Program-made: the position numbers and the translations under genes
The notes under the pieces: model-generated
What the model was told of the DNA's origin: nothing
The model's input: the letters and a program-made list of their open reading frames with translations, nothing else
Database searches by the model: none
Part shown: positions 1 to 64,000 of the stretch, piece after piece
Layout: each line of letters starts with the position of its first letter
Numbering within the stretch: the first letter of the stretch is position 1
Source of the DNA: a virus
Strand: one strand, 5' to 3'
Virus record (IMG/VR): IMGVR_UViG_3300045988_095842
DNA length: 64,000 bases

Positions 1-1
1 C

Positions 2-514
2 TACGCCACACTCCGTATGCTCCCAAAACCTATCAACGGTAATAAAGTAGTCTGCATCTGCTATCAACTTTATGGAGTCACCCATACTGCGGATGCGATC
101 CGCATCGCTTTCAAAAGTCTTTGGCTCATAGGAATTGACTACTTCCAAATTTTCTCCAGAATATGCTTCCGCCGTTCTCTTCAGAACTTCAAAACTATTT
201 TTAATATCCTCTTCTGTTCTTCCTTTTGTAGGACAGGAGATAAAGAGCTTGTGTTTTGGAGCTGAATCTTTCTTTTCATTCTTTTTCTCTGATGCTAGTT
301 CATCTGTGGTTGCTTCGGATTCAAGCCACTTTATCTTTTCCTTATGGCAGTTCCAGTATCCATTGCAAAATATGCAGTCGACACACGGCGTTTGTATACA
401 CAGACCCACATCCCCGTTTTCCATTACTGCAATGCGATGTGCAATTGTAAAGTCTGAAGAATCTCCAAGCCCAAGTTCATCAAATCTTTCCTTGTTTTTC
501 TCCTTATTTGTCAT
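2..514 (-). CDS. Cys-rich N-terminus plus nucleoside 2-deoxyribosyltransferase-like (DUF4406-like) C-terminal region; the 3-prime end runs off the window
   Basis: My own translation: MTNKEKNKERFDELGLGD...CIQTPCVDCIFCNGYWNCHKEKIKWLESE...LFISCPTKGRTEEDIKNSFEVLKRTAEA...IKLIADADYFITVD. It is absent from the ORF track because there is no stop inside the window. The frame stays open upstream to 736. Confidence 0.55.
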   Translation of the reverse strand, partial: MTNKEKNKERFDELGLGDSSDFTIAHRIAVMENGDVGLCIQTPCVDCIFCNGYWNCHKEKIKWLESEATTDELASEKKNEKKDSAPKHKLFISCPTKGRTEEDIKNSFEVLKRTAEAYSGENLEVVNSYEPKTFESDADRIRSMGDSIKLIADADYFITVDRFWEHTECGV

Positions 515-798
515 CCCTTTCTTCTCCGTCTCCACTTCTGAGTTGAGCCACTCTCTCACCTTCCGAACACAGGTAATATTTTCTGTTGAGTAAAAAATAC
601 AATCGGCGCAATTATCACAGAAACCGCGGCACATTCTCAGCGTCCCATCTTTTCCAACTGCAATAAGGTTCGCCGCCTGATTTATGTCTTTTGGTTTCTT
701 TCCATTCCATTCCACACCGATATTTTCAATTTCTACTCACCATTTTTCCCAATATGTCATTCCTTCTCCTTTTTCCCATCATTTCCTCGACATACTCT

Positions 799-1365
799 TC
801 AATCTATGCGCTGTCTGCTTCTTAACATGCAGAACAGCAATTCTGTAGTTGACCTGTTCCTTGGGCCTAATCTACAATTTTTAACAACTCTTAATTCCCA
901 ATCATCAAACTCTCCTTCGAATGGTGTTGGCTGAATAAATTCATCATCCATAGTCCTTCCGCAAGGGACTGCAACCAAAAACCCGTAATATTGTGAGGAT
1001 TCCGGATGATGCTCAAACAAATATTTGCTGATTTTCCCGTTAAGTTGATCATCGAGAATACTCTTGTAACATTCCATAGTTGTCACAATGTAGTTTTTTT
1101 CTCCAAAGAAGTTAAGTCCATGTCCACTGTATAGATCTTCTTTGCAACTTTTCACTTCGTAGCAGACAAAGATTCCTTTTTCAATTCCGGATATGGACAT
1201 CTGATTTTCAGGAATGAACTGCATAAAATCGACACGTTTTCCATGATCTGTCCATGGATCAATACTGACTTCGCGTGCATAATACTTCCCTGCCCCGGAA
1301 AGTCTATTTGCAACAAGGATATCGCCCAATAACTTTGTGGTATCTGCTCTGTTCATTCCTCCCAT
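799..1365 (-). CDS. PD-(D/E)XK-fold nuclease-like protein (MmcB/DUF1052-like, tentative)
   Basis: 188 aa ORF. The pattern RVDFMQF ... VCYEVKSCKED resembles the D...E-x-K restriction-endonuclease-like motif. Confidence 0.45.
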   Translation of the reverse strand: MGGMNRADTTKLLGDILVANRLSGAGKYYAREVSIDPWTDHGKRVDFMQFIPENQMSISGIEKGIFVCYEVKSCKEDLYSGHGLNFFGEKNYIVTTMECYKSILDDQLNGKISKYLFEHHPESSQYYGFLVAVPCGRTMDDEFIQPTPFEGEFDDWELRVVKNCRLGPRNRSTTELLFCMLRSRQRID

Positions 1366-1370
1366 TTCAT

Positions 1371-1637
1371 CTATATCCTCTCATACACTTGTTCTTCTCC
1401 TCCATCCTGGAAAAGTTCATTGACAATGCTATCCACCTTGATCGCTGCGAGGAACGTTATCGCTGAGTGAGGCTTTTCTCCAGACGTAATATGAATTATT
1501 TCTGACGCAAGATCTCCCATGGCGCAAAGTACTTCTTCCTTGCTGAGTAACTTCTTCGTGGATTCATTTTTCTTGCACCACTCCTTATATTCTTCAGACT
1601 CCTCAATTGCATCGAACATTTCATCAAGCTTACTCAT
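1371..1637 (-). CDS. hypothetical small early protein
   Basis: 88 aa ORF packed in the minus-strand array. Confidence 0.6.
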   Translation of the reverse strand: MSKLDEMFDAIEESEEYKEWCKKNESTKKLLSKEEVLCAMGDLASEIIHITSGEKPHSAITFLAAIKVDSIVNELFQDGGEEQVYERI

Positions 1638-1664
1638 TTAAATTTTCTCCTTTTTGCGCTGTGC

Positions 1665-2111
1665 TTATTCATAGCCTTTTTCCCTCAGCCAGTCGTGATA
1701 CTCCTCAGACAGTCCTGCGTCTGAAATCAGTAAAAGAAGTGCCGTATATTTCGCGGATCGTCTTATTTCCGCTGCGCGGATGCTCTCTACTGTTGGTGCT
1801 ATTGGAGACATGTAGTCAGCAGCGTGATTGAAAATCTGATTTTTCAAATCATCGAACTTCGCATCTTTCTCCGTATCTGGAACATCCTCCGTTTTCTTCT
1901 CCGTTTCCCCTGCGAGGAAGAAATCATCAAGAACTCTCTTTGTTTCCGCAGCCGCAATTGCGCAAGCTTGGATTGATGTCCCGATGGGTACGGTTGCAAC
2001 CAACGTCGTAGTAACTACGTCGGAAATTGCGCTTGCAAGCTGCGCTTTAGAGATCATCGTCTTTTCATTTCCGAGCTTCTCCTCTAATTTTTCAAAACTG
2101 TGTTTATTCAT
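1665..2111 (-). CDS. hypothetical protein, tandem paralog of 2104..2526
   Basis: 148 aa. It has the same layout as its neighbour: an N-terminal KLxxK...ISK segment, an acidic middle and a C-terminal ...W.....GYE. Confidence 0.65.
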   Translation of the reverse strand: MNKHSFEKLEEKLGNEKTMISKAQLASAISDVVTTTLVATVPIGTSIQACAIAAAETKRVLDDFFLAGETEKKTEDVPDTEKDAKFDDLKNQIFNHAADYMSPIAPTVESIRAAEIRRSAKYTALLLLISDAGLSEEYHDWLREKGYE

Positions 2112-2526
2112 ATCCGTTCACCGCCTTCCAAAAGTTGTATTTTTCTTTCAGATCCGCATCTATAATCAAATTGTATAGACTGGAATACCGGCCAAACAAT
2201 ACACGTGAATAGGTTCTGTGGTACTGCACATCTCGCAGATGTGTCCGCTCAAAGAGCAGCTCCTCCAGCGCACTCAGCTCTGTCTTTTCTGCAGGCTTCT
2301 CAGCATCCTTCTCCTCTTTCTTTTCCTCTTCTTCCGGGAAGAATTCATCAAGGACCTTTAACATCTCCATTGACGCATTAAGTATTCCTGTGGTCTCGTC
2401 TTCCAGCTCCGCAGCAGCGTTTGCGATTCTGCAGCAGACCTTGATGAGGTCCGTTTTGGAAATCTCTGCCTTCTCCTTGTGGGCCTTCTTCTTCAACTTC
2501 TCATAGCCTTTCATGTTAATTTTCAT
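2104..2526 (-). CDS. hypothetical protein, tandem paralog of 1665..2111
   Basis: 140 aa. It ends FWKAVNGYE, compared with WLREKGYE in the neighbour. Start and stop overlap the adjacent genes. Confidence 0.65.
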   Translation of the reverse strand: MKINMKGYEKLKKKAHKEKAEISKTDLIKVCCRIANAAAELEDETTGILNASMEMLKVLDEFFPEEEEKKEEKDAEKPAEKTELSALEELLFERTHLRDVQYHRTYSRVLFGRYSSLYNLIIDADLKEKYNFWKAVNGYE

Positions 2527-3107
2527 TTCTGCTCCTCCTTGTCCGGGTGACCGTCTGCATAGCCACTACAGACCTTTTCTGGCTCTTGTGGCACTTGGTA
2601 ATCTGCCATTGCATTGAGCTTTACATACTCTTCATCAGTCAGTTTAATCATCTTCGCTTTCCTCATTCCTTTTTCTCCCCAGTGCATCGGAGTTTTGCTC
2701 TCAATGCAATCCTGGACGATCTGCTTAAAGTCCGACCACCTCATACAGTCCGATCGCCCCGCGTAGCCGTAGCAATAATTATCGTCATAGTCCTTAATCA
2801 CTTCCCAGATTGCGCGGCACGTCCATACGCCAACTTTCCCTTCACAGTCCGACTGGTACAGGAAATCAAGAATGCGGAGCTTTTTCGGCTCCTTTTTTAA
2901 TTTGTTATTGAGAACGAGAAAATCCTTGTCGTATTGCACGAAAAACTTTGTACTTTCCGGTTCGGATAGCGGTTCATCGTCGAAAAGTTTGCGGTAAAAA
3001 GCTCCGATTTCCGGCGATGTAAGATCTGCGACTTTCTGCCGAAGACGCATGAACCCACCATAGCCACAGTCCGCCTCACAGTTCTTACTCCAAATTGTTA
3101 TTCCCAT
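2523..3107 (-). CDS. hypothetical protein
   Basis: 194 aa ORF with a 4-nt overlap with the downstream gene. Confidence 0.65.
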   Translation of the reverse strand: MGITIWSKNCEADCGYGGFMRLRQKVADLTSPEIGAFYRKLFDDEPLSEPESTKFFVQYDKDFLVLNNKLKKEPKKLRILDFLYQSDCEGKVGVWTCRAIWEVIKDYDDNYCYGYAGRSDCMRWSDFKQIVQDCIESKTPMHWGEKGMRKAKMIKLTDEEYVKLNAMADYQVPQEPEKVCSGYADGHPDKEEQK

Positions 3108-3145
3108 TTTTCCCCTTTCTGCTAAGCATTTCCCTTACGTACTCC

Positions 3146-3373
3146 TCAATCGTCTGCCTTTTCATCTTCACTTTCCTCCTTGTACGGATCCGGAAACGGC
3201 ATCCACGCGGTTACCACTGCCTTAAAACAACGTTCTGTGACTTCAAGGTATCTCCATTTTTGATCATCATTCATAAATGCAGTCGTCACCGCATTCGCGG
3301 ATGTAGTGACGATGACTGTTTCATACAGTTTTGGTAATCTCACCTCTACCGGAATCCATCTAAAATCACTCAT
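3146..3373 (-). CDS. DUF551-like small phage protein
   Basis: Contains WIPVEVRLP ... VTAWMPFPDPYKEE, the typical DUF551 pattern. Confidence 0.6.
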   Translation of the reverse strand: MSDFRWIPVEVRLPKLYETVIVTTSANAVTTAFMNDDQKWRYLEVTERCFKAVVTAWMPFPDPYKEESEDEKADD

Positions 3374-3507
3374 TGTTTTCCTCCTTGTACGGCTCTGGTA
3401 AAGGCATCCACGCGGTGATTTCTATCCCTCTTATACGTTCTCCTTCGCATTCTCCGTATTCTGCTAGGATGTCTTGTGTAGTGCTTGAGTACCAATACCA
3501 ATCTTCG

Positions 3508-3777
3508 TTATAAAAAACAGCCGCTCCAGTAAACTGCTAACCTCCTGGCAGCTTCACGCATAAGATTCTCGAAGTTAGTGACGGGCATACCCATCACGCT
3601 ATCCCCAATTCGATAGTCATAAGCAATCAGACTTAAACGATCTAATTCTTTTGCGATGTCCTTATTTGATGATTCAGAATAATCCTTGATGTGAGTTTCT
3701 TCGTGCTCCTTGCAGTCAGCTTCATTATCAAATTCAAGCCCACAATACTCGCAGGCAAATACCGTTTTCTTATTCAT
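3508..3777 (-). CDS. C2H2-type zinc-finger-like small protein; a frame change continues it into a DUF551-like tail (see finding)
   Basis: Contains CEYCGLEFDNEADCKEHEETH. The stop lies directly after a T6 run, and the +1 frame continues to 3366 with ...ITAWMPLPEPYKEENNE. Confidence 0.65.
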   Translation of the reverse strand: MNKKTVFACEYCGLEFDNEADCKEHEETHIKDYSESSNKDIAKELDRLSLIAYDYRIGDSVMGMPVTNFENLMREAARRLAVYWSGCFL

Positions 3778-3800
3778 CTTCTACCTCCGGTTTGATCCCC

Positions 3801-4190
3801 CTATTCATCCTTTACCTGTTCCATCTCTACAGCATCTTCAACGGTAGTAATGATGGTCTCAGACAGCTTTACATCAACTGTGCCGCTTTTCGAAACCTTC
3901 AGAATCGCTTTTGCCCCGTTCTGAAGGGTGATCCTGAGCCCGGTAATCATTTCCCTTGCCGCAAAAGGAACAGCTTCGGTCATAATCGCTGCAGCCTGTG
4001 GAAATCCCGGCTGAATCAATTTGCCAACTGCCGTTCGGGCTTTGCTCTCTTCGTACAGGGCATTCCGTTCCCTCTGTGCCCCATCGCAGTCACACTCACT
4101 GGTCGCGATCCGGTCAAGGTCTTCCTGTGTCTTCCCCTCTGCGTACCGTACCATCCGTACCTGCCCGCAGTACTTACATGTTCCCGTCAT
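3801..4190 (-). CDS. hypothetical protein with N-terminal CxxC / CDCD cluster
   Basis: 129 aa ORF. Confidence 0.6.
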   Translation of the reverse strand: MTGTCKYCGQVRMVRYAEGKTQEDLDRIATSECDCDGAQRERNALYEESKARTAVGKLIQPGFPQAAAIMTEAVPFAAREMITGLRITLQNGAKAILKVSKSGTVDVKLSETIITTVEDAVEMEQVKDE

Positions 4191-4624
4191 TTCTCCGCCT
4201 CCTTTTTTCTGTACTTTTCTACGTCTTCCGGACGGTATAGTTTACAGTGAGTCCAAAAGCAAATATTACCAGTAGTCGAGCTCCATGATGTGCGACCGTC
4301 TGCATACGCACCAAAACATCCATTCTTTATTCCAGAAAAATATCTATTATACGAGCAATTGTCTGAGCAATTGTCTGAATTCCAGACTATAACTGGCGTA
4401 TCTACCGGAACCTTCTCCCAGTCGATATCTTTGTCCCAATCAAACGCAAGCTGATCAAGCCACTTCTTTTTTGCTATTTCACAAGAACCCTGACCATAGA
4501 ACAAACATTGTGCACAAGATACCTTTCTACAAGTATTGATTTCATTTGTGTTTTTATTAACCGAAAAATATTCTTCAAATACTGTTCTTATATCCTTCGG
4601 ATCAATTGATTCGTAATTTATCAT
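4187..4624 (-). CDS. hypothetical protein carrying the recurrent Cys-rich mini-domain
   Basis: Contains CRKVSCAQCLFYGQGSCEIAKKKWLDQ, the same motif seen in the ORFs at 2..736 and 61457..62170. Confidence 0.6.
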   Translation of the reverse strand: MINYESIDPKDIRTVFEEYFSVNKNTNEINTCRKVSCAQCLFYGQGSCEIAKKKWLDQLAFDWDKDIDWEKVPVDTPVIVWNSDNCSDNCSYNRYFSGIKNGCFGAYADGRTSWSSTTGNICFWTHCKLYRPEDVEKYRKKEAEK

Positions 4625-4893
4625 TTCTCCTCCTCATGAAGCTTTCCAATTTTCTCGTACATGATCTTAAAAACAATTGCACTGTCTTCTATGAGTTTCT
4701 CTACCGGGATTCCGGTTGAAACAGCAACGTTCACTACAGCAAACAACGAAATCGTAAGCAAGTTACCGGCATCTCCTACAGTAACCAGGTTGCTAGGCGT
4801 TCCTGAAATGAATGGAATGTTTTTTTCCTTGGCAATTTCTGCTATCCTTTCAATAAGACGCCAAATTTCTTCTTCAACGCTCTGCTTTTTCAT
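4621..4893 (-). CDS. hypothetical protein
   Basis: 90 aa ORF with overlapping start/stop codons with its neighbours. Confidence 0.6.
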   Translation of the reverse strand: MKKQSVEEEIWRLIERIAEIAKEKNIPFISGTPSNLVTVGDAGNLLTISLFAVVNVAVSTGIPVEKLIEDSAIVFKIMYEKIGKLHEEEK

Positions 4894-5114
4894 ATCCGGT
4901 CTCCTTCCTTCAACCTGATTCCAACACTTGAAAAATATCCGATTTCTTTTAACTCCTGCTGAATCTTTAAAAGTGTTTTTACGGTGTAGTTTCTCTTTGA
5001 AACGCTCACCATTACAACGCCTTTTTCAGCGAATGCGTTCTCTCCTTTATCTTTTAAAAATTCAACCGCTTTATCTGCTCCTACTTTCATCTTTTCCTCC
5101 AGGTTTCCGCCCAC
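4890..5114 (-). CDS. hypothetical protein
   Basis: 74 aa ORF in the operon array. Confidence 0.55.
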   Translation of the reverse strand: MGGNLEEKMKVGADKAVEFLKDKGENAFAEKGVVMVSVSKRNYTVKTLLKIQQELKEIGYFSSVGIRLKEGDRI

Positions 5115-5138
5115 ACAATGCAGACGGAGACCATTTGT

Positions 5139-5786
5139 TTAAATCACAATTTCCAGCCGGCCATCTTTTGCCGTATAGATGTGATTACTGAGAATATCCT
5201 CCTCATCCATCACCTCTCTATTTCCATTGATTTCACACAATGCGTCAGAGAGGTATTCTACATCTATGCTGTTAGGAACAATGATCACCTCATGTGTTGA
5301 TGATGGAATCACGTAATATCCACCCTTGAACTGCTTGATTTCACGGATTCTATGATCAATTTCCTTATCCAGAAGAAGCGCAGGCGTATCGATATCCTCC
5401 GAATACAGGACGTATGCGCCAATCGTTTCTGTCGAAGAATCAGATATTCCAAACACTTTTAGAACCATTTCATCAAGTGGGACAATCTCAAAATTTTTGG
5501 CTTTCATATTCCAGAAGGCAATAGCCCGTAAAAGCATTTTTGCAGTGAAGTCAAACTGCTCAAAGTCAAACTGCTCAAAAAGCATTTCCACGAGTGCTTC
5601 TGTCACGGGAGCCTTTCCGCAATCCAGATCTGTGAGATCCAGCATGTAAACCAGTTCCAGATCTGCTACCTTTGTAGACACCTCAGCATTAGTCCCCTCT
5701 GGCTTTAAAACGGCGATTACCCGTGACAGCAGATCATTTTTCGATAATTCAAACGACTTTTTCTCCACTTTGAACGTCTTGTCCAT
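5139..5786 (-). CDS. DUF5688-like protein
   Basis: The C-terminal YYVIPSSTHEVIIVP motif resembles a family I recall from Firmicutes mobile elements. Confidence 0.5.
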   Translation of the reverse strand: MDKTFKVEKKSFELSKNDLLSRVIAVLKPEGTNAEVSTKVADLELVYMLDLTDLDCGKAPVTEALVEMLFEQFDFEQFDFTAKMLLRAIAFWNMKAKNFEIVPLDEMVLKVFGISDSSTETIGAYVLYSEDIDTPALLLDKEIDHRIREIKQFKGGYYVIPSSTHEVIIVPNSIDVEYLSDALCEINGNREVMDEEDILSNHIYTAKDGRLEIVI

Positions 5787-5862
5787 TTTGATTCCTCCAT
5801 AAAAGTTAATATATTTACAACTACTATCACCGTAGTGATCATTTCCGGTATTAAAAATACGC

Positions 5863-6213
5863 CTACGTAGTTTCTGACGGATGTAGAATCAGCTCTTTCC
5901 GGTTTTCCGCGTTGTGCAGCTCATACGAACCTTCGTATTCCTCTGCAACAAAAACGCCAGTCGGTTTTTTATGCCTCATCAAATAATCGATATACTCTTT
6001 GCTCACCTTAATAGATAAGGTGTCTTCAAATATGATGCGATATCCAAGAGCCTCCATGATCTTTGACACTTTTTCAAATTTCATGTCAGATCCTTTTTTG
6101 TGTCCCAGGAGTCTTGTGTAATTTTGCCTTGACTCTCCCATGATCCGAGAAAGCTGATAAACGGACATTCCTCGCGTTTTGAGTGCAGACCTTACCAAAT
6201 CCTCACCAGTCAT
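5863..6213 (-). CDS. helix-turn-helix DNA-binding protein
   Basis: The N-terminal MSVYQLSRIMGESRQNYTRLL segment is HTH-like. Confidence 0.6.
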   Translation of the reverse strand: MTGEDLVRSALKTRGMSVYQLSRIMGESRQNYTRLLGHKKGSDMKFEKVSKIMEALGYRIIFEDTLSIKVSKEYIDYLMRHKKPTGVFVAEEYEGSYELHNAENRKELILHPSETT

Positions 6214-6225
6214 CTTCCACCTCCT

Positions 6226-7230
6226 TTACGCCAATCTCAGGCCGTCTGACGGGTCATTTCTGAACACAAACCCATGTACAAACCTGGAATAATAACCTCC
6301 AATGTCTTTCATCTTCTGCTTTTTGTTTAAATACTCATCTCTGGACAGCTTTTCCGTGAACTTGACAACATAGATGGTCTCTCCGGTCTTTGTATGCTTT
6401 GTCTTCTCGACCGTATAACCCGTATCCTCGATCTCAACAGAGGCATCCTTTGTTTCAGCCTCCGCAACCTCATTCTTCTGCTGAGGAATTCTTGCTTTCT
6501 TCTCTACAACCTTAAATTTTCTGTGATCAACAGAGACACCGAAATAGTAGAAATTATTATCGGAGTAATCGATCATCCCGTCAGAATCATCGTAGTTGTA
6601 GGATTCAACAATACTGTCAATGTCATCAAACATCGCCTGCACATCCTCTCTCAGGATCACGTAAAGCTTTCCGTTTGCATAAGCATCGGCAATTTCCCGG
6701 TTTGTGGGATCCGACGGATCATTAGGCATTCTTGAATTAATATTCGTAAAGCTCCACTTTACTCCGTATCTCGCGATGTATCTCCAAAGATCATGAAGAT
6801 CATCATCACTCAGCTCACTCGCCTTCTTTTCAACTTCGAACGGTGCCTGTGTCAAGCTGATCGTAAGCTCCCGGCACATGGACGCATAATGCGTCCGAAT
6901 TGAAAAGCGGAAGGTCGGATACTTTTCCTTTACATACTCACGGATGATTGCAGCGATCTCTTTAAGAGACAAAGAGGAATCATAATTGCTTCCTTCCCAA
7001 CCGTTCTGCGTATAGAAATGCCTGCGTGTACTGCTTGCCGTCTCGGAAACCTTATCTCCAGTTTTCTTTTCCTGACGATCCTTCCAGATAGGGAACAATG
7101 CGTCATACTCAACATTGATCTCTTTCATTGTTTCCGGATCTCCTCCGACATCAGGATGATTGGCCATTGCAAGAGCCCTGAACTGGGCTTTAAGATCTGC
7201 AAAAGACTTGATGTTTCTGAAGTACTTCAT
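6226..7230 (-). CDS. J-domain (DnaJ-like) protein
   Basis: Contains the HPD motif in LKAQFRALAMANHPDVGGDPETMKEINVEYDALF. An AAGGAGG RBS precedes the ATG at 7230. Confidence 0.75.
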   Translation of the reverse strand: MKYFRNIKSFADLKAQFRALAMANHPDVGGDPETMKEINVEYDALFPIWKDRQEKKTGDKVSETASSTRRHFYTQNGWEGSNYDSSLSLKEIAAIIREYVKEKYPTFRFSIRTHYASMCRELTISLTQAPFEVEKKASELSDDDLHDLWRYIARYGVKWSFTNINSRMPNDPSDPTNREIADAYANGKLYVILREDVQAMFDDIDSIVESYNYDDSDGMIDYSDNNFYYFGVSVDHRKFKVVEKKARIPQQKNEVAEAETKDASVEIEDTGYTVEKTKHTKTGETIYVVKFTEKLSRDEYLNKKQKMKDIGGYYSRFVHGFVFRNDPSDGLRLA

Positions 7231-7308
7231 GAGCTCCTCCTTTAATAAAATGCCTTTTTCTCTCCCCACAAACAATATACCGCAGTGACAATTATATGTC
7301 AGCTATTT

Positions 7309-7593
7309 TTACGCTATTAAACCTTTTTTCTTCAAAAAATCCAGGTCAACATCGCAGAACTCCTCGCCCTCTGATCCACAGACGAACACAGTCCCAGCAA
7401 AATACATTCCAAATACCGAATGGAAAGGAAGACCGCGTATCATACCTTCTTCATTGCAGATAAGGCACTGGTTCCCAGGAAGCTCAACCACCTCAATATA
7501 TCCACCAACTACTTCCTGCAACGACTTTAAGGAGCCGTCAATTTCTTTCAACTCCCAATAATTGTTCTCCGGACGCTTTACAATAATTACCAT
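7309..7593 (-). CDS. DUF3846-like protein
   Basis: 94 aa. Contains LQEVVGGYIEVVELPGN...ICNEEG...GLPFH. Confidence 0.5.
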   Translation of the reverse strand: MVIIVKRPENNYWELKEIDGSLKSLQEVVGGYIEVVELPGNQCLICNEEGMIRGLPFHSVFGMYFAGTVFVCGSEGEEFCDVDLDFLKKKGLIA

Positions 7594-7772
7594 TTTTTAT
7601 TCTCCTTTTTGCAGTTAAGGCATCTTGACGGGATATTGGTCCAATCTTCTGACACCATGTAATTTCCAGGGAATGCATACATGCATGTTCCACAGGAAGC
7701 CCCAATGCATTTTCCGCTTTCCTTAGCCTCTGCGGTAGTTGCATATCTTTCTGTGGCTGTTTTCATGTTCAT
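7587..7772 (-). CDS. small Cys-rich protein
   Basis: 61 aa with CIGASCGTC ... CLNC. Confidence 0.5.
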   Translation of the reverse strand: MNMKTATERYATTAEAKESGKCIGASCGTCMYAFPGNYMVSEDWTNIPSRCLNCKKENKKW

Positions 7773-7912
7773 AATCTTAATTCCTCCTTTATGTAAGCAC
7801 CTCTTACATCATCTATATTGCCGCAGTTGCACAAATATGTCAGCGCTTTTGCACCAAAATAATTAAACAGATATGGCCACAAATCTGTTTAATTTCCTGT
7901 GCGCTTTTAAAT

Positions 7913-7942
7913 AAAAAAAGAACGGATGCATTTCATCCGTTC
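7913..7942 (-). terminator. Rho-independent terminator ending the 10.3->7.9 kb accessory operon
   Basis: Hairpin GAACGGATG-CATTT-CATCCGTTC, followed on the minus strand by T7. Confidence 0.6.
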
Positions 7943-8109
7943 CGTGCCTCATTAACAATATCGGAATATTGACCATCTATTATTCCCTGGAGAAATCCTT
8001 CTATCATAGGATAGTATTTGGTAGGGATTTTTCTGAGAAGAACTTTTACTCTCATCTCATCAATTTGACTCTTCCCAACACCCTTTGAAAAATTCATAAC
8101 CACGCACAT
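7933..8109 (-). CDS. small hypothetical protein (58 aa, below the track cutoff)
   Basis: My own translation: MCVVMNFSKGVGKSQIDEMRVKVLLRK... A GAGGGG RBS lies upstream. Confidence 0.4.
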   Translation of the reverse strand: MCVVMNFSKGVGKSQIDEMRVKVLLRKIPTKYYPMIEGFLQGIIDGQYSDIVNEARNG

Positions 8110-8125
8110 ATCTGCCCCTCTCGAA

Positions 8126-8446
8126 TCACATCTCTTTATACATGTCCTGCCATTCTTTCGCCTTGGAGTACTTATCCATCTCGCGATCTCTCAGGAACTC
8201 ATAGATGGACTGCTCCTCGGCAGTCATGCCGGTGCCGTCATCGGCTGCATACTTGATCAGCTTCACAACCATATCGTGCAGGGATTGATAATGCGATGCC
8301 TCCTGCTTGCTCAGGTTTGCAAAGCCTTCTGCGATATCGGACCGGACATCCTTCCATTTGATCGCCTGCTTGGCATACTTCTCTATGTCCTCCAGCTCAT
8401 CTTCGATAAAGCCGGAAAAATTCTTCAGCATTTCTAAGTTGTCCAC
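8126..8446 (-). CDS. hypothetical helical protein (four-helix-bundle-like)
   Basis: 106 aa ORF with a 2-nt gap to the upstream gene. Confidence 0.55.
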   Translation of the reverse strand: MDNLEMLKNFSGFIEDELEDIEKYAKQAIKWKDVRSDIAEGFANLSKQEASHYQSLHDMVVKLIKYAADDGTGMTAEEQSIYEFLRDREMDKYSKAKEWQDMYKEM

Positions 8447-8447
8447 T

Positions 8448-8900
8448 TCATGCCTCCTTCAGTGCATTTCCGGATACAAAGGTCACGCTTCCTGCCGCCG
8501 TTCCGTCCGTCATGATCATGAACTGGATTCTCTGCGGATTCTGTCCACAACTTGTCCGGAAGCCGCGAATTGTCTCCAGCTCAATCAGGTTATTTCCTAC
8601 TGCGACTGTCTTGATGCGCAGCGTTTCTGGAAGCGGCAGGCCGTTAAGATACATCTGGACTGTCACTGCTCCGGCAGTGGTAGCATTAAAACTGATCGTT
8701 CCACGGATCCTGTACAATCCGGAATGCTGAATCACAATGCTGTTCTGCTCCAGATCCAGGGAAACGCCAGTATCTGTGATCTCTGTCCCCTGCAGGTTCA
8801 TCGGTGCCATCGCAGTCCCGACGGCCTGCGTTGCGTTGTTGTAAAACTCCGTCGAACTCTTATAGTGACGGTCTTTCAGGTTGCAATTACAATTTCCCAT
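8448..8900 (-). CDS. C1q/TNF-like (BclA C-terminal-domain-like) jelly-roll protein
   Basis: The pattern GLYRIRGTISFNATTAGAVTVQMYLNGLPLP...IQFMIMTDG resembles the BclA C-terminal domain. A GAGGTGG RBS precedes the ATG at 8900. Confidence 0.45.
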   Translation of the reverse strand: MGNCNCNLKDRHYKSSTEFYNNATQAVGTAMAPMNLQGTEITDTGVSLDLEQNSIVIQHSGLYRIRGTISFNATTAGAVTVQMYLNGLPLPETLRIKTVAVGNNLIELETIRGFRTSCGQNPQRIQFMIMTDGTAAGSVTFVSGNALKEA

Positions 8901-8977
8901 TACTTCCACCTCTTGAAATCAAAATACCCCTGCAGCAACACACCGCAGGGGCAAAAACTCACTGTTACAGTGTGACA

Positions 8978-9604
8978 CTATGCATAGTAACCGCCGTTAC
9001 ATCCGGAAGGCATTGCATAAGGGTATGTCCCCCATGCAGCCATGTTCACCTTCGGAATGCCGCAGAGCTGCTGACTGGTGTAAAGCTCATTTACACGGGC
9101 CTGCAGAGCATCGATTTTATTCTGCTGCATCATGGCTCTGGTCTTCTCGCCTTCCTCATGAACAGCCGTCTGCGTTGCATTGGCGAAGTTCGCCATGTCG
9201 TAGCGAACCGCGTCGATGTTGCGGTTTGTGTCGCAGCAGCATTTCTGCATTCCAGCGAAACCGTTGTTCGTAGCTGCTTCGAGATCACGAATTTCACCAA
9301 GTACGTTGTAATTCGCATCCTTGACAGCTCCGGTTGTGTCGTAAGCGCTCTGTCTTACTGCATCAACGATTTCATTGTTCTGGCGCTCAAGTGCCGCAAA
9401 GTCTGTAGACCTCTGGATGTCTCCAACTGTTGCCTGGCGGTCAGCTCCGCCATTTCCAAACAGTCCACCGCCTCTTCCCATAAACATGAGTACAAGCAGT
9501 GCAAAGATCCACATCCCACCGCCACAATCGCCGAACATGCCGTTTTTGCTGCCGGTTACTGCGGAGATATCCGCAAGACTAGGAATATAAGCATTTCCGT
9601 CCAT
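8978..9604 (-). CDS. membrane-anchored hypothetical protein
   Basis: One hydrophobic segment (MWIFALLVLMFMG) flanked by G-rich stretches, plus a CCCD cluster. Confidence 0.55.
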   Translation of the reverse strand: MDGNAYIPSLADISAVTGSKNGMFGDCGGGMWIFALLVLMFMGRGGGLFGNGGADRQATVGDIQRSTDFAALERQNNEIVDAVRQSAYDTTGAVKDANYNVLGEIRDLEAATNNGFAGMQKCCCDTNRNIDAVRYDMANFANATQTAVHEEGEKTRAMMQQNKIDALQARVNELYTSQQLCGIPKVNMAAWGTYPYAMPSGCNGGYYA

Positions 9605-9687
9605 TTTTAATACCTCTCATCAGGTATAGTGGGTGGGGACGATTGTCCCCTATCTGTATCTATGATCTGCGCAAAATCATATCTTTT

Positions 9688-9924
9688 TCAGCGGCGGAAA
9701 AGTCCGCCGAACTGTGCCATCATCTGAGCCTGCTGCATAGCCGCATCAGGATCTATTCCCTTAATCTGGCATACCCTCCGGAATACTTTTTCCGGATTTG
9801 TTTTCTGCATAAGTGATCCAAGCCGGAACAAATCCTGCGGACTACTGATCCCCTGCATCGCTGCCTGCACTGCCTGATCCAGCTTTACGCTTTCCTGATC
9901 CGGCTGTTGAAACACGTTCGCCAT
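9688..9924 (-). CDS. hypothetical protein
   Basis: ATG at 9924 preceded by AAAGGAG. It overlaps the tail of the upstream ORF. Confidence 0.5.
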   Translation of the reverse strand: MANVFQQPDQESVKLDQAVQAAMQGISSPQDLFRLGSLMQKTNPEKVFRRVCQIKGIDPDAAMQQAQMMAQFGGLFRR

Positions 9925-10342
9925 ACTGCTCCTTTTTCCAGGCTTCAAATTCTGCCCTGGTTAAATACTCCTGGGGCTGAGCGACATCCGTGTTTTGTGC
10001 CGGAATAGCTGGAACACTGTCCACAATTTCGGTATAATCAAAAACACGGATGGACCCATATCCACCTCCATCTGTTGTCTTCAAGTAAAATCTCTGCCTG
10101 TTTTTATCAAACAGCGGAACAACCTTATTTGGAGGCAGCGGATAGGCTCTTGCCCCTTCCTCTCCGTTCACCATGATCAGTGGCTGCTGATCTGGTGGTG
10201 GAAGCTGAGGAGACGGCTGAGCATACGGGGAATATGGATTCATCCCATTCCCATAGCTATTCATTCCATTCATTCCAAATCCACCGTAGTAGCCCATATC
10301 GTCAGTCCTCCTTGCTTCTGAGTAAATGGTACTATCTGACAT
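9842..10342 (-). CDS. low-complexity G/N/Y/P-rich protein
   Basis: N-terminus MGYYGGFGMNGMNSYGNGMNPYSPYAQPSPQLPPPDQQ, followed by a globular part. Confidence 0.55.
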   Translation of the reverse strand: MSDSTIYSEARRTDDMGYYGGFGMNGMNSYGNGMNPYSPYAQPSPQLPPPDQQPLIMVNGEEGARAYPLPPNKVVPLFDKNRQRFYLKTTDGGGYGSIRVFDYTEIVDSVPAIPAQNTDVAQPQEYLTRAEFEAWKKEQYGERVSTAGSGKRKAGSGSAGSDAGDQ

Positions 10343-10418
10343 CTAAAATTTCTTGTGTAATTTTAGCGGATTTTTACCTAATTTTTTGGGTATACTCAGA
10401 AACATCGAGGAAAAACTA

Positions 10419-11000
10419 ATGGAATATCGACTAGAAAAGCTAACTTCTGACATGCTCGCCGACTCGCGAATTTGCAAGCAGAAAAGCCAACAATATATGG
10501 CTAAAGAGCTTGGAAAATCGCTTTCGACAATCCAAAACTGGGAGACTGGCGCGACTGTGCCAAAAATGACTGACATGCTCAGGTGGTTTAATGTGCTCGG
10601 AATCAATCCACTTCGGGCTTGTCTGGAATATGTCCATCCAGTCATCTACAAAGGAATCCATGACGGCGATGACATTGAAAAAATCGATAAAGCCCTCCTA
10701 CACTATATCCAGAATGTCGCTCCGGAACGAGAACGCCGTGAACTTGCTTTCTGCATTTTCGGAGAGACAGGATCTTCATGGTCTGCACAGCTTGATGAGC
10801 TGACCGCACGGAATCATCTGCCAATCCAAGACAGAATCAGCATATCTAAGATGACTGTCGATACCTATGAACTGGACTCTGCGATAGGAAAGCTGCGATG
10901 CGATGACAAAATTCTTCCAGATATCCAGAATGTGAAGGGCGCAATTTCAAAGTGCACAGAGTGTGCAAAAGACGGAAAAGATGCCTACCAAAACACATGA
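10419..11000 (+). CDS. XRE-family helix-turn-helix protein with an uncharacterised C-terminal domain
   Basis: Contains QQYMAKELGKSLSTIQNWETGATVP. A GAGGA RBS precedes the ATG at 10419. It is a plus-strand gene in an otherwise minus-strand region. Confidence 0.7.
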   Translation: MEYRLEKLTSDMLADSRICKQKSQQYMAKELGKSLSTIQNWETGATVPKMTDMLRWFNVLGINPLRACLEYVHPVIYKGIHDGDDIEKIDKALLHYIQNVAPERERRELAFCIFGETGSSWSAQLDELTARNHLPIQDRISISKMTVDTYELDSAIGKLRCDDKILPDIQNVKGAISKCTECAKDGKDAYQNT

Positions 11001-11117
11001 CATAAGAAAAGGCAGCCTCATCCGAGAGGCCGCCAAACAGGAAAAGAAATGACGAAGAAACGATACTGATATTATACGATTCTCCCTTCGTCTTTTCAAT
11101 TTTGTGCAGGAAGAGCC

Positions 11118-11146
11118 TTGACTGATTGAAAAGTGCGGTGTATATA
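11118..11146 (+). promoter_or_regulatory. sigma-70/sigA-type promoter directly upstream of the CRISPR-like repeats
   Basis: TTGACT, a 17-nt spacer, then TATATA (within gtgTATATATATAAAT). Confidence 0.5.
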
Positions 11147-11153
11147 TATAAAT

Positions 11154-11289
11154 ATGTTCCCTGCGTTAGCGCGGGTGACCCGTCCGGTTAGGTTGCAGCC
11201 TCCGGACTTTTTTAATGTTTCCCGCGTTAGCGGGGGTGACCCTTTAAAAATGATGGGCCAAGTGTTTCCTGCGTTAGCGGGGTATAAGA
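11154..11289 (+). CRISPR. Stand-alone type I-E-like repeat cluster: 2 full repeats plus 1 degenerate repeat, with spacers of 33 and 19 nt
   Basis: R1 ATGTTCCCTGCGTTAGCGCGGGTGACCC (11154-11181). R2 ATGTTTCCCGCGTTAGCGGGGGTGACCC (11215-11242). R3 GTGTTTCCTGCGTTAGCGGGGTATAAGA (11262-11289). All three carry a CCYGC-GTTA-GCGGG hairpin. Confidence 0.55.
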
Positions 11290-11291
11290 AA

Positions 11292-11321
11292 AGGAACCGG
11301 ATTTTTCCGGTTCCTTTTTTC
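11292..11321. terminator. bidirectional Rho-independent terminator
   Basis: Hairpin AGGAACCGG-ATTTTT-CCGGTTCCT, flanked by an A-run and a T-run. Confidence 0.65.
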
Positions 11322-11330
11322 TCTTTTCTG

Positions 11331-11549
11331 TCATTCCGGTCGCCACCATGCGGCCAGATCCGTTTCTTTTTCATGTGATCTTGCGAAATCTACCAGGTCA
11401 TCCCACATCTTGTCCGGATCATCATATTTATGGTAATCCAGCCCTGCGAACTCACAAAGGCCTTCATAAACCTCTGTGTCGAAGTCGTTCCAGCACTCTG
11501 CTTTTTCGATTGCTTTCATCGTTTCTTTAAATTCTTTCAAAGTTGTCAT
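11331..11549 (-). CDS. small acidic hypothetical protein
   Basis: 72 aa ORF. Confidence 0.55.
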   Translation of the reverse strand: MTTLKEFKETMKAIEKAECWNDFDTEVYEGLCEFAGLDYHKYDDPDKMWDDLVDFARSHEKETDLAAWWRPE

Positions 11550-11620
11550 ATCGTTCCATCCCTTCCGGCCTGTCGGCCTTGTTTGACTAAATCTTTGACT
11601 AAATCTTGGACTATCTTGAA

Positions 11621-11890
11621 CTAAATTTTTCTTCCCATCTTCTCAGATACCGCAGCCAAAATGTACTCACTCATACTTACCCCTTCCTTCCTGGCAGCTT
11701 CCCTGATGGCAGCTTTCTCTCCTTTTGGAAAGGCAAGGCTTATCCGATCATAATTTTCTCTTATATAGTCATTCTTGTACTTGACCTGATCAAACGGTTC
11801 TCCTTTTTTCTTCACGCTTCCTCCTTGATCTTGCCATGAAAACCTCTTATACTGCTGATAAGAGATTTGGGCGGCTTCTGGCAAGTCCAC
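11621..11890 (-). CDS. ribbon-helix-helix (Arc/CopG-like) DNA-binding protein
   Basis: The C-terminal RISLAFPKGEKAAIREAARKEGVSMSEYILAAV segment is typical of RHH proteins. Confidence 0.5.
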   Translation of the reverse strand: MDLPEAAQISYQQYKRFSWQDQGGSVKKKGEPFDQVKYKNDYIRENYDRISLAFPKGEKAAIREAARKEGVSMSEYILAAVSEKMGRKI

Positions 11891-11914
11891 CGCCCTTTTC
11901 TCTGCCCGTTGTCC

Positions 11915-12052
11915 TTACTTATCCAGTAAGGACTTTACTTTTGCCTTGGCTTCTTCCAGATCCTTGCTCTCATTGAGCAGTTCCAAAATCTTTCTGGTCT
12001 GGTTTTCCTCAGCTACTTCCTTCAGGATTTCTCCCAGGTTCATATCGTCCAT
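11915..12052 (-). CDS. small hypothetical protein (45 aa)
   Basis: My own translation: MDDMNLGEILKEVAEENQTRKILELLNESKDLEEAKAKVKSLLDK. An AAAGGAG RBS lies upstream. Confidence 0.4.
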   Translation of the reverse strand: MDDMNLGEILKEVAEENQTRKILELLNESKDLEEAKAKVKSLLDK

Positions 12053-12114
12053 AAAGACTCCTTTCTTCGCTTGCCCGATACTAGGTAAAAGGCCTATCCC
12101 TTACCCGCAACTAT

Positions 12115-12143
12115 ATAATAGCATATCTTACGTAATATGTAAA
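12115..12143 (-). promoter_or_regulatory. candidate sigA-type promoter for the 12.05->11.33 kb moron genes
   Basis: On the minus strand: TTTACA, a 17-nt spacer, then TATTAT. Confidence 0.4.
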
Positions 12144-12144
12144 T

Positions 12145-12195
12145 AGTAAAATAAAAATAGGGACAGGTAGCTGTACGCACTACTCTGCCCCTATT
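12145..12195 (-). terminator. Rho-independent terminator closing the lysis operon
   Basis: An 11-bp stem (AATAGGGGCAG / CTGTCCCTATT) followed by a T-rich tract on the minus strand. Confidence 0.5.
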
Positions 12196-12322
12196 GCCGG
12201 CCTTATGCTACCCACCTCTGCATAAGATATGCATCCGGACTAACGCACAGACGCCCCCAGTGGTCGCGATCCACTTCTCTATTTTTTCGCTACTGCTATT
12301 ATAGCATTCTCTCAATACTTAA

Positions 12323-12433
12323 TCACTCATCCCACCACATCATTATTCCAGCAGCCGTGACAGCCGCAAGTGCAGCCAGATAAGCAGCTCCAAGACCAAC
12401 GCCGACGCACGCCAGCAATATCAGTGCTCCCAT
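12323..12433 (-). CDS. 36-aa hydrophobic peptide downstream of the endolysin
   Basis: My own translation: MGALILLACVGVGLGAAYLAALAAVTAAGIMMWWDE. A GGAGGG RBS lies 4 nt upstream. Confidence 0.4.
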   Translation of the reverse strand: MGALILLACVGVGLGAAYLAALAAVTAAGIMMWWDE

Positions 12434-12446
12434 TTGACCCTCCGCA

Positions 12447-13217
12447 TTACTTTTGCAAATACTGGAGTGAGATCCAGTACCCGGTTCCTGTCAGTCTGCC
12501 CCATCCTTCTGTTTCTTTGTCGATACTGACTACCATGTTGGGAGGCAGGCGCATCTCCTGCCCTCCAAGCTTGACCGTGCCAAATCGCGTGCCAGGTCCA
12601 AGTCTGACATTAAGATACGATGATACTTTGACGATTCCTGCATATTGCCGCACTGCGTCTCCCCTCCCGTTTCCGTTCGCCGTGGTCACTTTTGATCCGG
12701 TCGAAATATTGATAACTACATGATGTGCTTCAGCCAGGACAATATCTCCAGGAATCAGATATGCATCCGAGGTCAGATACTTGCTTTCCGTCATGCACTC
12801 AAAACCCACTGCGATCAAAGCCTGCTTCAATGTCCATGTGGTATTGGACGGCGATACCTGTTGAAGTCTTGTCAGCCCAAGCTGATGACCAGCCGCGATG
12901 ACTGCCGCTGCTGTGCTTGCTGAGCAATCCGACTCGCAAGCTGAAGTGATCCGCTCCGGATGCCAGCCGGAAAGCTTCAATTGATTGTAGTAGGTCAGTC
13001 TTTCGTTCTGGTCATATCCAATCTTGCTGTTTTTTGCAGCCTGTGTGGCGATTTCAGCAATCTTTTTGCCAACCTTGATATCTGGATGCCTCAGCACGCA
13101 ATCCCACCCGTAAGACGGACGGTAGAAGGATCTCAGATAGTACTCTGTGCCGGTCTGATCTCCGGCCTTGCCGCCTCGGTACCGTCCATTTTCATCATGA
13201 CCGCAAGAACTAACCAT
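12447..13217 (-). CDS. endolysin: Cys/His peptidoglycan hydrolase (Amidase_5 or NlpC/P60-like) with a C-terminal SH3 domain
   Basis: Contains DCSASTAAAVIAAG ... GDIVLAEAHHVVI, then the SH3-like VSSYLNVRLGPGTRFG...GWGRL. The likely start is MVSSCGHDENG at 13217. Confidence 0.7.
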   Translation of the reverse strand: MVSSCGHDENGRYRGGKAGDQTGTEYYLRSFYRPSYGWDCVLRHPDIKVGKKIAEIATQAAKNSKIGYDQNERLTYYNQLKLSGWHPERITSACESDCSASTAAAVIAAGHQLGLTRLQQVSPSNTTWTLKQALIAVGFECMTESKYLTSDAYLIPGDIVLAEAHHVVINISTGSKVTTANGNGRGDAVRQYAGIVKVSSYLNVRLGPGTRFGTVKLGGQEMRLPPNMVVSIDKETEGWGRLTGTGYWISLQYLQK

Positions 13218-13569
13218 TTGCTTTTGCCTCCGCGCTCTTCTGCGAGTTTTCTTTTTTACTCTTTGTATTTGTACTCGCACTATGGAGCTGATATACTGCC
13301 GCCTCAATAAGGTTTGATAATTGGTCATCGCTCATGCTGATATGGAGATCATCAAGTGCCTCTCGTGCCACAGTCATAGCAAGTTCTTTCCGCTCAGCAC
13401 CAGATTTCTGCCAGAGCGTCTGCTGTGCCGCAAGGACCGCCTTGCCAACCTCATTCTGCGCAAGCTTCTGCTTCAGGGCTCTCGAAATCACCGGTACCAC
13501 ATACACAGCCAAAAGGCCGAAAATAAGCTTTACTGCAAGCTCTACAAGCTCATACGTCTGATTATTCAT
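13210..13569 (-). CDS. holin (LL-H family-like)
   Basis: An N-terminal TM segment (LAVKLIFGLLAVYVVPVI) plus an amphipathic tail. It sits directly upstream of the endolysin. Confidence 0.55.
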   Translation of the reverse strand: MNNQTYELVELAVKLIFGLLAVYVVPVISRALKQKLAQNEVGKAVLAAQQTLWQKSGAERKELAMTVAREALDDLHISMSDDQLSNLIEAAVYQLHSASTNTKSKKENSQKSAEAKANG

Positions 13570-13853
13570 CCTTCACCTCCAATTGAATCTTCCGCCTCGT
13601 TCGGGTCTGCCTCAATATCAAGATCCGCCTCGTCCGGCATTGTCTCTTCTTTTCTTTTTCTCTTATGCTTGCTCTCGTAAATCCTCCAGAGGATGCCGGC
13701 TTCCGCAGTCGCAAATGCAAAGTATCCTGTGACCAGGGCAGACGGTTCCGCGCCGACAAGAGCAAAAACTTTGAACGTCTCTACTACAAAAAGAATCGTC
13801 CCGATCCCCAGGAGGATCAGGACGACATCCGTAAACTTTATTCTGTTTTTCAT
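13566..13853 (-). CDS. small membrane protein (holin-like, 2-3 TM segments)
   Basis: Hydrophobic segments VVLILLGIGTILFVV and GYFAFATAEAGILW, with a charged tail. Confidence 0.5.
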   Translation of the reverse strand: MKNRIKFTDVVLILLGIGTILFVVETFKVFALVGAEPSALVTGYFAFATAEAGILWRIYESKHKRKRKEETMPDEADLDIEADPNEAEDSIGGEG

Positions 13854-14254
13854 TACACCACTCCAAGCTCCTTGCGCTTCCGTTCCCTGTCAAGATGCTT
13901 GGCCTCTTCGTCCGTTACTACCTCGAGCTTTCCACACTCGTTGTAACCTGTTTCGCAGTCGCCGTTTCCTCCAAGCTCTCTATACGGGGCATACAGGTAA
14001 TTCAGGTTGGTCTTTTCTCTCGTGGTGATTGCTCCGCGCTCAAGGATCTTGTCCGTAAGATACAGGATCTTGTCGTGCTCAAGGCCAAGGATCGCACGGC
14101 TCTGCGCACTCTGATTGGCCTCTTTCTTTTCATTTTTCTTGTCATGCCGCTGGATCAGGTATACGATCAGCCCGGTTCCACCGGAACCGACTATTCCTGT
14201 TACTACGGCTGTTGCTAGTGCTAGCACTTCTGGAGTCATCGTCCCTCCCCCCAT
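13853..14254 (-). CDS. membrane-anchored lysis-module protein
   Basis: N-terminal TM segment ALATAVVTGIVGSGGTGLIVYLI. Confidence 0.5.
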   Translation of the reverse strand: MGGGTMTPEVLALATAVVTGIVGSGGTGLIVYLIQRHDKKNEKKEANQSAQSRAILGLEHDKILYLTDKILERGAITTREKTNLNYLYAPYRELGGNGDCETGYNECGKLEVVTDEEAKHLDRERKRKELGVV

Positions 14255-14430
14255 TACTTTTCAAGTACAAAAAAGAGCGATGCAGGATCTGCAATTCTTT
14301 CCTGTAACGCTCCAACTGTCATCGTTTTGCAATCATAGTATGCTTCTATTCCAAAATCTACACATACTATTTTCTTTCCATTTTGGACGTTCGTAAGAAC
14401 GTCCGTTGATTTAATCTGTGTGACTTTCAA
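14254..14430 (-). CDS. small hypothetical protein (TTG start, 58 aa)
   Basis: A GGAGG RBS lies 7 nt before the TTG. The stop overlaps the next ATG (TAATG). Confidence 0.35.
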   Translation of the reverse strand: MKVTQIKSTDVLTNVQNGKKIVCVDFGIEAYYDCKTMTVGALQERIADPASLFFVLEK

Positions 14431-14475
14431 AGTACTGCCTCCTTTCTGGTCACAACTTTATAGTTTACAGTAATG

Positions 14476-15321
14476 TCATGCCGCATAGTAGCAGTAGAAC
14501 GTGCCAGTGACGGAGCCTTCCCCTCCAGATTCGCCAATGTTATTGGTGCACCTCAGATTCGTGACAGTCAATACTCCATTTGAGGAGTTATATGACATTG
14601 AGCATTCCACAGAGCTGTCTACTTTTGTACCTTTCATATATGTTTCCTGGTTCCCCCAATGGTTATCTGTTCTTTTGACGGATGTTGGAACAAAAGCAAA
14701 GTTTTCAATTGTGAAATCATGGAATCCAGGAATAGCTGCAGCTGAATATGTACCGTCCCCACCAGTTCCGATAGCAACTCTGTACAGCTTTTTGCTCGCA
14801 TACCCAGACTTATACGAAGCACTCTCTTCATTTACTCTTGCGTCCGCATCAGACATGCCTGCGTTATATGCCCCGTCTCCGGACACGTAGCCCTGCCCGC
14901 TGTGATAACCGGCCGGAATTGTGACATTTCCTTTTCCAGTCGTCTTGCCGGTCCACGCTCCATTATTCGGCATACTGCCAGCCACATTTTCAGCCGTCGC
15001 GGACGAAAACGTCTTCCCACTCAGGACGTCCGCTTCTGCTGCGTTCCCGGTGGGATTTCTAAAAGGGGTTACTGCTCCATTCTTGCCGTTCTTGTATCCC
15101 CATCTGCCGGAAGAATCCGTATCAAAGTACAGATCTCCAACCTTGAGCTCCAGCTTCTCCGCACGGTCTCCGAGAGTCTTCCCCATACGTGCATCAAGCA
15201 CATACCCGGCATCCGTTGTGGTTGCGTCATTCCGGACTCCATTTGCATCAAGCTTGCGCTTGAGTGCTGCCGCAATCGAATCATTGATCTTACTCAGCAT
15301 TGATATCGGTACTAAAGCCAT
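14476..15321 (-). CDS. tail fibre / receptor-binding protein
   Basis: 281 aa, G/S/T/N-rich, positioned after the baseplate J and XkdU-like genes. Confidence 0.55.
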   Translation of the reverse strand: MALVPISMLSKINDSIAAALKRKLDANGVRNDATTTDAGYVLDARMGKTLGDRAEKLELKVGDLYFDTDSSGRWGYKNGKNGAVTPFRNPTGNAAEADVLSGKTFSSATAENVAGSMPNNGAWTGKTTGKGNVTIPAGYHSGQGYVSGDGAYNAGMSDADARVNEESASYKSGYASKKLYRVAIGTGGDGTYSAAAIPGFHDFTIENFAFVPTSVKRTDNHWGNQETYMKGTKVDSSVECSMSYNSSNGVLTVTNLRCTNNIGESGGEGSVTGTFYCYYAA

Positions 15322-15324
15322 TGA

Positions 15325-15582
15325 TTACACCTTCCCTTCTGCAAATTTCGCAATCTCTGCATTCATTTCCGCCTCTGTCATCTCTACCGGCTTTGCGTTC
15401 TTAATCTTTTCATCTGTAGACTTTTCCAGATCCTGTACCTGGTTCAGCAGGTACCGGTCATTCTGGAGAAACGTCTGATAGTACCCATTTACAAAAGATG
15501 CCTCAACGTAGTCAGACTGCTTTACCTGTTCCACATGCGATACATTAAAATCCGGTTCTGCCGGGACACTAAATGCCGCCAT
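15325..15582 (-). CDS. hypothetical tail-associated protein
   Basis: 85 aa ORF between baseplate and fibre genes. Confidence 0.5.
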   Translation of the reverse strand: MAAFSVPAEPDFNVSHVEQVKQSDYVEASFVNGYYQTFLQNDRYLLNQVQDLEKSTDEKIKNAKPVEMTEAEMNAEIAKFAEGKV

Positions 15583-15596
15583 GCTTGCCCTCCTTT

Positions 15597-16802
15597 TCAG
15601 TAAACAATGTCAACAATGTCATCAATCTTGAACACCATCGGTGTTCCTGTTCTCTTCAGCTTTTTATCAAAGGTCTTAATGCAGACCAGATCACCATCAC
15701 TGTCCGCAAGGCCCATTTCTGTGATGTACAGGCCATTTGCAGTATCTTCCGGAATTTCTCCAAGATACTGATAGGTTTGCTCATCCAGCTTTGTTGCTGA
15801 AATTACTTCCGTGCGTGCTACTTCTTTTTTCAAAGCTGTCTCTTTCCCAGTCGGAATGTACTTCTTCCCATCATCTCCAAGCCCTGTGCCAAACACAAAG
15901 TACTTGATCTGCCAGGAATCGCTGCCAATCGCACGCATCTTCAGCATCTTCAGTTTTGCCTGATTCAGTAATACTGCATCCACTTCGTCCGGTGCCTCCG
16001 TTCCTTCTATCGGTCCCCACTGTATCGTGCCGTCAAATTTATACTTGCCGTCCCAAATGTTGTAGTGCTTATCCAGCGCGTCAAACCGATACCTTCCGTT
16101 GTACTGGATCCGCCCATTATGAAGGATATAAACATCCTTCTCCTGCGCCGCATACCGGATCGTTCCGTCATACTTGAAAAGGCCAGTGTACCGGTTATAG
16201 ATGTCATAAGAAATTTGCAGATTCCGGAAGTGCTCCCAGGGCTTTAACTCAATCCGGTCTCTGTAATTTGTCTCAAAAAACATCTTTACGCCACCAGGAC
16301 GGATTACCATTGGTTTGATCACGGTCGGATCAGGTATATCCGAAGGGATATCCTTGATATCAATCCGGAGAGATGCAGGACCGGCCTTCCCCCATGGCTC
16401 GCCGTTGTATATGGCTGTGATAGGATTTTCCTCGTAAGTGATGATTGACTCATCACCCCACAGAAGATGAAGACCCTTCATGATGTCCTCATACGTCCCG
16501 TATGCATTATTTTTCAGGATTTGAAAATAAAGGACATTCCGATAGGCCTCATCATCCAGCGCATCAATGTCCGTAATCTCAAGAAGCTTATAAGCCTCCA
16601 GACGAGTGATCCCTACGATATCGCCGATCATGTCCAGATTCTTTCCGGCTGCATACCGGATATCTGTTTTCTCCTTCAGATCAGCAAACACCGTTTCAAG
16701 GCCGGTAATCTGTTTTCCAACCGCATCTATGATCGCTGAAAGATTCGCCTTTCCCTGAAACTGGCACGGGAGCTCTTTTTTCCACTCTTCTACCAGCTTC
16801 AT
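15597..16802 (-). CDS. baseplate/tail protein (XkdU / DUF2313-like N-terminus)
   Basis: 401 aa. It overlaps the stop of the baseplate J-like gene. Confidence 0.5.
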   Translation of the reverse strand: MKLVEEWKKELPCQFQGKANLSAIIDAVGKQITGLETVFADLKEKTDIRYAAGKNLDMIGDIVGITRLEAYKLLEITDIDALDDEAYRNVLYFQILKNNAYGTYEDIMKGLHLLWGDESIITYEENPITAIYNGEPWGKAGPASLRIDIKDIPSDIPDPTVIKPMVIRPGGVKMFFETNYRDRIELKPWEHFRNLQISYDIYNRYTGLFKYDGTIRYAAQEKDVYILHNGRIQYNGRYRFDALDKHYNIWDGKYKFDGTIQWGPIEGTEAPDEVDAVLLNQAKLKMLKMRAIGSDSWQIKYFVFGTGLGDDGKKYIPTGKETALKKEVARTEVISATKLDEQTYQYLGEIPEDTANGLYITEMGLADSDGDLVCIKTFDKKLKRTGTPMVFKIDDIVDIVY

Positions 16803-18247
16803 TTCAGACTCACCTCAATCCTTGCTGCGCTCAGGTCGATAACCTGTCTCTGAGAAATATCAACATTTCCCGCCGTGTAAGTGCCAGTCTTCTGCGTCTC
16901 CGTACCAGTCGCTACTTTGATATCGCAGAATTTGATTCCAGGAAGGGCTGCATATATCGGCTGAATATAGCTTTGACTGAGGAAACTGTCTCCAATCGTC
17001 AGCTCTTTGGTGTTCAGGATGATACTTTTGATAATCTCCTCGTACTCGGCCTCGACCGATACACCGCCTTGCGTGATCTCGACTTTCACCCAGACATACA
17101 CCTTTTCCGGCCGGTTGAATCCTATGCTGATCGTGTCTCCATACTTCCCAAGGACGCTTGTGCGGATCTCTCCGAAGGTGTAAATCCCTCCGCTCTTTTT
17201 CTGCAGGATTGCTTTGGCAATCTCATCGGTATTCCCGCCGTCCACCACGACTTCTATGCTGTGCGGAGGTCTTCCCTCGGAGTCTTCTACGTCGGTCGCG
17301 TTCTCGTAGACCCTGACCGCCTTCGTATTCTCCACATCGCTCAGAATATAGGATTCGATTGCTTCGGCCTGCGCAGACGCGGAATTGTACTTTTTTCCGA
17401 CATACGAGAGCCTGAGCTGTGCATCCGACTCCTGCGTCTGACCAAGCGTTGGCTCCACTGCATTGATAATTGACTTCAGACCGGTCACGTTCGAGACAAC
17501 CTCCGTGATACTGCCTTCCGGAAGCACGATTTCTCCATAGTCGTTTGTCAGGTATGGCACGCATCCAGTCACAAAAACGGTAGTCAAATTCGCGGACAAT
17601 ACAACTTCGTTTTCACGGGTCTGCAATGAGTCCGTAATGACCAGATTTTCGTTTTTGCTGTCATAGGTAACCGTATATCCACTGACATCTTTAAGTGCGT
17701 TTCCCAGCCCACGCAGGACTGTTTCCGCGGTATCTGTCGTCTTCGAGGTATATTCATACATCTTGCCGTTCAACTGTATCTGGTAAGCTCCCTCCCTGAC
17801 TGTCACAGCGCGAATCTGGATTGCATGGCACTTCAGTCTTGTGATCTGCGTTGTTGCAGCACACTGCAGGCTGACCGTGGGATTGGTATTGGATGCAATC
17901 AAAGATCCCTTCGGAATTTCCGTTCCGTCCACTGCGGTTACATGGATGATATACTCAGATTTCCGGTTTCCTTCCCGGTAAACATTCCCGTACTGACATG
18001 CATTATCAAGGCTAATTCCGGATGCCGTTGACGGATACTTTGCATAGTACTCATCCTGTGCAGTCTCCCAGAGCGAAGCAATCTTGTCCGCAAAGGGAAC
18101 CAGAAGTGCTGCATTGATAAGGCTCTGCGGATTCTGCGATACATCGAAACCGACCACATCAGACACGTCATTCTGGATCTCTTCCAGAATCTCGTCATAC
18201 CGCTTCAGCACAAATCCCTTGTCTGTAACTCCATATGCTTCAGCCAT
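16799..18247 (-). CDS. baseplate J-like protein (XkdT-like)
   Basis: 482 aa. The N-terminus (KGFVLKRYDEILEEIQNDV...) and gene position fit the Baseplate_J family. Confidence 0.65.
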   Translation of the reverse strand: MAEAYGVTDKGFVLKRYDEILEEIQNDVSDVVGFDVSQNPQSLINAALLVPFADKIASLWETAQDEYYAKYPSTASGISLDNACQYGNVYREGNRKSEYIIHVTAVDGTEIPKGSLIASNTNPTVSLQCAATTQITRLKCHAIQIRAVTVREGAYQIQLNGKMYEYTSKTTDTAETVLRGLGNALKDVSGYTVTYDSKNENLVITDSLQTRENEVVLSANLTTVFVTGCVPYLTNDYGEIVLPEGSITEVVSNVTGLKSIINAVEPTLGQTQESDAQLRLSYVGKKYNSASAQAEAIESYILSDVENTKAVRVYENATDVEDSEGRPPHSIEVVVDGGNTDEIAKAILQKKSGGIYTFGEIRTSVLGKYGDTISIGFNRPEKVYVWVKVEITQGGVSVEAEYEEIIKSIILNTKELTIGDSFLSQSYIQPIYAALPGIKFCDIKVATGTETQKTGTYTAGNVDISQRQVIDLSAARIEVSLK

Positions 18248-18268
18248 CTTCCCTCCTTTCTTTCCATC

Positions 18269-18294
18269 AAAAAAGAGGCCCTTGTGAGGCCTCT
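18269..18294 (-). terminator. terminator immediately after the T5orf172 gene
   Basis: Hairpin AGAGGCC-CTTGTGA-GGCCTCT followed by T6 on the minus strand. Confidence 0.55.
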
Positions 18295-18305
18295 GGTTAC
18301 CTGTT

Positions 18306-19592
18306 TCAATTTTTTTGTTGCTCTCGCATTTTCAGCGATTGCCGGTACTGCTCAGCCGGTGCAATGTACGTAAAATCTGGTGTACCATCAAAATTCTCGT
18401 GCACCACCTTCTCGATCTCTTTAAGAGATACCCGGAAAAACTCTCGTCGCTGATTCACGAGATTCAGCTTTCTGTCCGCAAATGCATTGTGCAGCGCCGC
18501 CTCCAGCTTCGGTGCGTCCTTCGAAAAAATCATTGCATGGATATCGAAATCGAACGGAACAGATGCATCTCCGAGCTCATCCACACGATCTTCCGGAACA
18601 AGGCGTCTCGTCATACCAATCTTATAGACATTCTCACCGAACGCCCCAATATTGGAAATCACATATACATACCCGGCTTTCTGATTCGCCTCGCGGTAGT
18701 CCACATCCTTGAACTCCTTGTCAATCTTTTTAAGCTGATTTTCAAGTTCTTCCTTCTTTGCTGCCAAGGCTGCCTGTTCTTCCTGCGGTGCTTCTTTGAT
18801 TTGCATCTTGAGTTGCTTCAGAGCGTTTTGATAATGCTTCTGTTCTTTCTCCAGTTTCTTACGCTCTTCCTCAATTTCCCTGGCAAGCTTCTGCTCTTCA
18901 CGCAGTCTCGCTCTGGCCTCTTTCTGCTCTTCCTTCTCTTCTTGCTTCTTTTCCTGGTACTCAAAAGCAAGATACAGCTCTTCAAGCTTTAGCTGATAGT
19001 AATCGGAAGTAATGCGAATCGACATGATTTCTCCAAGCTTCGAGATAGCATCTCTGGATCTCTCAATTTTCTTTTCGCTTGCTTCCAGATTACTGTACCG
19101 CACATGCTCTATAGCATCGTCACACTCTGCATTGAAGGCACGAAGAAGCAACTTTTGCGTGTCGGCGACCATCTTCTTTCCTTTTCGCACATCACCATTG
19201 ACCGACCACGAAGCGATCCCGGTAACAGCAGACCCATCTCGTATCATGTCTTTCTGCTCAGCACGTATGCCAAGGAGTTTTGCTTTATACTCTTCAGAAT
19301 GCATAAACGGATAGTGCGGAGTATACAAGCCAAAACTCTGGAGAAGTACTTCGTCACGAGTTTCTACAAGCTCATCCTTGACTCCTTCCAGTTCTGCATT
19401 TTTAGCATCAATTTCGCTTTGTATTGCATTGCATGCATCCTTGAGCTTGTTGTACTGCGCAGTAGCCTTTTCAACTTCGCCATTTACTCTGGCAAGCTCT
19501 TCCTCAAGAGCAATAACCTTTTTGCCATCATCTGGCAAAAGCTCGCGCAAACGCTCAATTTCCTTCTTTTCTTTAAATCCGAACAGTGACAT
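18306..19592 (-). CDS. DUF4041 coiled-coil plus T5orf172 (MUG113, GIY-YIG-like) domain protein
   Basis: The C-terminus GYVYVISNIGAFGENVYKIGMTRRLVPEDRVDELGDASVPFDFDIHAMIF...EFF matches the T5orf172 pattern. The middle region is long and KE-rich. Confidence 0.75.
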   Translation of the reverse strand: MSLFGFKEKKEIERLRELLPDDGKKVIALEEELARVNGEVEKATAQYNKLKDACNAIQSEIDAKNAELEGVKDELVETRDEVLLQSFGLYTPHYPFMHSEEYKAKLLGIRAEQKDMIRDGSAVTGIASWSVNGDVRKGKKMVADTQKLLLRAFNAECDDAIEHVRYSNLEASEKKIERSRDAISKLGEIMSIRITSDYYQLKLEELYLAFEYQEKKQEEKEEQKEARARLREEQKLAREIEEERKKLEKEQKHYQNALKQLKMQIKEAPQEEQAALAAKKEELENQLKKIDKEFKDVDYREANQKAGYVYVISNIGAFGENVYKIGMTRRLVPEDRVDELGDASVPFDFDIHAMIFSKDAPKLEAALHNAFADRKLNLVNQRREFFRVSLKEIEKVVHENFDGTPDFTYIAPAEQYRQSLKMREQQKN

Positions 19593-19703
19593 GATTTTAT
19601 CTCCCCCATAGTGATGTCATATATCAATGTACAATATAATATCACCACTTGGCAGATTTATCAGAGCTATTGCCGGGAATCTTATTAGTAGCAAATTATA
19701 TAC

Positions 19704-19997
19704 TTATACCGGATGCGGATTCTGATAGTAAACTCTTACAATAATGTGGTATTTCTGTGAGCATGACGTGTTGAGATGAATATGATTATTCTGAGTTCTA
19801 TTAATAATGCACACCATAGCATTTTCCCATGTAGTTACTGGATAAGCTAAGACAAGTTCTATCCCAGTAGCTTGAATAAAAACATTATTGTCATAACTTA
19901 GTGCAATATCATTATCCTTATCTTTGGTCAAATATACTTGACCAAGATCTAGATCAATGTGCTTTACCCCCCCCGGTTGGCAATTATAAAATGGCAT
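19704..19997 (-). CDS. hypothetical small protein (MPF family, copy 3)
   Basis: 97 aa. AT-rich DNA. A GAAGGAG RBS lies upstream. Confidence 0.5.
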   Translation of the reverse strand: MPFYNCQPGGVKHIDLDLGQVYLTKDKDNDIALSYDNNVFIQATGIELVLAYPVTTWENAMVCIINRTQNNHIHLNTSCSQKYHIIVRVYYQNPHPV

Positions 19998-20000
19998 AAT

Positions 20001-20309
20001 TTACTCCTTCGGAAAACAAACAAAGTTTCCCTTACTGTCATATAAAAAGTCATTGCTTGTTGATACATAAAGATACGTATTATCATGAGAAACGCTCAAG
20101 TTTGATGTCTTAACATTTCCGTTCGGCCATCCCATTCCACAGTGTGACCCGTTGGCCATGTTAATTCCCCACGTAGCTTTCTTTGCAAATTCCTCGTATT
20201 AATCTTTATAGTTGAATTTGCCACTATGACCATTGTTGTACATGCTAAAACTTTTAACAATTATTTCTGTTTCTTTCTTTCCTCCACCATTTGCTGAAAA
20301 GAACGGCAT
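20001..20309 (-). pseudogene. MPF-family copy 2 with an in-frame TAA
   Basis: My own translation: MPFFSANGGGKKETEIIVKSFSMYNNGHSGKFNYKD*YEEFAKKATWGINMANG...CFPKE. The in-frame TAA is at 20199-20201. An AAAGGAGG RBS lies upstream. Confidence 0.45.
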
Positions 20310-20319
20310 AATACCTCCT

Positions 20320-20598
20320 TTAAGAAGGAATATATGCAACACAAAAGCTCACTGTATAGAATGGGGCTGAGTTCGTCCAAGATCCTCCGCAGGAAATAGT
20401 GACACTGTTGCCACTGAGAGAACAAGAACAATTCATCTGTTGCCCGTTTCCAGTATTGTCTTGCTTAAAACTCGTAATGCCCGCTGCGATTGGCGTATAT
20501 CCTTCAAGTGATACATCTATCTGTTTTGTATATGGCTTATAGGTGCGACCAATATCAAAGGTCTTTGTTACATGCTTTATTTTACCCCCCCACGGCAC
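20320..20598 (-). CDS. hypothetical small protein (MPW..., copy 1; GTG start, weak RBS)
   Basis: 92 aa ORF. Confidence 0.4.
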   Translation of the reverse strand: MPWGGKIKHVTKTFDIGRTYKPYTKQIDVSLEGYTPIAAGITSFKQDNTGNGQQMNCSCSLSGNSVTISCGGSWTNSAPFYTVSFCVAYIPS

Positions 20599-20611
20599 GG
20601 ATAGAAGCTCA

Positions 20612-20746
20612 TTATGCCAGCTCCTCTCCGAACAGCAGAAGGTACTGCTCTCTCACAGCATTACGATACTGCTCATCTACATCCTCGATAGTCTTGCTTC
20701 CTCTGTAAATACACCTTACTAAAATCCTTGCTTTTGCTTTGGTCAT
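20612..20746 (-). CDS. XkdX-like small tail-module protein (44 aa)
   Basis: My own translation: MTKAKARILVRCIYRGSKTIEDVDEQYRNAVREQYLLLFGEELA. A GGAGGG RBS lies upstream. Confidence 0.4.
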   Translation of the reverse strand: MTKAKARILVRCIYRGSKTIEDVDEQYRNAVREQYLLLFGEELA

Positions 20747-20759
20747 TTCGATACCCTCC

Positions 20760-21077
20760 TTATGCGATCAGATCAGCCACAGCGTCCTCAAGGTCGCTTA
20801 CTCTCTGCTCCAGAACTTCCTTCTCTGTCAGGTTTCTGACTGTAAAGCGCGCCACGATCTTACCGTCCGTACCAAGCTCTACCTGCGCTCCGGTATATAC
20901 AGCTTCGGTGATGGGCTCACCATCAAATGTGCCACCGATGAGGTTGTCTGCTACTTCGAACTGGGCTTTGATCGCGTCCAGTGCCGCAAATGTGGTTGCA
21001 TCAAAAACCAAAGTGTTGATGGTGGACGTGTCTCTGAAATCGAATGTCTTCCCGTTCTTGAACTTGAGTGTCTTCAT
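20760..21077 (-). CDS. hypothetical tail-module protein (in the XkdW position)
   Basis: 105 aa ORF. Confidence 0.5.
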   Translation of the reverse strand: MKTLKFKNGKTFDFRDTSTINTLVFDATTFAALDAIKAQFEVADNLIGGTFDGEPITEAVYTGAQVELGTDGKIVARFTVRNLTEKEVLEQRVSDLEDAVADLIA

Positions 21078-21090
21078 GTTTTTTCTCCTT

Positions 21091-21456
21091 TTAATTTCTT
21101 ACTGTGATGCACGCATCAAATGCACTTTTCTGCGCATCAAATGTCACTGTGCAAGTTCCTGCTGTTGCTGTTACGTTTGTTGGCGAAATTCCGTAAACCG
21201 TCGTCCACGGAGTTATCAGGGAATTTTCCGTAATGCTCGCATCTTTGAAAGTCAGTGTCCCGCCGGCCGCGGTGAGAGACTGCGCAGGAAGAAGTTTTTC
21301 CGTTTTTGCGTCTACACTCTTTAGTGCATCCGCGCTTGGCAGCTTTCTCACGAGACTCGTTGCACTTTTGATCTGGTCTAATGCAAGCACATTTTTAAAT
21401 ACGCAGTCCAAGATATTGCCGATTTTTACTTTTGCCAAGGTTACCTCCTTTCTCAA
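21091..21456 (-). CDS. hypothetical tail-module protein
   Basis: 121 aa ORF. Confidence 0.5.
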   Translation of the reverse strand: MRKEVTLAKVKIGNILDCVFKNVLALDQIKSATSLVRKLPSADALKSVDAKTEKLLPAQSLTAAGGTLTFKDASITENSLITPWTTVYGISPTNVTATAGTCTVTFDAQKSAFDACITVRN

Positions 21457-21641
21457 AAAGTAATGTTTATGTCTCCATCATCTGTCAACTCAAAAGAAAA
21501 AGTTCTTCCATCCGGAGTTTCTGCATATAGATTTCCGTCATCATCTGCCGTCAGCGTAAATACTCCGTATGGGATCTCTGCCCGAATTTTATCTATTGCA
21601 TGTTGCAGACCTTGTTTGTTGGTATATCTGTTTTCAGCCAT
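21453..21641 (-). CDS. hypothetical small protein
   Basis: 62 aa ORF with overlapping stop/start. Confidence 0.45.
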   Translation of the reverse strand: MAENRYTNKQGLQHAIDKIRAEIPYGVFTLTADDDGNLYAETPDGRTFSFELTDDGDINITF

Positions 21642-21656
21642 AACGGAGTACCTCCG

Positions 21657-22310
21657 TTACGTAAACATTGCATCGATTTCTTCGTTGCTGATGGGAACAA
21701 GCTCAGACTTTTTTACGTATCCGGACATATCCACATCGGTACTACCGATCTTCTCAAAAGTCTTTAGTTCTTTAAGCCAGATGTACTCATCGTGAGAGTC
21801 TCCAGCTCCATGAGCGTGAGGAATGAGATAAATCACGCCCTCTTTTCCGGTTTCCGGGAGGCTTTCCACTAGCGAGAAAGAGATCCCTGTGAATCCCGCA
21901 ATAGCAGCCGCAATTGCAGCCGCCATTTCTGTTTTTGTCGGCGCGTCAGTGATTCCGTAGCCAGACAAGGTGTTTGACTTGTTAGCTTTTCCAGCGATGG
22001 CAGAAGCGACCGCCTTTCCATTTACCGGAGCCGTCCCGTCTGCTGCGTATGAGCTTGTAGTATTCGAGGCAGGGAGGGAAGTCGGCTTATTCTTTATCAC
22101 GGCCCCGCCGCTCGTAGCATTCCAGTCCGCTTGTACATTGACCTGTGCACCGGCAGCAATTCCAGACAGCTTTGTTTTCTCGGCTGTTGTGTAGTCATTG
22201 GTGGAAAGTCCTTTTCCATCAGCCTTGTCCACCTTTCCGCCAAGGAACTCCTTGATCTTTCCTACCACATAAGTTATGCCTGCCTTATCAACAAAGTTTG
22301 TATTTGCCAT
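21657..22310 (-). CDS. tail fibre protein with a phage fibre repeat
   Basis: Contains the motif GKGLSTNDYTTAEKTKLSGI, common in phage tail fibres. Confidence 0.6.
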   Translation of the reverse strand: MANTNFVDKAGITYVVGKIKEFLGGKVDKADGKGLSTNDYTTAEKTKLSGIAAGAQVNVQADWNATSGGAVIKNKPTSLPASNTTSSYAADGTAPVNGKAVASAIAGKANKSNTLSGYGITDAPTKTEMAAAIAAAIAGFTGISFSLVESLPETGKEGVIYLIPHAHGAGDSHDEYIWLKELKTFEKIGSTDVDMSGYVKKSELVPISNEEIDAMFT

Positions 22311-22323
22311 TCTTTATCCTTTC

Positions 22324-22626
22324 TTAAAAAAGCTGAGCCAGCCACTCTATCGGTATGGCATCATCTTTACTTACAGCGTCAACCTCATCTGGTGTGTACG
22401 TGGGCTTCTTGGCCTCTTTCGCCCAGTCGCTTACGGTCGGATCCGTTTCCTGCATGTCTCCCTGGATGATTTTTCCATTAAGAGTCGGTTTATTGGACAA
22501 TGCATTATAGTCGCTTGTTCCTCCTGCATCGTCTACGTCCATCGTAAATCCAGGAGTAGGAGACACATCTCCGTATAGCTCTATATGCTGTGTGTCTCCA
22601 CGAATTTCAAAATCAAATTTATCCAT
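22324..22626 (-). CDS. hypothetical tail-module protein
   Basis: 100 aa ORF. Confidence 0.5.
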   Translation of the reverse strand: MDKFDFEIRGDTQHIELYGDVSPTPGFTMDVDDAGGTSDYNALSNKPTLNGKIIQGDMQETDPTVSDWAKEAKKPTYTPDEVDAVSKDDAIPIEWLAQLF

Positions 22627-22945
22627 TTAAGCTTTCCTCATTAAGTATGTCTCCATTGACATAATCCCTTACAATGGATGTTCCTTTGACCTCTCCATGC
22701 TCCGTCCCATCATCAATCAGCACCTTGACTTGTACTCTCACCTCTCCCAGCGAAAGCTTCACTGTTTGTTCTGGCGTAAAAACCACCGTGCCGACACCGT
22801 TCTGATCGAACGTAATTTCCTGATCAATTTGTACTACTCGCGGATACTCCTGCTTGATCGTGATGACAGCCTTTTTGATCTTTGTCATGTCAAGACCGTC
22901 ACTATGCAGCGTAACCGTCTTTTTTTCTGTCGTTCCTCTTCTCAT
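22619..22945 (-). CDS. hypothetical tail-module protein
   Basis: 108 aa ORF. Confidence 0.5.
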   Translation of the reverse strand: MRRGTTEKKTVTLHSDGLDMTKIKKAVITIKQEYPRVVQIDQEITFDQNGVGTVVFTPEQTVKLSLGEVRVQVKVLIDDGTEHGEVKGTSIVRDYVNGDILNEESLNG

Positions 22946-22951
22946 TACTTA

Positions 22952-23668
22952 TCAAAGCTCCGTGTACAGATCTCCGGTCACCTCGTCAAAAGTGACGGAT
23001 GCAGCCTTTATAGTTCCATCTTCTGCTACCGAAATCGTGCTTCCGTCTGGCTTTACAATTCCGACCTTACTTCCCGTTGCAATGCCAACATCAGTGACAT
23101 TCTCAACCTTTTTTACGGCATCTTCGGCCTTCTTATCGGTTGATGCCAGATTCTTCACAACCTCATTCACAGCCTTAACAAGATCCGTCTTTTCAGCGGT
23201 TGTCAGTTCCGTAAGCGTTCCGACGTTTTCCAAGCCTTTATCAGCCTTAGTCAGCACCCAGTTGATCGCAGTAACAAGGTTGTCTTTCGGAGTTGTCGCA
23301 AGCTGATCCAAATGGCCTTCTACATCTTTTGCACGCTGCACTTCCTCCGTAATTTTATGAGTATTATCACCAACAACTTTGGAGAGCGCATTGAACTTGC
23401 TTACAGCAGAATCAGCAGTCTCATTTGCTGTGGTTATTCTTCCATCATGTTCACTCAGCGTTTGATCTATTTCCGTATCCTTTTGGGAGATCTTTTTAAT
23501 TGCTTCATGAATACTTACAATGTTTTCGTCCTGTGCTGCATCATTTTTAGCAAGGACAATAATCTTGGCAGTCGCATCTACAAGAGATTGCGCCGTCTCT
23601 TTGTCCATGATCAGAAATTCAGTTTTTACACCATTTACTTCGATCTGGATGGTGTCAATTTTTGCCAT
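22952..23668 (-). CDS. fibre-like coiled-coil protein
   Basis: Repeated segments of the form ..KDNLVTAINWV.. and ..KTDLVKAVNEV.. are typical of phage fibre shafts. Confidence 0.5.
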   Translation of the reverse strand: MAKIDTIQIEVNGVKTEFLIMDKETAQSLVDATAKIIVLAKNDAAQDENIVSIHEAIKKISQKDTEIDQTLSEHDGRITTANETADSAVSKFNALSKVVGDNTHKITEEVQRAKDVEGHLDQLATTPKDNLVTAINWVLTKADKGLENVGTLTELTTAEKTDLVKAVNEVVKNLASTDKKAEDAVKKVENVTDVGIATGSKVGIVKPDGSTISVAEDGTIKAASVTFDEVTGDLYTEL

Positions 23669-24179
23669 TCATGCCTCCTATTACCAATGTCGTTCCATTT
23701 ACAGAAACCGGAGCTTTTTCCGTAAATATGAGCGAAGATCCCTGAACATAACAAAGAGTGTCATCCATTTTCAGAATGAGATTTCTTCCTCTGACGGTAG
23801 CGATAATGCCTGTTCCATCCGCATCCGCTCCGAGAGGCACAAACTCCATCATGTCGATCTTCCCCTGATTGGTGATCGCTTTAAAAGAGATCCGCGCCAC
23901 TCTCTGCCTGCTATGGATGGATAGCGTCATGTCCTGCACCGAGACCACACCATCGACCGACAGAATAGCGTCTTCCAGCATTCTTCTTACGATCAGCTTG
24001 CTCGGATTCTTAATCAGGACTTTCTCGAACCACTTGACCCCGTAGGACCAGTTGTAAACCCATTCAGCAAAAAACCACCGGAGCTTGATCAGGATTGCCT
24101 GCTCAATGCTGTCGGTGGTATGCACATCAAAGCCGAAGATCGCAAGATCCCCGTTTTTTGTCATCTGTAAGTCATTCAA
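23655..24179 (-). CDS. baseplate wedge protein (gp25/W / XkdS-like)
   Basis: 174 aa. Contains IEQAILIKL...ML.DAILSVDGVVSV... Confidence 0.5.
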   Translation of the reverse strand: MNDLQMTKNGDLAIFGFDVHTTDSIEQAILIKLRWFFAEWVYNWSYGVKWFEKVLIKNPSKLIVRRMLEDAILSVDGVVSVQDMTLSIHSRQRVARISFKAITNQGKIDMMEFVPLGADADGTGIIATVRGRNLILKMDDTLCYVQGSSLIFTEKAPVSVNGTTLVIGGMNGKN

Positions 24180-24757
24180 GATCCGTTACCTCCTCCCGGA
24201 AAGCTTCCGGTGCATGTAATGTCTCCATTGACATGCAGATTTCCGTGAATCGTTACGGAGTTCTCTTCGATCACAATCTTGCATCCGGACGTGACTTCAA
24301 TTTTGTCCTTCCAGATTTTGACCTTTGCATTGCTGTTCTTGACTACGATAGCATCATCCTTGTTGGCTTCCTTCTGTGCTTCCACAGCACCCTTCTGGAG
24401 CCCAGGAACAGCCATCGCGTTCTGCAATTCAAATCTTTCATCCATCTGGTCATTTGACGTATCTGTGAGCCACGAAGACACAGACTGCTCTGCACAGGTC
24501 ATCATGACGGTATCACCCTTTTTGATCGGTGATACGCAAGCACATTCCTTGCCAGCATTCAGCACCAGCGGAACAGCCGGAACAATCGGATACTCAAGCT
24601 CAATACCACTCACGTAGTAAGATCCAAGCGGCTGCAGATCAACAAGCCCCTTCTTCTCATCAATGCTGACGATTTTGGCCGGCATCGAAGTATGCAGACT
24701 GGAATTCATAACATCCTTGATCGTATTTTCAATCTGCTCTACAAGCTCCTGTATCAT
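24176..24757 (-). CDS. baseplate spike / gpV-like protein
   Basis: Contains MPAKIVSIDEKKGLVDLQPL... The likely start MIQELV overlaps the upstream stop (ATGA). Confidence 0.5.
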   Translation of the reverse strand: MIQELVEQIENTIKDVMNSSLHTSMPAKIVSIDEKKGLVDLQPLGSYYVSGIELEYPIVPAVPLVLNAGKECACVSPIKKGDTVMMTCAEQSVSSWLTDTSNDQMDERFELQNAMAVPGLQKGAVEAQKEANKDDAIVVKNSNAKVKIWKDKIEVTSGCKIVIEENSVTIHGNLHVNGDITCTGSFPGGGNGS

Positions 24758-25677
24758 TTCTTCACCTCTATAAGCTGTGCGGTACATTTCCAGTCACCGC
24801 CGTAGTTATCTCCGTCCATAGACAGCTTATGTACCCGGAAATATCCGCTCACCGTCTTGCTCTTTAAGGAAATCAGGTCATTGACGCCAATTGCAGGATT
24901 CAGCAGATAGCTGACCTCATACCCCGGAATTCCCTTATCTGCCGTACTGGCAGTGCCTTCCTTCTTGGACTTCGAAGTGGATTTTGACTTCCCGCTGTTC
25001 ACATTACTGTCACTGATCGTGATCTTCTTCGGAATACTGATCAGACCAGATTCTGCCGATAACTGATAAGCCTTCGGAACGATTGCTTCCCCGGACTCAT
25101 AGACCTGCAGGATTCCGTTCTGGATCGAAAAGGTAAGGCCTGCCTTGCGTAAAACAGCCTGCAATGCTGCCCGGAACTTACCTACATAGCAATATCCGTT
25201 ATCATATTTTGCAGATTGCAGCTTTTCTCTGGCCTTTTCCGTGATGATTGCCGAGTCAATCTCCATCTTCTTGACAATCTTGTCCAGCACTTCTGCGCAC
25301 GTAACCACTCCGTTCATGGAGAGCCACCCTACCAGATCGGTATTCGCAAAGCCATCCACCACATCAATTTCCAGATCTCGGTCTGCATTGGAAAGCGTCT
25401 CGGACGTGGTGGAAACTGTTCCGCAGAAAATCATTCCCATTCCGCTTTCATAGCCTGCCGAAAGCTCCACGTAGCAATCCTTTTTATTGAGTATCGCCTT
25501 ATGCTCATCACTCAGGTTGCTCAGTGTGATCGTGCCTGTATTACTGGCCTGCGTATCTGCTTTTTCCAGCTTAAATGAAATGTGCAGAGGTCTTGAAACC
25601 CCTGCACTCTCAATCTTGAAGCCTTCCTTACCTTTTGGCCCGGCAACAAATCGGTATTCTCTTATCCATTGTTTCAT
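24754..25677 (-). CDS. baseplate hub protein (XkdQ / gpD-like)
   Basis: About 307 aa, positioned after the tape measure and small tail proteins. Confidence 0.5.
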   Translation of the reverse strand: MKQWIREYRFVAGPKGKEGFKIESAGVSRPLHISFKLEKADTQASNTGTITLSNLSDEHKAILNKKDCYVELSAGYESGMGMIFCGTVSTTSETLSNADRDLEIDVVDGFANTDLVGWLSMNGVVTCAEVLDKIVKKMEIDSAIITEKAREKLQSAKYDNGYCYVGKFRAALQAVLRKAGLTFSIQNGILQVYESGEAIVPKAYQLSAESGLISIPKKITISDSNVNSGKSKSTSKSKKEGTASTADKGIPGYEVSYLLNPAIGVNDLISLKSKTVSGYFRVHKLSMDGDNYGGDWKCTAQLIEVKK

Positions 25678-25678
25678 G

Positions 25679-25990
25679 TTACAGCTCCCCCGCCTCCGCA
25701 TAGACCATATGAGCCGTTTTATCACGGAAGTCCGACTCTCCTACCGTATCTTTCCTGCAAGCACAGAAAAGAGATCCAGACGGAAGATCCGTCCCGGTAT
25801 AAACCGAAAACAAATCAAAGTACGGAACAATTTTCGTCATCGGGATAATCGGTTCCTTCATGCTGTCGTAGATCCCAACCGACCAGAAATCAAACCGGCT
25901 GTTATAGGTGAATCGGAGATAATATTCTGTCTCTCCAAGCGTAATGCTGCTCATGCTGTCATGCTCATCCGGAACAAATATTTCGAACAT
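25679..25990 (-). CDS. small tail/baseplate protein
   Basis: 103 aa ORF. Confidence 0.5.
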   Translation of the reverse strand: MFEIFVPDEHDSMSSITLGETEYYLRFTYNSRFDFWSVGIYDSMKEPIIPMTKIVPYFDLFSVYTGTDLPSGSLFCACRKDTVGESDFRDKTAHMVYAEAGEL

Positions 25991-25993
25991 TCA

Positions 25994-26635
25994 TCAACCT
26001 CCAAACGACAGGTTTTTCAGTCCAGATGCAAGCTCATGCAGAATTGATCCATTGCTTCCGGAACCAGAACTGCCAGAACCAGAATTGCCAGAACCAGTGT
26101 TCGACGATCCGGAAGATCCGGAACCACTGCTTCCGGACGATTGTGTGACGGATGCGCTTCCTGTCCCGGTTCTTCCGGTGTCCTTCTTTGTAGTACCGCC
26201 CTTTCCAAGTCCTGCAGGGATATCTACCTTTTCCGAGGATGTCGTAGTGACCTGTGTAAGAGTGATCGGGATTTCCATTGCCATCCCGATATCCTCTGAC
26301 TTCTTGAACTGCATCTGTTTGATAACCATGTTTGAGTAAGTCCGGTTGCTCGTGACCACCTCAAGCGGTTCTCTGGATGCATACTGCTTTCTCAGCTTTT
26401 CACAGGTCGCGTCGATATGCTCCTCACCGGTCCCGTGTCTGCTCGCCCATGTGATAGGCGTGGCAGTGAGATAAAGCGTCATTGTGAGCTCCATGGCATC
26501 CAGGGCCACGTTGTCACTGATACTCACGCCGTTCTCCGTCGGATACTGAGGTACAGTTGCAGACATTTGCTCCTGTCTTTCGATTACCGCATCAAACTCT
26601 GCTCCATTGATGCTGACAGGCTCTCTTGCTTTCAT
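25994..26635 (-). CDS. tail protein with a G/S-rich C-terminal linker (in the XkdP position)
   Basis: 213 aa, directly downstream of the tape measure. Contains SGSSGSGSSGSSNTGSGNSGSGSSGSGSNGS. Confidence 0.5.
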   Translation of the reverse strand: MKAREPVSINGAEFDAVIERQEQMSATVPQYPTENGVSISDNVALDAMELTMTLYLTATPITWASRHGTGEEHIDATCEKLRKQYASREPLEVVTSNRTYSNMVIKQMQFKKSEDIGMAMEIPITLTQVTTTSSEKVDIPAGLGKGGTTKKDTGRTGTGSASVTQSSGSSGSGSSGSSNTGSGNSGSGSSGSGSNGSILHELASGLKNLSFGG

Positions 26636-26638
26636 ACT

Positions 26639-28858
26639 TTACCTCCCTGCCGCCAATCCTCCGGACATCTTTGCGGTTGCGTCCTTCGAATCCTTCGTAA
26701 GCTGTTTGCTTGCCGCAACCTGGTTATCTCTCGTATCGCCATAGAACGAGTTACTGAAGCTGTTTGTCTGATAAATAGTCGCTCCGCTCTTTCCGGCAGC
26801 ACTCCGAACCGGCATGTTGGCTCCTACTCCGGAAAGTGCATATCCTGCCGCATTCAGACCGGAAAAGTCAATGTTTGACAGCCCGGCCATCGCTCCGGAA
26901 ATGATATCCACGATTTTCATCATTGCACTTTGTGTCGCAGACAGCATCCCGTCCTGTGCTTTGAATGTGCTGTTTCTGGTGTCCTTGTTGGCATTCTTGG
27001 TATCTTCCGATGCCTCAGAAACAGGAGGAAACAGCTCATCATGGAAGATATTCATTGTGCTGTCATCCACGAAATGCTTAAAGGAATTCCAGGACGCAGC
27101 CATCTTGTCACTGAATGTCGAATTGGATTGATGCTCACCATTTCCAAATACTCGGTCAACGGAATTCCATGTACGGTTGTACCCGTTCGACATCATCTTC
27201 TGACCTGCAGTCGTTGTATCGGTTCCCTGGTACTTTGACTCAAGAGCATCAATCCGGCTTTGAATTTGGTCTCTTTTCTGCCCCTTTGTGCCCTTGATAT
27301 CATGGGTAAGCTGCTTATACTCCTTTGCATCCGCATTGGACATGCGCTCCGTTCCTTTTGACGTAGCTATATTCTTTTCTCCGGACAGAGCATCGTCCGC
27401 ACCGGTGATGAAAGCAATAAATCCTGCAGCAGTCTCCGCAAGCCCTGCAATTGTTTTGAGGGCTTCTTTGATTCCAGTCAGAGTATCAAGAAGCATGTCT
27501 CCAGCATCTTTTTCTCCGAAGAACTCCGCAAGTCCGTCCGCAGCATCTCTGATATCATCGCCGAAATCAGCAAGCTTCTCCTTGGCTCCATCAAAAAATC
27601 CTTCAACAGAATCCTTGATCCCGTTCAGCGTATCCCTGACCTTCTGCTGATCACCTCCGGTAGAATCGATGATGTCTCCAAGAAGCGAATCTCTGCCTTG
27701 CATGAATGCTATAAGATCATCAAAGATAAGGAAAACCGCCGTGACCAGAAGCACCATGCCGGCAAGTTTCAGATTGACTCCTCCAAGAACCGCAGACAGA
27801 CCTCCTATTTTCGAGATCAGGCCTCCCACTTTTCCAATCAGTCCATATCCTACGATTGTCCCAATGGCGACAGACAGAAGCTTTAAGGCGTTCTCATATC
27901 CTCCGACCATATCTACGGCGCGTTTTCCTGCATCGTAGACCTTTTTCAGAAGATCCCATCCTTTTTCAAGGCCCTTGTTGATCAGGTCGTAAACCTTGGC
28001 CAGCTTTCCACCATTCGTTGCAGAATCCATCATTTTCTCTGTCAGAATTCTGATTTTGTCAGCGCCTCGCGCCAGATACGAGTTGAACGTGTAGTAAAGC
28101 GGTAGGAGTGCAGAACCGATATTCTCCTTGATGTCCTTCTGAATCGCAGAAAGATTCCTCGCCTTGGACTCATATGTGCCCATGGACAGGGCCGCATCGC
28201 CGATGACTCCATTCTCTTCACGGAACGCATCCGGAGACTGCATGACAATCGAGTGATACCTGACCTGCATCTTTGTGGCTTCGTCAAGATCCTTGAATTT
28301 CTGCTTGTATCCAAGATCCTCCATTGCCATCGCAATGGTATTATCGTTCAGAACTGCTCCAAGCCTTTTCGCACACTCAGTCTCACCCATCATAGCTTTC
28401 GATAGTGCATTAACCGCTTCGTCGTCACTAATGTTGTTGAACGATGCGATATTGATAGCCGCAGAGACCATTTCTTCCGACATACTGGCAGCCTGGTCTC
28501 TTGCCATTCCAAAACCGACCAAAAGGTTCTGCTGATCTGCAAGGTACGTTTTGATGGAATTCTTGGATCGTCCAATGGCCTCAGCAAGCTTTCCAGCCCA
28601 CCGATCCGCTTCGTCACTCAGGTCAAGGAAAACTGCGTGGAACTTCTCTTCCATCTGCTCAACCGTGGACGCTGCATTCACGGCATCCTTGGCAAAATTC
28701 GCAACTCCTGCAATGGTCAGAGTGATCCCAACTGCGCCAAGAGCCTTTTTCAATAATCCCTTTAGGGCGCTTGCTTCTGATGTGACTTTTTGTCTGGACG
28801 CTTCATCCGTCTGGAAGCCGACTGCTATCATCAGCTTTTCGATTATGTTTTCGCTCAA
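26639..28858 (-). CDS. tail tape measure protein
   Basis: 739 aa, the longest tail ORF, with internal hydrophobic/Gly-rich segments, located downstream of the chaperone pair. TTG start. Confidence 0.8.
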   Translation of the reverse strand: MSENIIEKLMIAVGFQTDEASRQKVTSEASALKGLLKKALGAVGITLTIAGVANFAKDAVNAASTVEQMEEKFHAVFLDLSDEADRWAGKLAEAIGRSKNSIKTYLADQQNLLVGFGMARDQAASMSEEMVSAAINIASFNNISDDEAVNALSKAMMGETECAKRLGAVLNDNTIAMAMEDLGYKQKFKDLDEATKMQVRYHSIVMQSPDAFREENGVIGDAALSMGTYESKARNLSAIQKDIKENIGSALLPLYYTFNSYLARGADKIRILTEKMMDSATNGGKLAKVYDLINKGLEKGWDLLKKVYDAGKRAVDMVGGYENALKLLSVAIGTIVGYGLIGKVGGLISKIGGLSAVLGGVNLKLAGMVLLVTAVFLIFDDLIAFMQGRDSLLGDIIDSTGGDQQKVRDTLNGIKDSVEGFFDGAKEKLADFGDDIRDAADGLAEFFGEKDAGDMLLDTLTGIKEALKTIAGLAETAAGFIAFITGADDALSGEKNIATSKGTERMSNADAKEYKQLTHDIKGTKGQKRDQIQSRIDALESKYQGTDTTTAGQKMMSNGYNRTWNSVDRVFGNGEHQSNSTFSDKMAASWNSFKHFVDDSTMNIFHDELFPPVSEASEDTKNANKDTRNSTFKAQDGMLSATQSAMMKIVDIISGAMAGLSNIDFSGLNAAGYALSGVGANMPVRSAAGKSGATIYQTNSFSNSFYGDTRDNQVAASKQLTKDSKDATAKMSGGLAAGR

Positions 28859-29127
28859 TGGCGTTCACTCCTTTCCCTGAACTTCGTTGCGTCAATTGCT
28901 TCGATGTCCTGCCTCATGGACATTAGCGCATAAAGCTTCAACGCCTCGCTCAGCGTATAGTATTCCTTCAGTTCCTGCATGCTTGCATAGCCGTTCTGAA
29001 TAAGCTGGTACATTCTAAGCTCTAAAGGATAGAAACAGTCTCCTCGGAATCTCCCATACTGTTCGAGATCCGGTTCTTCGATGCGGCCTGTCGGCTCCCA
29101 AATTGGCTCAGAATTCCAGTAAAAAAA
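28855..29127 (-). CDS. -1 frame extension of the tail assembly chaperone (gpT-like part of a G/GT pair)
   Basis: The -1 frame is open from the T7 slippery run (A7 on the plus strand, 29121-29127) down to the stop at 28855. Confidence 0.5.
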   Translation of the reverse strand, partial: FFYWNSEPIWEPTGRIEEPDLEQYGRFRGDCFYPLELRMYQLIQNGYASMQELKEYYTLSEALKLYALMSMRQDIEAIDATKFRERSERH

Positions 29128-29579
29128 TCTGCGAAATTCAGCTTCACCACATCGAGTGCAAGCATCAGCATGCTGTCAAGTCTTCCGATAAAAAGTTCAT
29201 CCAGAAGGCTTCTTGTAAGCTTTTCCTGCTTGCGAACGCCGGTTACTTCGTCGCTGTATTCGCAATTTATATTTCCATACTTGATCAGGAGCTCCGTGAG
29301 GATCTTCTGTACATTCTCTCCGCTAAGGGTTGATAATGCCACATTCAAAGACGGAAGAAGCTCTTCATTTGACATGGACAGCATCCTGTCAATGGAATTC
29401 TCTCCGATCTCTTCTACGCTATCCCCTCCTCCGATAATCGGAATAACCCCGGCAATGATCGGCCCAACAAACTGGGCCAAATCGCCGGAAATCATTGCCG
29501 CTGTCATCGCAGGAAAAGGAAAGATTGCAAAATCAATACCGTCATATGTCACCGTTGTAGGTGTGATGGATTTCAGCAT
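29022..29579 (-). CDS. tail assembly chaperone (gpG-like)
   Basis: 185 aa, located between the tube and tape measure genes. Confidence 0.6.
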   Translation of the reverse strand: MLKSITPTTVTYDGIDFAIFPFPAMTAAMISGDLAQFVGPIIAGVIPIIGGGDSVEEIGENSIDRMLSMSNEELLPSLNVALSTLSGENVQKILTELLIKYGNINCEYSDEVTGVRKQEKLTRSLLDELFIGRLDSMLMLALDVVKLNFADFFTGILSQFGSRQAASKNRISNSMGDSEETVSIL

Positions 29580-29602
29580 ATCTGCTCCTCTCTGTTATAG
29601 CT

Positions 29603-30022
29603 TTACTCGTTATCGAACTTCGCCTCTGCCACAGAGAGCGTCCATTCGCGGTTAGTTGTCTCTTTTCCTCTTCCCCAGGTTCCCATTTTCTGTACCCAGC
29701 AGAAATCAGAGGAAAACTTCTCCTTTCCCATCAGATCCTTGATAAGAATCGGAAAATGACCGGATCCGTCTTCCTTGTCTTTCTTCCGCATGGCTTCGAG
29801 GAACGCACTGGTCGGGGAATTCTGCAGAAGAGCAAGCGTGATGGTGTATCCATCATCGACGGAGATTGCACGATTAACCTCTCCATCACATCCGGTCTTC
29901 TTTGATACGTCATCTCCATCGGCATCAATCTTGATGAAAGAGTCATCCGCATATCCGGAAACAATGTGGTTCCCCAGCGCAATAATGCACTGCTTTGGAT
30001 TATATGTATAAGGTGCAGCCAT
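29603..30022 (-). CDS. tail tube protein (DUF3277-like)
   Basis: Contains KQCIIALGNHIVSGYADDSFIKI...DGEV...GYTITLALLQNSPTSAFL. Confidence 0.6.
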   Translation of the reverse strand: MAAPYTYNPKQCIIALGNHIVSGYADDSFIKIDADGDDVSKKTGCDGEVNRAISVDDGYTITLALLQNSPTSAFLEAMRKKDKEDGSGHFPILIKDLMGKEKFSSDFCWVQKMGTWGRGKETTNREWTLSVAEAKFDNE

Positions 30023-30034
30023 AATTCAACCTCC

Positions 30035-31105
30035 TTAGTAAGTCAGTGTTCCCTTGATGTAGGCCAGGTTAATTGCTCCAGTAAGTCGCGCTGTAAATGT
30101 CACGTTGCGAAGTGTTCTTGACTTCTTTTCAGCTTTCGAGATTGAAGATGCTCTTGGGACAACAACTTCGTATCCTTTCGTTTTATTTCCGTTTTCATCG
30201 GTGATATCGTTGTCGATTGCCCCGTTTTTCTGTGCTGTTCTAAGCACTTCCTCAATCCTGTTCTGTATTCCGGTGATTCCCTTGTCCGTATACGGAACCT
30301 TTTTACTGGCCACCAGGTACGAAAAAACATTGTCTCTGATTTCGGATACCAGCCAATCACGAAGTCGGATAATATCGATCCATTCACCGGTACCGACCTT
30401 TGCCCCCATTACAATGTCCTTCCCGCCAACTGTTACGTAGTATCCGGAAGGTATCTTGTTAAGCTCTGCAATCTTTGCATTTGTCAGGTTGGACGCAGAG
30501 ATGCCTGACAGAGTTCTGTAATACCAATTCACAGATCCAGGATCATACCCGAAGCACTTTGCCATCAGAGCAAGAGCACTGTATTCGGCATCCGTATTCT
30601 CTTCCTTGCCTGTGTAATACATGGCGAAAGTGCGATTGTAGGATGTGATGTCCACCGGAATCTCCGAGCCGGTCCAGCTAAAGCCAAACAGCTTGTTGTT
30701 GGCTTCGGCCCATGTTGCTGCCGCCTTCGTGTCTGTTCCTTCATTGAACCCCACAAGAGCAAATCCGTACCATCCAGTTTCAGAAGTCGCTCTCTCCAGA
30801 GTTGTTGCAATCGGCTCATTCGTTGCATCACTGTCACCAGCCTGCCGTACGGTCACATAGACCTTCTCCGGTCTTGGATCCTGTGCAAAGGCAATCAGCG
30901 CAGCCTTATATGCCTCAGACTCTTCCGTGTATCCGTAGTCCGCAAGATCTGATGCACTGGAGATCTCTGCGACAGTCGGGATTGTTATACTTCCGGCATT
31001 TTCAGCCTTCGGCACAACAAGCAGAAGTGCAGAAAAAGAAGCACTCGGATTCATCGGCGCTTCAATCGAAATCTGCACATTTACAATGCTGTCAATATTG
31101 CTCAT
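30035..31105 (-). CDS. tail sheath protein (DUF3383-like)
   Basis: 356 aa, immediately upstream of the tube gene. Confidence 0.65.
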   Translation of the reverse strand: MSNIDSIVNVQISIEAPMNPSASFSALLLVVPKAENAGSITIPTVAEISSASDLADYGYTEESEAYKAALIAFAQDPRPEKVYVTVRQAGDSDATNEPIATTLERATSETGWYGFALVGFNEGTDTKAAATWAEANNKLFGFSWTGSEIPVDITSYNRTFAMYYTGKEENTDAEYSALALMAKCFGYDPGSVNWYYRTLSGISASNLTNAKIAELNKIPSGYYVTVGGKDIVMGAKVGTGEWIDIIRLRDWLVSEIRDNVFSYLVASKKVPYTDKGITGIQNRIEEVLRTAQKNGAIDNDITDENGNKTKGYEVVVPRASSISKAEKKSRTLRNVTFTARLTGAINLAYIKGTLTY

Positions 31106-31123
31106 TCAATTCCTCCTTATTTA

Positions 31124-31708
31124 TCATTCAGACCCCGCGTCTGTTACATCCACGTACTCAATCGTGTAGGGATCTGTGTACATGTCCTTATTTCCGCCCC
31201 CGCTTGCGTTAGGAAGCGTTTTGCCGTTCTGACCATAATCTCCATAGGCTGTGTCTGTAATGCGCACAGAGAGCCCTACCATGGCCCTGTACTGGTACTG
31301 TGCTTCACGGATCAGCGCAGACAGATCTCTTGGGGCCGAAGTGACGGTGATAGCCATTCTGTGCTCCATCTGATATCCCTGTCCTTCTTCCGAATCCAGA
31401 TAGTCCAGGAAGTCCGTCAAATCGCTCAGCGAGGTATTCTCGCAGACAATCGCGCTTCCTCCGATGCTTCTTCCCTTCGTGTACAAATTCAGATCAACGC
31501 TCAGAACGATGTCTCTGTATGCCACGCAGTACCCGTCATCATCCATCGTGATGTTTTCATTGGCCTGTCTGGTCATTCCGGTGAACTGGAGTGTCACATA
31601 CGGCTCCGGAAGCTTTGCCATTTTTTGTCCGGCATAAAAAACGTGGCCCTTACCGAAGTAGAAGGCCACCATTTCTCTCAGCTTGTGCTGTGCATCTTCA
31701 ATTTTCAT
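31124..31708 (-). CDS. tail completion / terminator-like protein
   Basis: The likely start MKIEDAQHK overlaps the upstream stop. Confidence 0.5.
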   Translation of the reverse strand: MKIEDAQHKLREMVAFYFGKGHVFYAGQKMAKLPEPYVTLQFTGMTRQANENITMDDDGYCVAYRDIVLSVDLNLYTKGRSIGGSAIVCENTSLSDLTDFLDYLDSEEGQGYQMEHRMAITVTSAPRDLSALIREAQYQYRAMVGLSVRITDTAYGDYGQNGKTLPNASGGGNKDMYTDPYTIEYVDVTDAGSE

Positions 31709-32067
31709 ATTCCCTCCGGAGGATCGCCAGCATTCGTGCATTCCACGAACGTGCTTGTCCAATGCTTCAGGAAAGTATTTTCGCTCAGTCTGGACGATCT
31801 GCACTCGAACCACTTCCCCTGAAACCAGATCCGGTCTCCAAGGTTTCCATTCTCTGATGCAACCTTCATCTCACAGTCTGTGAACACCTTGATCTTCTGC
31901 AGCCCAATATCACCATCCAGTCCGGTTGACACCGAATTGTCCATTGTCTGCACATCCGCAAGCATGTAAAGATCCTCAAAGGCCGGCACGTTGTAGCCAT
32001 CCGCCTCTACGGTTCCTGTGCATCGCCTGATCAGCCTTTTCTTTTTCCAAAGTGGTAAACCCATCAT
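31705..32067 (-). CDS. head-tail joining protein (hypothetical)
   Basis: 120 aa ORF. Confidence 0.5.
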   Translation of the reverse strand: MMGLPLWKKKRLIRRCTGTVEADGYNVPAFEDLYMLADVQTMDNSVSTGLDGDIGLQKIKVFTDCEMKVASENGNLGDRIWFQGKWFECRSSRLSENTFLKHWTSTFVECTNAGDPPEGI

Positions 32068-32555
32068 TCCTCCTTCGGCGTGATCTCGTAAACGATGCTC
32101 TGTCTCATGTGTCCGGTATCAATCAGGGGCTTGCTTGATCCTTTATGTGCCACTGTAGACGGCGCATTCGGCTCAAATTCGCCATCTCGGATCTCTGCCT
32201 GCATTCTTCCCTTCACGTATGATCCGATGCCATTCAGGGCCATCTGAGCGCTCATGGAGCCAGTCACAACGCCTTTCGCCCGGTTCTGCACAAACTTTGT
32301 AATCTTTTCGCGCTGGTTTGTAAGTGTCTGCCGCATAAAAGGTCTGGACGGAGAATGCTCTGTACCGAACTCGTTCCATGCAGCAACCTGAGCAACCGAT
32401 ACGCCATCAACCTTCTTCCGCTTACCCTTCACCTTGACTTTATATGGCTTAGAACTGTCATTAAAGCCAACATTGACCTGAAGTGCTGCAAGCTCTTCCA
32501 GGTTCCTTTTCAGTGCTGCGCCGGCAGCCGTTTCTTTCCCGCCAAACATTGTCAA
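32064..32555 (-). CDS. HK97 gp10-like head-tail protein
   Basis: Contains VAQVAAWNEFGTEHSPSRPFMRQTL. Confidence 0.55.
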   Translation of the reverse strand: MTMFGGKETAAGAALKRNLEELAALQVNVGFNDSSKPYKVKVKGKRKKVDGVSVAQVAAWNEFGTEHSPSRPFMRQTLTNQREKITKFVQNRAKGVVTGSMSAQMALNGIGSYVKGRMQAEIRDGEFEPNAPSTVAHKGSSKPLIDTGHMRQSIVYEITPKEE

Positions 32556-32560
32556 TCACC

Positions 32561-32998
32561 TCAATATCCAGGAATCGGTTCCCCTGCAGAAACAATCGGG
32601 ATGATTGCATTCCGCTTCAGTGTCAGAAACTCAATTCCGTAGATCGTAAGACCATACTCAGACTCGGCATCTGCGGTAGAAACCACACTTCCAAATGAAA
32701 CAGAAGTCTCACCCTCTGATGCAGAAGAAACGCGGAGGGCAGCTCCCATGGACCCAAAGCCATCATCCTCGCCCTTATCCATCATCTTCAGCTTGTGTGC
32801 TGTCAGATAGGCAAGAGCCTTCGTATAGGACTTTCCGAAGCGTTTCTCAGATATCTGATCGTGGAATAAGTCGATGTAGGTCTTTACTCCGTACTCGGTT
32901 CTGTCATCCTGCGGAGTGTCTTCATCTGGGATGTGAGCAAACTCACCGGCAACGATCCGAAAAATTTTAAGCGTTTCGTTCAAAGTCTTTTCGTCCAC
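32561..32998 (-). CDS. head-tail connector (DUF4054-like)
   Basis: Contains ...ALAYLTAHKLKMM... Confidence 0.5.
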   Translation of the reverse strand: MDEKTLNETLKIFRIVAGEFAHIPDEDTPQDDRTEYGVKTYIDLFHDQISEKRFGKSYTKALAYLTAHKLKMMDKGEDDGFGSMGAALRVSSASEGETSVSFGSVVSTADAESEYGLTIYGIEFLTLKRNAIIPIVSAGEPIPGY

Positions 32999-33058
32999 TG
33001 TTTCCTCCCATCAATACAAATGGGCCTGCCGGCATTCCAGCAGACCCTATCGTTTGTG

Positions 33059-33325
33059 TCAGAGAACTTCCTTCGGCTTTCTGCCGCGGGGCTTCTTAAC
33101 CTCTTCGACGCTCTCCGCTGTCTCTACAGTGCTCTCCGCAGCCTCTTCAACACTATCAGTATCGGTCTCCTCGATCTCTGCCAGACCGCAGTCTTCAAGC
33201 GTCTTCACGACAGTCTTCATATCATTTTCAACCATAACGGACTCATCAGGAAGGATGGAGACGTTCTCCCCATCCTCCCCTCTGAATCCAACCACCTTGT
33301 TACTTGTGTTCGTTACCTTCAGCAT
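33059..33325 (-). CDS. small acidic head-module protein
   Basis: 88 aa ORF. Confidence 0.5.
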   Translation of the reverse strand: MLKVTNTSNKVVGFRGEDGENVSILPDESVMVENDMKTVVKTLEDCGLAEIEETDTDSVEEAAESTVETAESVEEVKKPRGRKPKEVL

Positions 33326-33347
33326 AGGGTCTACTCCTTTTCTGTAA

Positions 33348-34376
33348 TCAGATACCAGGGATGATCATCAGGGACATCGGATAGTAAATCACCGCTCCTG
33401 CATGTCTCTCCTCGCAGGGAACCTCGATCTCAAGTCCCTTCGGCTGTGCAGTGTACTGATAGAACTGCATCGGAACCTCGATTGTGAACTTCCTGGGATC
33501 CTTCTTGTACAGAAGACCAACGTTCTTCTTGTACGGATTCGTTGTAACCGATCCAGCTTCCAGCTCATTTGCCTTGTCGAAGGTAAGATCCGGGAAAGCA
33601 TCCTTGATGTACTGCCAGAGCGTGGTAGCCGTGCCTTCAATTCTCTTCGAAGAGAGATTGATAATGACGGACGGAGGAAGGAGCAGTGTGTCCGGAACCT
33701 CAACATTCTGCGTGGTCGTTGCCATCAGGCTGAGTGCACCGCTGATATCTGCTACGATCTCGTCTGCGGTCTTCTTGTTCCATGCAGTCGAAGATCCATC
33801 TGCAGCAGCCTTTCCTGCGGTGAATACCGGAATGTTGTTCGTATCCGTAAGGACGCCCATCAGTCCAGCATCCTTATCTCCAGCCCATGCGATTTCGTTT
33901 GCCTTACGGTCAATCGCATACTTGGCAGCCTCGCCTCTTCTGGTATCCAGAGACTTGCCTGCCATTCTGGATGCTCGCATGTCCTGCATGGAGTAGCCGT
34001 AAGAGTCACCAATGGACTTGATATTCGAAGTGGTGGGCTTGCCCTTTACATCAGCTCTCGGAAGATCGGTTGCGTAGTTCGAAATAATCTTTGCAAAGCC
34101 GGTCTTCTCGAAGCTGTAGTAGGTGATCGACTCTGCACCAGGATTAACCTCGTGAGAAATCGGGAAGTGCTTTTCAGCAGTGAACTCCGGATGCAGAACG
34201 TCATAGGTCTCTGCCTTTACAAAATCCAGTTCTCTTGCGAAGAAGATAGATGCGTCCTCCGCAGAATCAAAGCGGAGAGAATCACCGACAAGTCCTTTCG
34301 GGATGCTGGAATTCATAATTGCCTTTGCATCAGCCTCATCGTAAGACTGAGACGGCATGTTCGGGTTATATTTCAT
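33348..34376 (-). CDS. major capsid protein (DUF2184-like, HK97 fold)
   Basis: 342 aa. Contains ITYYSFEKTGFAKIISNYATDLPRADV...SYGYSMQDMRAS... Confidence 0.75.
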   Translation of the reverse strand: MKYNPNMPSQSYDEADAKAIMNSSIPKGLVGDSLRFDSAEDASIFFARELDFVKAETYDVLHPEFTAEKHFPISHEVNPGAESITYYSFEKTGFAKIISNYATDLPRADVKGKPTTSNIKSIGDSYGYSMQDMRASRMAGKSLDTRRGEAAKYAIDRKANEIAWAGDKDAGLMGVLTDTNNIPVFTAGKAAADGSSTAWNKKTADEIVADISGALSLMATTTQNVEVPDTLLLPPSVIINLSSKRIEGTATTLWQYIKDAFPDLTFDKANELEAGSVTTNPYKKNVGLLYKKDPRKFTIEVPMQFYQYTAQPKGLEIEVPCEERHAGAVIYYPMSLMIIPGI

Positions 34377-34399
34377 TTCGTATTACCTCCTCTATTACC

Positions 34400-34909
34400 T
34401 TAGTTTTCTCCGGATGCCTTTGCCGCAGCCGCTGCCGCTTCTGCGTTGTACAGAAGGACAGGAGCAATGCCATCCTCGGAAACACCAATAAATCTTCCTG
34501 CAATGGCGATATTGCCCGATTCTGCGTTCGTGAGCAGTCCTGCCTTATCTCCCGTTGCAATGACGTAGGGCTTGTCGTTGACGGCAATGGTTACAGTATC
34601 ATCTACTCTCGCCCATACCTTGCCGGTACGAAGAACAGAGAATGCCTCGCCCTTGTCAATCACAACGGCGCCCTTGTTGTCCATCTCGTGAGCCTTGCTT
34701 ACTACAATGCCCTCGATGAAGTCGGATGCCGCCGCTGGAACCTTCACACCGGTTCCAGCAGAAGTGCCGGCCGCAACTGCCATGCCGAACTTGATCTTTC
34801 CAGACTCAGCCTCAGAGACCCTGGTGTTGCACTCATAAGGGCTGATATCAAAAAGGCCGCCCGGAACTCCGGACGGCGTAGCGTAACCATATTTCATCTG
34901 TGCTGCCAT
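34400..34909 (-). CDS. capsid decoration/cement protein (DUF2190-like)
   Basis: 169 aa, located between the scaffold/protease and capsid genes. Confidence 0.5.
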   Translation of the reverse strand: MAAQMKYGYATPSGVPGGLFDISPYECNTRVSEAESGKIKFGMAVAAGTSAGTGVKVPAAASDFIEGIVVSKAHEMDNKGAVVIDKGEAFSVLRTGKVWARVDDTVTIAVNDKPYVIATGDKAGLLTNAESGNIAIAGRFIGVSEDGIAPVLLYNAEAAAAAAKASGEN

Positions 34910-36186
34910 TACTGATTACCTCCTTCTCTTGCAATCATTCTTTCTCTCGCTGCCTGTGCAGCAGTAAGTCCAATGGGGCGAGAATCTGCTGAATCGTGAT
35001 TCAGCTTTCCAGCCATCTGCATGCGCTGGTAGTTCACGTCCTTCTTTCCAGGAACCGAGTTTTCAACTGCATACTGGAATGCATAGTTGATATATCCCTT
35101 GGACTTTCCATCAAGACGAACGTTCGGATTAACCTTTTTGATAACTCTCTTCTTGATCTCAAGGTTTGAAAGATTATCAACATCGTCCAGATTCAGACGA
35201 TCCGCAATTCTGAGGATAGATACTCTCTCTCGGATTCTCTTATCTACAGAGTCCGCATTCATTGCCTCCTTGTCATCGGTGTCGTCATCTCCATCCTTGT
35301 TTTCCTTGGAAAGATCATTCTTTGCCTGGATCTCATCAATGGAATCCAGAAGTGTCTGAATATCCTTATCCTGCTCGTCAAGCTTCTTGGTTGCCTCTTC
35401 CAGAGTCTTCGGATCTTCATCCGCATCTTTCCTGTCTCTGCGATCTCTGACCATCTTGATCTTGTCTTCCGGAGTCTCAGGATTATCTCCATCCTTGTTT
35501 TCCTTCTGATCATCAAGGCCAGTCTGATCATCTCCGTCCTGCTCCTGCAGCCCCTTGATACCCTTTGCATACTCATCAGGGCTGATCGGCTCACCATCTT
35601 TTCGGGTGTGTCTCATTGCATGTCCTCCTTTTGCTAATGTGTTTGCGTCTCTATCTTTACCGTCGATGTTCAGACGGGCACTGTCTCCCGCCCTCGCTTC
35701 GGCGACTAAAGCCAAGTGATTGATGCGGATATTTCTCTGTATCGCATCGTAGTGTTCTCCCTGGTATTCTCCGGGCGTATTATCAATGTCGAGGTTGTAT
35801 CCAAGTGACAGTTCTTTCAGGCCGCTTTCCTTCATGCTGTCGACATCATGGATAACAATCTTTGCCCTCACTGACTCACCATCCTGATATCCAGGTTCCA
35901 GGATGGTTCCGATTTCCTCGTCCGTTACATTTTCCGTATTCACATATCCGGCATCGTGCGTCACAATCACAGGTTTTCCTGCATAGGAAGCCAGGGAATC
36001 CGGATTAAATACCTCATCCGGCGGTCTGAACTCTCTTCTGACGGATCCATCTGGATTGTGATACTCAAATATGCCAATCCTGGTCACGATCGGATGATCA
36101 ATCAGATATCCCTCTTTCGTGAAATAGGTCAGATCATTGGCATCCAACCGGATCACGTCCGTTCGGCGTAAATTCTTGATTTTCAT
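34909..36186 (-). CDS. prohead protease/scaffold protein (DUF2213-like) with an acidic coiled C-terminal half
   Basis: Contains LSLGYNLDIDNTPGEYQGEHYDAIQRNIRINHLALVAEARAG. A GGAGGAAAG RBS precedes the ATG at 36186. Confidence 0.6.
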   Translation of the reverse strand: MKIKNLRRTDVIRLDANDLTYFTKEGYLIDHPIVTRIGIFEYHNPDGSVRREFRPPDEVFNPDSLASYAGKPVIVTHDAGYVNTENVTDEEIGTILEPGYQDGESVRAKIVIHDVDSMKESGLKELSLGYNLDIDNTPGEYQGEHYDAIQRNIRINHLALVAEARAGDSARLNIDGKDRDANTLAKGGHAMRHTRKDGEPISPDEYAKGIKGLQEQDGDDQTGLDDQKENKDGDNPETPEDKIKMVRDRRDRKDADEDPKTLEEATKKLDEQDKDIQTLLDSIDEIQAKNDLSKENKDGDDDTDDKEAMNADSVDKRIRERVSILRIADRLNLDDVDNLSNLEIKKRVIKKVNPNVRLDGKSKGYINYAFQYAVENSVPGKKDVNYQRMQMAGKLNHDSADSRPIGLTAAQAARERMIAREGGNQ

Positions 36187-36210
36187 CTTTCCTCCATCAA
36201 AAATTGCAAC

Positions 36211-36252
36211 AAAAAAAGAGCCTGAACACATTTCTGTGTCTAAGCTCTTTTT
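36211..36252. terminator. hairpin terminator between the effector island and the scaffold gene
   Basis: Hairpin AGAGCCTGAACACA-TTTC-TGTGTCTAAGCTCT, flanked by A7 and T5. Confidence 0.45.
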
Positions 36253-36383
36253 CGAATGCCCTATGTACTCGTGGTACATGGGCGATAGCAGAAAACGCCA
36301 CTGACCACAAAGATCAGTGACGTTCCAGAACATCAACCTGCAACCTGGCAGGCGATTACCATATTAATTATCTCGGAATCTCG

Positions 36384-36698
36384 TTATTCGTCATCTTCGT
36401 CATCTTCATCTTCCATAGCTTCTCTTGCCGGCCAATTCGGATGCTCCTTCTCCAGCTTCTCCAGTTCTTCATCTGATGCTCGGAATTTCGCCCAGAAAGG
36501 ATTCTCATCGTCAAAAATCCATTTCTGTTCAGGAGATAATTTTTCCGGATAATCCGGCCAGTAATTAAAAATGGTCTTTTTGTCAAAGCTGAACAACATC
36601 GGGCCTAATTCCCGGTTAATATTTCCATCTTCGTCAATTTCAAATTCGTCTACCCACCAAACTTTATCTCCGTCGTGCTCTTTATAAAAATCTAACAT
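36384..36698 (-). CDS. small acidic protein (candidate immunity/neutraliser)
   Basis: 104 aa ending EDEDDEDDE, directly downstream of the 513-aa toxin-like ORF. Confidence 0.55.
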   Translation of the reverse strand: MLDFYKEHDGDKVWWVDEFEIDEDGNINRELGPMLFSFDKKTIFNYWPDYPEKLSPEQKWIFDDENPFWAKFRASDEELEKLEKEHPNWPAREAMEDEDDEDDE

Positions 36699-36758
36699 CT
36701 TCGTTCCCTCATCTCCCCTTGTCGCAGTACCAAAATGACAGATCTTTTTAGAGAATAA

Positions 36759-38300
36759 CTAAGCAATATGACCTTCTCCACTCTTCCTTTCTTGCCCTTC
36801 GGCAGTATTCAAGTATCCAAGCAATTTCCGAAACTCATCGCTTTTCCCTAAAGACTCAATATCTACCATTCTTACAGTTTCTTTGTGGTCCATCACTTTA
36901 TTTATTCTTTTGCTTTCACATTTGAAGCGCTCTCCTAATGTTTTCTTGATTGTGCCAAACTCTTTCATGGAATGCCATCCATTTTTATAAACTTTATGTT
37001 TATAAGTACCAGGTGACTGTAGCTCCAAATACATAGGCACTCCATTTTCTTTCTTAACGATCGCCGCATGTCTTCCTGCTGCTAATACATATTGCTTGCC
37101 TTCCTGCATTTTACCGAGCAATCGAATTGTTGCATCTTTTTCATTCCAATCCGACTCTTCTTGATACCCTTTTCCAAGTTTAAGGATAGCTTTGTTGTTA
37201 TCCACCATTGCAAAAATATATCTGGATGTTCCACCTCTGAAATCTCGAACTTCAAATCCTGCTTTATTTCCAACATAGGCAAATGCTGTAGATGCGCAAC
37301 TTCCTCCAGTTTTATCTCCTCCAGATATAAAATCTATGATTCCTTTCTCAGATATTGCGGACTCTCGCTTTTTTACCGGCCTGTTTTCAACCCCGTTCTC
37401 TTCCAGGTAGTGTCTAGCTATATTTTTCTGTTCCCAACCTTTACTCTCAGCATAACTGTTTGCAATCCCAAACGCCGCAGAATGATCGTTTCCGTGTGCC
37501 AGTTGTCCATCTTCATTTTTATATGCCCAATATCCATTTTCAAGTTTGACATAAGCATGTCCTTTATCGTCTGTATAGATTGAACCAACGGGTAGACCGC
37601 CTATATTCTGGCTTGCACTTGCATGAACATCATCAACATCTTTGCTTGAAGAAAACGCAGAATTCAGCTTTTCATTCTGATTGAGACCACTGTATTTACT
37701 TTCTGTAAAATCACTCTCGTGTCCGTTCTCGATTCGCGTCTGAACATCCTTGTTTGTGAACATGGACCCATTTTCAATACTCACCCATGTATCATCGTCC
37801 AATTTGATGAGATTCATCGGCTTGGCGCCACCACTCCATGCTACTGTATCGCCTTTTTCTGCCTTTTCGACATCCTCCGGAGTAATTTTCCCGCTTTTCA
37901 GCGATTTTGTAAATGCAGATACCTTCGCTTCCTGCTTCTTTTCAGGCTCTTCCTTCTTTGCCGGTTCACTTCCGCCTACAACCGTCTTGTTCTTGTCTCT
38001 CTGTTTGTTCTCTTTATATGCACCAACAAGGCCTGTGTATCCACCAGTTGGAGTTGTAAGACGATAGGCAGCACCTCCGCCCGCTCCAGAACCTCCTTTG
38101 ATCCCAGGTCTCCCAGAATACCCCCAGTTGCCGGATCCAGGGCCTCCGTCCAGACGTTCCATGTACCACTTCTGTGCAGCCACAAGATCAGATGAATCCC
38201 CTTTGAATTCATTTTCTGCATATACTGCATTCAGATCCAACGGCCATCCGTTCCGGTCATACCATTGTTTCTGCGCATCGACTAAATTCATTTCCATCAT
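36759..38300 (-). CDS. MuF-associated effector-like protein: GSGNWGYSGRPG linker motif plus a C-terminal Cys/His (papain-like?) domain
   Basis: 513 aa. The start overlaps the MuF stop (ATGA). The C-terminus contains GGSCASTAFAYVGN ... AAGRHAAIV ... YLELQS. Confidence 0.65.
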   Translation of the reverse strand: MMEMNLVDAQKQWYDRNGWPLDLNAVYAENEFKGDSSDLVAAQKWYMERLDGGPGSGNWGYSGRPGIKGGSGAGGGAAYRLTTPTGGYTGLVGAYKENKQRDKNKTVVGGSEPAKKEEPEKKQEAKVSAFTKSLKSGKITPEDVEKAEKGDTVAWSGGAKPMNLIKLDDDTWVSIENGSMFTNKDVQTRIENGHESDFTESKYSGLNQNEKLNSAFSSSKDVDDVHASASQNIGGLPVGSIYTDDKGHAYVKLENGYWAYKNEDGQLAHGNDHSAAFGIANSYAESKGWEQKNIARHYLEENGVENRPVKKRESAISEKGIIDFISGGDKTGGSCASTAFAYVGNKAGFEVRDFRGGTSRYIFAMVDNNKAILKLGKGYQEESDWNEKDATIRLLGKMQEGKQYVLAAGRHAAIVKKENGVPMYLELQSPGTYKHKVYKNGWHSMKEFGTIKKTLGERFKCESKRINKVMDHKETVRMVDIESLGKSDEFRKLLGYLNTAEGQERKSGEGHIA

Positions 38301-39241
38301 TTGCTCCTATCATCGTCCTCAAGCGGAAGATTAAGCGTGTCTTTATCAAAAACAGGGATTCCCACACATCTGCAATTAAAGTCTTCCCCAGGATTGCATC
38401 GTCTTCCGGTATTTACCCAATACCCTCCGTGCTTACTCTGCCTCCACTCCATAATCTCCGGAGGATTGTTGTATTCAAAAATCTTTCCGTCTAAGATCGA
38501 GTGCCCAGGTCGAACTCTCTCATCATCAGATGTGCTCCACTTATATCTTGAAACGCCGGCATCCTCATGTTCTTTTCTTGTTATGTTCGCGCTCAGCTTT
38601 GCCATCTGATCCCTTGCTATGAATTTGGCGTGCCGCTTGCTCATACTGTAGTTCTGCTGAATTAAAGAACCGATATCCGATGCTGAAAGTCCTTTGCTGT
38701 ATCCGTATTCAATGGTTTCCTTCATCTTTCCCAGCATGTCGTTCGGCACAGTTTTTATCAGATCGACATTATCGGAAACCCATTGTCTAAGTTCTTCCTC
38801 AAAGAAATCTCCGTTGTAATAGTCCTTTGAGAGATCCACGTTCAGGGTTTTCCTGACCATCCTTCTCCACTCTGAGATTTCTGTTTTCTTGGTGATCGCA
38901 CCAATTTTAAAAAGCTGAGTCAACAGGCGTTGTGTGGCGCCCATCGTGCTCAGCTTCTCATTGATTCTGTCAAAAAAATCCGTAATAAAGGCATGCAGAT
39001 CAAAAATGCCATCCATCCGGATCTCGTCATTTAACTGTCTCCGGTATTCCTCTTTCAGTCCAGGCATTTCTTTTTCAATCACAAGCTTCACGGCCTTCAT
39101 GTACTGATTGACTGCTCTGATATATTCTCTTTCAGCCGATTCCGGAAACCTGTGAGTGCTTTTTCCTACGATGCTTGAATTTGTGCCAAATTTGGCCTCC
39201 AGTTGACTTTTAACGCTTTCAGAGTAGAAATACTTCTGCAT
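38297..39241 (-). CDS. head morphogenesis protein, MuF / SPP1 gp7 family
   Basis: Contains ERVRPGHSILDGKIF...CNPGEDFNCRCVGIPV. Confidence 0.8.
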   Translation of the reverse strand: MQKYFYSESVKSQLEAKFGTNSSIVGKSTHRFPESAEREYIRAVNQYMKAVKLVIEKEMPGLKEEYRRQLNDEIRMDGIFDLHAFITDFFDRINEKLSTMGATQRLLTQLFKIGAITKKTEISEWRRMVRKTLNVDLSKDYYNGDFFEEELRQWVSDNVDLIKTVPNDMLGKMKETIEYGYSKGLSASDIGSLIQQNYSMSKRHAKFIARDQMAKLSANITRKEHEDAGVSRYKWSTSDDERVRPGHSILDGKIFEYNNPPEIMEWRQSKHGGYWVNTGRRCNPGEDFNCRCVGIPVFDKDTLNLPLEDDDRSK

Positions 39242-39332
39242 CAGCATACCCCCTCTAAATGAGCCAATTTGGAACAAAATAAAGGAGCCTTCATATCAAG
39301 GCTCCTGGACTCTATCTTTCAATAGCTGTTTT

Positions 39333-39770
39333 TTACTTGTTTTTGCAGCGGAGAAGTCTTGCTTCTACTCTTTTATACTTCTCCACTCGTGCCAGATCCT
39401 TATCTGTCGGATTCTGGATTCTGGAAAGATCCATGTTGTTATGAAGATCAGCCAGCTTCACATCGATTGCCAAAGGATTTGTGCAAACACGATCAATGTA
39501 GGAATCGTAGCTCTCACCTTTCCTGTGAGTCAGGCAATCAAGTGCATCCGCAATAGTGTTCCCGAACTCATTTCTGATGTCGTCATTGGTTACATTCGTA
39601 TCCTCAACCGTGTCGTGTAACAACGCAAGGATTTTTTCCTTTTCGTCCGTCACTTGCTTTGCGACCGCAATGGGATGCAGAATATAAGGACTTCCACCCT
39701 TGTCGTACTGTCCATCATGTGCTCTAACTGCCAACTGAAGTGCTTCATACTCTTTGTCGCCCATGGACAC
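39333..39770 (-). CDS. HD-domain small alarmone hydrolase (RelA/SpoT hydrolase-like, SAH)
   Basis: Contains AHDGQYDKGGSPYILHPIAVA ... LLHDTVEDTNVT ... FG..IADALDCLT. Confidence 0.75.
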   Translation of the reverse strand: MSMGDKEYEALQLAVRAHDGQYDKGGSPYILHPIAVAKQVTDEKEKILALLHDTVEDTNVTNDDIRNEFGNTIADALDCLTHRKGESYDSYIDRVCTNPLAIDVKLADLHNNMDLSRIQNPTDKDLARVEKYKRVEARLLRCKNK

Positions 39771-39782
39771 CTCCCTAGAAGA

Positions 39783-40019
39783 TTAAGAATTTGACGCCCG
39801 CTTCTCATCCAGCTCTTTCATGATTTTCTTGGCTTCACTCTCAGAAATATCCTGTGATGTGCACCACCCATTCATAACATCCTCTGCAAACCGGCTTTTT
39901 TGCCATTTCCCATTTCTACAATAAACTTCGCACACATCTACAAAGTCAAATTCCGGATCAATAGATGCTCTGTACAGATCAAACCCACAATCATCACATG
40001 TCTTGTAAATGTATTTCAT
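39783..40019 (-). CDS. small Cys-containing protein between the RSH and SAH genes
   Basis: 78 aa from MKYIYKTCDDCGF. A GGAGGTG RBS lies upstream. Confidence 0.5.
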   Translation of the reverse strand: MKYIYKTCDDCGFDLYRASIDPEFDFVDVCEVYCRNGKWQKSRFAEDVMNGWCTSQDISESEAKKIMKELDEKRASNS

Positions 40020-40078
40020 GCCATCACCTCCCTGCAGCACTATAATATCGCGCCATTTCTAACATGTCAGCTTATTTG

Positions 40079-40702
40079 TTACTTCTTCCATGTCTTTACA
40101 GAAGAAATATCTTTTGGCATATCAAGTGTTGCGGAGATATCCTTCATTTCCAATTTGAGTGCATTCTTCAGCCGTCCGCTACTTTCTCTTGACACATCAT
40201 ACATAGGATGGATCGTCTCCTTTACCTTCATCGACTGTTTGGAATGAATCTGAAGCTCAATCTGCTGTCCGGAAGGCGATACAGCACCAATGTGAACTCC
40301 TTTGTAATCTGAGCTCGGATTATTGTACTTATTATCAACCTCATTGACGGTGTATCCTTTCTTTTTAAGCTGATCCACCGTGCTTTTCGTTGCAGCCGCG
40401 ATATTGTTATGATCTGTGAGCTGTGTGTATCTGACCAGATCACCCATGCTCTTTACTATCTGTTCATCAGATTCATTCGCATGTTCAGGATCAGCTTTCT
40501 TTCTCGCAATCTTGCTTGCTATAGATTTTCCTGTCTTCACAGAAAAGTCAAGTCCATACATCTCTGAGCCGCTCTGTCCTGCAATTTCAATCATGTCCTT
40601 TGAAATCTGCGGTTCCTTTGCTCTGATTGCATCATATGCCGCCTGTGCTTCTTTGGATGCTCCAGGAATTGTATGATCCTTGGCTGCTGCGGTTGCTGTC
40701 AC
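40079..40702 (-). CDS. RelA/SpoT-homolog (RSH) synthetase-domain protein, toxSAS-like
   Basis: Contains FSVKTGKSIASKIARK ... GDLVRYT ... DYKGVHIGAV..GQQIELQIHS, which are the nucleotidyltransferase motifs of small alarmone synthetases. GTG start overlapping the Nudix stop. Confidence 0.65.
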   Translation of the reverse strand: MTATAAAKDHTIPGASKEAQAAYDAIRAKEPQISKDMIEIAGQSGSEMYGLDFSVKTGKSIASKIARKKADPEHANESDEQIVKSMGDLVRYTQLTDHNNIAAATKSTVDQLKKKGYTVNEVDNKYNNPSSDYKGVHIGAVSPSGQQIELQIHSKQSMKVKETIHPMYDVSRESSGRLKNALKLEMKDISATLDMPKDISSVKTWKK

Positions 40703-41199
40703 CGGCTGTTTTCCTTCTGCAACTGCTTTAGAAGCCTTGTCCCAGGTCTCCCAGAATGCCCCCAGTTACCGGAACCGGCTCCTCCATCCGCTCTTCCTTT
40801 GATGCAATCTTCCAGAAGGGAAATCGAATCATCAAATGCCGGATACAGAAGACCACCTCTCTGCTCCAGATCAGAAATATCGTTGAATCCGAAATACTCA
40901 TCCACCATTTCAGTTCCGTCTGCCTTTGGCTCTCCCTCAAAATCTGTGCAGAGAAAGACCATGGTAGGAAGATATTCTCCCTCAGGACTCTTCAAACATC
41001 CGATCATCTTCAGATCTTTTGGAGTAACACCAAATTCCTCTCTGGTCTCTCTGATCGCTGCATCCATTGGATCCTCATCTTTTTCAACATGTCCACCAGG
41101 ACCGCAGATCTCTCCGGTATCTGAACGAAGTCCGCACAGAAACTTCCCGTCTTTAACCACTAAAACTCCAACTCCATACGGAATATCGTTTTTGTTCAT
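40699..41199 (-). CDS. Nudix hydrolase with a C-terminal GSGNWGHSGRPG motif
   Basis: Perfect Nudix box G-HVEKD-E-DPMDAAI-RETREEFGV. Confidence 0.8.
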   Translation of the reverse strand: MNKNDIPYGVGVLVVKDGKFLCGLRSDTGEICGPGGHVEKDEDPMDAAIRETREEFGVTPKDLKMIGCLKSPEGEYLPTMVFLCTDFEGEPKADGTEMVDEYFGFNDISDLEQRGGLLYPAFDDSISLLEDCIKGRADGGAGSGNWGHSGRPGTRLLKQLQKENSR

Positions 41200-41272
41200 G
41201 CTCTGCCCTTTCTTTTTTGCATCAAAAAAGGACTCAGGCTTTCGCCCAAGTCCTCTCAAAATCTAAATATCT

Positions 41273-41509
41273 TTATACTCCCATCAATTCGGAGTACTTC
41301 ATATCTGCAATGCTTTCTGCAATTTTGCATTTCTCAGAAATATCATCGATAGCATTTCCGGATTCGTCCACCAGCTCATCAGCAGAAATCATGAAGCTTT
41401 CCTCACGAATATGGAACCAATCCACCTTACTGACATCCTTCAGGTCTTCTTTTGTCTTGTGAAAATTGTCCCATATAAACTTTAACTGCTTTTCCGACAG
41501 GTCTTTCAT
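41273..41509 (-). CDS. small acidic protein downstream of the portal (candidate immunity/antitoxin)
   Basis: 78 aa. The start overlaps the portal stop. Confidence 0.5.
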   Translation of the reverse strand: MKDLSEKQLKFIWDNFHKTKEDLKDVSKVDWFHIREESFMISADELVDESGNAIDDISEKCKIAESIADMKYSELMGV

Positions 41510-43356
41510 TACTCATCCTCCGCCCATAAGTCAATCGTAGTCACGATATTTCCTGCATTGCTTAGAACAATGCGGTTTTTGCCTTTCTGGAAGCATGTAA
41601 CATCTTTATGCTTACTATTTCCTGGATACATGGAATCCGGATTTTCGAGTGAATCTTTCAGATCTTCCGGTGTTATATTCCTTGATTTCATCCGGTAGCC
41701 GGCATGTGCACTTACTTCCTTCACCGTAACGCCATTCTGTGCTACCGTTCCCTTTACTGCTTTTGTGAACTCCCTTGCCGCTTTGTAATCTTTTTGTGAT
41801 GACTGTCCGTTATGAGGGCCAGCAGCGTTCTGATTTCCATATGGCGCCCCGTCCACATTCATCATACCATCTTGCTGTAAATTGTCAGCGCTTTCCTGCG
41901 CATTTTCTTCACCCTGCAGATCACTGATCTTGTTCAGCTCAGCCTGTTGCTTGCGAAGATCAAAGGCTTCATCCGGAATTTCGAGATTATCATTTTCAAC
42001 AATCCCCTGGATCTGATACTCGTTGGAATCAGCAAGACCCTTACGGACTTCGGACGGATCCAACGCCTGCATATCCACATAAATCTGTGCCGTAGAAGCC
42101 TTTGTCTGCTCTGTTCCAGCTTTAATGCTGTCCACATTCGCCTGTTCTTCCTCGGAAAGCTGTTTCAGCGGTTTGAATTTCACCTCATAATCAGGAATAT
42201 CTACCTTCTTTTTGGCCTCTATCTCTTTTAAAACAGCCCTGATGACCTTTTCGGCTGCACCATGGTACGAATTCGCCTGAATTCTGTTCAATAACTGGAA
42301 ATAATTATCTCTGTCATTGTCGCCGGTTGAATCTTCTCCAGCCGGATCCTTTCCAAAGAGAATTGTCTGAGGAATGTCCGTGACAGCGGAAAGCATATTG
42401 CAAGTACGGTCGATCAGGTCGGATGCTCCGGACATCGATGCATTGATATACTGGTAATCCTCTCCATCATTATCAATCGCCATGGAATTGATGATATTCC
42501 GTGCCATATCGATTACCTGTAATCTCTGGATTACCTTGTCTTCTCCTTCCTCAGTTGCGAGAAGCTGAGAAAGGTTTTTCATCTTATATACGCCGAGAAC
42601 AGAACGCTCCAATAGTTTTGTGCCGTCATGATGTGACGTAACGGTCTCTCTAAGGGCCTCTCTGATCTTCATATAGACAGGAATACCCCAATGCTTGTAA
42701 ATCACGCTGTTGGCGCTCTCAGGCACTCTTCCGTTGCGGAATACAAGACACCTTGAGTAGTGAACGCGGAAAGATCCATACTGCGAATACACGTCATAAA
42801 ACTCAGGATCTCCAAATTTCCGTTCTCTGTCTTCGCGGTCGATATCATGAAAGTAGCTAAAGTCCAATGTATCTGCCTGAACAATCGGTCTTTCGAACGT
42901 AATCAACTCTTCGATGCTTTTTACATTTTTCCAATTCAAAGGCTCATCAAGGCCTCTTCCATCATCCACAAGCATGACCACCAGAGCCCCGCCGTAAAGT
43001 CTGCTCCACTTTTCCGCAGTAGCCAGTGTATCCGTAAAATCCAGCTTACTAAGCTTCTTCAGAACTTCTTTTTCAAGCTCATCACCCAGGTCAGAAAGAT
43101 CCAGGCCTTTTGCGATAGCATCCTCTGCCGGCCGATCAATGATTTTTGCGAACAGACCATTTCCGATATACAGTGACGATAGCTTCGCATCCGAAGAAAT
43201 TGCATCTGCACTATATTCCCATGCGGTAGAATTATCCTTCATGGTTCCGACTTTGGTCAGCATGTTCATGTATCCGTCACTGCGATACTCGCTGACAGCC
43301 TGATTATATCGGCTGATTTCCTCTATCCGCTGAAGCGGATTGATTTGTACGCCCAT
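41509..43356 (-). CDS. portal protein (DUF1073-like) with a C-terminal DUF4258-like toxin-type extension
   Basis: The N-terminus YMNMLTKVGTMKDNS...LYIGNGLFAKIIDRPAEDA is portal-like. The last ~110 aa contain SAHAGYRMKSRNITPEDLKDSL...NRIVLSNAGNIVTTI. Confidence 0.7.
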   Translation of the reverse strand: MGVQINPLQRIEEISRYNQAVSEYRSDGYMNMLTKVGTMKDNSTAWEYSADAISSDAKLSSLYIGNGLFAKIIDRPAEDAIAKGLDLSDLGDELEKEVLKKLSKLDFTDTLATAEKWSRLYGGALVVMLVDDGRGLDEPLNWKNVKSIEELITFERPIVQADTLDFSYFHDIDREDRERKFGDPEFYDVYSQYGSFRVHYSRCLVFRNGRVPESANSVIYKHWGIPVYMKIREALRETVTSHHDGTKLLERSVLGVYKMKNLSQLLATEEGEDKVIQRLQVIDMARNIINSMAIDNDGEDYQYINASMSGASDLIDRTCNMLSAVTDIPQTILFGKDPAGEDSTGDNDRDNYFQLLNRIQANSYHGAAEKVIRAVLKEIEAKKKVDIPDYEVKFKPLKQLSEEEQANVDSIKAGTEQTKASTAQIYVDMQALDPSEVRKGLADSNEYQIQGIVENDNLEIPDEAFDLRKQQAELNKISDLQGEENAQESADNLQQDGMMNVDGAPYGNQNAAGPHNGQSSQKDYKAAREFTKAVKGTVAQNGVTVKEVSAHAGYRMKSRNITPEDLKDSLENPDSMYPGNSKHKDVTCFQKGKNRIVLSNAGNIVTTIDLWAEDE

Positions 43357-43706
43357 TACAGATAACTCCTTCCATATCTTTTCATAAATGCTTCTCTGGC
43401 CGGATCTGAGTCTCCGTGTTCGCCTGATCTATCTTTGTAATACTGCTTTTCCCAGGCGAGTTGCCCGATCATCTTTGACATTGCCTCAGCCATGCTGTTT
43501 CCGTGAATGATCAGTGTGCCGTTCTTTTTATTTCCATTCTTTGGAATATAACCCATGTTGTGACAGGCATTTGTCACAGGGATCACCAGACCATCCTCAT
43601 CTGCTTTCTCGCGATTGATTCCAAAAATTAAATGATGTACTGCCTCAGAAGGACGGCCCGTAAAAGCACACACGTCCATATAATCTGTCACTATGCTCTT
43701 TTTCAT
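43356..43706 (-). CDS. conserved phage protein, possible His-Me/HNH-type nuclease
   Basis: Contains CAFTGRPSEAVHHLIFGINREKADEDGLVIPVTNACHN. It lies between terL and the portal. Confidence 0.4.
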   Translation of the reverse strand: MKKSIVTDYMDVCAFTGRPSEAVHHLIFGINREKADEDGLVIPVTNACHNMGYIPKNGNKKNGTLIIHGNSMAEAMSKMIGQLAWEKQYYKDRSGEHGDSDPAREAFMKRYGRSYL

Positions 43707-43720
43707 TCCGTCCCTCTTTC

Positions 43721-45132
43721 CTATAGCATCGAATCTATGTTGAACATTCCATAGTTTGCCAGCTCATCAAATGCGGATGACGTAGCATCCACCATGTCCT
43801 TAAACTTTGAATCCGGAAAACTCTCAAGCTGTGAGAAGTAATCGTCATTCCATTCTCCCTGCACAACATCAAAGAACCCATGCTGCCATTGCGCAGCTAC
43901 AGGCGTTGCCCGGAACGTCTTATCTCCTGTCTCTGTCCGTGCAGAAACATCAAATCCGGCAAGTTCAGACACAAAAAAAGCCGCCTGACTCTTTCCGGCT
44001 TGTCCGGGGTCCTGCGGAATTCTGACTTTCACATATCCATATGATGCTCTATCCGAAATTGCTGTGTTTTTAATCAGCGATAATACTTCTCCTGCAGCAA
44101 GCCTCATGTTTATTACATCAAGGATTGCGTATCTGTTATTTTTCAACACCGCCATGAGAACGCCTGCTGTATATGCAGGATCTCCGTTCTCATCCTCTGA
44201 AGTAGCCGCCAGATCCCATCCACGACACATCGCAATAATGTCGTCCTTGCGGATCTGTTCCTTTTGAATCAGCTTGACCTGTCCCCTCTGGAACATTAAC
44301 CCTGCATGGTTCCGGATCTTCCAGTTTCCATTCAGAAGGCGTTCTCTCTCTACCATCGGAAGGTTGAGAAGGTTCGTCATATACTGAGGATTCGTCCTCA
44401 GCAGTTCTTTATTGTCCTGGACAGAAGAAGGTATGAATGTAACTGATTTTGCGACAAACGGAAGAAGATCCTCTGTCACTCCATCTTCCCTTGCATACAG
44501 GATTGCATCGTCTTTATTATCAAACCAGTGAATTACGCCCTTTAACCGGACCATCCACCGGATTACTCCAGCTCTTTCTTTAATCGGATATCCGGAATCC
44601 TGATCTATCCACCATGAAATAAATTTCGCCACCCAGGAATCAGAATCCGGATTGCATGTTGCCCTGATATACGGCTGAACACCACATATAGAACGGTTTC
44701 TGGACAGCATATAGAAGAACTGATACTCGCTGAAGTGACATAACTCATCAAACTCGATCAGACATATCTGAGATCCCTGCCATTGCTCACAATCTTCATT
44801 CCTGGACAGATGAGCGAATGTAATCGATGCTCCAGACTGAAATGACCAATGCATCTTCGGTGTCTTTCCGGAATGCGCTCCCTTAACAAAGGGATATATT
44901 TCTCTTGCAGAGTCCCAAAGACCTCCAGGAGCCGTAATCTGTGTATAGGCGTGACGCAGGATCAGCACATTGAATTTTGGATTATCAATATGCCTTAACG
45001 GTTCAAGAAGCTCTGCGAACGTCTTCCCGCCGGTCAGCCGCCCGCGGCGCCGCCATATACCACAATGTCTGCACTGGAAGACAAAAACGCTTCCTGCGGA
45101 CCTGGCTGCGGAGCAAATACCGTGGACATTTG
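43721..45132 (-). CDS. terL: terminase large subunit, interrupted by an apparent -1 frame change in the Walker A region
   Basis: Frame A (45132->45034): MSTVFAPQPGPQEAFLSSSADIVVYGGAAGG*. Frame B continues LTGGKTFAELLEPLRHIDNPKFNVLILRH... into ORF 43721..44968. Confidence 0.7.
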
Positions 45133-45157
45133 ATCACCCCCTTCCGTCACCACATAC

Positions 45158-45508
45158 TCATTCTGCGTCCGGTCTTCCGTTATCAGGGATATAGATCTGT
45201 ACTCCCTGCTCTGCTGTAACGCCAAGCCTTACATCGTCTTTCTGTCCCAGGTACTGCTTTCCGAGGAATATTGCCATGGATGCTGACTTGTCTGCCAGCT
45301 TCCACTGCTTTCTTCTCAGTGAGATTTTGCCAGCCGCCCGGTATTCCGCAAAAACATCCGCAAAACTCCTGTGATATGTTCTCTTGCACCATCGCTCAAT
45401 TGTGTCTGTCGAACATTTGAACCAGCATGCTATTTCTTCCAATGTGCACTGTAAACTACATAGGTTTTCGAACACTCCTTTGTCTATTTTTGTTCTCGGT
45501 CTTGCCAT
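45158..45508 (-). CDS. terS: terminase small subunit
   Basis: Contains MARPRTKIDKGVFENLCSLQCTLEEIACWFKCSTDTIERW (HTH) and lies directly upstream of terL. Confidence 0.6.
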   Translation of the reverse strand: MARPRTKIDKGVFENLCSLQCTLEEIACWFKCSTDTIERWCKRTYHRSFADVFAEYRAAGKISLRRKQWKLADKSASMAIFLGKQYLGQKDDVRLGVTAEQGVQIYIPDNGRPDAE

Positions 45509-45510
45509 AT

Positions 45511-45954
45511 CTACCACTCATATCCGCATTTTGGACACTTGTGTGTCTTGCGGAGCTCCTTTTCTATGTTCTCCTTCTCCGACTTGAACCCAAAATCAGC
45601 CATATTAAATATGTCTTTCAGTTCCATTAACTCCTGATGGAGCTTGTCCTTATCCCAAACCGCAATTTCAGCAACCTTGTTATCTGCCAGTCGGAATGCT
45701 GTTACCTGTTCCTCTGTAAGGTCATCTGCAATAATTGTCGGTACATTTTCAATCCCAAGCTGCTGTGCTGCAAGGAACCTCGTATGACCACAGATGATTA
45801 CATTTTCCTTATCCAGGATGATGGGATTCAGGAATCCAAATTCCTTAATGGAATTGCGGACTGACTTCACCGCTTTTTCATTCCGTCTTGGGTTATTCTC
45901 GTAGTAATAAATACTATCCAGCGGTTTATATACGATCTTTAATTCTTTAGCCAT
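45511..45954 (-). CDS. ParB-like nuclease domain protein with a C-terminal zinc ribbon
   Basis: Contains YYENNPRRNEKAVKSVRNSIKEFGF...CGHTRFLAAQQLG and ends HKCPKCGYEW. Confidence 0.7.
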   Translation of the reverse strand: MAKELKIVYKPLDSIYYYENNPRRNEKAVKSVRNSIKEFGFLNPIILDKENVIICGHTRFLAAQQLGIENVPTIIADDLTEEQVTAFRLADNKVAEIAVWDKDKLHQELMELKDIFNMADFGFKSEKENIEKELRKTHKCPKCGYEW

Positions 45955-46964
45955 TGCTCATACACCTCCACCGCTATATTTGCCTCCATATTCGGAGGAA
46001 CGCTCATTCCGCATACATACTGAGGATCGTTCCCGCAGAAGTCATAATCCTGTGGGAAGGTCTGTACATTTCTAAAGTCATTTCCGCAGAACAACTCCTT
46101 GTCGCAAAACCTCCAGAAATCCCCACTTGATGTAATTGCCTGGACGACTTCATTATCTCCGGTAATTCTCGTACTGAAATACTGGTTTTTCTTTCCGGTC
46201 AATCTCTTATAAACCTCTTCTCCAGAAGTTTCTCCGGGAAGTGCTCTATCCACCAATTGTTTTGTCACACTATTTGGAGTTCCCTTTATTCCGTGCTCTG
46301 CTCGCACCTCTTTGAATGGAATCCTGTCATAATGGAAGTCCAGTTTCAGTTTCGGATATCCCATCCGGTTTGCTATGAAGAACACTCTGTGTCTTGCGGT
46401 CGGACAATCCATCCTTGCAGCATTCAGCTTAAATATCTGCACATCATATCCAAGTTCCTTGAACCGCTTCAGGATCTGATTGACATAGCCCTTTGCATTA
46501 CCGGTCAGAAGACCAGGAACATTTTCTGCAATTACAACCTTCGGCTTCAGTTTTTCAACTGTATCCAGAAAAAACAAAAAGAGGTCATCAAGCACTTGCG
46601 GTGCCTGACCCTCTCTGAATTTCTTTTTAACGCCCCATCCTTCTTCTCGCTTTCCAACCATGGAAAATGTCGAACATGGAGGCGATCCGTCCAGAATATC
46701 CAGATGATAGAGTTCTTCCGGAATATCAGTCAGTTCATTGAACTTCCGCAGATCCATGTTGAAGTTGTACTTCGGATGGTGGTTTTGGACATACATAGCA
46801 TTGATTTTAGGATCAATTTCAACATTTCCGATCACATGGAAGCCGGCTCTTTTGTATCCCATGGAGGATCCACCGCCACAGCTAAAAGTGGTCAGAACTT
46901 TGACGTCCTTATCCGGATTCAAATCTTTCAGATTCCATTTCCAGTCAAATCTGTGCCCGCTCAT
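45939..46964 (-). CDS. dcm: DNA (cytosine-5)-methyltransferase
   Basis: Motif I FSCGGGSSMGY, motif IV GSPPCSTFS, motif VI ENVPGL. Confidence 0.9.
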   Translation of the reverse strand: MSGHRFDWKWNLKDLNPDKDVKVLTTFSCGGGSSMGYKRAGFHVIGNVEIDPKINAMYVQNHHPKYNFNMDLRKFNELTDIPEELYHLDILDGSPPCSTFSMVGKREEGWGVKKKFREGQAPQVLDDLFLFFLDTVEKLKPKVVIAENVPGLLTGNAKGYVNQILKRFKELGYDVQIFKLNAARMDCPTARHRVFFIANRMGYPKLKLDFHYDRIPFKEVRAEHGIKGTPNSVTKQLVDRALPGETSGEEVYKRLTGKKNQYFSTRITGDNEVVQAITSSGDFWRFCDKELFCGNDFRNVQTFPQDYDFCGNDPQYVCGMSVPPNMEANIAVEVYEQWLKN

Positions 46965-47479
46965 TCCTCTTCCCCCTTTTTATCGTTGAATCGGAATCCG
47001 CAGATCGGACACTCGCAGTTAAACATTTCGTCCTCAAAGTCATCCAGACTGACTTCCTCAGAATCATCGATGTTCTGCTCTTTGACATTTTCATTTAAAG
47101 CTTCATCGAGGGAATCAAATCCAAACTGTCCCATGTCGATCTCTTCAATCTTGTCCAGTTCTTCGTCCAGTTTGTTGTATTCCCACTTGGCCTCTTCCTG
47201 CGTTTTATTATCAACAAGTCGATACGCCTGTACCTGCTCAGAAGACAGATCCTCCGTACAAATAGTCGGAACCTCATCCATGCCAAGCTCTTTTGCAGCA
47301 AGATATCTTGTGTGACCGGCAACGATCGTCCCTGCCAGATCTACGATAATAGGAACCTTGAATCCGAATTCTTTGATTGAAGCCGCCACTCTCGGAACCG
47401 CTGCTGCATTTTCTCTCGGGTTGTTTTCATACGGATGAAGGTCATCCAGCTTCATCATCGTAATTTTCAGCTCTTTCAT
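46961..47479 (-). CDS. ParB-like nuclease domain protein with a C-terminal zinc ribbon (second copy)
   Basis: Contains LHPYENNPRENAAAVPRVAASIKEFGF...AGHTRYLAAKELG and ends CECPICGFRF. Confidence 0.7.
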   Translation of the reverse strand: MKELKITMMKLDDLHPYENNPRENAAAVPRVAASIKEFGFKVPIIVDLAGTIVAGHTRYLAAKELGMDEVPTICTEDLSSEQVQAYRLVDNKTQEEAKWEYNKLDEELDKIEEIDMGQFGFDSLDEALNENVKEQNIDDSEEVSLDDFEDEMFNCECPICGFRFNDKKGEEE

Positions 47480-47513
47480 GCTTTCTCGTCCTTTCATCTT
47501 CGCCAGAAGGAAA

Positions 47514-47546
47514 TAAAAAAAGGACTCATACCGAAGTATGAATCCT
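47514..47546 (-). terminator. strong Rho-independent terminator
   Basis: Hairpin AGGATTCATAC-TTCG-GTATGAGTCCT followed by T7 on the minus strand. Confidence 0.6.
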
Positions 47547-47799
47547 CGCGCTCTTTATTATGCCAGTGGAACAGGTGCTGTAGATTTGTCTTAACAGGGT
47601 GTTTGGGAGAAATCAAAATGGCACTCATTTTCTGGAAATAAGGCGGCTCGGACCCCAAGCCGCCTTATTGATCCGAAAGGAGCAGCGTATGCGTGGCCTC
47701 TTCCTACTGGCACTTTACATGATAGCATCGTCCAAACGACAACGTAAACGACATATTTACGACATTGATAATTTTCGTCCATTCCAGTTAATGCATTGA

Positions 47800-48222
47800 T
47801 CATTTACCCGTCGAACCAAAGCCATTGCTTCCACGCTCAGAATCCTCAAGGTTTTTGACCTCTCTTACTCCATCGAGAAGCACCGGAATAATGACAATCT
47901 GGGAGATCTTATCCCCTCTCTTAACCTCATAGTCCTGATCACTGTCGTTATATAATTTAACAACGATGCTCCCTGTATATCCGCTGTCAATAACGCCTTC
48001 TCCTCTAAGCCCATGATTAACGTTCAGCCCGCTCTTTGACTTCAGGAAGCCAACGTATCCTTCCGGAATAGCCATGTGCACGCCTGTATCAAATGTCGCT
48101 GAATTATGCTTGTATATGACCTTATCTTCCCTGGAGCGGAGATCCATGCCGGCATCCAGTATATGTGCTCTCTCCGGAAGATATGCTCCCTCATCCAACA
48201 TTACATCAATCTTGTATTTCAT
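47800..48222 (-). CDS. dut: dUTP diphosphatase
   Basis: Contains AGMDLRS ... GLRGEGVIDSGYTGSIVVKLYN ... RGSNGFGSTGK. Confidence 0.9.
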   Translation of the reverse strand: MKYKIDVMLDEGAYLPERAHILDAGMDLRSREDKVIYKHNSATFDTGVHMAIPEGYVGFLKSKSGLNVNHGLRGEGVIDSGYTGSIVVKLYNDSDQDYEVKRGDKISQIVIIPVLLDGVREVKNLEDSERGSNGFGSTGK

Positions 48223-48231
48223 CTGGTCTCC

Positions 48232-48768
48232 TTAGTCAAAATACTCTGAATCCGGCCTCAAAAAGTACGCTACGCTGTCCACAGCCATATACAGATCTCT
48301 CTGCGTCGTTCTTTCAACAACGCCTTCCTTCTCCGCAATCTGAGGAATCGTCCATTCCTGGTCATCAAGGAATCTCATTTTGAGCGACCGGCATTGCCGC
48401 TTCTTTTCATCGCTCGAAGATCTATTGCAAGACGCACAGTACATATCGATAGCATTATCAATATCTCGAAGCTGCACATAATTTCTGACACGTCTCGCCT
48501 GGTCTTCATCCAAAACTCTTTGAATGTTGTCCTCACGGTCTTCCATAAGCCCACGCAAATAGTCATCACGATACTGTTCCACCTCTTCCAGTGTTGGTGG
48601 CGTATTGTCATTCTCGACCACCATCTTGAGATCCTTGTACTTTGTCAGAATCTTCAACATCTTGGCATGAATCGCTTTATGGGTCTTCTTGCTTGCTTTT
48701 TCTTCCTCTTCCTTGCAGATAGTCCGGAGCTTTCTGCAAATTTCGTCCAGCGTAAACTCTTCACTCAA
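48232..48768 (-). CDS. late-gene transcriptional regulator (ArpU/RinA-like, sigma-70 region-4-like HTH)
   Basis: The C-terminus LKMRFLDDQEWTIPQIAEKEGVVERTTQRDL is region-4-like. It is positioned upstream of the packaging genes. Confidence 0.45.
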   Translation of the reverse strand: MSEEFTLDEICRKLRTICKEEEEKASKKTHKAIHAKMLKILTKYKDLKMVVENDNTPPTLEEVEQYRDDYLRGLMEDREDNIQRVLDEDQARRVRNYVQLRDIDNAIDMYCASCNRSSSDEKKRQCRSLKMRFLDDQEWTIPQIAEKEGVVERTTQRDLYMAVDSVAYFLRPDSEYFD

Positions 48769-48965
48769 AGTCCAGTCCCTCTCATCAAATCAAACCACTG
48801 ATAGCACCTCCCATCTGCCGCTCTGACAAAATGAGGATAAATCCCTACTACTGTGATTTCCTTCGGCTTGCAGTCCCCTTCTCTTACCATGACCTGATCT
48901 CCAATATGGATCTGAGCCATGGCATTCTGTATTCTTTCGGGTGTAATAACATTAGTTCTGCGCAT
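48765..48965 (-). CDS. small hypothetical protein
   Basis: A GGAGG RBS precedes MRRTNVITPER. Confidence 0.45.
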   Translation of the reverse strand: MRRTNVITPERIQNAMAQIHIGDQVMVREGDCKPKEITVVGIYPHFVRAADGRCYQWFDLMRGTGL

Positions 48966-49998
48966 TCTTGGTACCTCCGATACGGATTCCTGCATCTTTC
49001 AAATTCTGCACAAGCTCCATAAGCTCTGCCTTTGTTCCAAGAAGCTGCATGTTTACCACACCTCTGAATGCAACATTGTTTTTTCTGATCAGGTCAAGAA
49101 GCATTCCTGCGGTTTCTCCGTTGATGACGACGCTGATTGATGTCATCACCTTCGGATCATCACTCTCCGGAGTTTTTTCGTTCCGGCTTTCCGCACAGGC
49201 TGCTTCCAGTCTGTCTTTCTTTTCTTCCGGCTCTTCTTCGCTTCTCAACGGCTCTTCCTGCTGTTTTTCCTCCGCAGGCATGCCATTTACCACATCTTTG
49301 CCTTCCAGCTTGTTTATGAGCCGTTCTGCCGCCTTCTCGTGGCCTTCTCTTGCTTTTTCCTCTTCCAGTCTCTTCTGCACTGTGCGATGACGGTTCACTT
49401 CCGCAATCGCCATGCCGATGTCATAGGATTTTTCGTACTCGGCAATTGCAATCACCTTTTCGTCATCTGCCAAATTGGAGATGTACTCATACCCGGATCT
49501 GATCGTCTGCACCTTGGCATCGATTTCTTCCTTCACGCGTTTCATGGACACGGATGCATTCAACCAGGAAGCATTGAAAAGCTTTGTAGAATCAACTTTT
49601 TCACTCAGGTCTCCCAGTGCCTCGGAAAACAGGCTCAGAATTTCGGCTTTTTTCCGCTCTTTCTCTTTTTCTTCAAATCCCTTGATCTGCTGATCAATAC
49701 CGGAAATTGCTTCCGTCAACGCCGTAGATACTTCAGCCACCTCTTTTTCAAAAAGGTCATACGGGAGGTTGACAATCTTCTTGACCTGCTTTCTCCGATC
49801 TTCGATCTCCTTCTTCAGCTTGTTCAACTTCGCACGGTCTTTCTTTGCTTCCTGAAGCTGATCTTCGCTATAAGCCAGGTTCTGATAGTCCGCAACAATC
49901 GCATTGATTCCCTCTGCGATCTGCTCCTTGTTCCAGTCGATGTGCTTGAGCCACTGTCCATCCACAGGATTGCTGATTACGAGTGCCAGTTCTTCCAT
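48952..49998 (-). CDS. DUF1351-like recombination-module protein
   Basis: Contains MEELALVISNPVDGQWLKHIDWNKEQIAEGINAIVADYQNLAYSEDQLQEAKKDRAKLNKLKK. Confidence 0.45.
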   Translation of the reverse strand: MEELALVISNPVDGQWLKHIDWNKEQIAEGINAIVADYQNLAYSEDQLQEAKKDRAKLNKLKKEIEDRRKQVKKIVNLPYDLFEKEVAEVSTALTEAISGIDQQIKGFEEKEKERKKAEILSLFSEALGDLSEKVDSTKLFNASWLNASVSMKRVKEEIDAKVQTIRSGYEYISNLADDEKVIAIAEYEKSYDIGMAIAEVNRHRTVQKRLEEEKAREGHEKAAERLINKLEGKDVVNGMPAEEKQQEEPLRSEEEPEEKKDRLEAACAESRNEKTPESDDPKVMTSISVVINGETAGMLLDLIRKNNVAFRGVVNMQLLGTKAELMELVQNLKDAGIRIGGTKNAQN

Positions 49999-50011
49999 CT
50001 TTTCTCCCTTC

Positions 50012-50491
50012 TCAGTCCCAAAGGACCGACAAATCATACCTGTTGTGTACCTGGAGCCGTCTGGAGGGGATCCTCCTTCCGTAATTCTCCGCATCATCCA
50101 CGCTTATGCTTTTCTTCGTGGTGACTCTCTGAAATTCTTCAAACACCCCAATGTCCATCCAAAATGTCTTTTCGTGAGCCCTGAAATTTAATATCAACCC
50201 GGCAGTAGCTCCCCCGATCGCCGAAGCATTATGCAGTGCAATAAGCTGCTCCGGTTTTATCATTGGGCTTACTCCATCGAAGGAAATCGATCTCTCCTTC
50301 GTGCTCTTGAGCTCCATGCAGATCATCTGACCATTCCTGCAAAGGACCGCATCATAAGGACTCTTCAGCGCAAATCTCTGTGTGCTGTGCTCCTTGTCGA
50401 AACCGATTGCGCTGTCATGAAGCCTCAGGTAGTAAACGCTCTTCGGGACGGAATCCTTGATGTCTTTTTCAAACTGCTTTCCCGGATTCAC
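50012..50491 (-). CDS. recU: RecU-like Holliday junction resolvase
   Basis: Contains GKQFEKDIKDSV...PYDAVLCRNGQMICMELKSTK...PEQLIALH...GLILNF. The likely start is a GTG at 50491 preceded by GAGAGGGA. Confidence 0.55.
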   Translation of the reverse strand: MNPGKQFEKDIKDSVPKSVYYLRLHDSAIGFDKEHSTQRFALKSPYDAVLCRNGQMICMELKSTKERSISFDGVSPMIKPEQLIALHNASAIGGATAGLILNFRAHEKTFWMDIGVFEEFQRVTTKKSISVDDAENYGRRIPSRRLQVHNRYDLSVLWD

Positions 50492-51119
50492 GTTCGTCCC
50501 TCTCTTTCCACATGCTCTCAACACGCTGCTCAATCCTTGCGATATCTGCCGGTGTATGATGTTCCTTGCGTCCAACGCTATCTATCCCCTTCACCTTCTC
50601 CGCTTCAAGAAGCCTTGCCGCCTCCTGCTTTTTCCGCTCAATCGCCATGCGAATATCTGTCTGGCCGGCCTTTTCCTGTCGATCTACAACGGACCGGAAA
50701 ATCTTCACAAAATGCGACTGCTCTACGCTTTCAACTGTCTCGGCATCCATCAGGGCAAGCTCTCTGAGATTGGCTGCACTTCCGACCGCCCTCTGACACG
50801 CTTCCGGAAGCTTTGCAAACTCTGTTTCCGCGTTATATCCGCTGTTACGGATCGCAACTCTTACGTGGCTCCACGCTTCCGTTTCCGTCATCTCATTCCC
50901 TGCAATGCGTCGGTACACCCTGCCTGTAATATCGGCAACCGTAGGCGGATAAGGAGAGGTCTTCAGGATTTCCATTACCGCCCTGTTGGCATCCGGATAA
51001 GGGATATCCTTGAGCAGCGCATACCAGACATCCCTTGCATAGTCATCCGGTAAGAAATTTTGAGTCGGATACACAGCTTTCATTCCCTTGACCAAAATCG
51101 AAAATTCCTGCTTCGTCAC
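50469..51119 (-). CDS. helicase loader-like protein (phage G39P family-like)
   Basis: Contains TKQEFSILVKGMKAVYPTQNF...WYALLKDIPYPDANRAVMEILKTSPYPPTVADI. Confidence 0.45.
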   Translation of the reverse strand: MTKQEFSILVKGMKAVYPTQNFLPDDYARDVWYALLKDIPYPDANRAVMEILKTSPYPPTVADITGRVYRRIAGNEMTETEAWSHVRVAIRNSGYNAETEFAKLPEACQRAVGSAANLRELALMDAETVESVEQSHFVKIFRSVVDRQEKAGQTDIRMAIERKKQEAARLLEAEKVKGIDSVGRKEHHTPADIARIEQRVESMWKERDERESGKAV

Positions 51120-51972
51120 TTTGCGCCTCACTTCTTGCCAGCCAATCGTCAACATCGCTTATGCGATTATCAATCCGCTCCAGATACTCGCTCTTTCCTG
51201 TCGTACCTGACCTCGCCCTCTCAAGACGATCCCAGGTAATGCCTTTGTATCCTGACGCCATACACTCCGTAATCAGCTTGACCACAGCATCCTCACCATG
51301 TTTGGCAGTCTTGTCTTTGGCGATGCTGACAAGACTCTTTAAACCGGTTTCCGTAATCGGTGTTCCCTGCTCTCGCCTTGAAACAATCCAGTCAGCAAGC
51401 TTCTCAGCAACACTTTGAACCACTCCAAGCTCCTCAAGTCCTTCAGCCGGAAAATCGCAGATCGTAAGGGGGACTATAGGGGGATTATCCCCATTATTAC
51501 TTTCTTTACCTTCTTCCCTTCTTTTACTTTCTTTACTTTCTTTTGCTTCTTTTCTTTCGTTTCTTTGAGATTGTGTCGGTATCGTGTCACCATCGTGTCG
51601 GTATCGTGTCACCATCGTGTCATCTTCTTGTCGTTCATCGTGTCGGTCTTGATACTTCTCATACTCACAAACCTTGTAAATACAGTGTTTTCCGACCTTT
51701 CTGATTGTGACGCTGTTCGTGTCGATTAAATGCGAAATTGCTGTCCTTACCATGCGCACAGTTAATCCGTTGTTTTCTGCAATAGATGTCAGCGATTCCA
51801 ACACCTCACCGCGCTTCAACTCGATTCCGTGCCAGCTTCCGTCTTGCCATCTCGCCGTAAAAAGAAGGTGGAGAAAAACAATCTTGGTGGCCGGATCGTC
51901 ATACCACTCCCAGGACAGCATCTTCCTGTTCAACTTTATCCAGTTCCCTTCACACATTTCTTTTCTCCACAA
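51043..51972 (-). CDS. replisome organiser / replication initiator (winged-helix N-terminus, DnaD-like C-terminus)
   Basis: Contains WIKLNRKMLSWEWYDDPATKIVFLHLLFTARWQDGSWHG... Iterons are embedded in the central linker coding region. Confidence 0.65.
   Translation of the reverse strand: MWRKEMCEGNWIKLNRKMLSWEWYDDPATKIVFLHLLFTARWQDGSWHGIELKRGEVLESLTSIAENNGLTVRMVRTAISHLIDTNSVTIRKVGKHCIYKVCEYEKYQDRHDERQEDDTMVTRYRHDGDTIPTQSQRNERKEAKESKESKRREEGKESNNGDNPPIVPLTICDFPAEGLEELGVVQSVAEKLADWIVSRREQGTPITETGLKSLVSIAKDKTAKHGEDAVVKLITECMASGYKGITWDRLERARSGTTGKSEYLERIDNRISDVDDWLARSEAQSDEAGIFDFGQGNESCVSDSKFLTG
51573..51644. repeat. phased iterons (candidate phage origin) inside the replisome organiser gene
   Basis: GTGTC cores start at 51573, 51584, 51595, 51606 and 51617 (exact 11-bp spacing), with another at 51640. 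The 22-bp unit GTGTCGGTATCGTGTCACCATC is duplicated. A 70-nt CT-rich tract lies adjacent. Confidence 0.6.
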
Positions 51973-52150
51973 AAATGGAATGAATACGCCGTTTCAAGCG
52001 AAAATTTATGAAACTTTAATACACAAATTGAAACATTCATCCCATAATCACCCCGTTTGTCACTGCATTTATAGAGCAGAAACACTATTTATTAGCCTAA
52101 TTTTATATCGTGTTTACCGCATTGTCAGCATAAAACTATTATTATTTTTT

Positions 52151-52199
52151 ATGTAAACCAAAATGTACCTAAACAATTTAGTACGCATTTGGTTTACAT
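52151..52199. promoter_or_regulatory. 49-bp imperfect palindrome in an AT-rich 240-bp intergenic region (operator or origin-like)
   Basis: ATGTAAACCAAAATG...CATTTGGTTTACAT, with an inner GTAC..TAAA/TTTA..GTAC symmetry. Confidence 0.45.
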
Positions 52200-52210
52200 A
52201 AATAGAATAA

Positions 52211-53020
52211 TTAGAATGACAATACAAGTTCCTCAGAGTTAATAGGGTGATCAGGATTGAACAGATCCCTGCAGCAGTCACATCCTCCGCACCTTGAAGG
52301 AAGCTCCTCTCCGTTCTTCACGCGAACCAGATGAGGCATGTTTGCCTCCACCTTGGCAAGTGCATCATCCAGGATGTACTGCTCCACCCATGTAGGAGGA
52401 GTAACTGTCGGATGCTTTTGCTTGTCCACTGCTACAATGCAGAAGGGAAGCTTTTCTCCGGTATTCTGCCGGACGATCTCCTGATAAATTGCCCCTTGAA
52501 TGTCATAGCCCCAATACTGGATAAAATTAACCGGATACCCAAGGTCTTTAATCCAGAACGCTTTATCAATCTGCCTCGTTGTCTTCAGATCGCAGATACA
52601 CTTCCCAGGGAAATATGAATCCATTTTGATCTTCCATTTCTGACCAAAAAGCTCACCGGTCATAATGGTCTGATGATCTCCGGATAAATACTTCACAAGA
52701 AGATCACACTTCTTTATCCGCTCAATCAGTACATCTCCAACGGCATACTTTGCATATAACGTCCCGTCATTCCGGAACATTTCAGGGTGCCCGGCACGGA
52801 AAATATGGAATGCATTGATGCCTTCAAAATAGGCGTCAACATAAGAGCCTATAAGAAGAGCATCTGTCGTGTCCTCTTTCCATCGTCCGCTCAGCTTCAT
52901 CATGGCACGGAATTCACATCCAGGTCTTCCGTATGTCCCAACAAAATCCTTGTATTGAGACGCCGACCAGTATTCCATATCCGCTTCTGTAGAATAGTAG
53001 TTAGAATCATTCAATTTCAT
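52211..53020 (-). CDS. PD-(D/E)XK exonuclease (DUF3799 / exonuclease VIII-like) with a C-terminal Cys cluster
   Basis: Contains KIKMDSYFPGKCICDLKTTR and ends RCGGCDCC. It is adjacent to recT. Confidence 0.65.
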   Translation of the reverse strand: MKLNDSNYYSTEADMEYWSASQYKDFVGTYGRPGCEFRAMMKLSGRWKEDTTDALLIGSYVDAYFEGINAFHIFRAGHPEMFRNDGTLYAKYAVGDVLIERIKKCDLLVKYLSGDHQTIMTGELFGQKWKIKMDSYFPGKCICDLKTTRQIDKAFWIKDLGYPVNFIQYWGYDIQGAIYQEIVRQNTGEKLPFCIVAVDKQKHPTVTPPTWVEQYILDDALAKVEANMPHLVRVKNGEELPSRCGGCDCCRDLFNPDHPINSEELVLSF

Positions 53021-53255
53021 CAAAGACCAGCTCCGTTCCATCAGCCGTTGTATCGCTCGGCGTATTTGCTCTCATGAGATACTCTGCAAGAGAATCCTGA
53101 TTTACATAAACCTTTTTTCTCCCTGCCCGCAGAAAGGCAATTTTCTTTTCCTTCACAAGCTGTCTGATCAGATAATCAGGAATGTGAAACAACTCTGCTG
53201 TTTCCTGCACCGATCCAACATGAGGAATCCAGTTGGGATTATTTATAGCATTCAT
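53007..53255 (-). CDS. excisionase-family/MerR-like HTH DNA-binding protein
   Basis: Contains VQETAELFHIPDYLIRQLVKEKKIAFLRAGRKKVYVNQDSLAEYL. Confidence 0.55.
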   Translation of the reverse strand: MNAINNPNWIPHVGSVQETAELFHIPDYLIRQLVKEKKIAFLRAGRKKVYVNQDSLAEYLMRANTPSDTTADGTELVFDEIE

Positions 53256-53989
53256 CTCAGATCCTCCAGTTCTACCTGTTCGTAATTATCAAACGGCTGC
53301 TCCTCAGGCTCCTTCTGCTCCAGAACGTGCTGCTCTTTCTTCTCAACGGCGTTAATCGGATCAATAACCTGTCTGGATGCCTCTTCCTGCTTCGCAGTAG
53401 CCTCAATATCAGCACTTTCCTCTTCAGAGTAGGTATTCCCAAAGTCATTCGGAAAAGCCTCTCTAAGGGCCCTTGCAAGCGCCGTCTTGCGGATCATCAT
53501 CCCAGGTCTCTTCTGCCACTGAGAATTCGGATTCCCATTCTTCGAAGTCACAACCGCATCCTCATAATCGACAACCGACTCATAAGGATGCGTCCGGTCA
53601 TTTCTGTAGACCTCAGCCCATCCAGCCAAGAGCTTCTCTCCCTCGTAGACAGCAGATCCACGGCGCTTTTCTACTGCATTCGTTTCCTCGTTTCTGACAA
53701 TCACGCCGGCAGAAAATCCGTCATAAGTCTCAAATGTATCCGCTCTCTTCATAAGGGCATTGATACTCATGACCATTGCCGCAGGGAAATCACCATACTT
53801 GATGAGATAGGCATCGTTCGCAAACGGATTAAGCTTATTCGCTTTGCAAAGTCCCATGAACATCATGACTTCCTGGTCAGATACCGCCCCGTTTCCTCTG
53901 ACAAGATAGGACTTCACTGTTGCCGGCGTAAGACGCACCTCCTCAGATCCGGACATATAGCACAACTCACTTCTCTTTACTTCTGCCAT
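53252..53989 (-). CDS. recT: RecT/Bet-family single-strand annealing recombinase
   Basis: Contains CKANKLNPFANDAYLIKYG...YDGFSAGVIV...WQKRPGMMIRKTALARALREAFPNDFG. Confidence 0.8.
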   Translation of the reverse strand: MAEVKRSELCYMSGSEEVRLTPATVKSYLVRGNGAVSDQEVMMFMGLCKANKLNPFANDAYLIKYGDFPAAMVMSINALMKRADTFETYDGFSAGVIVRNEETNAVEKRRGSAVYEGEKLLAGWAEVYRNDRTHPYESVVDYEDAVVTSKNGNPNSQWQKRPGMMIRKTALARALREAFPNDFGNTYSEEESADIEATAKQEEASRQVIDPINAVEKKEQHVLEQKEPEEQPFDNYEQVELEDLR

Positions 53990-54001
53990 TTCTTTTTCCT
54001 C

Positions 54002-54187
54002 CTATATCGCTTCTTTTCCCGCCGTTTCCAAGTGATCACCCTCCATGTAGATGAACTCCTCTACATCCATCTGGGAAAGACAATCCTTGTGATACTCATT
54101 GACTCCGGAATAGATCTCATCACCAGGAAGAATTTCTTCCTCGCAATACGCACAATATCTTTTCGGCGGATCATAACGCATTTTCAT
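54002..54187 (-). CDS. small zinc-ribbon-like protein
   Basis: Contains MKMRYDPPKRYCAYCEEEI...HKDC. A GAGAGG RBS lies upstream. This call replaces the long overlapping track ORF 54002..54412. Confidence 0.5.
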   Translation of the reverse strand: MKMRYDPPKRYCAYCEEEILPGDEIYSGVNEYHKDCLSQMDVEEFIYMEGDHLETAGKEAI

Positions 54188-54197
54188 TTCGCGCCTC

Positions 54198-54434
54198 TCA
54201 AGCAAGAACAATGTTGTACTTCTGACCAAACTCAAAATCGCTGATTTTCTCATCAAACGTTTCAAGTGCTGCCTTGCGGATCTTCCGGTTTTTCCATTCC
54301 TTCGGGCTGAGGTCCATATAATCCGACACAACCCATTCGCCCAAAATGTCCTTCTCAACATGCTCAAGGATCTGCTCTCTGCGGTTATAGCGATATACCC
54401 GCGTTCCGACACGTTTCTTAAAGCTGTATCTCAT
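54198..54434 (-). CDS. small hypothetical protein
   Basis: A GGAAGGAGG RBS precedes MRYSFKKRVG. Confidence 0.5.
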   Translation of the reverse strand: MRYSFKKRVGTRVYRYNRREQILEHVEKDILGEWVVSDYMDLSPKEWKNRKIRKAALETFDEKISDFEFGQKYNIVLA

Positions 54435-54460
54435 CTTTGTCCTCCTTCCGAAACATTGTT

Positions 54461-54955
54461 TCATTTCTTTGTTTTTGCTTTTTCCGCAAAAAGTTTCATC
54501 TCACTGATTACTTCCGAAAGATGATCAAGCTGAGCCAGAATTCCATCCAGACTTTCTTCCTCATCCGGAGAAACCTTTCCGTCTTCAGAAATCTGAATGA
54601 TCTCTTTTTGCAGTTCTTCGACTCTTGCAAGACTGCTGACCAATCTGAGGGCGATTCCCTCCAACCCCTTCTGTTCTGTTGCAAGCGGAAGATTTTTTCC
54701 GATCGGGCATTCACTCTTGCAATACTGAGTCTTTAATTCGGGCGCATGATAGAAATCTGCCATCAGCACTACCTTGTCAACCGGAACAACTTTGGTATTG
54801 CCATTCTCGTAATCAGCAAGTGTATAAAGTGATACTCCTAAGATATCCGCCGCCATTTCACGGCTTGCAAAACGTTCATCACGCTTTGCCGCCTCTTTTC
54901 TAGCCCTGTAATACACATTTTCGTTCGATAACACGGTTGATTTCCCACCTTCCAT
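54461..54955 (-). CDS. XRE-family HTH protein with a coiled C-terminal domain
   Basis: Contains SREMAADILGVSLYTLADYENGNTKVVPVDKVVLMADF. Confidence 0.6.
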   Translation of the reverse strand: MEGGKSTVLSNENVYYRARKEAAKRDERFASREMAADILGVSLYTLADYENGNTKVVPVDKVVLMADFYHAPELKTQYCKSECPIGKNLPLATEQKGLEGIALRLVSSLARVEELQKEIIQISEDGKVSPDEEESLDGILAQLDHLSEVISEMKLFAEKAKTKK

Positions 54956-54971
54956 ACTGCCAATACATGAT

Positions 54972-55166
54972 TTAATACTCATTGGAGATGCCAAGATGCT
55001 CAGAAATAGCATCAATAAGCGGCCTGGAAATCCTTGTTCCGTTAATCACGGAAGAAACATTTGAACGGCTTCTCTTTACAGCTTTTGCAAGCTCTCCAAC
55101 TGAGATTTCCTGGTCAGACATTGCTCTTTTGGCTCTGTAACACCAGTCAGACGCATTTTTTACCAT
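54972..55166 (-). CDS. Cro-like XRE HTH protein
   Basis: 64 aa. It is the first gene of the minus-strand early operon, divergent from the repressor genes. Confidence 0.65.
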   Translation of the reverse strand: MVKNASDWCYRAKRAMSDQEISVGELAKAVKRSRSNVSSVINGTRISRPLIDAISEHLGISNEY

Positions 55167-55301
55167 AGTGCTCCTTTCACTGATTTTGTGTTAAAATCTG
55201 ATAACATGAATACTTAATTGTGTACATCAACTAGTACATAAATATATTACAACGCATTTGTATTTTTGTAAACCGATATGTTTTATTTTATGGAGGTTTT
55301 T
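55167..55301. promoter_or_regulatory. lysis-lysogeny switch region (divergent promoters/operators)
   Basis: A 135-bp AT-rich divergent intergenic region. It contains GTACAT direct repeats and the words TAGTAC, CGCATTTG and TGTAAACC, which are shared with the palindrome at 52151-52199. Confidence 0.5.
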
Positions 55302-55676
55302 ATGACTGTAGGGCAACGTGTTCTTTATCTTATCGAAAAGCAAGGGCGCAAACGCATTGATTTAGCCGATCATCTCGGCACTTCCAGTAGCACAATCAAT
55401 GGATGGAAAGAAGAAAACAGATCCCCATCTGCGACATATATTTTACCGATATGCGAATTTTTGGGTGTCACTCCTGAATTTCTACTGAGCGGAAAAGACG
55501 CAGTAAAATCAGATTTTCCATTATCTGCACCAGAAAAGAAATTGATCAGTAGTTACAGACAGCTTCCAACCAACTTGCAAGAAAGACTATTTGGGTATGC
55601 CAACGGCATGCTGGAAGCTTATCTTACTTCTCAAGAAGAAAAAATGAACGCATCATCAATATCCAAGATATCTTAA
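55302..55676 (+). CDS. XRE-family repressor (CI-like), paralog 1
   Basis: Contains RIDLADHLGTSSSTINGWKEENRSPS and a C-terminal YRQLPTNLQERLFGYANG. A GGAGG RBS lies upstream. Confidence 0.7.
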   Translation: MTVGQRVLYLIEKQGRKRIDLADHLGTSSSTINGWKEENRSPSATYILPICEFLGVTPEFLLSGKDAVKSDFPLSAPEKKLISSYRQLPTNLQERLFGYANGMLEAYLTSQEEKMNASSISKIS

Positions 55677-55690
55677 AGAGGAGGTAGGAA

Positions 55691-56059
55691 ATGGAATACA
55701 ACCAGAAAGAATTTATGGAGCGCCTGCATGCCCTCATGTATGCTCATGGAATGAATAACAGAACACTCGCCAGAACGCTCGGAATGGCAGAAAGCATTGT
55801 ATCCCATTGGGATGCAGGAACAGAACCCAAAATTACAACACTTGCAAAAATCTGCAAGCTGTTCCATGTCAACGCCGACTTCATGCTGTTCGGAAAAAGA
55901 AAAGAGCCGGCATCCACACTTATGATCGAAGACGTGAAGGAAAAAAATCTCGTTGAAGAATTCCGCCGGCTTACTCCAGATCAGCAGCTCATGGTTTACG
56001 GCTACACAAGTGCCTTGAATTACGGAAATCAAACTAAAAAGGCCAGAAAGGAATCATAA
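55691..56059 (+). CDS. XRE-family repressor, paralog 2
   Basis: Contains NNRTLARTLGMAESIVSHWDAGTEP and a C-terminal FRRLTPDQQLMVYGYTSAL. Confidence 0.7.
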   Translation: MEYNQKEFMERLHALMYAHGMNNRTLARTLGMAESIVSHWDAGTEPKITTLAKICKLFHVNADFMLFGKRKEPASTLMIEDVKEKNLVEEFRRLTPDQQLMVYGYTSALNYGNQTKKARKES

Positions 56060-57417
56060 TGGCTTCCGTTGTTAAAAGGGGAGAGAACTACCGAATTGAA
56101 GTCTACTGCGGAATACAGGACGGAAAGAAAATTCACAAGTACGCCACTTTCCGTCCGGACCCGGCAAAGTCAGAAAAGAAGAACCAGAAAGCTCTGGAAG
56201 AATTTATTTTCAAATTTGAGCAAAGGTGTAGAACCGGAGAAGTAGCATCCGACTCCACAACCTTTAAGGAGTATGCTCAGGAATGGATGAACAAATACCG
56301 TTCTGAACTTGAAAGCACAACGGTCTCCACATATATTGGTTGCCTGAACAAAGCCATTATCCCCTATATCGGATATATGAAGCTATCCTCCATTAAGCCG
56401 GCCACGATCCAAGACTTTGTAAACAGTCTCAGAAAGAAGACATACTCCTATAACAAGGGGCAGCGTAAGGGCCACTACTCGGAAGAATATATTCGGAATT
56501 GTAAAGCAGTCATCTCTTCCATCTTATCAACTGCACAGGAAAACGGCCTTATAACATCTAATCCATGCTCCGTCAGAATCCGAAGAAATAAGAGTCAAAA
56601 AGAAATCGAAAGACAGGCGCACAAAATCCAGTGCTTTACTCCGGAAGAAGCTGCGCTCTTTTTGGATGTCATATCAAACCCGATCCCAATCACCGTACAA
56701 GAGCATACGCAAATACGAAAAGGTAAAAAGGTAATTATCAAAGCCCACGCACAAGGAACAATGAATGTGTCTCCTCAGCTCCAGACATTCTTTTGGCTTG
56801 CAATCTACTCAGGCTGCCGGCGCGGAGAACTGATTGGCCTTACGTGGAAATATGTGAACTTTGAAAAAAACTGTATCACAATAGAAAGATCCCTTGCCTA
56901 TACATCAAAATCTGGCGCCTATGTTAAAGCTCCAAAAACCAGCGCCGGATATAGGGACATTGATATGGTGCCATCAGTAATGGCAATGCTAAAGACTCAG
57001 AAAGAATCAGCAGAAGCATGGATGCAAAACATGGGAACAGCATGGAAGGGAAAACGGAATATTGAAGACTGCCCTGTGTTCATGCAGGAAGATGGAACGC
57101 CAATGTCCTTATGTACTCCAAGAAGAACCATGCAGCGTGCAATTAACTGCTACAACGAATCCAGGAAGGAAGGTCAGCCAGAGCTCCCTTTAATCCGTCT
57201 ACACGATTTGAGACACACTACAGCATCCATCTTGATCTCCAGCAAGCTTGATCCTCCATCTGTGGCAAGCAGACTCGGCCACGCAGACCCGTCCGTGACC
57301 ATGCGAATCTACAGCCACGCTTTTAAAAACAGAGATCATCTAGCAAGCATGGCAATCCAGGAAAGTCTATCCAATGCCAGGAATGAAAATAATCAACCAT
57401 CAGATCAGGGAAAATAA
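56059..57417 (+). CDS. int: tyrosine recombinase, phage integrase
   Basis: 452 aa. Contains LHDLRHTTASILIS ... GHADPSVTMRIYSH. The N-terminus MASVVKRGENYRIEVY has an AP2/SAM-like fold pattern. Confidence 0.9.
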   Translation: MASVVKRGENYRIEVYCGIQDGKKIHKYATFRPDPAKSEKKNQKALEEFIFKFEQRCRTGEVASDSTTFKEYAQEWMNKYRSELESTTVSTYIGCLNKAIIPYIGYMKLSSIKPATIQDFVNSLRKKTYSYNKGQRKGHYSEEYIRNCKAVISSILSTAQENGLITSNPCSVRIRRNKSQKEIERQAHKIQCFTPEEAALFLDVISNPIPITVQEHTQIRKGKKVIIKAHAQGTMNVSPQLQTFFWLAIYSGCRRGELIGLTWKYVNFEKNCITIERSLAYTSKSGAYVKAPKTSAGYRDIDMVPSVMAMLKTQKESAEAWMQNMGTAWKGKRNIEDCPVFMQEDGTPMSLCTPRRTMQRAINCYNESRKEGQPELPLIRLHDLRHTTASILISSKLDPPSVASRLGHADPSVTMRIYSHAFKNRDHLASMAIQESLSNARNENNQPSDQGK

Positions 57418-57426
57418 CACTGATTT

Positions 57427-57467
57427 TGTATGCCAAAATGCCACATGGCATACAAATGACATACAAA
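57427..57467. repeat. arm-type repeat cluster, left of the att core
   Basis: TGTATGCC (inverted copy), then GGCATACAAATGACATACA. Confidence 0.5.
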
Positions 57468-57513
57468 CTCTATTTTTTCCGCACTTTTCGTGCAAATCAA
57501 AGACAAAACAAAA

Positions 57514-57546
57514 GCCGGAAAACCTTGTGTTTTCAAGGTTTCCGGC
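57514..57546 (-). terminator. hairpin abutting the tRNA-like fragment (probably the copied tRNA terminator)
   Basis: A 13-14 bp stem (GCCGGAAAACCTTG / CAAGGTTTCCGGC) followed by TTTTGTTTTG on the minus strand. Confidence 0.5.
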
Positions 57547-57549
57547 TAA

Positions 57550-57594
57550 TGGAGATGACGGGGATCGAACCCGCGACCTCCAGATTGCGAATCT
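57550..57594 (-). other. att core: 3-prime fragment of a tRNA-Ala(CGC)-like gene (anticodon loop to acceptor end), not a complete tRNA
   Basis: Minus strand: AGATTCGCAATCTGG AGGTC GCGGGTTCGATCCCCGT CATCTCCA. This shows the T-arm, a 3-prime acceptor strand with U70 and A73, and the loop TTCGCAA. The sequence 5-prime of it cannot form D or acceptor arms. Confidence 0.6.
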
Positions 57595-57698
57595 TATATA
57601 TATACATTACGCGCTTTCTCGCACGTCCAAAAAACGTTGATTTTAAAGCATTTCCTATGTTCTCTCTTTTTCTGTCTTTCTGTATCTTTCCCACAGGT

Positions 57699-57718
57699 GG
57701 CATACAAATGGCATACAT
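57699..57718. repeat. arm-type repeat cluster, right of the att core
   Basis: GGCATACAAATGGCATACA, nearly identical to the left-arm copy. Confidence 0.5.
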
Positions 57719-57791
57719 TTTATATCAAAGACATCATCCTCAGCTCACACGTTTATTATCTCCCTATAAAATACACTATCCGGAAAGACAG

Positions 57792-57821
57792 TAAAAGACC
57801 TGGACATTTCTGTCCAGGTCT
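57792..57821 (-). terminator. Rho-independent terminator ending the 64->57.8 kb early operon
   Basis: Hairpin AGACCTGGACA-GAAA-TGTCCAGGTCT followed by TTTTACTGTCTTT on the minus strand. Confidence 0.6.
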
Positions 57822-57825
57822 CTTA

Positions 57826-58368
57826 TTAGGAAGCTTTTCGTGTACTGTCGAATATACTGATACCAACCTCAGCTTCCGCAGTTTCAAGCAGCTTCACCGG
57901 ATTCCAATTAAACTCACTTTCTATCTCATCTTTATACTGCAACAACCTGGCATCCCTCTCACCGCTCCATCCGTACTTCCGGTGCAATGCCAATAAAAGT
58001 GCTGCCGCAATCTGAGGATTAAGCCATGGCTTCTGACGCTTCCTCATATAGATTATTTCTGCCGAAGTCATAGGTCTGGCTTTTGCAGGATTACCATTGA
58101 GGAAATCAAACTCATGGTAGCTTCTCTCGACTCCTCTTGCTCTAATTTCTATGCCAGTTTCATCCTCTAGCATCTTCAGCATGGAGGTGTTTGGATCCTT
58201 GGCGCATTCATTCCATGCATCCTGCGTCATTTTCAATAGATCAAGAATACGTTTTCCTCTCCATCCATAGTATCTATATAATGCAATGGCTGCCGCACTA
58301 TATACGATATTGACCTGTTTTTCCATTTCCCTTTGAAGTTCCATGCTAGCTCTTCTTACAGGATCCAT
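57826..58368 (-). CDS. hypothetical protein with an internal duplication
   Basis: Two repeats, AAAIALYRYYGWRGKRILDLL... and AAALLLALHRKYGWSGERDARLL... An AAAGGAG RBS precedes MDPVRRA at 58368. Confidence 0.6.
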   Translation of the reverse strand: MDPVRRASMELQREMEKQVNIVYSAAAIALYRYYGWRGKRILDLLKMTQDAWNECAKDPNTSMLKMLEDETGIEIRARGVERSYHEFDFLNGNPAKARPMTSAEIIYMRKRQKPWLNPQIAAALLLALHRKYGWSGERDARLLQYKDEIESEFNWNPVKLLETAEAEVGISIFDSTRKAS

Positions 58369-58381
58369 TCGCTTCTCCTTT

Positions 58382-58561
58382 TTATTTCTTATGCGCTTGT
58401 CTCTCCCGGAACTTTGCTTTGATCTTCTCCTTATGAAGCTGATAGTAATTGTCACTTCGTCCAAAGCTTCTTTTCTGATCCTGAATTCGGTCATATTCTT
58501 CAACCGGCAGAGGACAATCAAAGCAGGATACCCGGCATCTAAAACAAGGATTATCGCTCAT
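58382..58561 (-). CDS. small Cys-rich protein (59 aa, below the track cutoff)
   Basis: My own translation: MSDNPCFRCRVSCFDCPLPVEEYDRIQDQKRSF... A GGAGGAAC RBS lies upstream. Confidence 0.5.
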   Translation of the reverse strand: MSDNPCFRCRVSCFDCPLPVEEYDRIQDQKRSFGRSDNYYQLHKEKIKAKFRERQAHKK

Positions 58562-58576
58562 TTGTGTTCCTCCAGA

Positions 58577-58885
58577 TCAAAAAATATACCTCCATTCCTC
58601 CACATCATAAGGACCGATCATATAACCTTCCTTCGTAACCACAAAGTATCCAGGCCCAGCTACTTTAGAATCAACCCAATGCAGGATCGCAAAATAACAG
58701 CACTCTCCTGCAACTTTTGCAATAACAGGATTTGCATCTGGGTGAATGTCGGCACGGATCCAGCCGTTTTTCTCCTGTTCCAGGGCTTTTATGCCTTTCT
58801 GGATTGCCTCGTACAGCCGTTTATTTGTGATTGAAAATATTCTTCCTTCCTCTTTAAGGACAGAAATTGCTTCTTTCGTAGTCAT
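58577..58885 (-). CDS. hypothetical protein
   Basis: 102 aa ORF. Confidence 0.55.
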   Translation of the reverse strand: MTTKEAISVLKEEGRIFSITNKRLYEAIQKGIKALEQEKNGWIRADIHPDANPVIAKVAGECCYFAILHWVDSKVAGPGYFVVTKEGYMIGPYDVEEWRYIF

Positions 58886-58892
58886 ACACGCC

Positions 58893-58982
58893 TCACTTTG
58901 TAGCTTCGTGAATCAAAAAGCAGAAAATCACTGTCGCGCAAATAAGGCCAACAATCGTCACTACAGTATCTCCAGTGCTCAT
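58893..58982 (-). CDS. 29-aa hydrophobic peptide
   Basis: My own translation: MSTGDTVVTIVGLICATVIFCFLIHEATK. A GGGAGGTGA RBS lies upstream. Confidence 0.35.
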   Translation of the reverse strand: MSTGDTVVTIVGLICATVIFCFLIHEATK

Positions 58983-58985
58983 GAC

Positions 58986-59369
58986 TCACCTCCCAAAAAA
59001 TACATTTCTCACATCAATAACTGTCATCTTCTTATATCCCTTTATATCGGCCGGCTTCTTGCAGCATAAAAAGGTTCTGCAAATCAGTGGTCTGGCAGGG
59101 TAGATCGTACACTTCTTGTCTTTCTTCGAGTAATCCAAAAACGGGCATGTGGCATCCAACCAGGAGTCTTCAGCAAGAACGTTGTCAACGTGTTTGCATT
59201 CGTGGATATCATTATCTGCCATATACTTTCTGATTCTGCCAATCTCTGCATCCGTCATCGGCAAGAAGTTTGAACAGCAGTTTCCACAGCCGGAACAATG
59301 ACCATTTTTCGTAAAGTCATAATTTCCATGCTTTGCATCATCCATTATGTTCTGAAGCGTACTGATCAT
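58986..59369 (-). CDS. YkgJ-family CxxCxxCC cysteine-cluster protein
   Basis: Contains CSGCGNCCSNFLPMT ... CPFLD...KKCTIYPARPLICRTFLC. Confidence 0.65.
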   Translation of the reverse strand: MISTLQNIMDDAKHGNYDFTKNGHCSGCGNCCSNFLPMTDAEIGRIRKYMADNDIHECKHVDNVLAEDSWLDATCPFLDYSKKDKKCTIYPARPLICRTFLCCKKPADIKGYKKMTVIDVRNVFFGR

Positions 59370-59731
59370 CTTTTTACTTCCTCAATGCAAGACTGGATTA
59401 GCCGATTGCGATCATCAATGTACTCGTTCGCAAAAATTTTTCGGCAATTATTTCCGAACGCCTCGATCATAAACGGGAGATTGTCATTTACAGCATCAAA
59501 TACAAGTCCATGTTCCTTACACCATTCAACTGCTTCTTCGACCTGTTTATCGCTCCGCGATGTCCAGAGAATCAACTTGTCTCCACCAGCCCGCTTTCTC
59601 TTCAAATAATTGATCAGGGCCACATTTGGTGCACCGATTCCAGGCCATGCATTTTCACACAGTGTTCCATCAAAATCTACTGCGATAATGTACGGATTCT
59701 TCTTCCTTTTCTCTTCAATCATTGTTCCCAT
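59366..59731 (-). CDS. HAD-superfamily phosphatase-like protein
   Basis: DxDGT motif IIAVDFDGTLCEN, plus LILWTSR and YIDDRN. Confidence 0.6.
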   Translation of the reverse strand: MGTMIEEKRKKNPYIIAVDFDGTLCENAWPGIGAPNVALINYLKRKRAGGDKLILWTSRSDKQVEEAVEWCKEHGLVFDAVNDNLPFMIEAFGNNCRKIFANEYIDDRNRLIQSCIEEVKR

Positions 59732-59904
59732 TATTCCTTCTTTCTCCAGTTGCTACAGGCTTTCTCTCCAATGGGCTTCCATGTGGAATAATATTCGCAC
59801 TCCACATGATTTACCGGACCGTAACTCGGCTGCATTGAACAGCGAAACCTCTTGGAATAATCACCATAGAAGCAATTCCCGCATACTTTTTCCGAATCAC
59901 TCAT
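59731..59904 (-). CDS. small Cys-rich protein (57 aa)
   Basis: My own translation: MSDSEKVCGNCFYGDYSKRFRCSMQPSYGPVNHVECEYYSTWKPIGEKACSNWRKKE. Start and stop overlap both neighbouring genes. Confidence 0.45.
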   Translation of the reverse strand: MSDSEKVCGNCFYGDYSKRFRCSMQPSYGPVNHVECEYYSTWKPIGEKACSNWRKKE

Positions 59905-60265
59905 GACTTTCTTTATTCTCTTTCTTTACTCTCAAAATTGCCTCGTACATCATGGCCTTATAAACAACAAGCCCATAGACAATAGCAACGATTCCCTCCA
60001 TTTCTTCCGGTCCATATTGGAGCCATTCACGCAATAGATCGTCTAACCCCTCGTCTGGAATCCCTTCTACTTCACTTTCTAAGCCACACGTTTTACACAA
60101 CCTTCTTACGAGGTCATAAGCTGACATATCGCTGTCATAATCGCGATATCTAGCCCAATTGTCTTTTACGTAGCAATTATTCGTAAGCAACTCATTCATA
60201 TTCATTTCTTTTACATCTTTTTCAGTAAAAAGATCTTCAAAATATGTGTTCTTTTTCTCGCTCAT
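59897..60265 (-). CDS. hypothetical protein
   Basis: 122 aa ORF. Confidence 0.55.
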   Translation of the reverse strand: MSEKKNTYFEDLFTEKDVKEMNMNELLTNNCYVKDNWARYRDYDSDMSAYDLVRRLCKTCGLESEVEGIPDEGLDDLLREWLQYGPEEMEGIVAIVYGLVVYKAMMYEAILRVKKENKESHE

Positions 60266-60286
60266 AGCTTTCTCTCTTCATTTTCA

Positions 60287-60745
60287 TCAGTTGAACGGCA
60301 GCTCTTCGTCAATGCCATCAGGAATATTCATAAACCCATCTAATGCTGCGCTTGTCCCTGAACTCTGCGGTGTAGCCTGCGGTGTGGGTGTACTGTAGTT
60401 CTGGGCCGTGTCATTCGCCGCCCTGCTCTCACAGAACTCCTGCTCTTCCACCACTACGTCTGTCGTATAAACCTTGGTGCCATCCTGTTTGGTGTAGCTT
60501 CCAGTCTGGATCCGGCCGGCCACGCAGATCTTCATACCCTTATGCAAGTACTTCTCCACAAACTCTCCTGCCTTACCAAATGCAACACAGGAAATAAAAT
60601 CTGCCGTCTGCTGGTCACTGTCGCTGCGTCCGCGTCTTCTGTCCACCGCGAGTGTATATCTTGCGATTGCCATAGGCTGACCGCCCTGCGAATAGCGCAC
60701 ATCGGGATCTCGTGTCAGCCTGCCCATCAGAGTTACTTTATTCAT
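60287..60745 (-). CDS. ssb: single-stranded DNA-binding protein
   Basis: Contains MNKVTLMGRLTRDPDVRYSQGGQPMAIARYTLAVDR..., with the acidic tip DGIDEELPFN. Confidence 0.85.
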   Translation of the reverse strand: MNKVTLMGRLTRDPDVRYSQGGQPMAIARYTLAVDRRRGRSDSDQQTADFISCVAFGKAGEFVEKYLHKGMKICVAGRIQTGSYTKQDGTKVYTTDVVVEEQEFCESRAANDTAQNYSTPTPQATPQSSGTSAALDGFMNIPDGIDEELPFN

Positions 60746-61106
60746 TCCCACTTCCCTCGCTTTCATATTCTTTCGGCCACATTTCCTTAAATGGAGCCCC
60801 CGGTTTTTCCATCCAAAATACTGTTTCTCTGTACTTATTCCTGGCCCATTTACTGCGCTCTCCTGGAGAAGCTTTCCCTCCGCGATAATGGTCGAGGCCA
60901 ACCTCCATTTTGCTACGGTCAACAGCGCTCCAGAGTGCCGGATGATACGCCACCAGATATTCTCCGGCTTCCGGTGGTGCCTCTCTCATGTAATTGTGCC
61001 AATAAGCGCTTTCTTTCATTCTTCTCAGATCTTCAGCAAGCATTACAGCCGCTCGCTTCTCGATCTTTTCTGTCAGCTCGTTAATATTAAGAAGCACTTT
61101 TCTCAT
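60738..61106 (-). CDS. hypothetical protein
   Basis: 122 aa ORF. Confidence 0.55.
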   Translation of the reverse strand: MRKVLLNINELTEKIEKRAAVMLAEDLRRMKESAYWHNYMREAPPEAGEYLVAYHPALWSAVDRSKMEVGLDHYRGGKASPGERSKWARNKYRETVFWMEKPGAPFKEMWPKEYESEGSGNE

Positions 61107-61460
61107 TTAATTTTCCTCAGAATCTGTGATATCTTCAAAATATCTGACCTTATATCCGTCAAGAAGGCTTATGCTGCGTCCATCTATGATCACAACGTTG
61201 TTCCCATCTTCATCCTGGATTTCGATCCGGCATACCCCGGGGAAACAAATCTCTTCTTTCATTCTTTCACTTTCCTCCATAAGTAACGTATCGAACCCTT
61301 CAGTTGCATAGATGCGTATTCCGTCCCGTTCCAACTTGCAGCCGCCGCACATCTTTGTTACTTCAAATACATCACCGGTTCTTAGTGTTATAGACCCTTG
61401 AACGCCAAGATAACTCTCACGAATTCCCAGTTCTACGTTTTCTTTCATCCGCATTTTCAT
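61107..61460 (-). CDS. hypothetical protein
   Basis: 117 aa ORF. Confidence 0.55.
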   Translation of the reverse strand: MKMRMKENVELGIRESYLGVQGSITLRTGDVFEVTKMCGGCKLERDGIRIYATEGFDTLLMEESERMKEEICFPGVCRIEIQDEDGNNVVIIDGRSISLLDGYKVRYFEDITDSEEN

Positions 61461-62170
61461 TTTGCCTTTTCCTCCTCATCAAAATCTGGGTACTTATACC
61501 CCTCTCCCATCAGCGCACCAAATCCCATCTTGATGTCTGATATACAGCTATCAAGATGCTCCATCTTAAGCCGCATCAGCCTTATGTCTGTATCGAAATG
61601 TGTTAGCCTCGACATTGCAATAAAGGCTCCGGTATGGAGGTCAAAAGTATCATTCTTGCTGCATACCGCGCTTGCTGTTTCTCCAGTCTCCAGATCCCTT
61701 GCTGTGACGGTATCTCCGTTCTGATAGATCACAATACGGGGAGGCGTCTTCTTTGATTTAGCCTTTTTAATTTCACTTTCTAAAAATACCCAATAGGGAC
61801 TGTCATCATCAAAGTGCACCCCGTAGACATTCATTCCATTTTTTCTATCGTACTTACACCTCACGATTCCCGTTACGCCCTTTTTCTCGCATTTTTTTAT
61901 AACCTTTACGATGTCACCAACCTTAATTTCGTCTTTCTCCATCTTTTCTTTCTCCTCTGGTGCTGTTTTATCTGGCTCAGCTTCGGATTTAAGCCAATCT
62001 CTATAGTAGGCTGAACAGCCGGCGTCTGAGTTCGGCTTGTGCAAATCGCATTTGTAGCAGTCTAAGCCAATGCACGACACCGGTTTTCCGTTGTATATAG
62101 CTGGATGATGCGTGTTATCCTTTTTCGCTATCTTTTCGGCTTCATCTTTATACAGTTCTTCGTTTGTCAT
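61457..62170 (-). CDS. hypothetical protein with the N-terminal recurrent Cys-rich mini-domain
   Basis: Contains CIGLDCYKCDLHKPNSDAGCSAYYRDWLKSE. Confidence 0.55.
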   Translation of the reverse strand: MTNEELYKDEAEKIAKKDNTHHPAIYNGKPVSCIGLDCYKCDLHKPNSDAGCSAYYRDWLKSEAEPDKTAPEEKEKMEKDEIKVGDIVKVIKKCEKKGVTGIVRCKYDRKNGMNVYGVHFDDDSPYWVFLESEIKKAKSKKTPPRIVIYQNGDTVTARDLETGETASAVCSKNDTFDLHTGAFIAMSRLTHFDTDIRLMRLKMEHLDSCISDIKMGFGALMGEGYKYPDFDEEEKAK

Positions 62171-62185
62171 CAGTTCCCCTTTCCC

Positions 62186-62842
62186 TTATAAACATCCGCC
62201 GCAGCAGCCCTGTGGGACCTCACTGTTGACAAGCTCTTCGATTTCTTGCCGATAAGGTTCAAGATCTTCCGGCAGATCCACAGACCACGGTCCGGATGTG
62301 ACAAATTCGTTCCAGTTTCCATCGAAACCGGCACTGCCACCAGAGCAAAGCGCATGTGCAAGCTCCCGCTTCTTTCCGTCCACCTCCAGAACCAGTGTGC
62401 CGCTGCAAAGATTCGGATACCTTCCATCATAAGAAACAAACTTGACCATTCTGACTGGCCCTTTCCATCCAGAAGAAAAGGAATAAACGTTCATCTTTCG
62501 TCGGTTCTTGTTTTTCTCCAAAACAGTTATGAATCCGTTATCCTCAAGTTCATGGAACCATTTAACGGCGTTACTGCGATCTATGCCGTACTCTTTTAGG
62601 TGGGATGCAGGGAAAACAAAATCTCTTCCTTCCGTGTACATTGTCCCTGTTTCTTGTCCGTGCATATACAGGCAGCATTTGCCTTCGTCTGAATTGGCCT
62701 CTGCCCTGCAGCATAGATATAGCTGCTTTGCCCCAATGCTAAGGTTTTGGTATCTCTTCGATTTCAGCATAGATACATACATCATTCCGAACTTGTCATT
62801 TTTTCCGCTGCTTGCATACTCGTCAATCGCCTTCCGCTTCAT
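62186..62842 (-). CDS. winged-helix DNA-binding protein with a Cys-rich C-terminal domain
   Basis: Contains FVFPASHLKEYGIDRSNAVKWFHELEDNGFITVLEKNKN and ends QGCCGGCL. A GGGGAGG RBS lies upstream. Confidence 0.55.
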   Translation of the reverse strand: MKRKAIDEYASSGKNDKFGMMYVSMLKSKRYQNLSIGAKQLYLCCRAEANSDEGKCCLYMHGQETGTMYTEGRDFVFPASHLKEYGIDRSNAVKWFHELEDNGFITVLEKNKNRRKMNVYSFSSGWKGPVRMVKFVSYDGRYPNLCSGTLVLEVDGKKRELAHALCSGGSAGFDGNWNEFVTSGPWSVDLPEDLEPYRQEIEELVNSEVPQGCCGGCL

Positions 62843-63116
62843 TTCGCCTCCCCAATTCTTCAAATGCCCTATAAGCGATTTCTATACCACGCGTGACATT
62901 CCTTATCAGATCCTCGATTGGAAGCTTTATTTCTTTGGCGATTTGAACTTCCTGGTATACAGAAAGGGCAAGCAGTTCCTTGGGTGTACCTCCTGTAAGA
63001 ATCGAACGTCTTTTTGTGGCCGCAATGTACGGAATGCTATTTTCATTTGCGATCTCCATTGCTTCAAGCATCAGACGATCAACTTTTTCTTCTGGTTTTT
63101 CTTCAGTTCTATTCAT
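62823..63116 (-). CDS. hypothetical protein
   Basis: 97 aa ORF. Confidence 0.5.
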   Translation of the reverse strand: MNRTEEKPEEKVDRLMLEAMEIANENSIPYIAATKRRSILTGGTPKELLALSVYQEVQIAKEIKLPIEDLIRNVTRGIEIAYRAFEELGRRNEAEGD

Positions 63117-63152
63117 CTTCCACCTCCAGTTTAATGCTGCTCGAATAACTCA

Positions 63153-63827
63153 TTAATTCTCCCCTCTGACAATTGCACCAAGAGCCTCACACCTTTCTTT
63201 CCACGCTTTCTTGAACTCCTCTGTTTCCTCCAGCTTCTTCGATGCTATGAATCCCGTGCGACAGTACGGATGTCCTTCTTTTGTCTCCCCTGCATCTTTG
63301 TAAGAGACGATCCACCCTTCCTCCAAGAGCTTATTAATCGCCCAGTCCATTTTCTTTCTTGTGAGGAGGCAGTCTCTTTTCACATCTCCTTTCGTTACCA
63401 AACACAAGCACCCATAGGAGTAATAAACTCTACGAAAAATAAAATAAGCCCTTACTTCTCTGAGGAGCTGGTCTCCTTCATTTGGGTTGTAGATGTATGC
63501 CCCTGTTTGCTGTTCTAAAAGATGAAGACCGCCGACCGTAAGGTGATACTCATTTTCCTTTTTCCATGCAAAACCTTTTTCTACAAGTGCTTCCCACATC
63601 GGTTCATCTACTGGTTCTGCCTCGTAGAAATTTCTGTGCGGTTGGTGGAAGTACATCACAGCTCCCACGCATGTCCCTTTATAGTCCAGTCCGATGCAGT
63701 GTTTCATCTCTGAAAACAGCACGTCCGGAAGTTTTCCTTTTACCGGAATTTCTGTTGGAATTCCGGAATAAACTTTATACTTTATATCGTCAATCACATC
63801 CATCCACTGCTCTTTGGTAAGTCCCAT
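63153..63827 (-). CDS. hypothetical protein
   Basis: 224 aa ORF. Confidence 0.55.
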   Translation of the reverse strand: MGLTKEQWMDVIDDIKYKVYSGIPTEIPVKGKLPDVLFSEMKHCIGLDYKGTCVGAVMYFHQPHRNFYEAEPVDEPMWEALVEKGFAWKKENEYHLTVGGLHLLEQQTGAYIYNPNEGDQLLREVRAYFIFRRVYYSYGCLCLVTKGDVKRDCLLTRKKMDWAINKLLEEGWIVSYKDAGETKEGHPYCRTGFIASKKLEETEEFKKAWKERCEALGAIVRGEN

Positions 63828-64000
63828 CACTTTTCCTCTTCTGATTTATCTGATTTCTGCTTGTCAAAGATTTCTCCAGCAACTATCGCTCCAACAACCG
63901 CAAGAAGATGCGTCGTCTCTTCCGGATTTGGCCCAACGATTGCCATTGCACTGGAAAAGGCATCCAGGAATTCAAGCTTTGAGATTGTTACATAATTTTC
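63827..64000 (-). CDS. hypothetical protein, C-terminal 57 codons only (the 5-prime end lies beyond the window)
   Basis: My own translation: ...ENYVTISKLEFLDAFSSAMAIVGPNPEETTHLLAVVGAIVAGEIFDKQKSDKSEEEK*. The stop overlaps the next ATG. Confidence 0.5.
   Translation of the reverse strand, partial: ENYVTISKLEFLDAFSSAMAIVGPNPEETTHLLAVVGAIVAGEIFDKQKSDKSEEEK

Follow-up and report, generated by a model that had tools for sequence, protein, structure and literature searches.

Phage-borne type I-E-like CRISPR repeats with short pseudo-spacers: a candidate RNA anti-CRISPR of the regulatory mini-array class

RNA anti-CRISPRs that copy CRISPR repeats have been described only recently (Racr in 2023, Cracr in 2024-26) and most tests of them have been done in Proteobacteria. 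Racrs are solitary repeats, and the SRUFinder program discards any candidate for which a second repeat, whole or partial, lies within 100 bp (PMC10651486). An example of a Cracr is the prophage CracrIE array of Salmonella enterica Se29 (bioRxiv 10.1101/2024.10.29.618823), and the phage I-E Cracr arrays have pseudo-spacers (psiS) of 21-24 nt, two to three units and a defective last repeat (10.1101/2024.10.29.618823). The criterion for a Cracr is a match of its psiS either to a host CreR or CreA spacer, over at least 9 PAM-proximal nt, or to a site with a flanking PAM in the promoter of cas or creT. In CreR, the first pseudo-repeat (psiR1) keeps the 5′-handle bases and the second (psiR2) the 3′-handle bases, and the spacer between them is shorter (10.1101/2023.03.10.532045; Shmakov et al., 10.1101/2023.03.03.530964).

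Here we describe a locus in 64,000 nt of viral DNA (IMG/VR record IMGVR_UViG_3300045988_095842; this whole stretch is called the window below). Our reading, to which we give a somewhat better than even chance, is that it is a phage mini-array mimicking type I-E repeats, whose crRNA-like RNAs would hijack host Cas6e and Cascade, in the manner of the viral regulatory mini-array/Cracr class.

The array is intergenic and lies on the + strand immediately 3′ of its promoter. Repeat finding confirmed three 28-nt copies, reported in an earlier note on this DNA as starting at 11154, 11215 and 11262, here called R1 (11154..11181), R2 (11215..11242) and R3 (11262..11289), which together span 136 nt. R1 and R2 are 89% identical (25/28, as that note had it), the value for R3 is 68%, and the spacings are 61 and 47 nt. 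The gaps of 33 nt (11182-11214, the insert S1) and 19 nt (11243-11261, psiS) were also borne out by a direct reading of the sequence. In 64 kb, the core pattern TTYCCYGCGTTAGCGSGG would be expected 0.12 times and is present 3 times, a count reached in 0 of 100 shuffles. The promoter, TTGACT (11118..11123, +), 17 nt and TATATA (11141..11146, +), was read directly and ends 7 nt before R1, such that the transcription start is predicted at about the first base of R1. It was not listed by our promoter scan only because the rule of the scan requires a T at position 6 of the -10 box; the same scan called the promoter in relatives that have TATTAT or TACTAT (10/12), including locus L043. At the other end, a bidirectional intrinsic terminator with a 15-bp stem (11287..11320) is shared with a convergent gene for a 72-aa protein (11331..11549, - strand). 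The near-consensus promoter and strong bidirectional terminator of the earlier note were thus found at 11118-11146 and 11287-11320.

The canonical full repeat of the family is R2, ATGTTT-CCCGC-GTTA-GCGGG-G-GTGACCC, in which a 6-nt flank is followed by a 5-bp CCCGC/GCGGG stem with a tetraloop, a G and a 7-nt handle, 28 nt in total. This layout, the promoter and the terminator support the view of that note that type I-E-derived repeats form a self-contained transcription unit on a phage. Its statement that every copy keeps a CCYGC-GTTA-GCGGG hairpin and an 8-nt tail needs correction in three respects. The hairpin of R1 (ATGTTCCCTGCGTTAGCGCGGGTGACCC), a divergent full repeat that retains the GUGACCC handle, is one position off (CCUGCG-UUAG-CGCGGG); R3 does not have the GGTGACCC tail; and the handle is 7 nt long (GUGACCC) by analogy with S. 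thermophilus CRISPR4 (PMC3890593). By the same analogy, R2 would supply the 7-nt 5′ handle of a downstream crRNA-like RNA. In R3, the first 21 nt (11262-11282), which equal the 3′ handle plus the Cas6e hairpin, are conserved and the last 7 are degenerate (TATAAGA), a pattern also seen at the ends of terminal repeats in natural arrays. A search of Rfam at E<=10 returned no CRISPR-DR or other credible family, with sub-threshold matches driven by the terminator only.

By sequence, the repeats are assigned to type I-E, in the class of Streptococcus thermophilus CRISPR4. The repeat of this class is 28 nt long, with stem nucleotides 7-11 and 16-20, cleavage after nt 21 and a 7-nt handle (PMC3890593). 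The CRISPR4 repeat of S. thermophilus DGCC7710, GTTTTTCCCGCACACGCGGGGGTGATCC (PMC3890593), and the phage repeat are alike in the 28-nt length, CCCGC/GCGGG stem and tetraloop, and further in the extra G, the 7-nt handle and, from R1 to R2, the 61-nt period (PMC3890593). They differ in the loop (GTTA in the phage, ACAC in DGCC7710), the handle (GUGACCC versus GUGAUCC) and the 5′ flank (ATGTTT or GTGTTT in the phage and its family versus GTTTTT). Metagenome arrays of the same class (GT[CTG]TTTCCCGC-loop-GCGGGGGTGATCC, period 61) are abundant; the handle consensus of the class is GUGAYCC. These natural arrays differ from R2 at 3-6 of 28 positions, the nearest at 3-4. The R1-R2 period is 61 nt, the value of the class, but the R2-R3 period is 47 nt. 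One such array (GTCTTTCCCGCATACGCGGGGGTGATCC, locus L087) adjoins genes for Cas3 (Cas3_HD), Cse1, Cse2, Cas7 (CT1975), Cas5, Cas6e (PF08798), Cas1 and Cas2-DnaQ. On the + strand, the only stem variation is C/U opposite G, with 97.4% of alignment cells paired, and this wobble-only variation suggests that constraint acts at the RNA level. Compensatory covariation was not found in the hairpin, there being no double changes and shuffles equalling the observed value.

The array has relatives: the family comprises 8 sequence variants from 12 samples (among them ERZ27229686, SRR31228263, SRR31239529, SRR29133965 and ERZ27287215) on two unrelated phage backbones, the TerL of the second being without similarity. 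Promoter, repeats and terminator are common to all, and stay conserved while flanking and linker sequence diverges. Of the 8 aligned variants, 7 have TTGACTGATTGAAAA unchanged at the -35 region and one, L179, has a single substitution (TTGACTGATTGAGAA); the -10 box lies 6-7 nt from the repeat throughout, and the terminator is kept with changes in loop and stem. R1 is also present in L180/L181, R2 is identical in L043, L051 and L052, and S1 is identical in L180/L181 and absent from L043, L051-L056 and L179. The smallest recurring arrangement runs from the promoter through a full repeat, a pseudo-spacer and a last repeat with the first 21 nt only to the terminator; upstream repeats retain the handle and the last repeat retains only the 21-nt 3′-handle part. 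Every variant has at least two repeats, and a solitary repeat was found in 0 of 8. The short psiS unit is shared more widely than any other part of the family: it is present in 6 of 8 variants, L180/L181 carrying the 33-nt S1 instead. Four configurations were seen (R-psiS-R′; R1-S1-R′; R1-S1-R2-psiS-R3; R-psiS1-R-psiS2-R′), in one-unit and two-unit forms with inserts of 16, 18, 19, 20, 21, 22 or 33 nt, and units are gained or lost exactly at repeat boundaries. Among near-identical phages the element is present, absent or replaced. The element behaves as a mobile accessory cassette with array-like modular evolution.

The lengths of the inserts bear on what the RNA could do. Natural spacers of the class are 33 nt long in 2189 of 2290 cases (95.6%), with a range of 27-37 nt and none below 27 nt, whereas psiS is 19 nt in the window (TTTAAAAATGATGGGCCAA, 11243..11261) and 16-22 nt in relatives. 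With S. thermophilus Cascade (StCascade), spacers shortened by 6, 12 or 18 nt gave unlocked R-loops only and no Cas3 cleavage (PMC6859484), so that the shortened complex still binds DNA and never licenses Cas3 (PMC6859484). By this analogy, the 19-nt psiS is too short for an interference guide. The short pseudo-spacers, the 27-nt minimum of the natural class and the absence of Cas3 licensing with shortened spacers are among the grounds for our reading of a crRNA-like anti-CRISPR RNA. The insert S1 (GTCCGGTTAGGTTGCAGCCTCCGGACTTTTTTA, 11182..11214) has the length of a typical I-E spacer, as the earlier note had it, but is otherwise atypical. It folds on itself, as had been noticed, into a 10-bp bulged hairpin (-14 kcal/mol) followed by U6; such a folded hairpin plus U-run was found in 2 of 1996 natural spacers (~0.1%), and no protospacer was found in IMG/VR, the window or the fetched loci. 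The first base of S1 is G, with which only 6% of natural spacers start. In sequence S1 looks like an intrinsic terminator, and if termination at S1 is efficient, little transcription of R2-psiS-R3 would be expected in the window.

The earlier note had suggested that a cognate host array and protospacers be searched for, and neither was found. The exact repeat had 0 matches in IMG/VR, where a looser core gave 12 unrelated single matches (terminators and solitary I-E-like repeats), none of the array's family. In 185,579 GTDB species genomes, the 19-nt repeat core was present at 7 loci (one Thiopseudomonas array and six single or mini sites), with no cognate Bacillota array carrying the exact core; 7 loci in so many genomes is also not the REP-like scattering that the note had raised as a refutation. 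The GTGACCC handle was present in none of the arrays among 120 metagenome loci. For S1, no protospacer was found in IMG/VR with every sixth base left free (0 matches), in the 64-kb window or in the fetched loci. The window, the family loci and the 120 I-E metagenome loci (the cognate host locus is not among these) contained no target of psiS, and the handle plus psiS seed had 0 matches in IMG/VR. In the fetched loci, a seed scan and blastn-short gave longest matches of 12-14 nt for psiS and S1, and a fuzzy psiS search of the loci gave AT-rich noise. Short-spacer pairs of the repeat class in IMG/VR amounted to 3 chance matches in GC-rich coding DNA. In the opposite direction, 2290 spacers of I-E arrays had chance matches of only 14-19 nt to the phage and its relatives, and therefore none of the fetched arrays targets the phage. 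Nothing similar to the array region was found in INPHARED or PLSDB, and a literature search yielded no paper with the repeat core string, the supplementary tables of the Cracr preprint being outside its scope. There is a host parallel: the I-E locus L087 has an R-21 nt-R′ element between a tRNA and cas3, and this CreR-like element had no identifiable target.

The window encodes a tail fibre, holin, endolysin, portal, terminase, capsid and integrase, the last a tyrosine integrase located 45 kb from the array. The earlier statement that it contains no cas genes agrees with our data: Pfam scans of the neighbours plus 20 further large ORFs, and precomputed annotation covering about 31 kb of the contig, contained no Cas domain, and the largest ORF has 739 aa. 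The conserved, acidic 72-aa protein is encoded next to the array on both of the unrelated backbones. It had no Pfam, PHROG or PDB sequence match and was absent from INPHARED and PLSDB; the AF2 model (pLDDT 78) has three helices and no significant Foldseek match in PDB or BFVD. We regard it as a candidate partner, for example a protein anti-CRISPR. As to the host, the portal is 50% identical to that of Faecalibacterium phage FP_Brigit, the nearest isolate phage and sole host lead, and the host is probably a member of the gut Clostridia. A match to an Agathobacter plasmid was rejected as a host clue, since what matched was an unrelated terminator lying 3′ of a sucrose phosphorylase gene. The integrase has no record other than that on the contig of the window, the XRE neighbour gave no matches as bait in IMG/VR, and the sequences of endolysin relatives stop short of the array locus.

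In the mechanism that we propose, the near-consensus sigma-70 promoter would start an RNA at about the first base of the first repeat, and host Cas6e would cleave each repeat after nt 21. From R2-psiS-R3, a layout common to most relatives, this would yield an RNA of about 47 nt consisting of a 7-nt 5′ handle (GUGACCC), the 19-nt pseudo-spacer and a 21-nt 3′ hairpin. We infer that this RNA may load into a shortened Cascade capable of DNA binding, without R-loop locking or Cas3 recruitment, and would thus act as a competitor of immune crRNAs for Cas proteins, with an anti-CRISPR effect. Probably it would also steer Cascade to a host promoter, of cas or a linked gene, and repress it. The upstream unit of R1 and the self-folding, terminator-like 33-nt S1 would most likely be an extra decoy or dosage element.

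A composite of two modes, which we think unlikely, would give R1-S1 a larger part, as a dummy crRNA or Cas6e sponge, upstream of a short-spacer repressor guide of the Cracr type. Transcription could stop at S1, releasing a repeat-plus-hairpin RNA, or could read through to give a 61-nt crRNA whose guide is locked in the hairpin, such that Cascade would be filled with a blind guide; neither for Racr nor for Cracr has the use of a structured terminator as a decoy guide been described. Recombination at the repeats would reshuffle the units from one phage to another, along with the acidic 72-aa protein as co-inhibitor.

Taken together, the repeats, the spacer length and the features of S1 fit a viral crRNA-like regulatory RNA (Cracr/regulatory mini-array) better than a Racr or a classical mini-array. 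The earlier note, with its mini-array or RNA anti-CRISPR role, was in the right neighbourhood, and it is the solitary-repeat and interference readings as it stated them that are not supported; the Cracr/regulatory mini-array class was not mentioned there. A Racr-like pure repeat decoy, the hairpins and handles of which would trap Cas6e, Cas7 and Cas5 in complexes that are dead or aberrant and the inter-repeat sequence of which would be a targetless linker or terminator, seems to us rather unlikely. The psiS length drifts over 16-22 nt by A-run indels and the first 3-9 nt differ among variants, as such a decoy would allow, and this variation fits an unconstrained linker as well as a guide. Similarly, no psiS or S1 target was found in the loci or IMG/VR data searched, S1 has the self-folded hairpin and U6 that are seen in 2/1996 natural spacers, the predicted start is at the repeat as for solitary repeat units (PMC10651486), and Cracr RNAs are themselves reported to act partly through competition (10.1101/2024.10.29.618823). 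However, the solitary repeat that defines a Racr is absent, as all 8 variants have at least two repeats where the Racr rule allows none within 100 bp (PMC10651486), and each consists of a handle-bearing repeat followed by a hairpin-bearing one, the minimum for a Cascade-loadable RNA. In addition, both the TTWTA start of psiS and its 3′ half (GATGGGYCAA) show better conservation than does the promoter spacer within the one alignment, a difference that suggests some constraint on the sequence.

We consider it improbable that the locus is a classical viral mini-CRISPR array, with S1 a true spacer by which host Cascade and Cas3 would destroy a rival phage or plasmid and the short unit a decayed remnant. 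The R1-S1 period is exactly the canonical 28 + 33 = 61 nt, S1 is identical in two array configurations, and one-spacer 33-nt mini-arrays of the class with their own promoter and terminator are present in L033, L035, L068/L079, L115/L140, L101 and L150. This reading is opposed by the lack of an S1 protospacer in IMG/VR (every sixth position free), the window and the fetched loci, by the terminator-like character and unusual G start (6%) of S1, by repeats identical to none of the arrays found, and by the short unit, which in 6 of 8 variants is the most widely shared part and not a remnant; its psiS of 16-22 nt in most variants also falls in the range in which spacers shortened by at least 6 nt fail to trigger Cas3 (PMC6859484). 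Still less probable, in our estimation, is an origin with no CRISPR-related function, such as a neutrally drifting fragment of a host array, attenuator or terminator hairpins, or protein-binding sites for neighbouring genes. Hairpins between convergent genes are located where terminators are expected, but neutral drift or simple termination is at odds with the conservation of promoter, repeats and terminator over 12 samples and two unrelated phages while flanks and linkers diverge, with the selective keeping of the handle upstream and of the 21-nt hairpin part in the last repeat, with wobble-only stem changes, and with a core motif that is not scattered in REP fashion (7 loci in 185,579 genomes). 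We also weighed, and put aside, a decoy role in Cas1-Cas2 adaptation or a site for the integration of CRISPR arrays: the phage encodes a tyrosine integrase of its own, and none of the extra units is a copy of the repeat next to it.

If the regulatory mini-array reading is true, the range of RNA anti-CRISPRs would come to include temperate phages of Clostridia from the human gut, as well as the S. thermophilus type of I-E system; on balance, we expect the locus to be an addition to the published RNA anti-CRISPR class of Cracrs and regulatory mini-arrays. Because StCascade is a good in-vitro platform, the predictions are directly testable, and the series of variants is a nearly ready-made experiment on decoy versus guide effect and on spacer length versus Cascade assembly. 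Exact-pattern scans of IMG/VR did not detect the family, nothing similar turned up in INPHARED or PLSDB, and catalogues built on these probably missed it. As a new anti-CRISPR protein, the linked 72-aa protein is a reasonable candidate.

Compared with described systems, the locus resembles the viral mini-arrays of SPV1/SPV2, which function in superinfection exclusion (PMC11656645), in having 1-2 spacers and no cas genes and in relying on host Cas proteins. In the SPV1/SPV2 type, however, the repeats are identical to those of the host and full-length spacers match related viruses (PMC11656645), whereas here the spacer of most variants is too short for interference and S1 has no viral target among those searched. 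With Racrs and solitary repeat units (for example RacrIF1, PMC10651486) it shares viral repeat mimics just 3′ of a promoter and a proposed diversion of Cas6 and Cas7, and R1 plus S1, in which a terminator-like sequence follows the repeat, is similar to a solitary repeat unit; a Racr is solitary by definition, and the three-repeat locus would be excluded. CreR and host regulatory mini-arrays have the same psiR1-psiS-psiR2 architecture, and a host example with the CreR layout and the same repeat class lies upstream of cas3 in L087, but CreR sits in the cas locus and represses its own promoter, whereas this element is on a phage. From CracrIE Se29 the locus differs in its 28-nt S. thermophilus-type repeat (29-nt E. 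coli/Salmonella type in CracrIE) and in having one unit with a full-length, terminator-like 33-nt insert; the match to a host CreR or cas promoter that defines Cracrs was not found for psiS in the loci searched. Both are phage-borne 2-3-unit arrays of I-E repeat-like units without cas genes, with a defective last repeat and a single transcription unit (predicted for the present locus), and such arrays are often located beside small candidate anti-defence genes. The pseudo-spacers are short in both (21-24 nt in CracrIE Se29 and 16-22 nt in the window family), and the locus has in common with Cracrs that it is virus-encoded, lies outside a CRISPR-cas locus, and has a psiR-psiS-psiR arrangement with split handles around a shorter-than-canonical spacer.

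The unit that an earlier note had described as a cluster of three repeats with its own promoter and terminator was found where it had been placed, and three details required correction. On the plus strand, a -35 box TTGACT (11118-11123) is followed, after a 17-nt spacer, by a -10 box TATATA (11141-11146), 7 nt before the first repeat, R1 (11154-11181). A 33-nt insert, S1 (11182-11214), separates R1 from R2 (11215-11242; ATGTTT-CCCGC-GTTA-GCGGG-G-GTGACCC), a 19-nt pseudo-spacer, psiS (11243-11261), separates R2 from the last repeat, R3 (11262-11289), and a 15-bp bidirectional terminator occupies 11287-11320. The R1 hairpin register had been misplaced by one base, R3 lacks the handle (the crRNA 5′ end of the repeat, here GTGACCC) that it was said to keep, and the handle, given as 8 nt, is 7 nt in the Streptococcus thermophilus CRISPR4 repeat class (PMC3890593). 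Three copies of the repeat core were observed in the 64-kb window versus 0.12 expected, and a scan of the 64 kb revealed no similar repeat outside 11118-11320.

The unit lies between an XRE-type gene (10419-11000, plus strand) and a convergent 72-aa gene (11331-11549, minus strand). The gene content of the window is that of a temperate tailed phage: the tail fibre, holin and ELLD endolysin genes are on the minus strand, just upstream of the unit in their own reading direction, and portal, large terminase, capsid, RecT and tyrosine integrase genes are found farther along. As had been proposed, the window has no recognisable cas genes: Pfam scans of the neighbouring and 20 further large ORFs, and the annotation of about 31 kb of the contig, gave no Cas domain, and no ORF exceeds 739 aa. 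The same genes are present, at an offset of +8, in the 64,684-bp public contig ena:ERZ27229686:k119_9331; therefore, the window is essentially the whole phage contig without host flank. The sole host lead is the portal, 50% identical to that of Faecalibacterium phage FP_Brigit; the only record of the integrase is the contig of the window itself, and no array targeting this phage was found among 2290 natural spacers compared. Elsewhere, a minus-strand promoter TTGAAA-17-TATAAT (11/12 matches; region 11003-11099) stands back-to-back with the array promoter, with a terminator hairpin (11034-11011) and T-run about 40 nt past it, predicting a pyrimidine-rich small RNA of about 60 nt just beyond the XRE stop codon; this region is conserved in loci L048-L050 and L180. 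The tail-fibre/baseplate module contains, as an insertion at 18306-19592 (minus strand), a gene for a 428-aa protein that has DUF4041 and T5orf172/MUG113 (GIY-YIG-like nuclease) domains, possibly a moron or a gene with a homing or defence-related role.

The type I-E class of the repeats, proposed in the earlier note, was tested. The S. thermophilus CRISPR4 repeat (GTTTTT-CCCGC-ACAC-GCGGG-G-GTGATCC) alternates with 33-nt spacers, and Cas6e cuts it after nt 21, so that each crRNA consists of the 33-nt spacer flanked by a 5′ handle of 7 nt and a 3′ handle of 21 nt (PMC3890593); R2 has this repeat layout. A metagenome scan with fixed stem and handle and free loop returned at least 120 loci, most of them true period-61 arrays with repeats GT[C/T/G]TTTCCCGC-NNNN-GCGGGGGTGATCC. 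One of these arrays (L087) adjoins genes for Cas3, Cse1, Cse2, Cas7, Cas5, Cas6e, Cas1 and a Cas2-DnaQ fusion, which supports the type I-E assignment. Among the matches listed, the natural arrays closest to R2 depart from it at 3-4 of 28 positions, and none has the GTGACCC handle. The 19-nt core of R2 was found at only 7 loci in 185,579 species (one genome each), including a Thiopseudomonas array and two one-spacer Bacillota mini-arrays; therefore, it is not a scattered REP-like element, and the same search found no cognate host array of the kind the earlier note had suggested looking for.

Stand-alone mini-arrays of this repeat class with one 33-nt spacer were also encountered (L068, L079, L115, L140, L101, L108, L150, L033 from Peptoniphilus sp. 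KCTC 25270, and L035 from a Bacillota MAG, adjoining a tRNA), and look like classical mini-arrays on mobile elements. Several have their own recognisable promoter and/or terminator (L035, L068/L079, L115/L140), and L079 and L115/L140 have a common terminator and different spacers. Solitary or paired I-E-like repeats with core CCCCGCGTTAGCGGGG occur on unrelated viral IMG/VR contigs (L003, L004, L005), and an alphaproteobacterial Devosiaceae MAG (L031) has one copy that matches R2 exactly across 25 nt; these are possible solitary repeat units or candidates for Racr (solitary-repeat RNA anti-CRISPRs).

Queries with the exact sequence, and with homologues of the 72-aa protein, recovered the element from 12 samples in 8 sequence variants; exact-pattern scans of IMG/VR did not detect the family, and INPHARED and PLSDB held no counterpart of the array region or its 72-aa neighbour. 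All 8 variants have the promoter, at least two repeats and the terminator, and differ by whole units, the indels mapping exactly to repeat boundaries as in CRISPR arrays. The promoter TTGACTGATTGAAAA, with one substitution in L179, is followed by TAT[T/A]AT or TACTAT. In L043 and L051-L055, a repeat, a psiS of 16-22 nt and a last repeat lie between promoter and terminator; in L180 and L181, R1 and the same 33-nt S1 precede the last repeat; the window and L014 have the R1-S1 and R2-psiS units in series; and L056 and L179 have two short units (psiS 21 and 18 nt). In every variant, the upstream repeats retain the 7-nt handle, whereas of the last repeat only the first 21 nt (Cas6e hairpin plus 3′ handle) are kept, the rest having decayed to TATAAAA. 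Stem changes are C/U opposite G only, preserving pairing in the plus-strand RNA (97.4% of cells paired); the family alignment contains no compensatory double changes, so that covariation speaks neither for nor against.

The unit is also mobile. In L048-L050, whose 72-aa gene is 94% identical and whose XRE flank is the same, an unrelated cassette of about 190 nt fills the array slot, and so near-identical phages exchange small non-coding or peptide cargo at 11118-11330. This cassette (L048:3228-3541) contains a perfect 9-bp hairpin AGCCTATGG...CCATAGGCT and a 20-codon ORF MEKDYAPAPSGYHFSFASYI. In syntenic phages with a 56-63% identical XRE, the slot is empty. The L043 group represents another phage, with the cassette adjoining portal and terminase genes and a large terminase without similarity to the window's; homology extends from the -35 box through the 72-aa gene. 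Such presence, absence and replacement is how accessory or anti-defence cargo behaves. The 72-aa gene adjoins the array on two phage backbones, a linkage biased by the retrieval of relatives via this gene, and also occurs without the array (L044-L050), including alone in 50-270 kb elements with reverse transcriptase, integrase and HicA (L044-L047). Its product is acidic, three-helical and highly conserved, with an invariant WNDF...GLDYHKYDDP motif (homologues P0013-P0025), and no relative of known function could be detected. In L043 (5367-5570, minus), and equivalently in L051-L056 and L179, the gene immediately preceding the array on the array strand codes for a 67-68-aa ribbon-helix-helix protein, and the last codons of this gene contain the array -35 box in L043-type phages; a distantly related gene (22% identity) lies beyond the 72-aa gene in the window (11621-11890, minus). 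This protein could be an Aca-like regulator.

Among 2290 natural repeat-spacer units of the same class, from arrays among the matches listed, spacers are 27-37 nt (2189 of 33 nt, none below 27), versus 16-22 nt for family pseudo-spacers other than S1. S. thermophilus Cascade with spacers cut by 6, 12 or 18 nt assembles and forms unlocked R-loops only, never leading to Cas3 cleavage, and R-loop locking requires about 28 bp (PMC6859484). An interference guide is therefore excluded for the short-spacer unit common to most variants. An interference mini-array acting through S1, which has the canonical length, is nonetheless very unlikely in our view. S1 folds into a bulged hairpin of 10 bp (-14 kcal/mol) with U6 after it. 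Of 1996 different natural spacers, 1% fold as stably, 1.7% contain a T6 run, only two combine a T5 run with a hairpin at least as stable as -10 kcal/mol, and only 6% begin with G, as S1 does. Moreover, the proposed protospacer search gave no S1 match in the window, IMG/VR or the fetched loci, and the unit of most variants has the short psiS. In L180/L181, an identical S1 is the sole spacer before an intact terminal hairpin, which argues for S1 being read through as part of a putative crRNA-like RNA. We think it more likely that this terminator-like sequence serves as a decoy or dosage element than that it was acquired as a spacer; a terminator-like "spacer" may be the one new feature. Two stem substitutions common to R1 and the middle repeat of L056 point to recombination among arrays rather than to fresh Cas1-Cas2 acquisition.

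The retained parts are the minimum for an RNA carrying both crRNA handles. Between a mini-array and an RNA anti-CRISPR, both raised previously, the latter is favoured; the short psiS disfavours a classical mini-array, and the presence of at least two repeats a solitary-repeat unit. Racr in its defined sense is a solitary repeat, and SRUFinder discards candidates that have another repeat less than 100 bp away (PMC10651486); no family variant has a solitary repeat. Between variants, psiS shows indels in its A-run and changes at its first bases, which fits guides tracking different host promoters and a loosely constrained linker equally well, and so is compatible with either a guide plus competitor or a competitor only. 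Neither the phage itself nor the fetched I-E loci yielded a PAM-flanked partial psiS match, and weak matches carry no weight because the seeds are AT-rich. A pure decoy, which the linker-like variation would suit, is a less probable reading that we still take seriously, and an element without CRISPR-related function is the least credible.

Judged from its sequence, the cassette is real, conserved, mobile and derived from type I-E repeats, with the anatomy of a crRNA-like RNA gene. We favour, with some reserve, a viral crRNA-like anti-CRISPR RNA of the Cracr (regulatory mini-array) class, as in the viral mini-arrays of Shmakov et al. (10.1101/2023.03.03.530964). This would extend RNA anti-CRISPRs to phages of gut Clostridia and to the well-characterised S. 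thermophilus-type I-E system, the family forming a natural length series of pseudo-spacers. An element resembling CreR, the host regulatory mini-array, was seen in the genuine I-E locus L087 (about 11510-11586, minus) between a tRNA gene and cas3; it comprises a handle-bearing repeat, 21 nt (TTTTATGTTTCGTGTTCTATC) and a repeat degenerating after nt 21, the same layout as the phage family, with no target within 1.4 kb. In CreR, psiR1 retains 5′-handle bases and psiR2 retains 3′-handle bases (10.1101/2023.03.10.532045), and our family likewise has the 5′ handle in the first repeat and the 3′ handle in the last. Phage I-E Cracr arrays have a psiS of 21-24 nt, 2 or 3 units and a poorly processed last repeat (10.1101/2024.10.29.618823), and the present family resembles them in its short psiS (16-22 nt), unit number and defective last repeat.

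What the first reader, a model, noticed from the sequence alone, without database searches (positions are those of the whole stretch)
38103..40773. Shared GSGNWG[HY]SGRPG motif encoded by a near-identical 33-nt DNA repeat in two unrelated effector genes; frame relationships suggest a broken Nudix-RSH fusion
The 33-nt segments 38103-38135 and 40741-40773 are 31/33 identical. They encode SGNWGYSGRPG in the 513-aa MuF-adjacent protein and SGNWGHSGRPG at the extreme C-terminus of the Nudix protein. The flanking protein sequences are otherwise unrelated. Nucleotide-level conservation of a Gly-rich linker suggests a recombination joint for swapping effector cassettes, a processing or capsid-targeting signal, or both (inference). 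Downstream of the motif, the 513-aa protein continues IKGGSGAGGG. In the Nudix gene the homologous DNA carries small indels. The reading frame that still resembles this linker (DKASKAVAEG...) is the frame of the RSH gene, which is open from inside the motif and reachable by a -1 shift at CCT GGG A. This looks like a decayed or recoded Nudix-linker-RSH polyprotein.
Basis: partly seen in the sequence, partly recalled or inferred. Interest (0 to 1): 0.62.

Follow-up and report, generated by a model that had tools for sequence, protein, structure and literature searches.

The report
Conserved phage cargo-junction motif; deletion-split Nudix-alarmone synthetase gene
The two near-identical 33-base stretches encode a very widespread, almost invariant 20-residue peptide that sits in front of each effector module of proteins encoded beside phage portal and head-assembly genes, and in this phage a 178-base deletion starting inside one copy has split a Nudix-alarmone-synthetase fusion gene into two genes.

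Summary
Segments 38103-38135 and 40741-40773 are 31/33 identical, with 0 matches expected by chance.

They encode two copies of the motif GGxGSGN[FWY]GHxGRPGx[VRI]GGS. The motif has no Pfam, NCBIfam or PDB match, and I found no paper that spells it out. A profile hits 6,278 protein clusters, with up to 10 copies per protein. It follows portal, MuF, prohead-protease or Nudix modules. It precedes ADP-ribosyltransferase, Zeta, RNase, alarmone-synthetase and other effector modules. AlphaFold predicts it disordered.

The "broken Nudix-RSH fusion" idea is right. Relatives that are 90-97% identical carry one 432-433 aa Nudix-motif-linker-RSH gene. The window lacks exactly 178 nt between two 9-nt direct repeats (GAGACCTGG), one of them inside the GRPG codons. 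This shifts the frame and leaves Nudix (166 aa, 13-residue junk tail) and an RSH core (207 aa, GTG overlapping the new TGA).

It is a single microhomology deletion, not small indels and not programmed frameshifting.

Cassette exchange at the motif is supported. A 90-94% identical Nudix is followed after the motif by RSH, Zeta or other modules. One relative places the 513-aa protein's effector plus its partner gene behind Nudix.

How the motif works is inferred, not shown. It is most likely a cleavable packaging junction.

The parts
40741..40788 (-). Motif copy A, a truncated remnant (DGGAGSGNWGHSGRPG) at the C-terminus of Nudix.
   Evidence: In relatives the motif continues MRGGSGGGGG.
40742..40750 (-). 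Deletion junction. This is the single retained copy of the 9-nt direct repeat GAGACCTGG. It reads G-R-P-G in the Nudix frame and E-T-W in the RSH frame.
   Evidence: Relatives L115 and L160 have two copies 178 nt apart. The window aligns to both flanks with a 9-nt overlap.
40699..40740 (-). Out-of-frame 13-residue tail (TRLLKQLQKENSR) and TGA stop, created by the deletion.
40699..41199 (-). Nudix hydrolase ORF, 166 aa from the ATG (the ORF is open to TTG 41259). The Nudix box Gx5Ex7REUxEExGU is intact.
   Evidence: Pfam NUDIX 53.4 bits against a cut-off of 21.1. Gene call in L116. Foldseek matches to RppH/MutT.
40079..40702 (-). RSH / small-alarmone-synthetase core ORF, 207 aa. Its GTG overlaps the Nudix TGA (GTGA), with GAAGGA 9 nt upstream. 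It equals residues 226-432 of the intact fusion.
   Evidence: PDB 8vx3 (exported SAS): E 3e-10 by sequence and TM 0.81 normalised to the target by fold. Pfam RelA_SpoT is below the cut-off.
39783..40040 (-). Small ORF between RSH and the HD hydrolase, in the position of an IapK-type immunity gene.
   Evidence: Gene order compared with apk2-iapK-aph1 in PMC12226406. No family hit.
39333..39770 (-). HD_4 small alarmone hydrolase-like gene, in the Aph1 position.
   Evidence: Pfam HD_4 E 5.8e-10. phrog_990 E 4.7e-53.
38297..39277 (-). MuF (SPP1 gp7-type) minor head protein.
   Evidence: Pfam Phage_Mu_F E 1e-18
38088..38150 (-). Motif copy B, full length (DGGPGSGNWGYSGRPGIKGGS), residues 51-71 of the 513-aa protein.
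38118..38120 (-). TAT (Tyr) codon at the motif position that is His in every other instance examined.
   Evidence: 0 Tyr among 164 IMG/VR instances although the search pattern allowed it. 28 of 28 homologues have His. L115 and L160 have CAT.
36759..38300 (-). 513-aa MuF-adjacent effector. It has a conserved ~130-aa N-terminal adaptor (leader, motif, GGSGAGGGxxYRL...) and a variable C-terminal module. That module is fused to MuF or Phage_min_cap2 in many other phages.
36384..36698 (-). DUF7675 small acidic ORF. It travels together with the 513-type C-terminal module.
   Evidence: Pfam. In L161 it follows the Nudix-motif-513-like gene.
34909..36336 (-). DUF2213 protein, a predicted prohead serine protease domain plus a scaffold-like tail. 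It is the candidate enzyme acting on the motif.
   Evidence: phrog_530 head maturation protease E 5.7e-84. Invariant His/Ser/His. BFVD fold matches to proteins annotated as prohead serine proteases. The PDB fold search was inconclusive.
41509..43356 (-). Portal protein (Phage_portal_3) with a C-terminal DUF4258-like extra module. This is a third effector slot of the same head module.
   Evidence: The module is replaced by Ntox50 in relative L161.

Best explanation
SHOWN. The two 33-nt segments encode two copies of a ~20-residue short linear motif, GGxGSGN[FWY]GHxGRPGx[VRI]GGS. Across thousands of phage proteins this motif sits immediately upstream of each ~130-530-aa effector module. It sits downstream of a head-interior carrier (portal, MuF, prohead protease or DUF2213) or of a short 15-70-aa N-terminal leader. 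The window belongs to a gut temperate-phage lineage whose head-assembly module (terminase, portal, MuF, DUF2213, cement protein, major capsid protein) has three effector slots. These are the portal C-terminus, a Nudix-motif-X gene, and a MuF-adjacent leader-motif-Y gene. In close relatives slot 2 is one 432-433 aa gene with this order: Nudix, motif, Gly spacer, helical hairpin, small-alarmone-synthetase (RSH) core. It is followed by a small ORF and an HD hydrolase, the same order as the characterised apk2-iapK-aph1 toxin-immunity cassette. In the window a 178-nt deletion (3n+1) occurred between two 9-nt direct repeats, GAGACCTGG. One repeat lies in the GRPG codons of the motif and the other in K-E-T-W codons 59 residues downstream. 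The deletion removed the GGS half of the motif, the spacer and most of the hairpin, and it shifted the frame. The result is a 166-aa Nudix with a 13-residue junk tail. It also leaves a 207-aa RSH core that can only start at an internal GTG overlapping the new stop (GTGA) with a pre-existing GAAGGA upstream. This is decay by microhomology deletion, not recoding. INFERRED. (i) The motif is a cleavable packaging junction. Cargo enters the procapsid tethered to a carrier or leader and is freed at the motif, either by the DUF2213/S78-type prohead protease or autocatalytically, so that it can leave with the DNA. I give about 0.45-0.5 for 'cleavable junction' in either form. (ii) Because the peptide is invariant, its coding DNA also provides patches of homology at which effector-immunity cassettes are exchanged between slots and between phages. 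(iii) After the deletion the RSH core has lost its tether and is probably no longer packaged. Whether it is still made is unknown.
For: Repeat and frames. Intact fusions: P0001 (433 aa, 75% identity over 100% of the conceptual fusion), P0002 to P0006 and P0275 to P0284 (432 aa). Syntenic loci: L115 (90% identical) and L160 (97% identical, collinear over 13.3 kb with one gap). Deletion ends: GAGACCTGG at L115 669-677 and 847-855, and the 178 nt between them are missing in the window. Blast of L160 gives two HSPs overlapping by 9 nt at window 40742-40750. The split allele was assembled independently: 166-aa and 207-aa products on 2 ENA contigs, and the same 207-aa product on 2 JGI contigs of 64.3 kb. 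The RSH core is complete relative to a 207-aa solved SAS, 8vx3. The unconstrained flanks GG.GS and GGS are 96-100% conserved. 6,278 clusters at E<=1e-3 and 1,049 at E<=1e-10 among 1.84 billion representatives, with up to 10 copies per protein. Spacing between copies has a median of 220 aa. The first copy lies within 70 aa of the N-terminus in 60% of proteins, and the last copy is almost never near the C-terminus (3 of 125). Neighbouring domains: downstream ADP-ribosyltransferases, topoisomerase IB, Zeta, Ntox50, GNAT, PBECR3, Fic and others. Upstream portal 24 of 67, Nudix 9, MuF 4, DUF2213 4, S78 3. Neighbouring genes are DUF2213, MuF, TerL and Major_capside. The motif is disordered, with pLDDT<50 for residues 136-162 between two confident domains. 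Cassette exchange: the Nudix part is 90-94% identical while the part after the motif is RSH, an extra module plus RSH, or Zeta. The 513-type adaptor is followed by ATLF-like, Gln-deamidase, ADP-ribosyltransferase or the 513 C-terminal module. L161 has Nudix-motif-513-like module plus DUF7675 in slot 2 and leader-motif-ADP-ribosyltransferase in slot 3. Logic for cleavage: cargo fused to the portal C-terminus cannot reach the host unless it is released. In L002, L084 and L054 the motif lies exactly at the end of the DUF2213 protease domain. DUF2213 resembles proteins annotated as prohead serine proteases. Gene order matches apk2-iapK-aph1.
Against: No experiment or proteomic datum shows cleavage, packaging or any activity. 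The motif accompanies at least three protease families (DUF2213, S78, S78_2), yet it is nearly invariant, which is unusual for a protease site. Neither the capsid protein nor the scaffold part of the window's DUF2213 protein carries the motif, so it cannot be the general maturation site. The Foldseek search of PDB did not confirm a protease fold for DUF2213. In the 513-type family the conserved adaptor runs about 50-70 residues past the motif, so exchange does not always break exactly at the motif. Codon identity between motif copies within a contig is only modestly above the between-contig background (0.40 against 0.30), so selection acts on the peptide and not on the DNA.
Confidence: 0.75

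Rival explanations
1. Programmed -1 ribosomal frameshifting at CCU GGG A makes a Nudix-RSH fusion from the two ORFs.
For: The RSH frame is the -1 frame of Nudix and is open from inside the motif. The fusion product would resemble the intact proteins except for a 59-residue gap.
Against: No X XXY YYZ heptamer exists in AGA CCU GGG ACA. All relatives encode the fusion in one frame. The junction is exactly what one microhomology deletion produces. No other motif instance shows an ORF pair of this kind.
Confidence: 0.03
2. The 178-nt gap is an assembly artefact and the real genome carries the intact fusion.
For: The source is a metagenome assembly. Reads could not be inspected.
Against: A 9-nt repeat cannot collapse a k=119/141 de Bruijn assembly. 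The same split products occur on 2 ENA contigs and 2 JGI contigs.
Confidence: 0.04
3. The motif is an uncleaved tether or hinge. It is a disordered tag that binds a conserved partner. The partner could be the portal or MuF. It could also be the packaged DNA, bound through an AT-hook-like GRP core and a kinase-G-loop-like GxGxFG. On this view modules travel as beads on a string through the tail.
For: The motif is disordered yet invariant. It contains GRP and GSGNFG. Giant proteins with up to 10 copies exist. It co-occurs with MuF and portal.
Against: Portal-fused cargo would stay in the capsid unless cut. The flanks are acidic or neutral rather than basic as in AT-hooks. There is no direct evidence.
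Confidence: 0.22
4. The motif is self-cleaving. The invariant Asn and the His three residues later (N-[FWY]-G-H) act as in the N|PTH autocleavage of FlhB/EscU/YscU (established knowledge, recalled). The alternative junction motif KFNP[YF]H..GRF, found at the same place in homologous Nudix fusions, even spells NPxH.
For: Asn, His and Arg are invariant. The motif is independent of the protease family. NPxH-type and GNFGH-type motifs are positionally interchangeable after the same Nudix domain.
Against: NPTH autocleavage needs a folded turn, whereas AlphaFold sees disorder here. The third alternative motif, DHPRDENGQF, has no N-x-x-H. This is a resemblance recalled from memory, not a test.
Confidence: 0.13
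5. The motif has no function of its own. It is a Gly-rich linker kept alike by recombination or gene conversion of its DNA.
For: The copies in this window are unusually alike in codons. Modules are exchanged at the motif.
Against: 15 of 20 residues are invariant across contigs that share only about 30% of synonymous codons. Non-Gly residues (N, aromatic, H, R, P, S) are fixed. Ordinary linkers drift.
Confidence: 0.07

Closest known systems
MuF polymorphic toxins of temperate phages, in particular Apk2-IapK-Aph1 (Jamet et al. 2017, PMC5576092; PMC12226406)
   Same: Toxin or effector domains, including RelA/SpoT-like domains, are encoded in the head-morphogenesis module next to portal and MuF. 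C-terminal modules are variable. The RSH gene is followed by a small ORF and an HD hydrolase, in the same order as apk2-iapK-aph1. Many homologues of the 513-aa protein's C-terminal module are fused to MuF.
   Different: Here the effectors are not fused to MuF. They sit behind a Nudix domain or a short leader, each preceded by the GNFGH-GRPG motif. Neither paper mentions this motif. Activity of this RSH, (p)ppApp or (p)ppGpp, was not tested.
Polyvalent proteins of phages and conjugative elements (Iyer, Burroughs, Anantharaman, Aravind 2017, PMC5512222)
   Same: They are multi-effector polypeptides with 2-15 domains (ART-PolyVal, RelA/SpoT, Nudix-linked, MuF- or portal-fused). They are predicted to be packaged and injected, and peptidase-mediated processing has been proposed. 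The largest motif-bearing proteins here carry ART-PolyVal, Zeta, Fic and ParB_N.
   Different: In that paper a search for 'linker' or 'glycine' found nothing. The regular motif-module periodicity (median 220 aa) and the interchangeable junction motifs (GNFGH-GRPG, DHPRDxxGxF, NPxHxxxGRF) are not described in the text I could search.
Phage T4 capsid-targeting sequence of internal proteins and Alt (established knowledge, recalled)
   Same: A short N-terminal leader directs cargo into the prohead and is removed by the prohead protease. The cargo is injected with the DNA.
   Different: The T4 signal is about 10 residues with a loose L/I-x-E cleavage site and occurs once per protein. The present motif is 20 residues, nearly invariant, internally repeated, and spread over many phage lineages. 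Neither cleavage nor targeting is shown here.
FlhB/EscU/YscU NPTH autocleavage (established knowledge, recalled)
   Same: There is an Asn with a His three residues later. A sister junction motif reads NP[YF]H.
   Different: NPTH works inside a folded domain of a secretion-switch protein. There is no homology, and self-cleavage was not tested here.

Membership tests
MuF-associated polymorphic toxin / polyvalent protein systems | Effector genes embedded in the phage head-morphogenesis module next to portal and MuF | tested here: met
   The order TerL, portal, Nudix, RSH, HD, MuF, 513-aa, DUF7675, DUF2213, cement protein, capsid protein is seen in the window and in L160 and L161.
MuF-associated polymorphic toxin / polyvalent protein systems | A conserved N-terminal (trafficking) part with variable C-terminal toxin domains | tested here: met
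   Nudix is 90-94% identical while the part after the motif is RSH, Zeta or an extra module. The 513-type adaptor is 63-81% identical while the C-terminus is ATLF-like, Gln deamidase, ADP-ribosyltransferase or the 513 C-terminal module.
MuF-associated polymorphic toxin / polyvalent protein systems | A cognate immunity gene immediately downstream that travels with the toxin module | tested here: inconclusive
   Small ORFs follow each effector. DUF7675 moves together with the 513-type module into the Nudix slot in L161. Immunity function was not tested.
MuF-associated polymorphic toxin / polyvalent protein systems | Fusion of the toxin to the MuF domain itself | tested here: not met
   MuF (38297-39277) is a separate ORF. 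Fusions to MuF exist only in more distant homologues.
MuF-associated polymorphic toxin / polyvalent protein systems | Packaging into the capsid and delivery with the DNA | not testable with these tools
   Needs virion proteomics or infection assays.
Programmed -1 ribosomal frameshift site | Slippery heptamer X XXY YYZ at the frame junction | tested here: not met
   AGA CCT GGG ACA contains none.
Programmed -1 ribosomal frameshift site | The two-frame arrangement is conserved in relatives | tested here: not met
   Relatives have one continuous frame.
RelA/SpoT homologue, small alarmone synthetase | Match to the RelA_SpoT synthetase domain | tested here: inconclusive
   Pfam gives 20.4 bits, below the cut-off of 27.
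RelA/SpoT homologue, small alarmone synthetase | SAS fold | tested here: met
   The AlphaFold model of P0001 matches 8vx3 (exported SAS of Streptomyces albidoflavus) with TM 0.81 normalised to the target and E 5e-11. By sequence E is 3e-10 over residues 236-426.
RelA/SpoT homologue, small alarmone synthetase | Pyrophosphokinase activity and product | not testable with these tools
   Needs an enzyme assay.
Nudix hydrolase | NUDIX domain and Nudix box Gx5Ex7REUxEExGU | tested here: met
   Pfam gives 53.4 bits against a cut-off of 21.1. The box GHVEKDEDPMDAAIRETREEFGV was read from the translation. The fold matches RppH/MutT.
Prohead serine protease (for DUF2213, the candidate processing enzyme) | HK97/assemblin-type protease fold with catalytic Ser and His | tested here: inconclusive
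   phrog_530 'head maturation protease' E 5.7e-84. His, Ser and His are invariant in 26 sequences. BFVD predicted-structure matches to proteins annotated as prohead serine protease have E 1e-6 to 1e-16. No PDB match has E<=0.001, and the model pLDDT is 72.6.

The most novel reading that the evidence does not exclude
GGxGSGN[FWY]GHxGRPGxxGGS may be a portable, self-contained 'load-and-release' signal of tailed phages, together with its positionally interchangeable sisters DHPRDxxGxF and NPxHxxxGRF. On this reading any module placed behind it, tethered to portal, MuF, protease or a short leader, is taken into the procapsid. It is then cut free at the motif, by the DUF2213/S78 prohead protease or by Asn/His-mediated self-cleavage, for injection. 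That would make it the first sequence-defined, cross-lineage cargo-processing signal for phage-delivered effectors.
Probability: 0.35. Interest if true: 0.8.

Novelty: new variant of a known kind. Interest (0 to 1): 0.6.

Why it matters
Phage-packaged effectors (MuF toxins, polyvalent proteins) are known. How they are recruited into capsids and separated into active units is not known outside T4. A 20-residue, nearly invariant, disordered motif precedes each module in more than 6,000 protein clusters. It has no Pfam, NCBIfam or PDB counterpart, and I found no paper that spells it out. This gives the question a concrete handle. Point mutants, tagged reporters and virion proteomics can test directly whether it is a cleavage or packaging signal. 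It also gives annotators a rule for cutting giant phage ORFs into modules and for spotting unknown effector domains; about 110 of 150 downstream modules had no Pfam hit. The window itself is a natural experiment. One copy is truncated by a deletion that untethers an alarmone-synthetase toxin core. The other copy carries Tyr at the otherwise universal His. Sister phages that are 97% identical carry both copies intact.

Tried and rejected
- Megablast of 36700-43400 against 50,697 GenBank phages gave no match.
- tblastn with a 32-aa motif peptide against the same collection gave no match. I suspect the low-complexity filter, so this says nothing about cultured phages.
- A profile of the motif against all PDB sequences gave 0 hits at E<=10.
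- Pfam, PHROGs and NCBIfam returned no family for the motif region.
- Literature searches for the motif letters (GNFGH, GNWGH, GRPGxxGGS, HPRD, NPYH with MuF) returned nothing relevant.
- 'linker' and 'glycine' are absent from Jamet 2017 and Iyer 2017. Zhang 2012 mentions only an unrelated Gly-rich linker.
- Earlier-findings look-ups by words and by sequence returned nothing.
- The portal's GAPYGNQNAAGPH was tested as a fourth junction motif. The IMG/VR scan gave 0 hits, so I dropped it.
- The look-up of P0273 found no record.
- I considered the 513-aa C-terminal Cys/His module as the general 'releasing peptidase' for the motif. I rejected it because it occurs in 0 of 114 viral and 1 of 43 genome loci that carry the motif.
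- The Foldseek search of PDB with the DUF2213 model was not significant.

Full report
**1. The observation**

The two 33-nt segments exist as described. They are 38103-38135 and 40741-40773, 31/33 identical and in direct orientation.
- The likeness extends to 50 nt at 86% identity.
- No further copy exists in the window, and none appears in 100 dinucleotide shuffles.
- All genes here are on the minus strand. In order they are terminase, a 116-aa ORF, portal, a 78-aa ORF, Nudix, RSH, an 85-aa ORF, HD_4, MuF, a 513-aa ORF, DUF7675, DUF2213, a 169-aa ORF and the capsid protein.
- The repeat encodes DGGPGSGNWGYSGRPGIKGGSGAGGG at residues 51-76 of the 513-aa protein.
- It also encodes DGGAGSGNWGHSGRPG followed by TRLLKQLQKENSR-stop at the end of Nudix.
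- The RSH ORF is in the -1 frame of Nudix. It is open back to a TAA inside the motif and starts at a GTG that overlaps the Nudix TGA, with GAAGGA 9 nt upstream.

**2. The Nudix-RSH break**

I searched the conceptual fusion against 5.8 billion proteins.
- The best hit, P0001 (433 aa), covers 100% of the query at 75% identity.
- Its cluster of 87 members consists mostly of 432-439-aa proteins.
- These proteins read Nudix-...DGGAGSGNWGHSGRPG-MRGGSGGGGG-YKLTDEDKISKMVSAMSSDEKKLFSKANEDSKKAVKNLNDTYASNKETW-DKASKAVAEGKQPVTATAAAKDH...-RSH.

The DNA of two syntenic relatives settles the mechanism.
- L115 is 90% identical. L160 is 97% identical and collinear over 13.3 kb.
- The window lacks exactly 178 nt.
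- In L115 the deleted stretch is bounded by a 9-nt direct repeat, GAGACCTGG. One copy reads G-R-P-G in G GAG ACC TGG and the other reads K-E-T-W in AAA GAG ACC TGG.
- The window keeps one copy, at 40742-40750. The two L160 alignments overlap the window by these same 9 nt.
- 178 = 3n+1, so the frame shifts.

This single event explains three things. It explains why the RSH frame upstream of DKASK still reads ETW. It explains why Nudix ends in 13 unrelated residues. It also explains why the motif sits at a C-terminus, where it almost never occurs otherwise (3 of 125 proteins).

There is no slippery heptamer and relatives are in frame, so programmed frameshifting is very unlikely.

The split allele is not a one-off assembly error. 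Its products are on 2 ENA contigs, and the same 207-aa product is on 2 JGI contigs.

**3. What is left**

I predicted the structure of P0001 with AlphaFold (mean pLDDT 90.9).
- It shows a Nudix domain at residues 1-133.
- Residues 136-162, which contain the motif, are disordered (pLDDT below 50).
- A helical hairpin follows at 168-220, then the synthetase core.
- The deletion removes residues 154-212. The window's GTG corresponds to V226.
- The core that remains aligns end to end with a 207-aa solved small alarmone synthetase, 8vx3. By sequence E is 3e-10, and the fold match has TM 0.81 normalised to the target. The catalytic domain is therefore intact but untethered.
- Nudix resembles RppH/MutT and keeps its Nudix box.
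- The order RSH, small ORF, HD hydrolase mirrors the characterised apk2-iapK-aph1 cassette of MuF toxins.

**4. The motif is general**

- Positions the pattern did not constrain are nevertheless 96-100% conserved. This gives GG-x-GSGN[FWY]GH-x-GRPG-x-[VRI]-GGS.
- A profile of 60 instances found 6,278 clusters (at 50% identity) at E<=1e-3 among 1.84 billion representatives. Of these, 1,049 have E<=1e-10. Some proteins carry up to 10 copies.
- Copies are a median of 220 aa apart.
- In 60% of proteins the first copy lies within 70 residues of the N-terminus.
- In 185,579 species-representative genomes the motif occurs in only 43 stretches. Most are gut or rumen Clostridia MAGs, with a few environmental and archaeal bins. 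This may explain why no model phage or paper covers it.
- Nothing for the motif was found in Pfam, NCBIfam, PHROGs, PDB or the paper library.

**5. Neighbours of the motif**

| Position relative to the motif | Families found |
|---|---|
| Downstream modules | ADP-ribosyltransferases (most frequent), topoisomerase IB, Zeta toxin, Ntox50, GNAT, PBECR3, Fic, Gln deamidase, CdiA_C, DUF4258. About 110 of 150 have no Pfam hit. |
| Upstream modules (67 scanned) | portal 24, Nudix 9, MuF 4, DUF2213 4, Peptidase_S78 3 |
| Neighbouring genes | DUF2213, MuF, terminase, Major_capside (PF09950) |

The neighbouring genes form the same head-module type as in the window.

DUF2213 is annotated as a head maturation protease in PHROGs. 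It has invariant His, Ser and His. Its model matches BFVD models annotated as prohead serine proteases, but the PDB fold search was not significant. In three loci the motif lies exactly at the end of the DUF2213 protease domain.

**6. Cassette exchange**

- Proteins whose Nudix part is 90-94% identical continue after the motif with RSH, with an extra module plus a second motif plus RSH, or with an unrelated Zeta-toxin module.
- The MuF-adjacent 513-aa family has a conserved ~130-aa adaptor (leader, motif, GGSGAGGGxxYRL...). The C-termini that follow are variable: ATLF-like, Gln deamidase, ADP-ribosyltransferase, or the 513 C-terminal module. The last of these is fused to MuF or Phage_min_cap2 in many other phages.
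- Relative L161 has the same backbone but a different arrangement. It carries Nudix-motif-[513-type module] plus DUF7675 in the Nudix slot, leader-motif-ADP-ribosyltransferase behind MuF, and Ntox50 instead of DUF4258 on the portal.

The two window genes that share the repeat are thus demonstrably exchange partners.

Codon identity between motif copies is 0.40 within contigs and 0.30 between contigs. The window pair reaches 0.69, the top 4% of within-contig pairs. Selection is therefore mainly on the peptide, and the DNA homology is a by-product that recombination can use.

**7. Sister motifs**

Homologous Nudix domains are followed, at the same position, by one of three short motifs.

| Junction motif | Proteins |
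|---|---|
| GNFGH-GRPG type | 23 |
| DFNEADHPRDENGQF | 41 |
| KFNP[YF]HDxxGRF | 14 |

The second type occurs mostly in portal-Nudix fusions. The third occurs mostly in S78_2-protease-Nudix fusions.

**8. Mechanism (inferred)**

A disordered motif with 15 of 20 residues fixed is a recognition element, not a spacer. Cargo fused to the portal C-terminus must be released to act in the host. Stand-alone cargo carries a short leader before the motif, as T4 internal proteins carry a cleaved capsid-targeting sequence (recalled knowledge).

I therefore favour a cleavable packaging junction, at about 0.45-0.5. This splits between cutting by the prohead protease and Asn/His self-cleavage in the manner of FlhB NPTH. 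An uncleaved tether that binds portal, MuF or DNA is the main rival, at about 0.2. Nothing here shows cleavage.

**9. State of this phage**

Both motif copies are damaged. Copy A is truncated. Copy B has Tyr where all 164 IMG/VR instances and all 28 homologues have His, and L115 and L160 also have His there. This suggests relaxed selection on cargo handling in this lineage, but that is inference.

**10. Verdict**

The local event is ordinary decay. The motif itself is a widespread feature of a known kind of system that, as far as I could search, has not been described. I score interest at 0.6.

Noticed in passing
window 45034-45060 (minus strand), terminase large subunit: The Walker A coding region is split between two frames. 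Relative L161 reads GGC GGC GCA GCT GGT GGA GGC AAG ACG (YGGAAGGGKT). The window has GGCGGCGCCGCGGGCGGC-TGACCGGC-GGGAAGACG, an extra 8 nt that brings a TGA in frame. The same break is present in the 97% identical L160, so it is shared by the lineage and is not specific to this window.
   Followed up: partly
window 38118-38120: There is a Tyr codon (TAT) at the motif position that is His in every other instance seen: 164 IMG/VR instances, 28 homologues, and relatives L115 and L160.
   Followed up: yes
window 41509-41840 and 41273-41509; L161 4092-6297: The portal carries a weak DUF4258-like C-terminal module (Pfam E 0.005, below the cut-off) followed by a 78-aa ORF. In relative L161 the portal ends in Ntox50 instead. 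This is a third exchangeable effector slot. The linker GAPYGNQNAAGPH gave no hits as a general motif in IMG/VR.
   Followed up: partly
P0032-P0119 (homologues of the Nudix domain): Two other short conserved junction motifs occupy the same position after Nudix. They are DFNEADHPRDENGQF (41 proteins, often portal fusions) and KFNP[YF]HDxxGRF (14 proteins, often Peptidase_S78_2 fusions).
   Followed up: partly
window 40079-40702; P0001 residues 224-431: The RSH module matches the last ~200 positions of the NCBIfam model for XopAD/skwp type III effectors (E 1.5e-20, far below that family's full-length cut-off). This suggests those large effectors end in a related synthetase-like domain.
   Followed up: no
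window 34909-36336 (DUF2213): His, Ser and His are invariant in 26 DUF2213 domains. The BFVD fold matches are to proteins annotated as prohead serine proteases. The published Pa193 gp24 work treats the same family only as a putative scaffolding protein, and the word 'protease' does not occur in that paper's text (PMC11456595).
   Followed up: partly
L043 (IMGVR_UViG_3300010353_000664) 630-7125; P0121, P0142: These are extreme cases. One 11-kb stretch has nine motif copies, and single proteins of 2,000-2,600 aa have 9-10 copies. Most of their modules have no Pfam match.
   Followed up: no
motif instances in IMG/VR and window 38070-38087: A secondary conserved element, GGG[KSA]x[YFN]R(L), lies 8-12 residues after GGS in many instances. 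The window has GGGAAYRL and P0001 has GGGGYKL.
   Followed up: no
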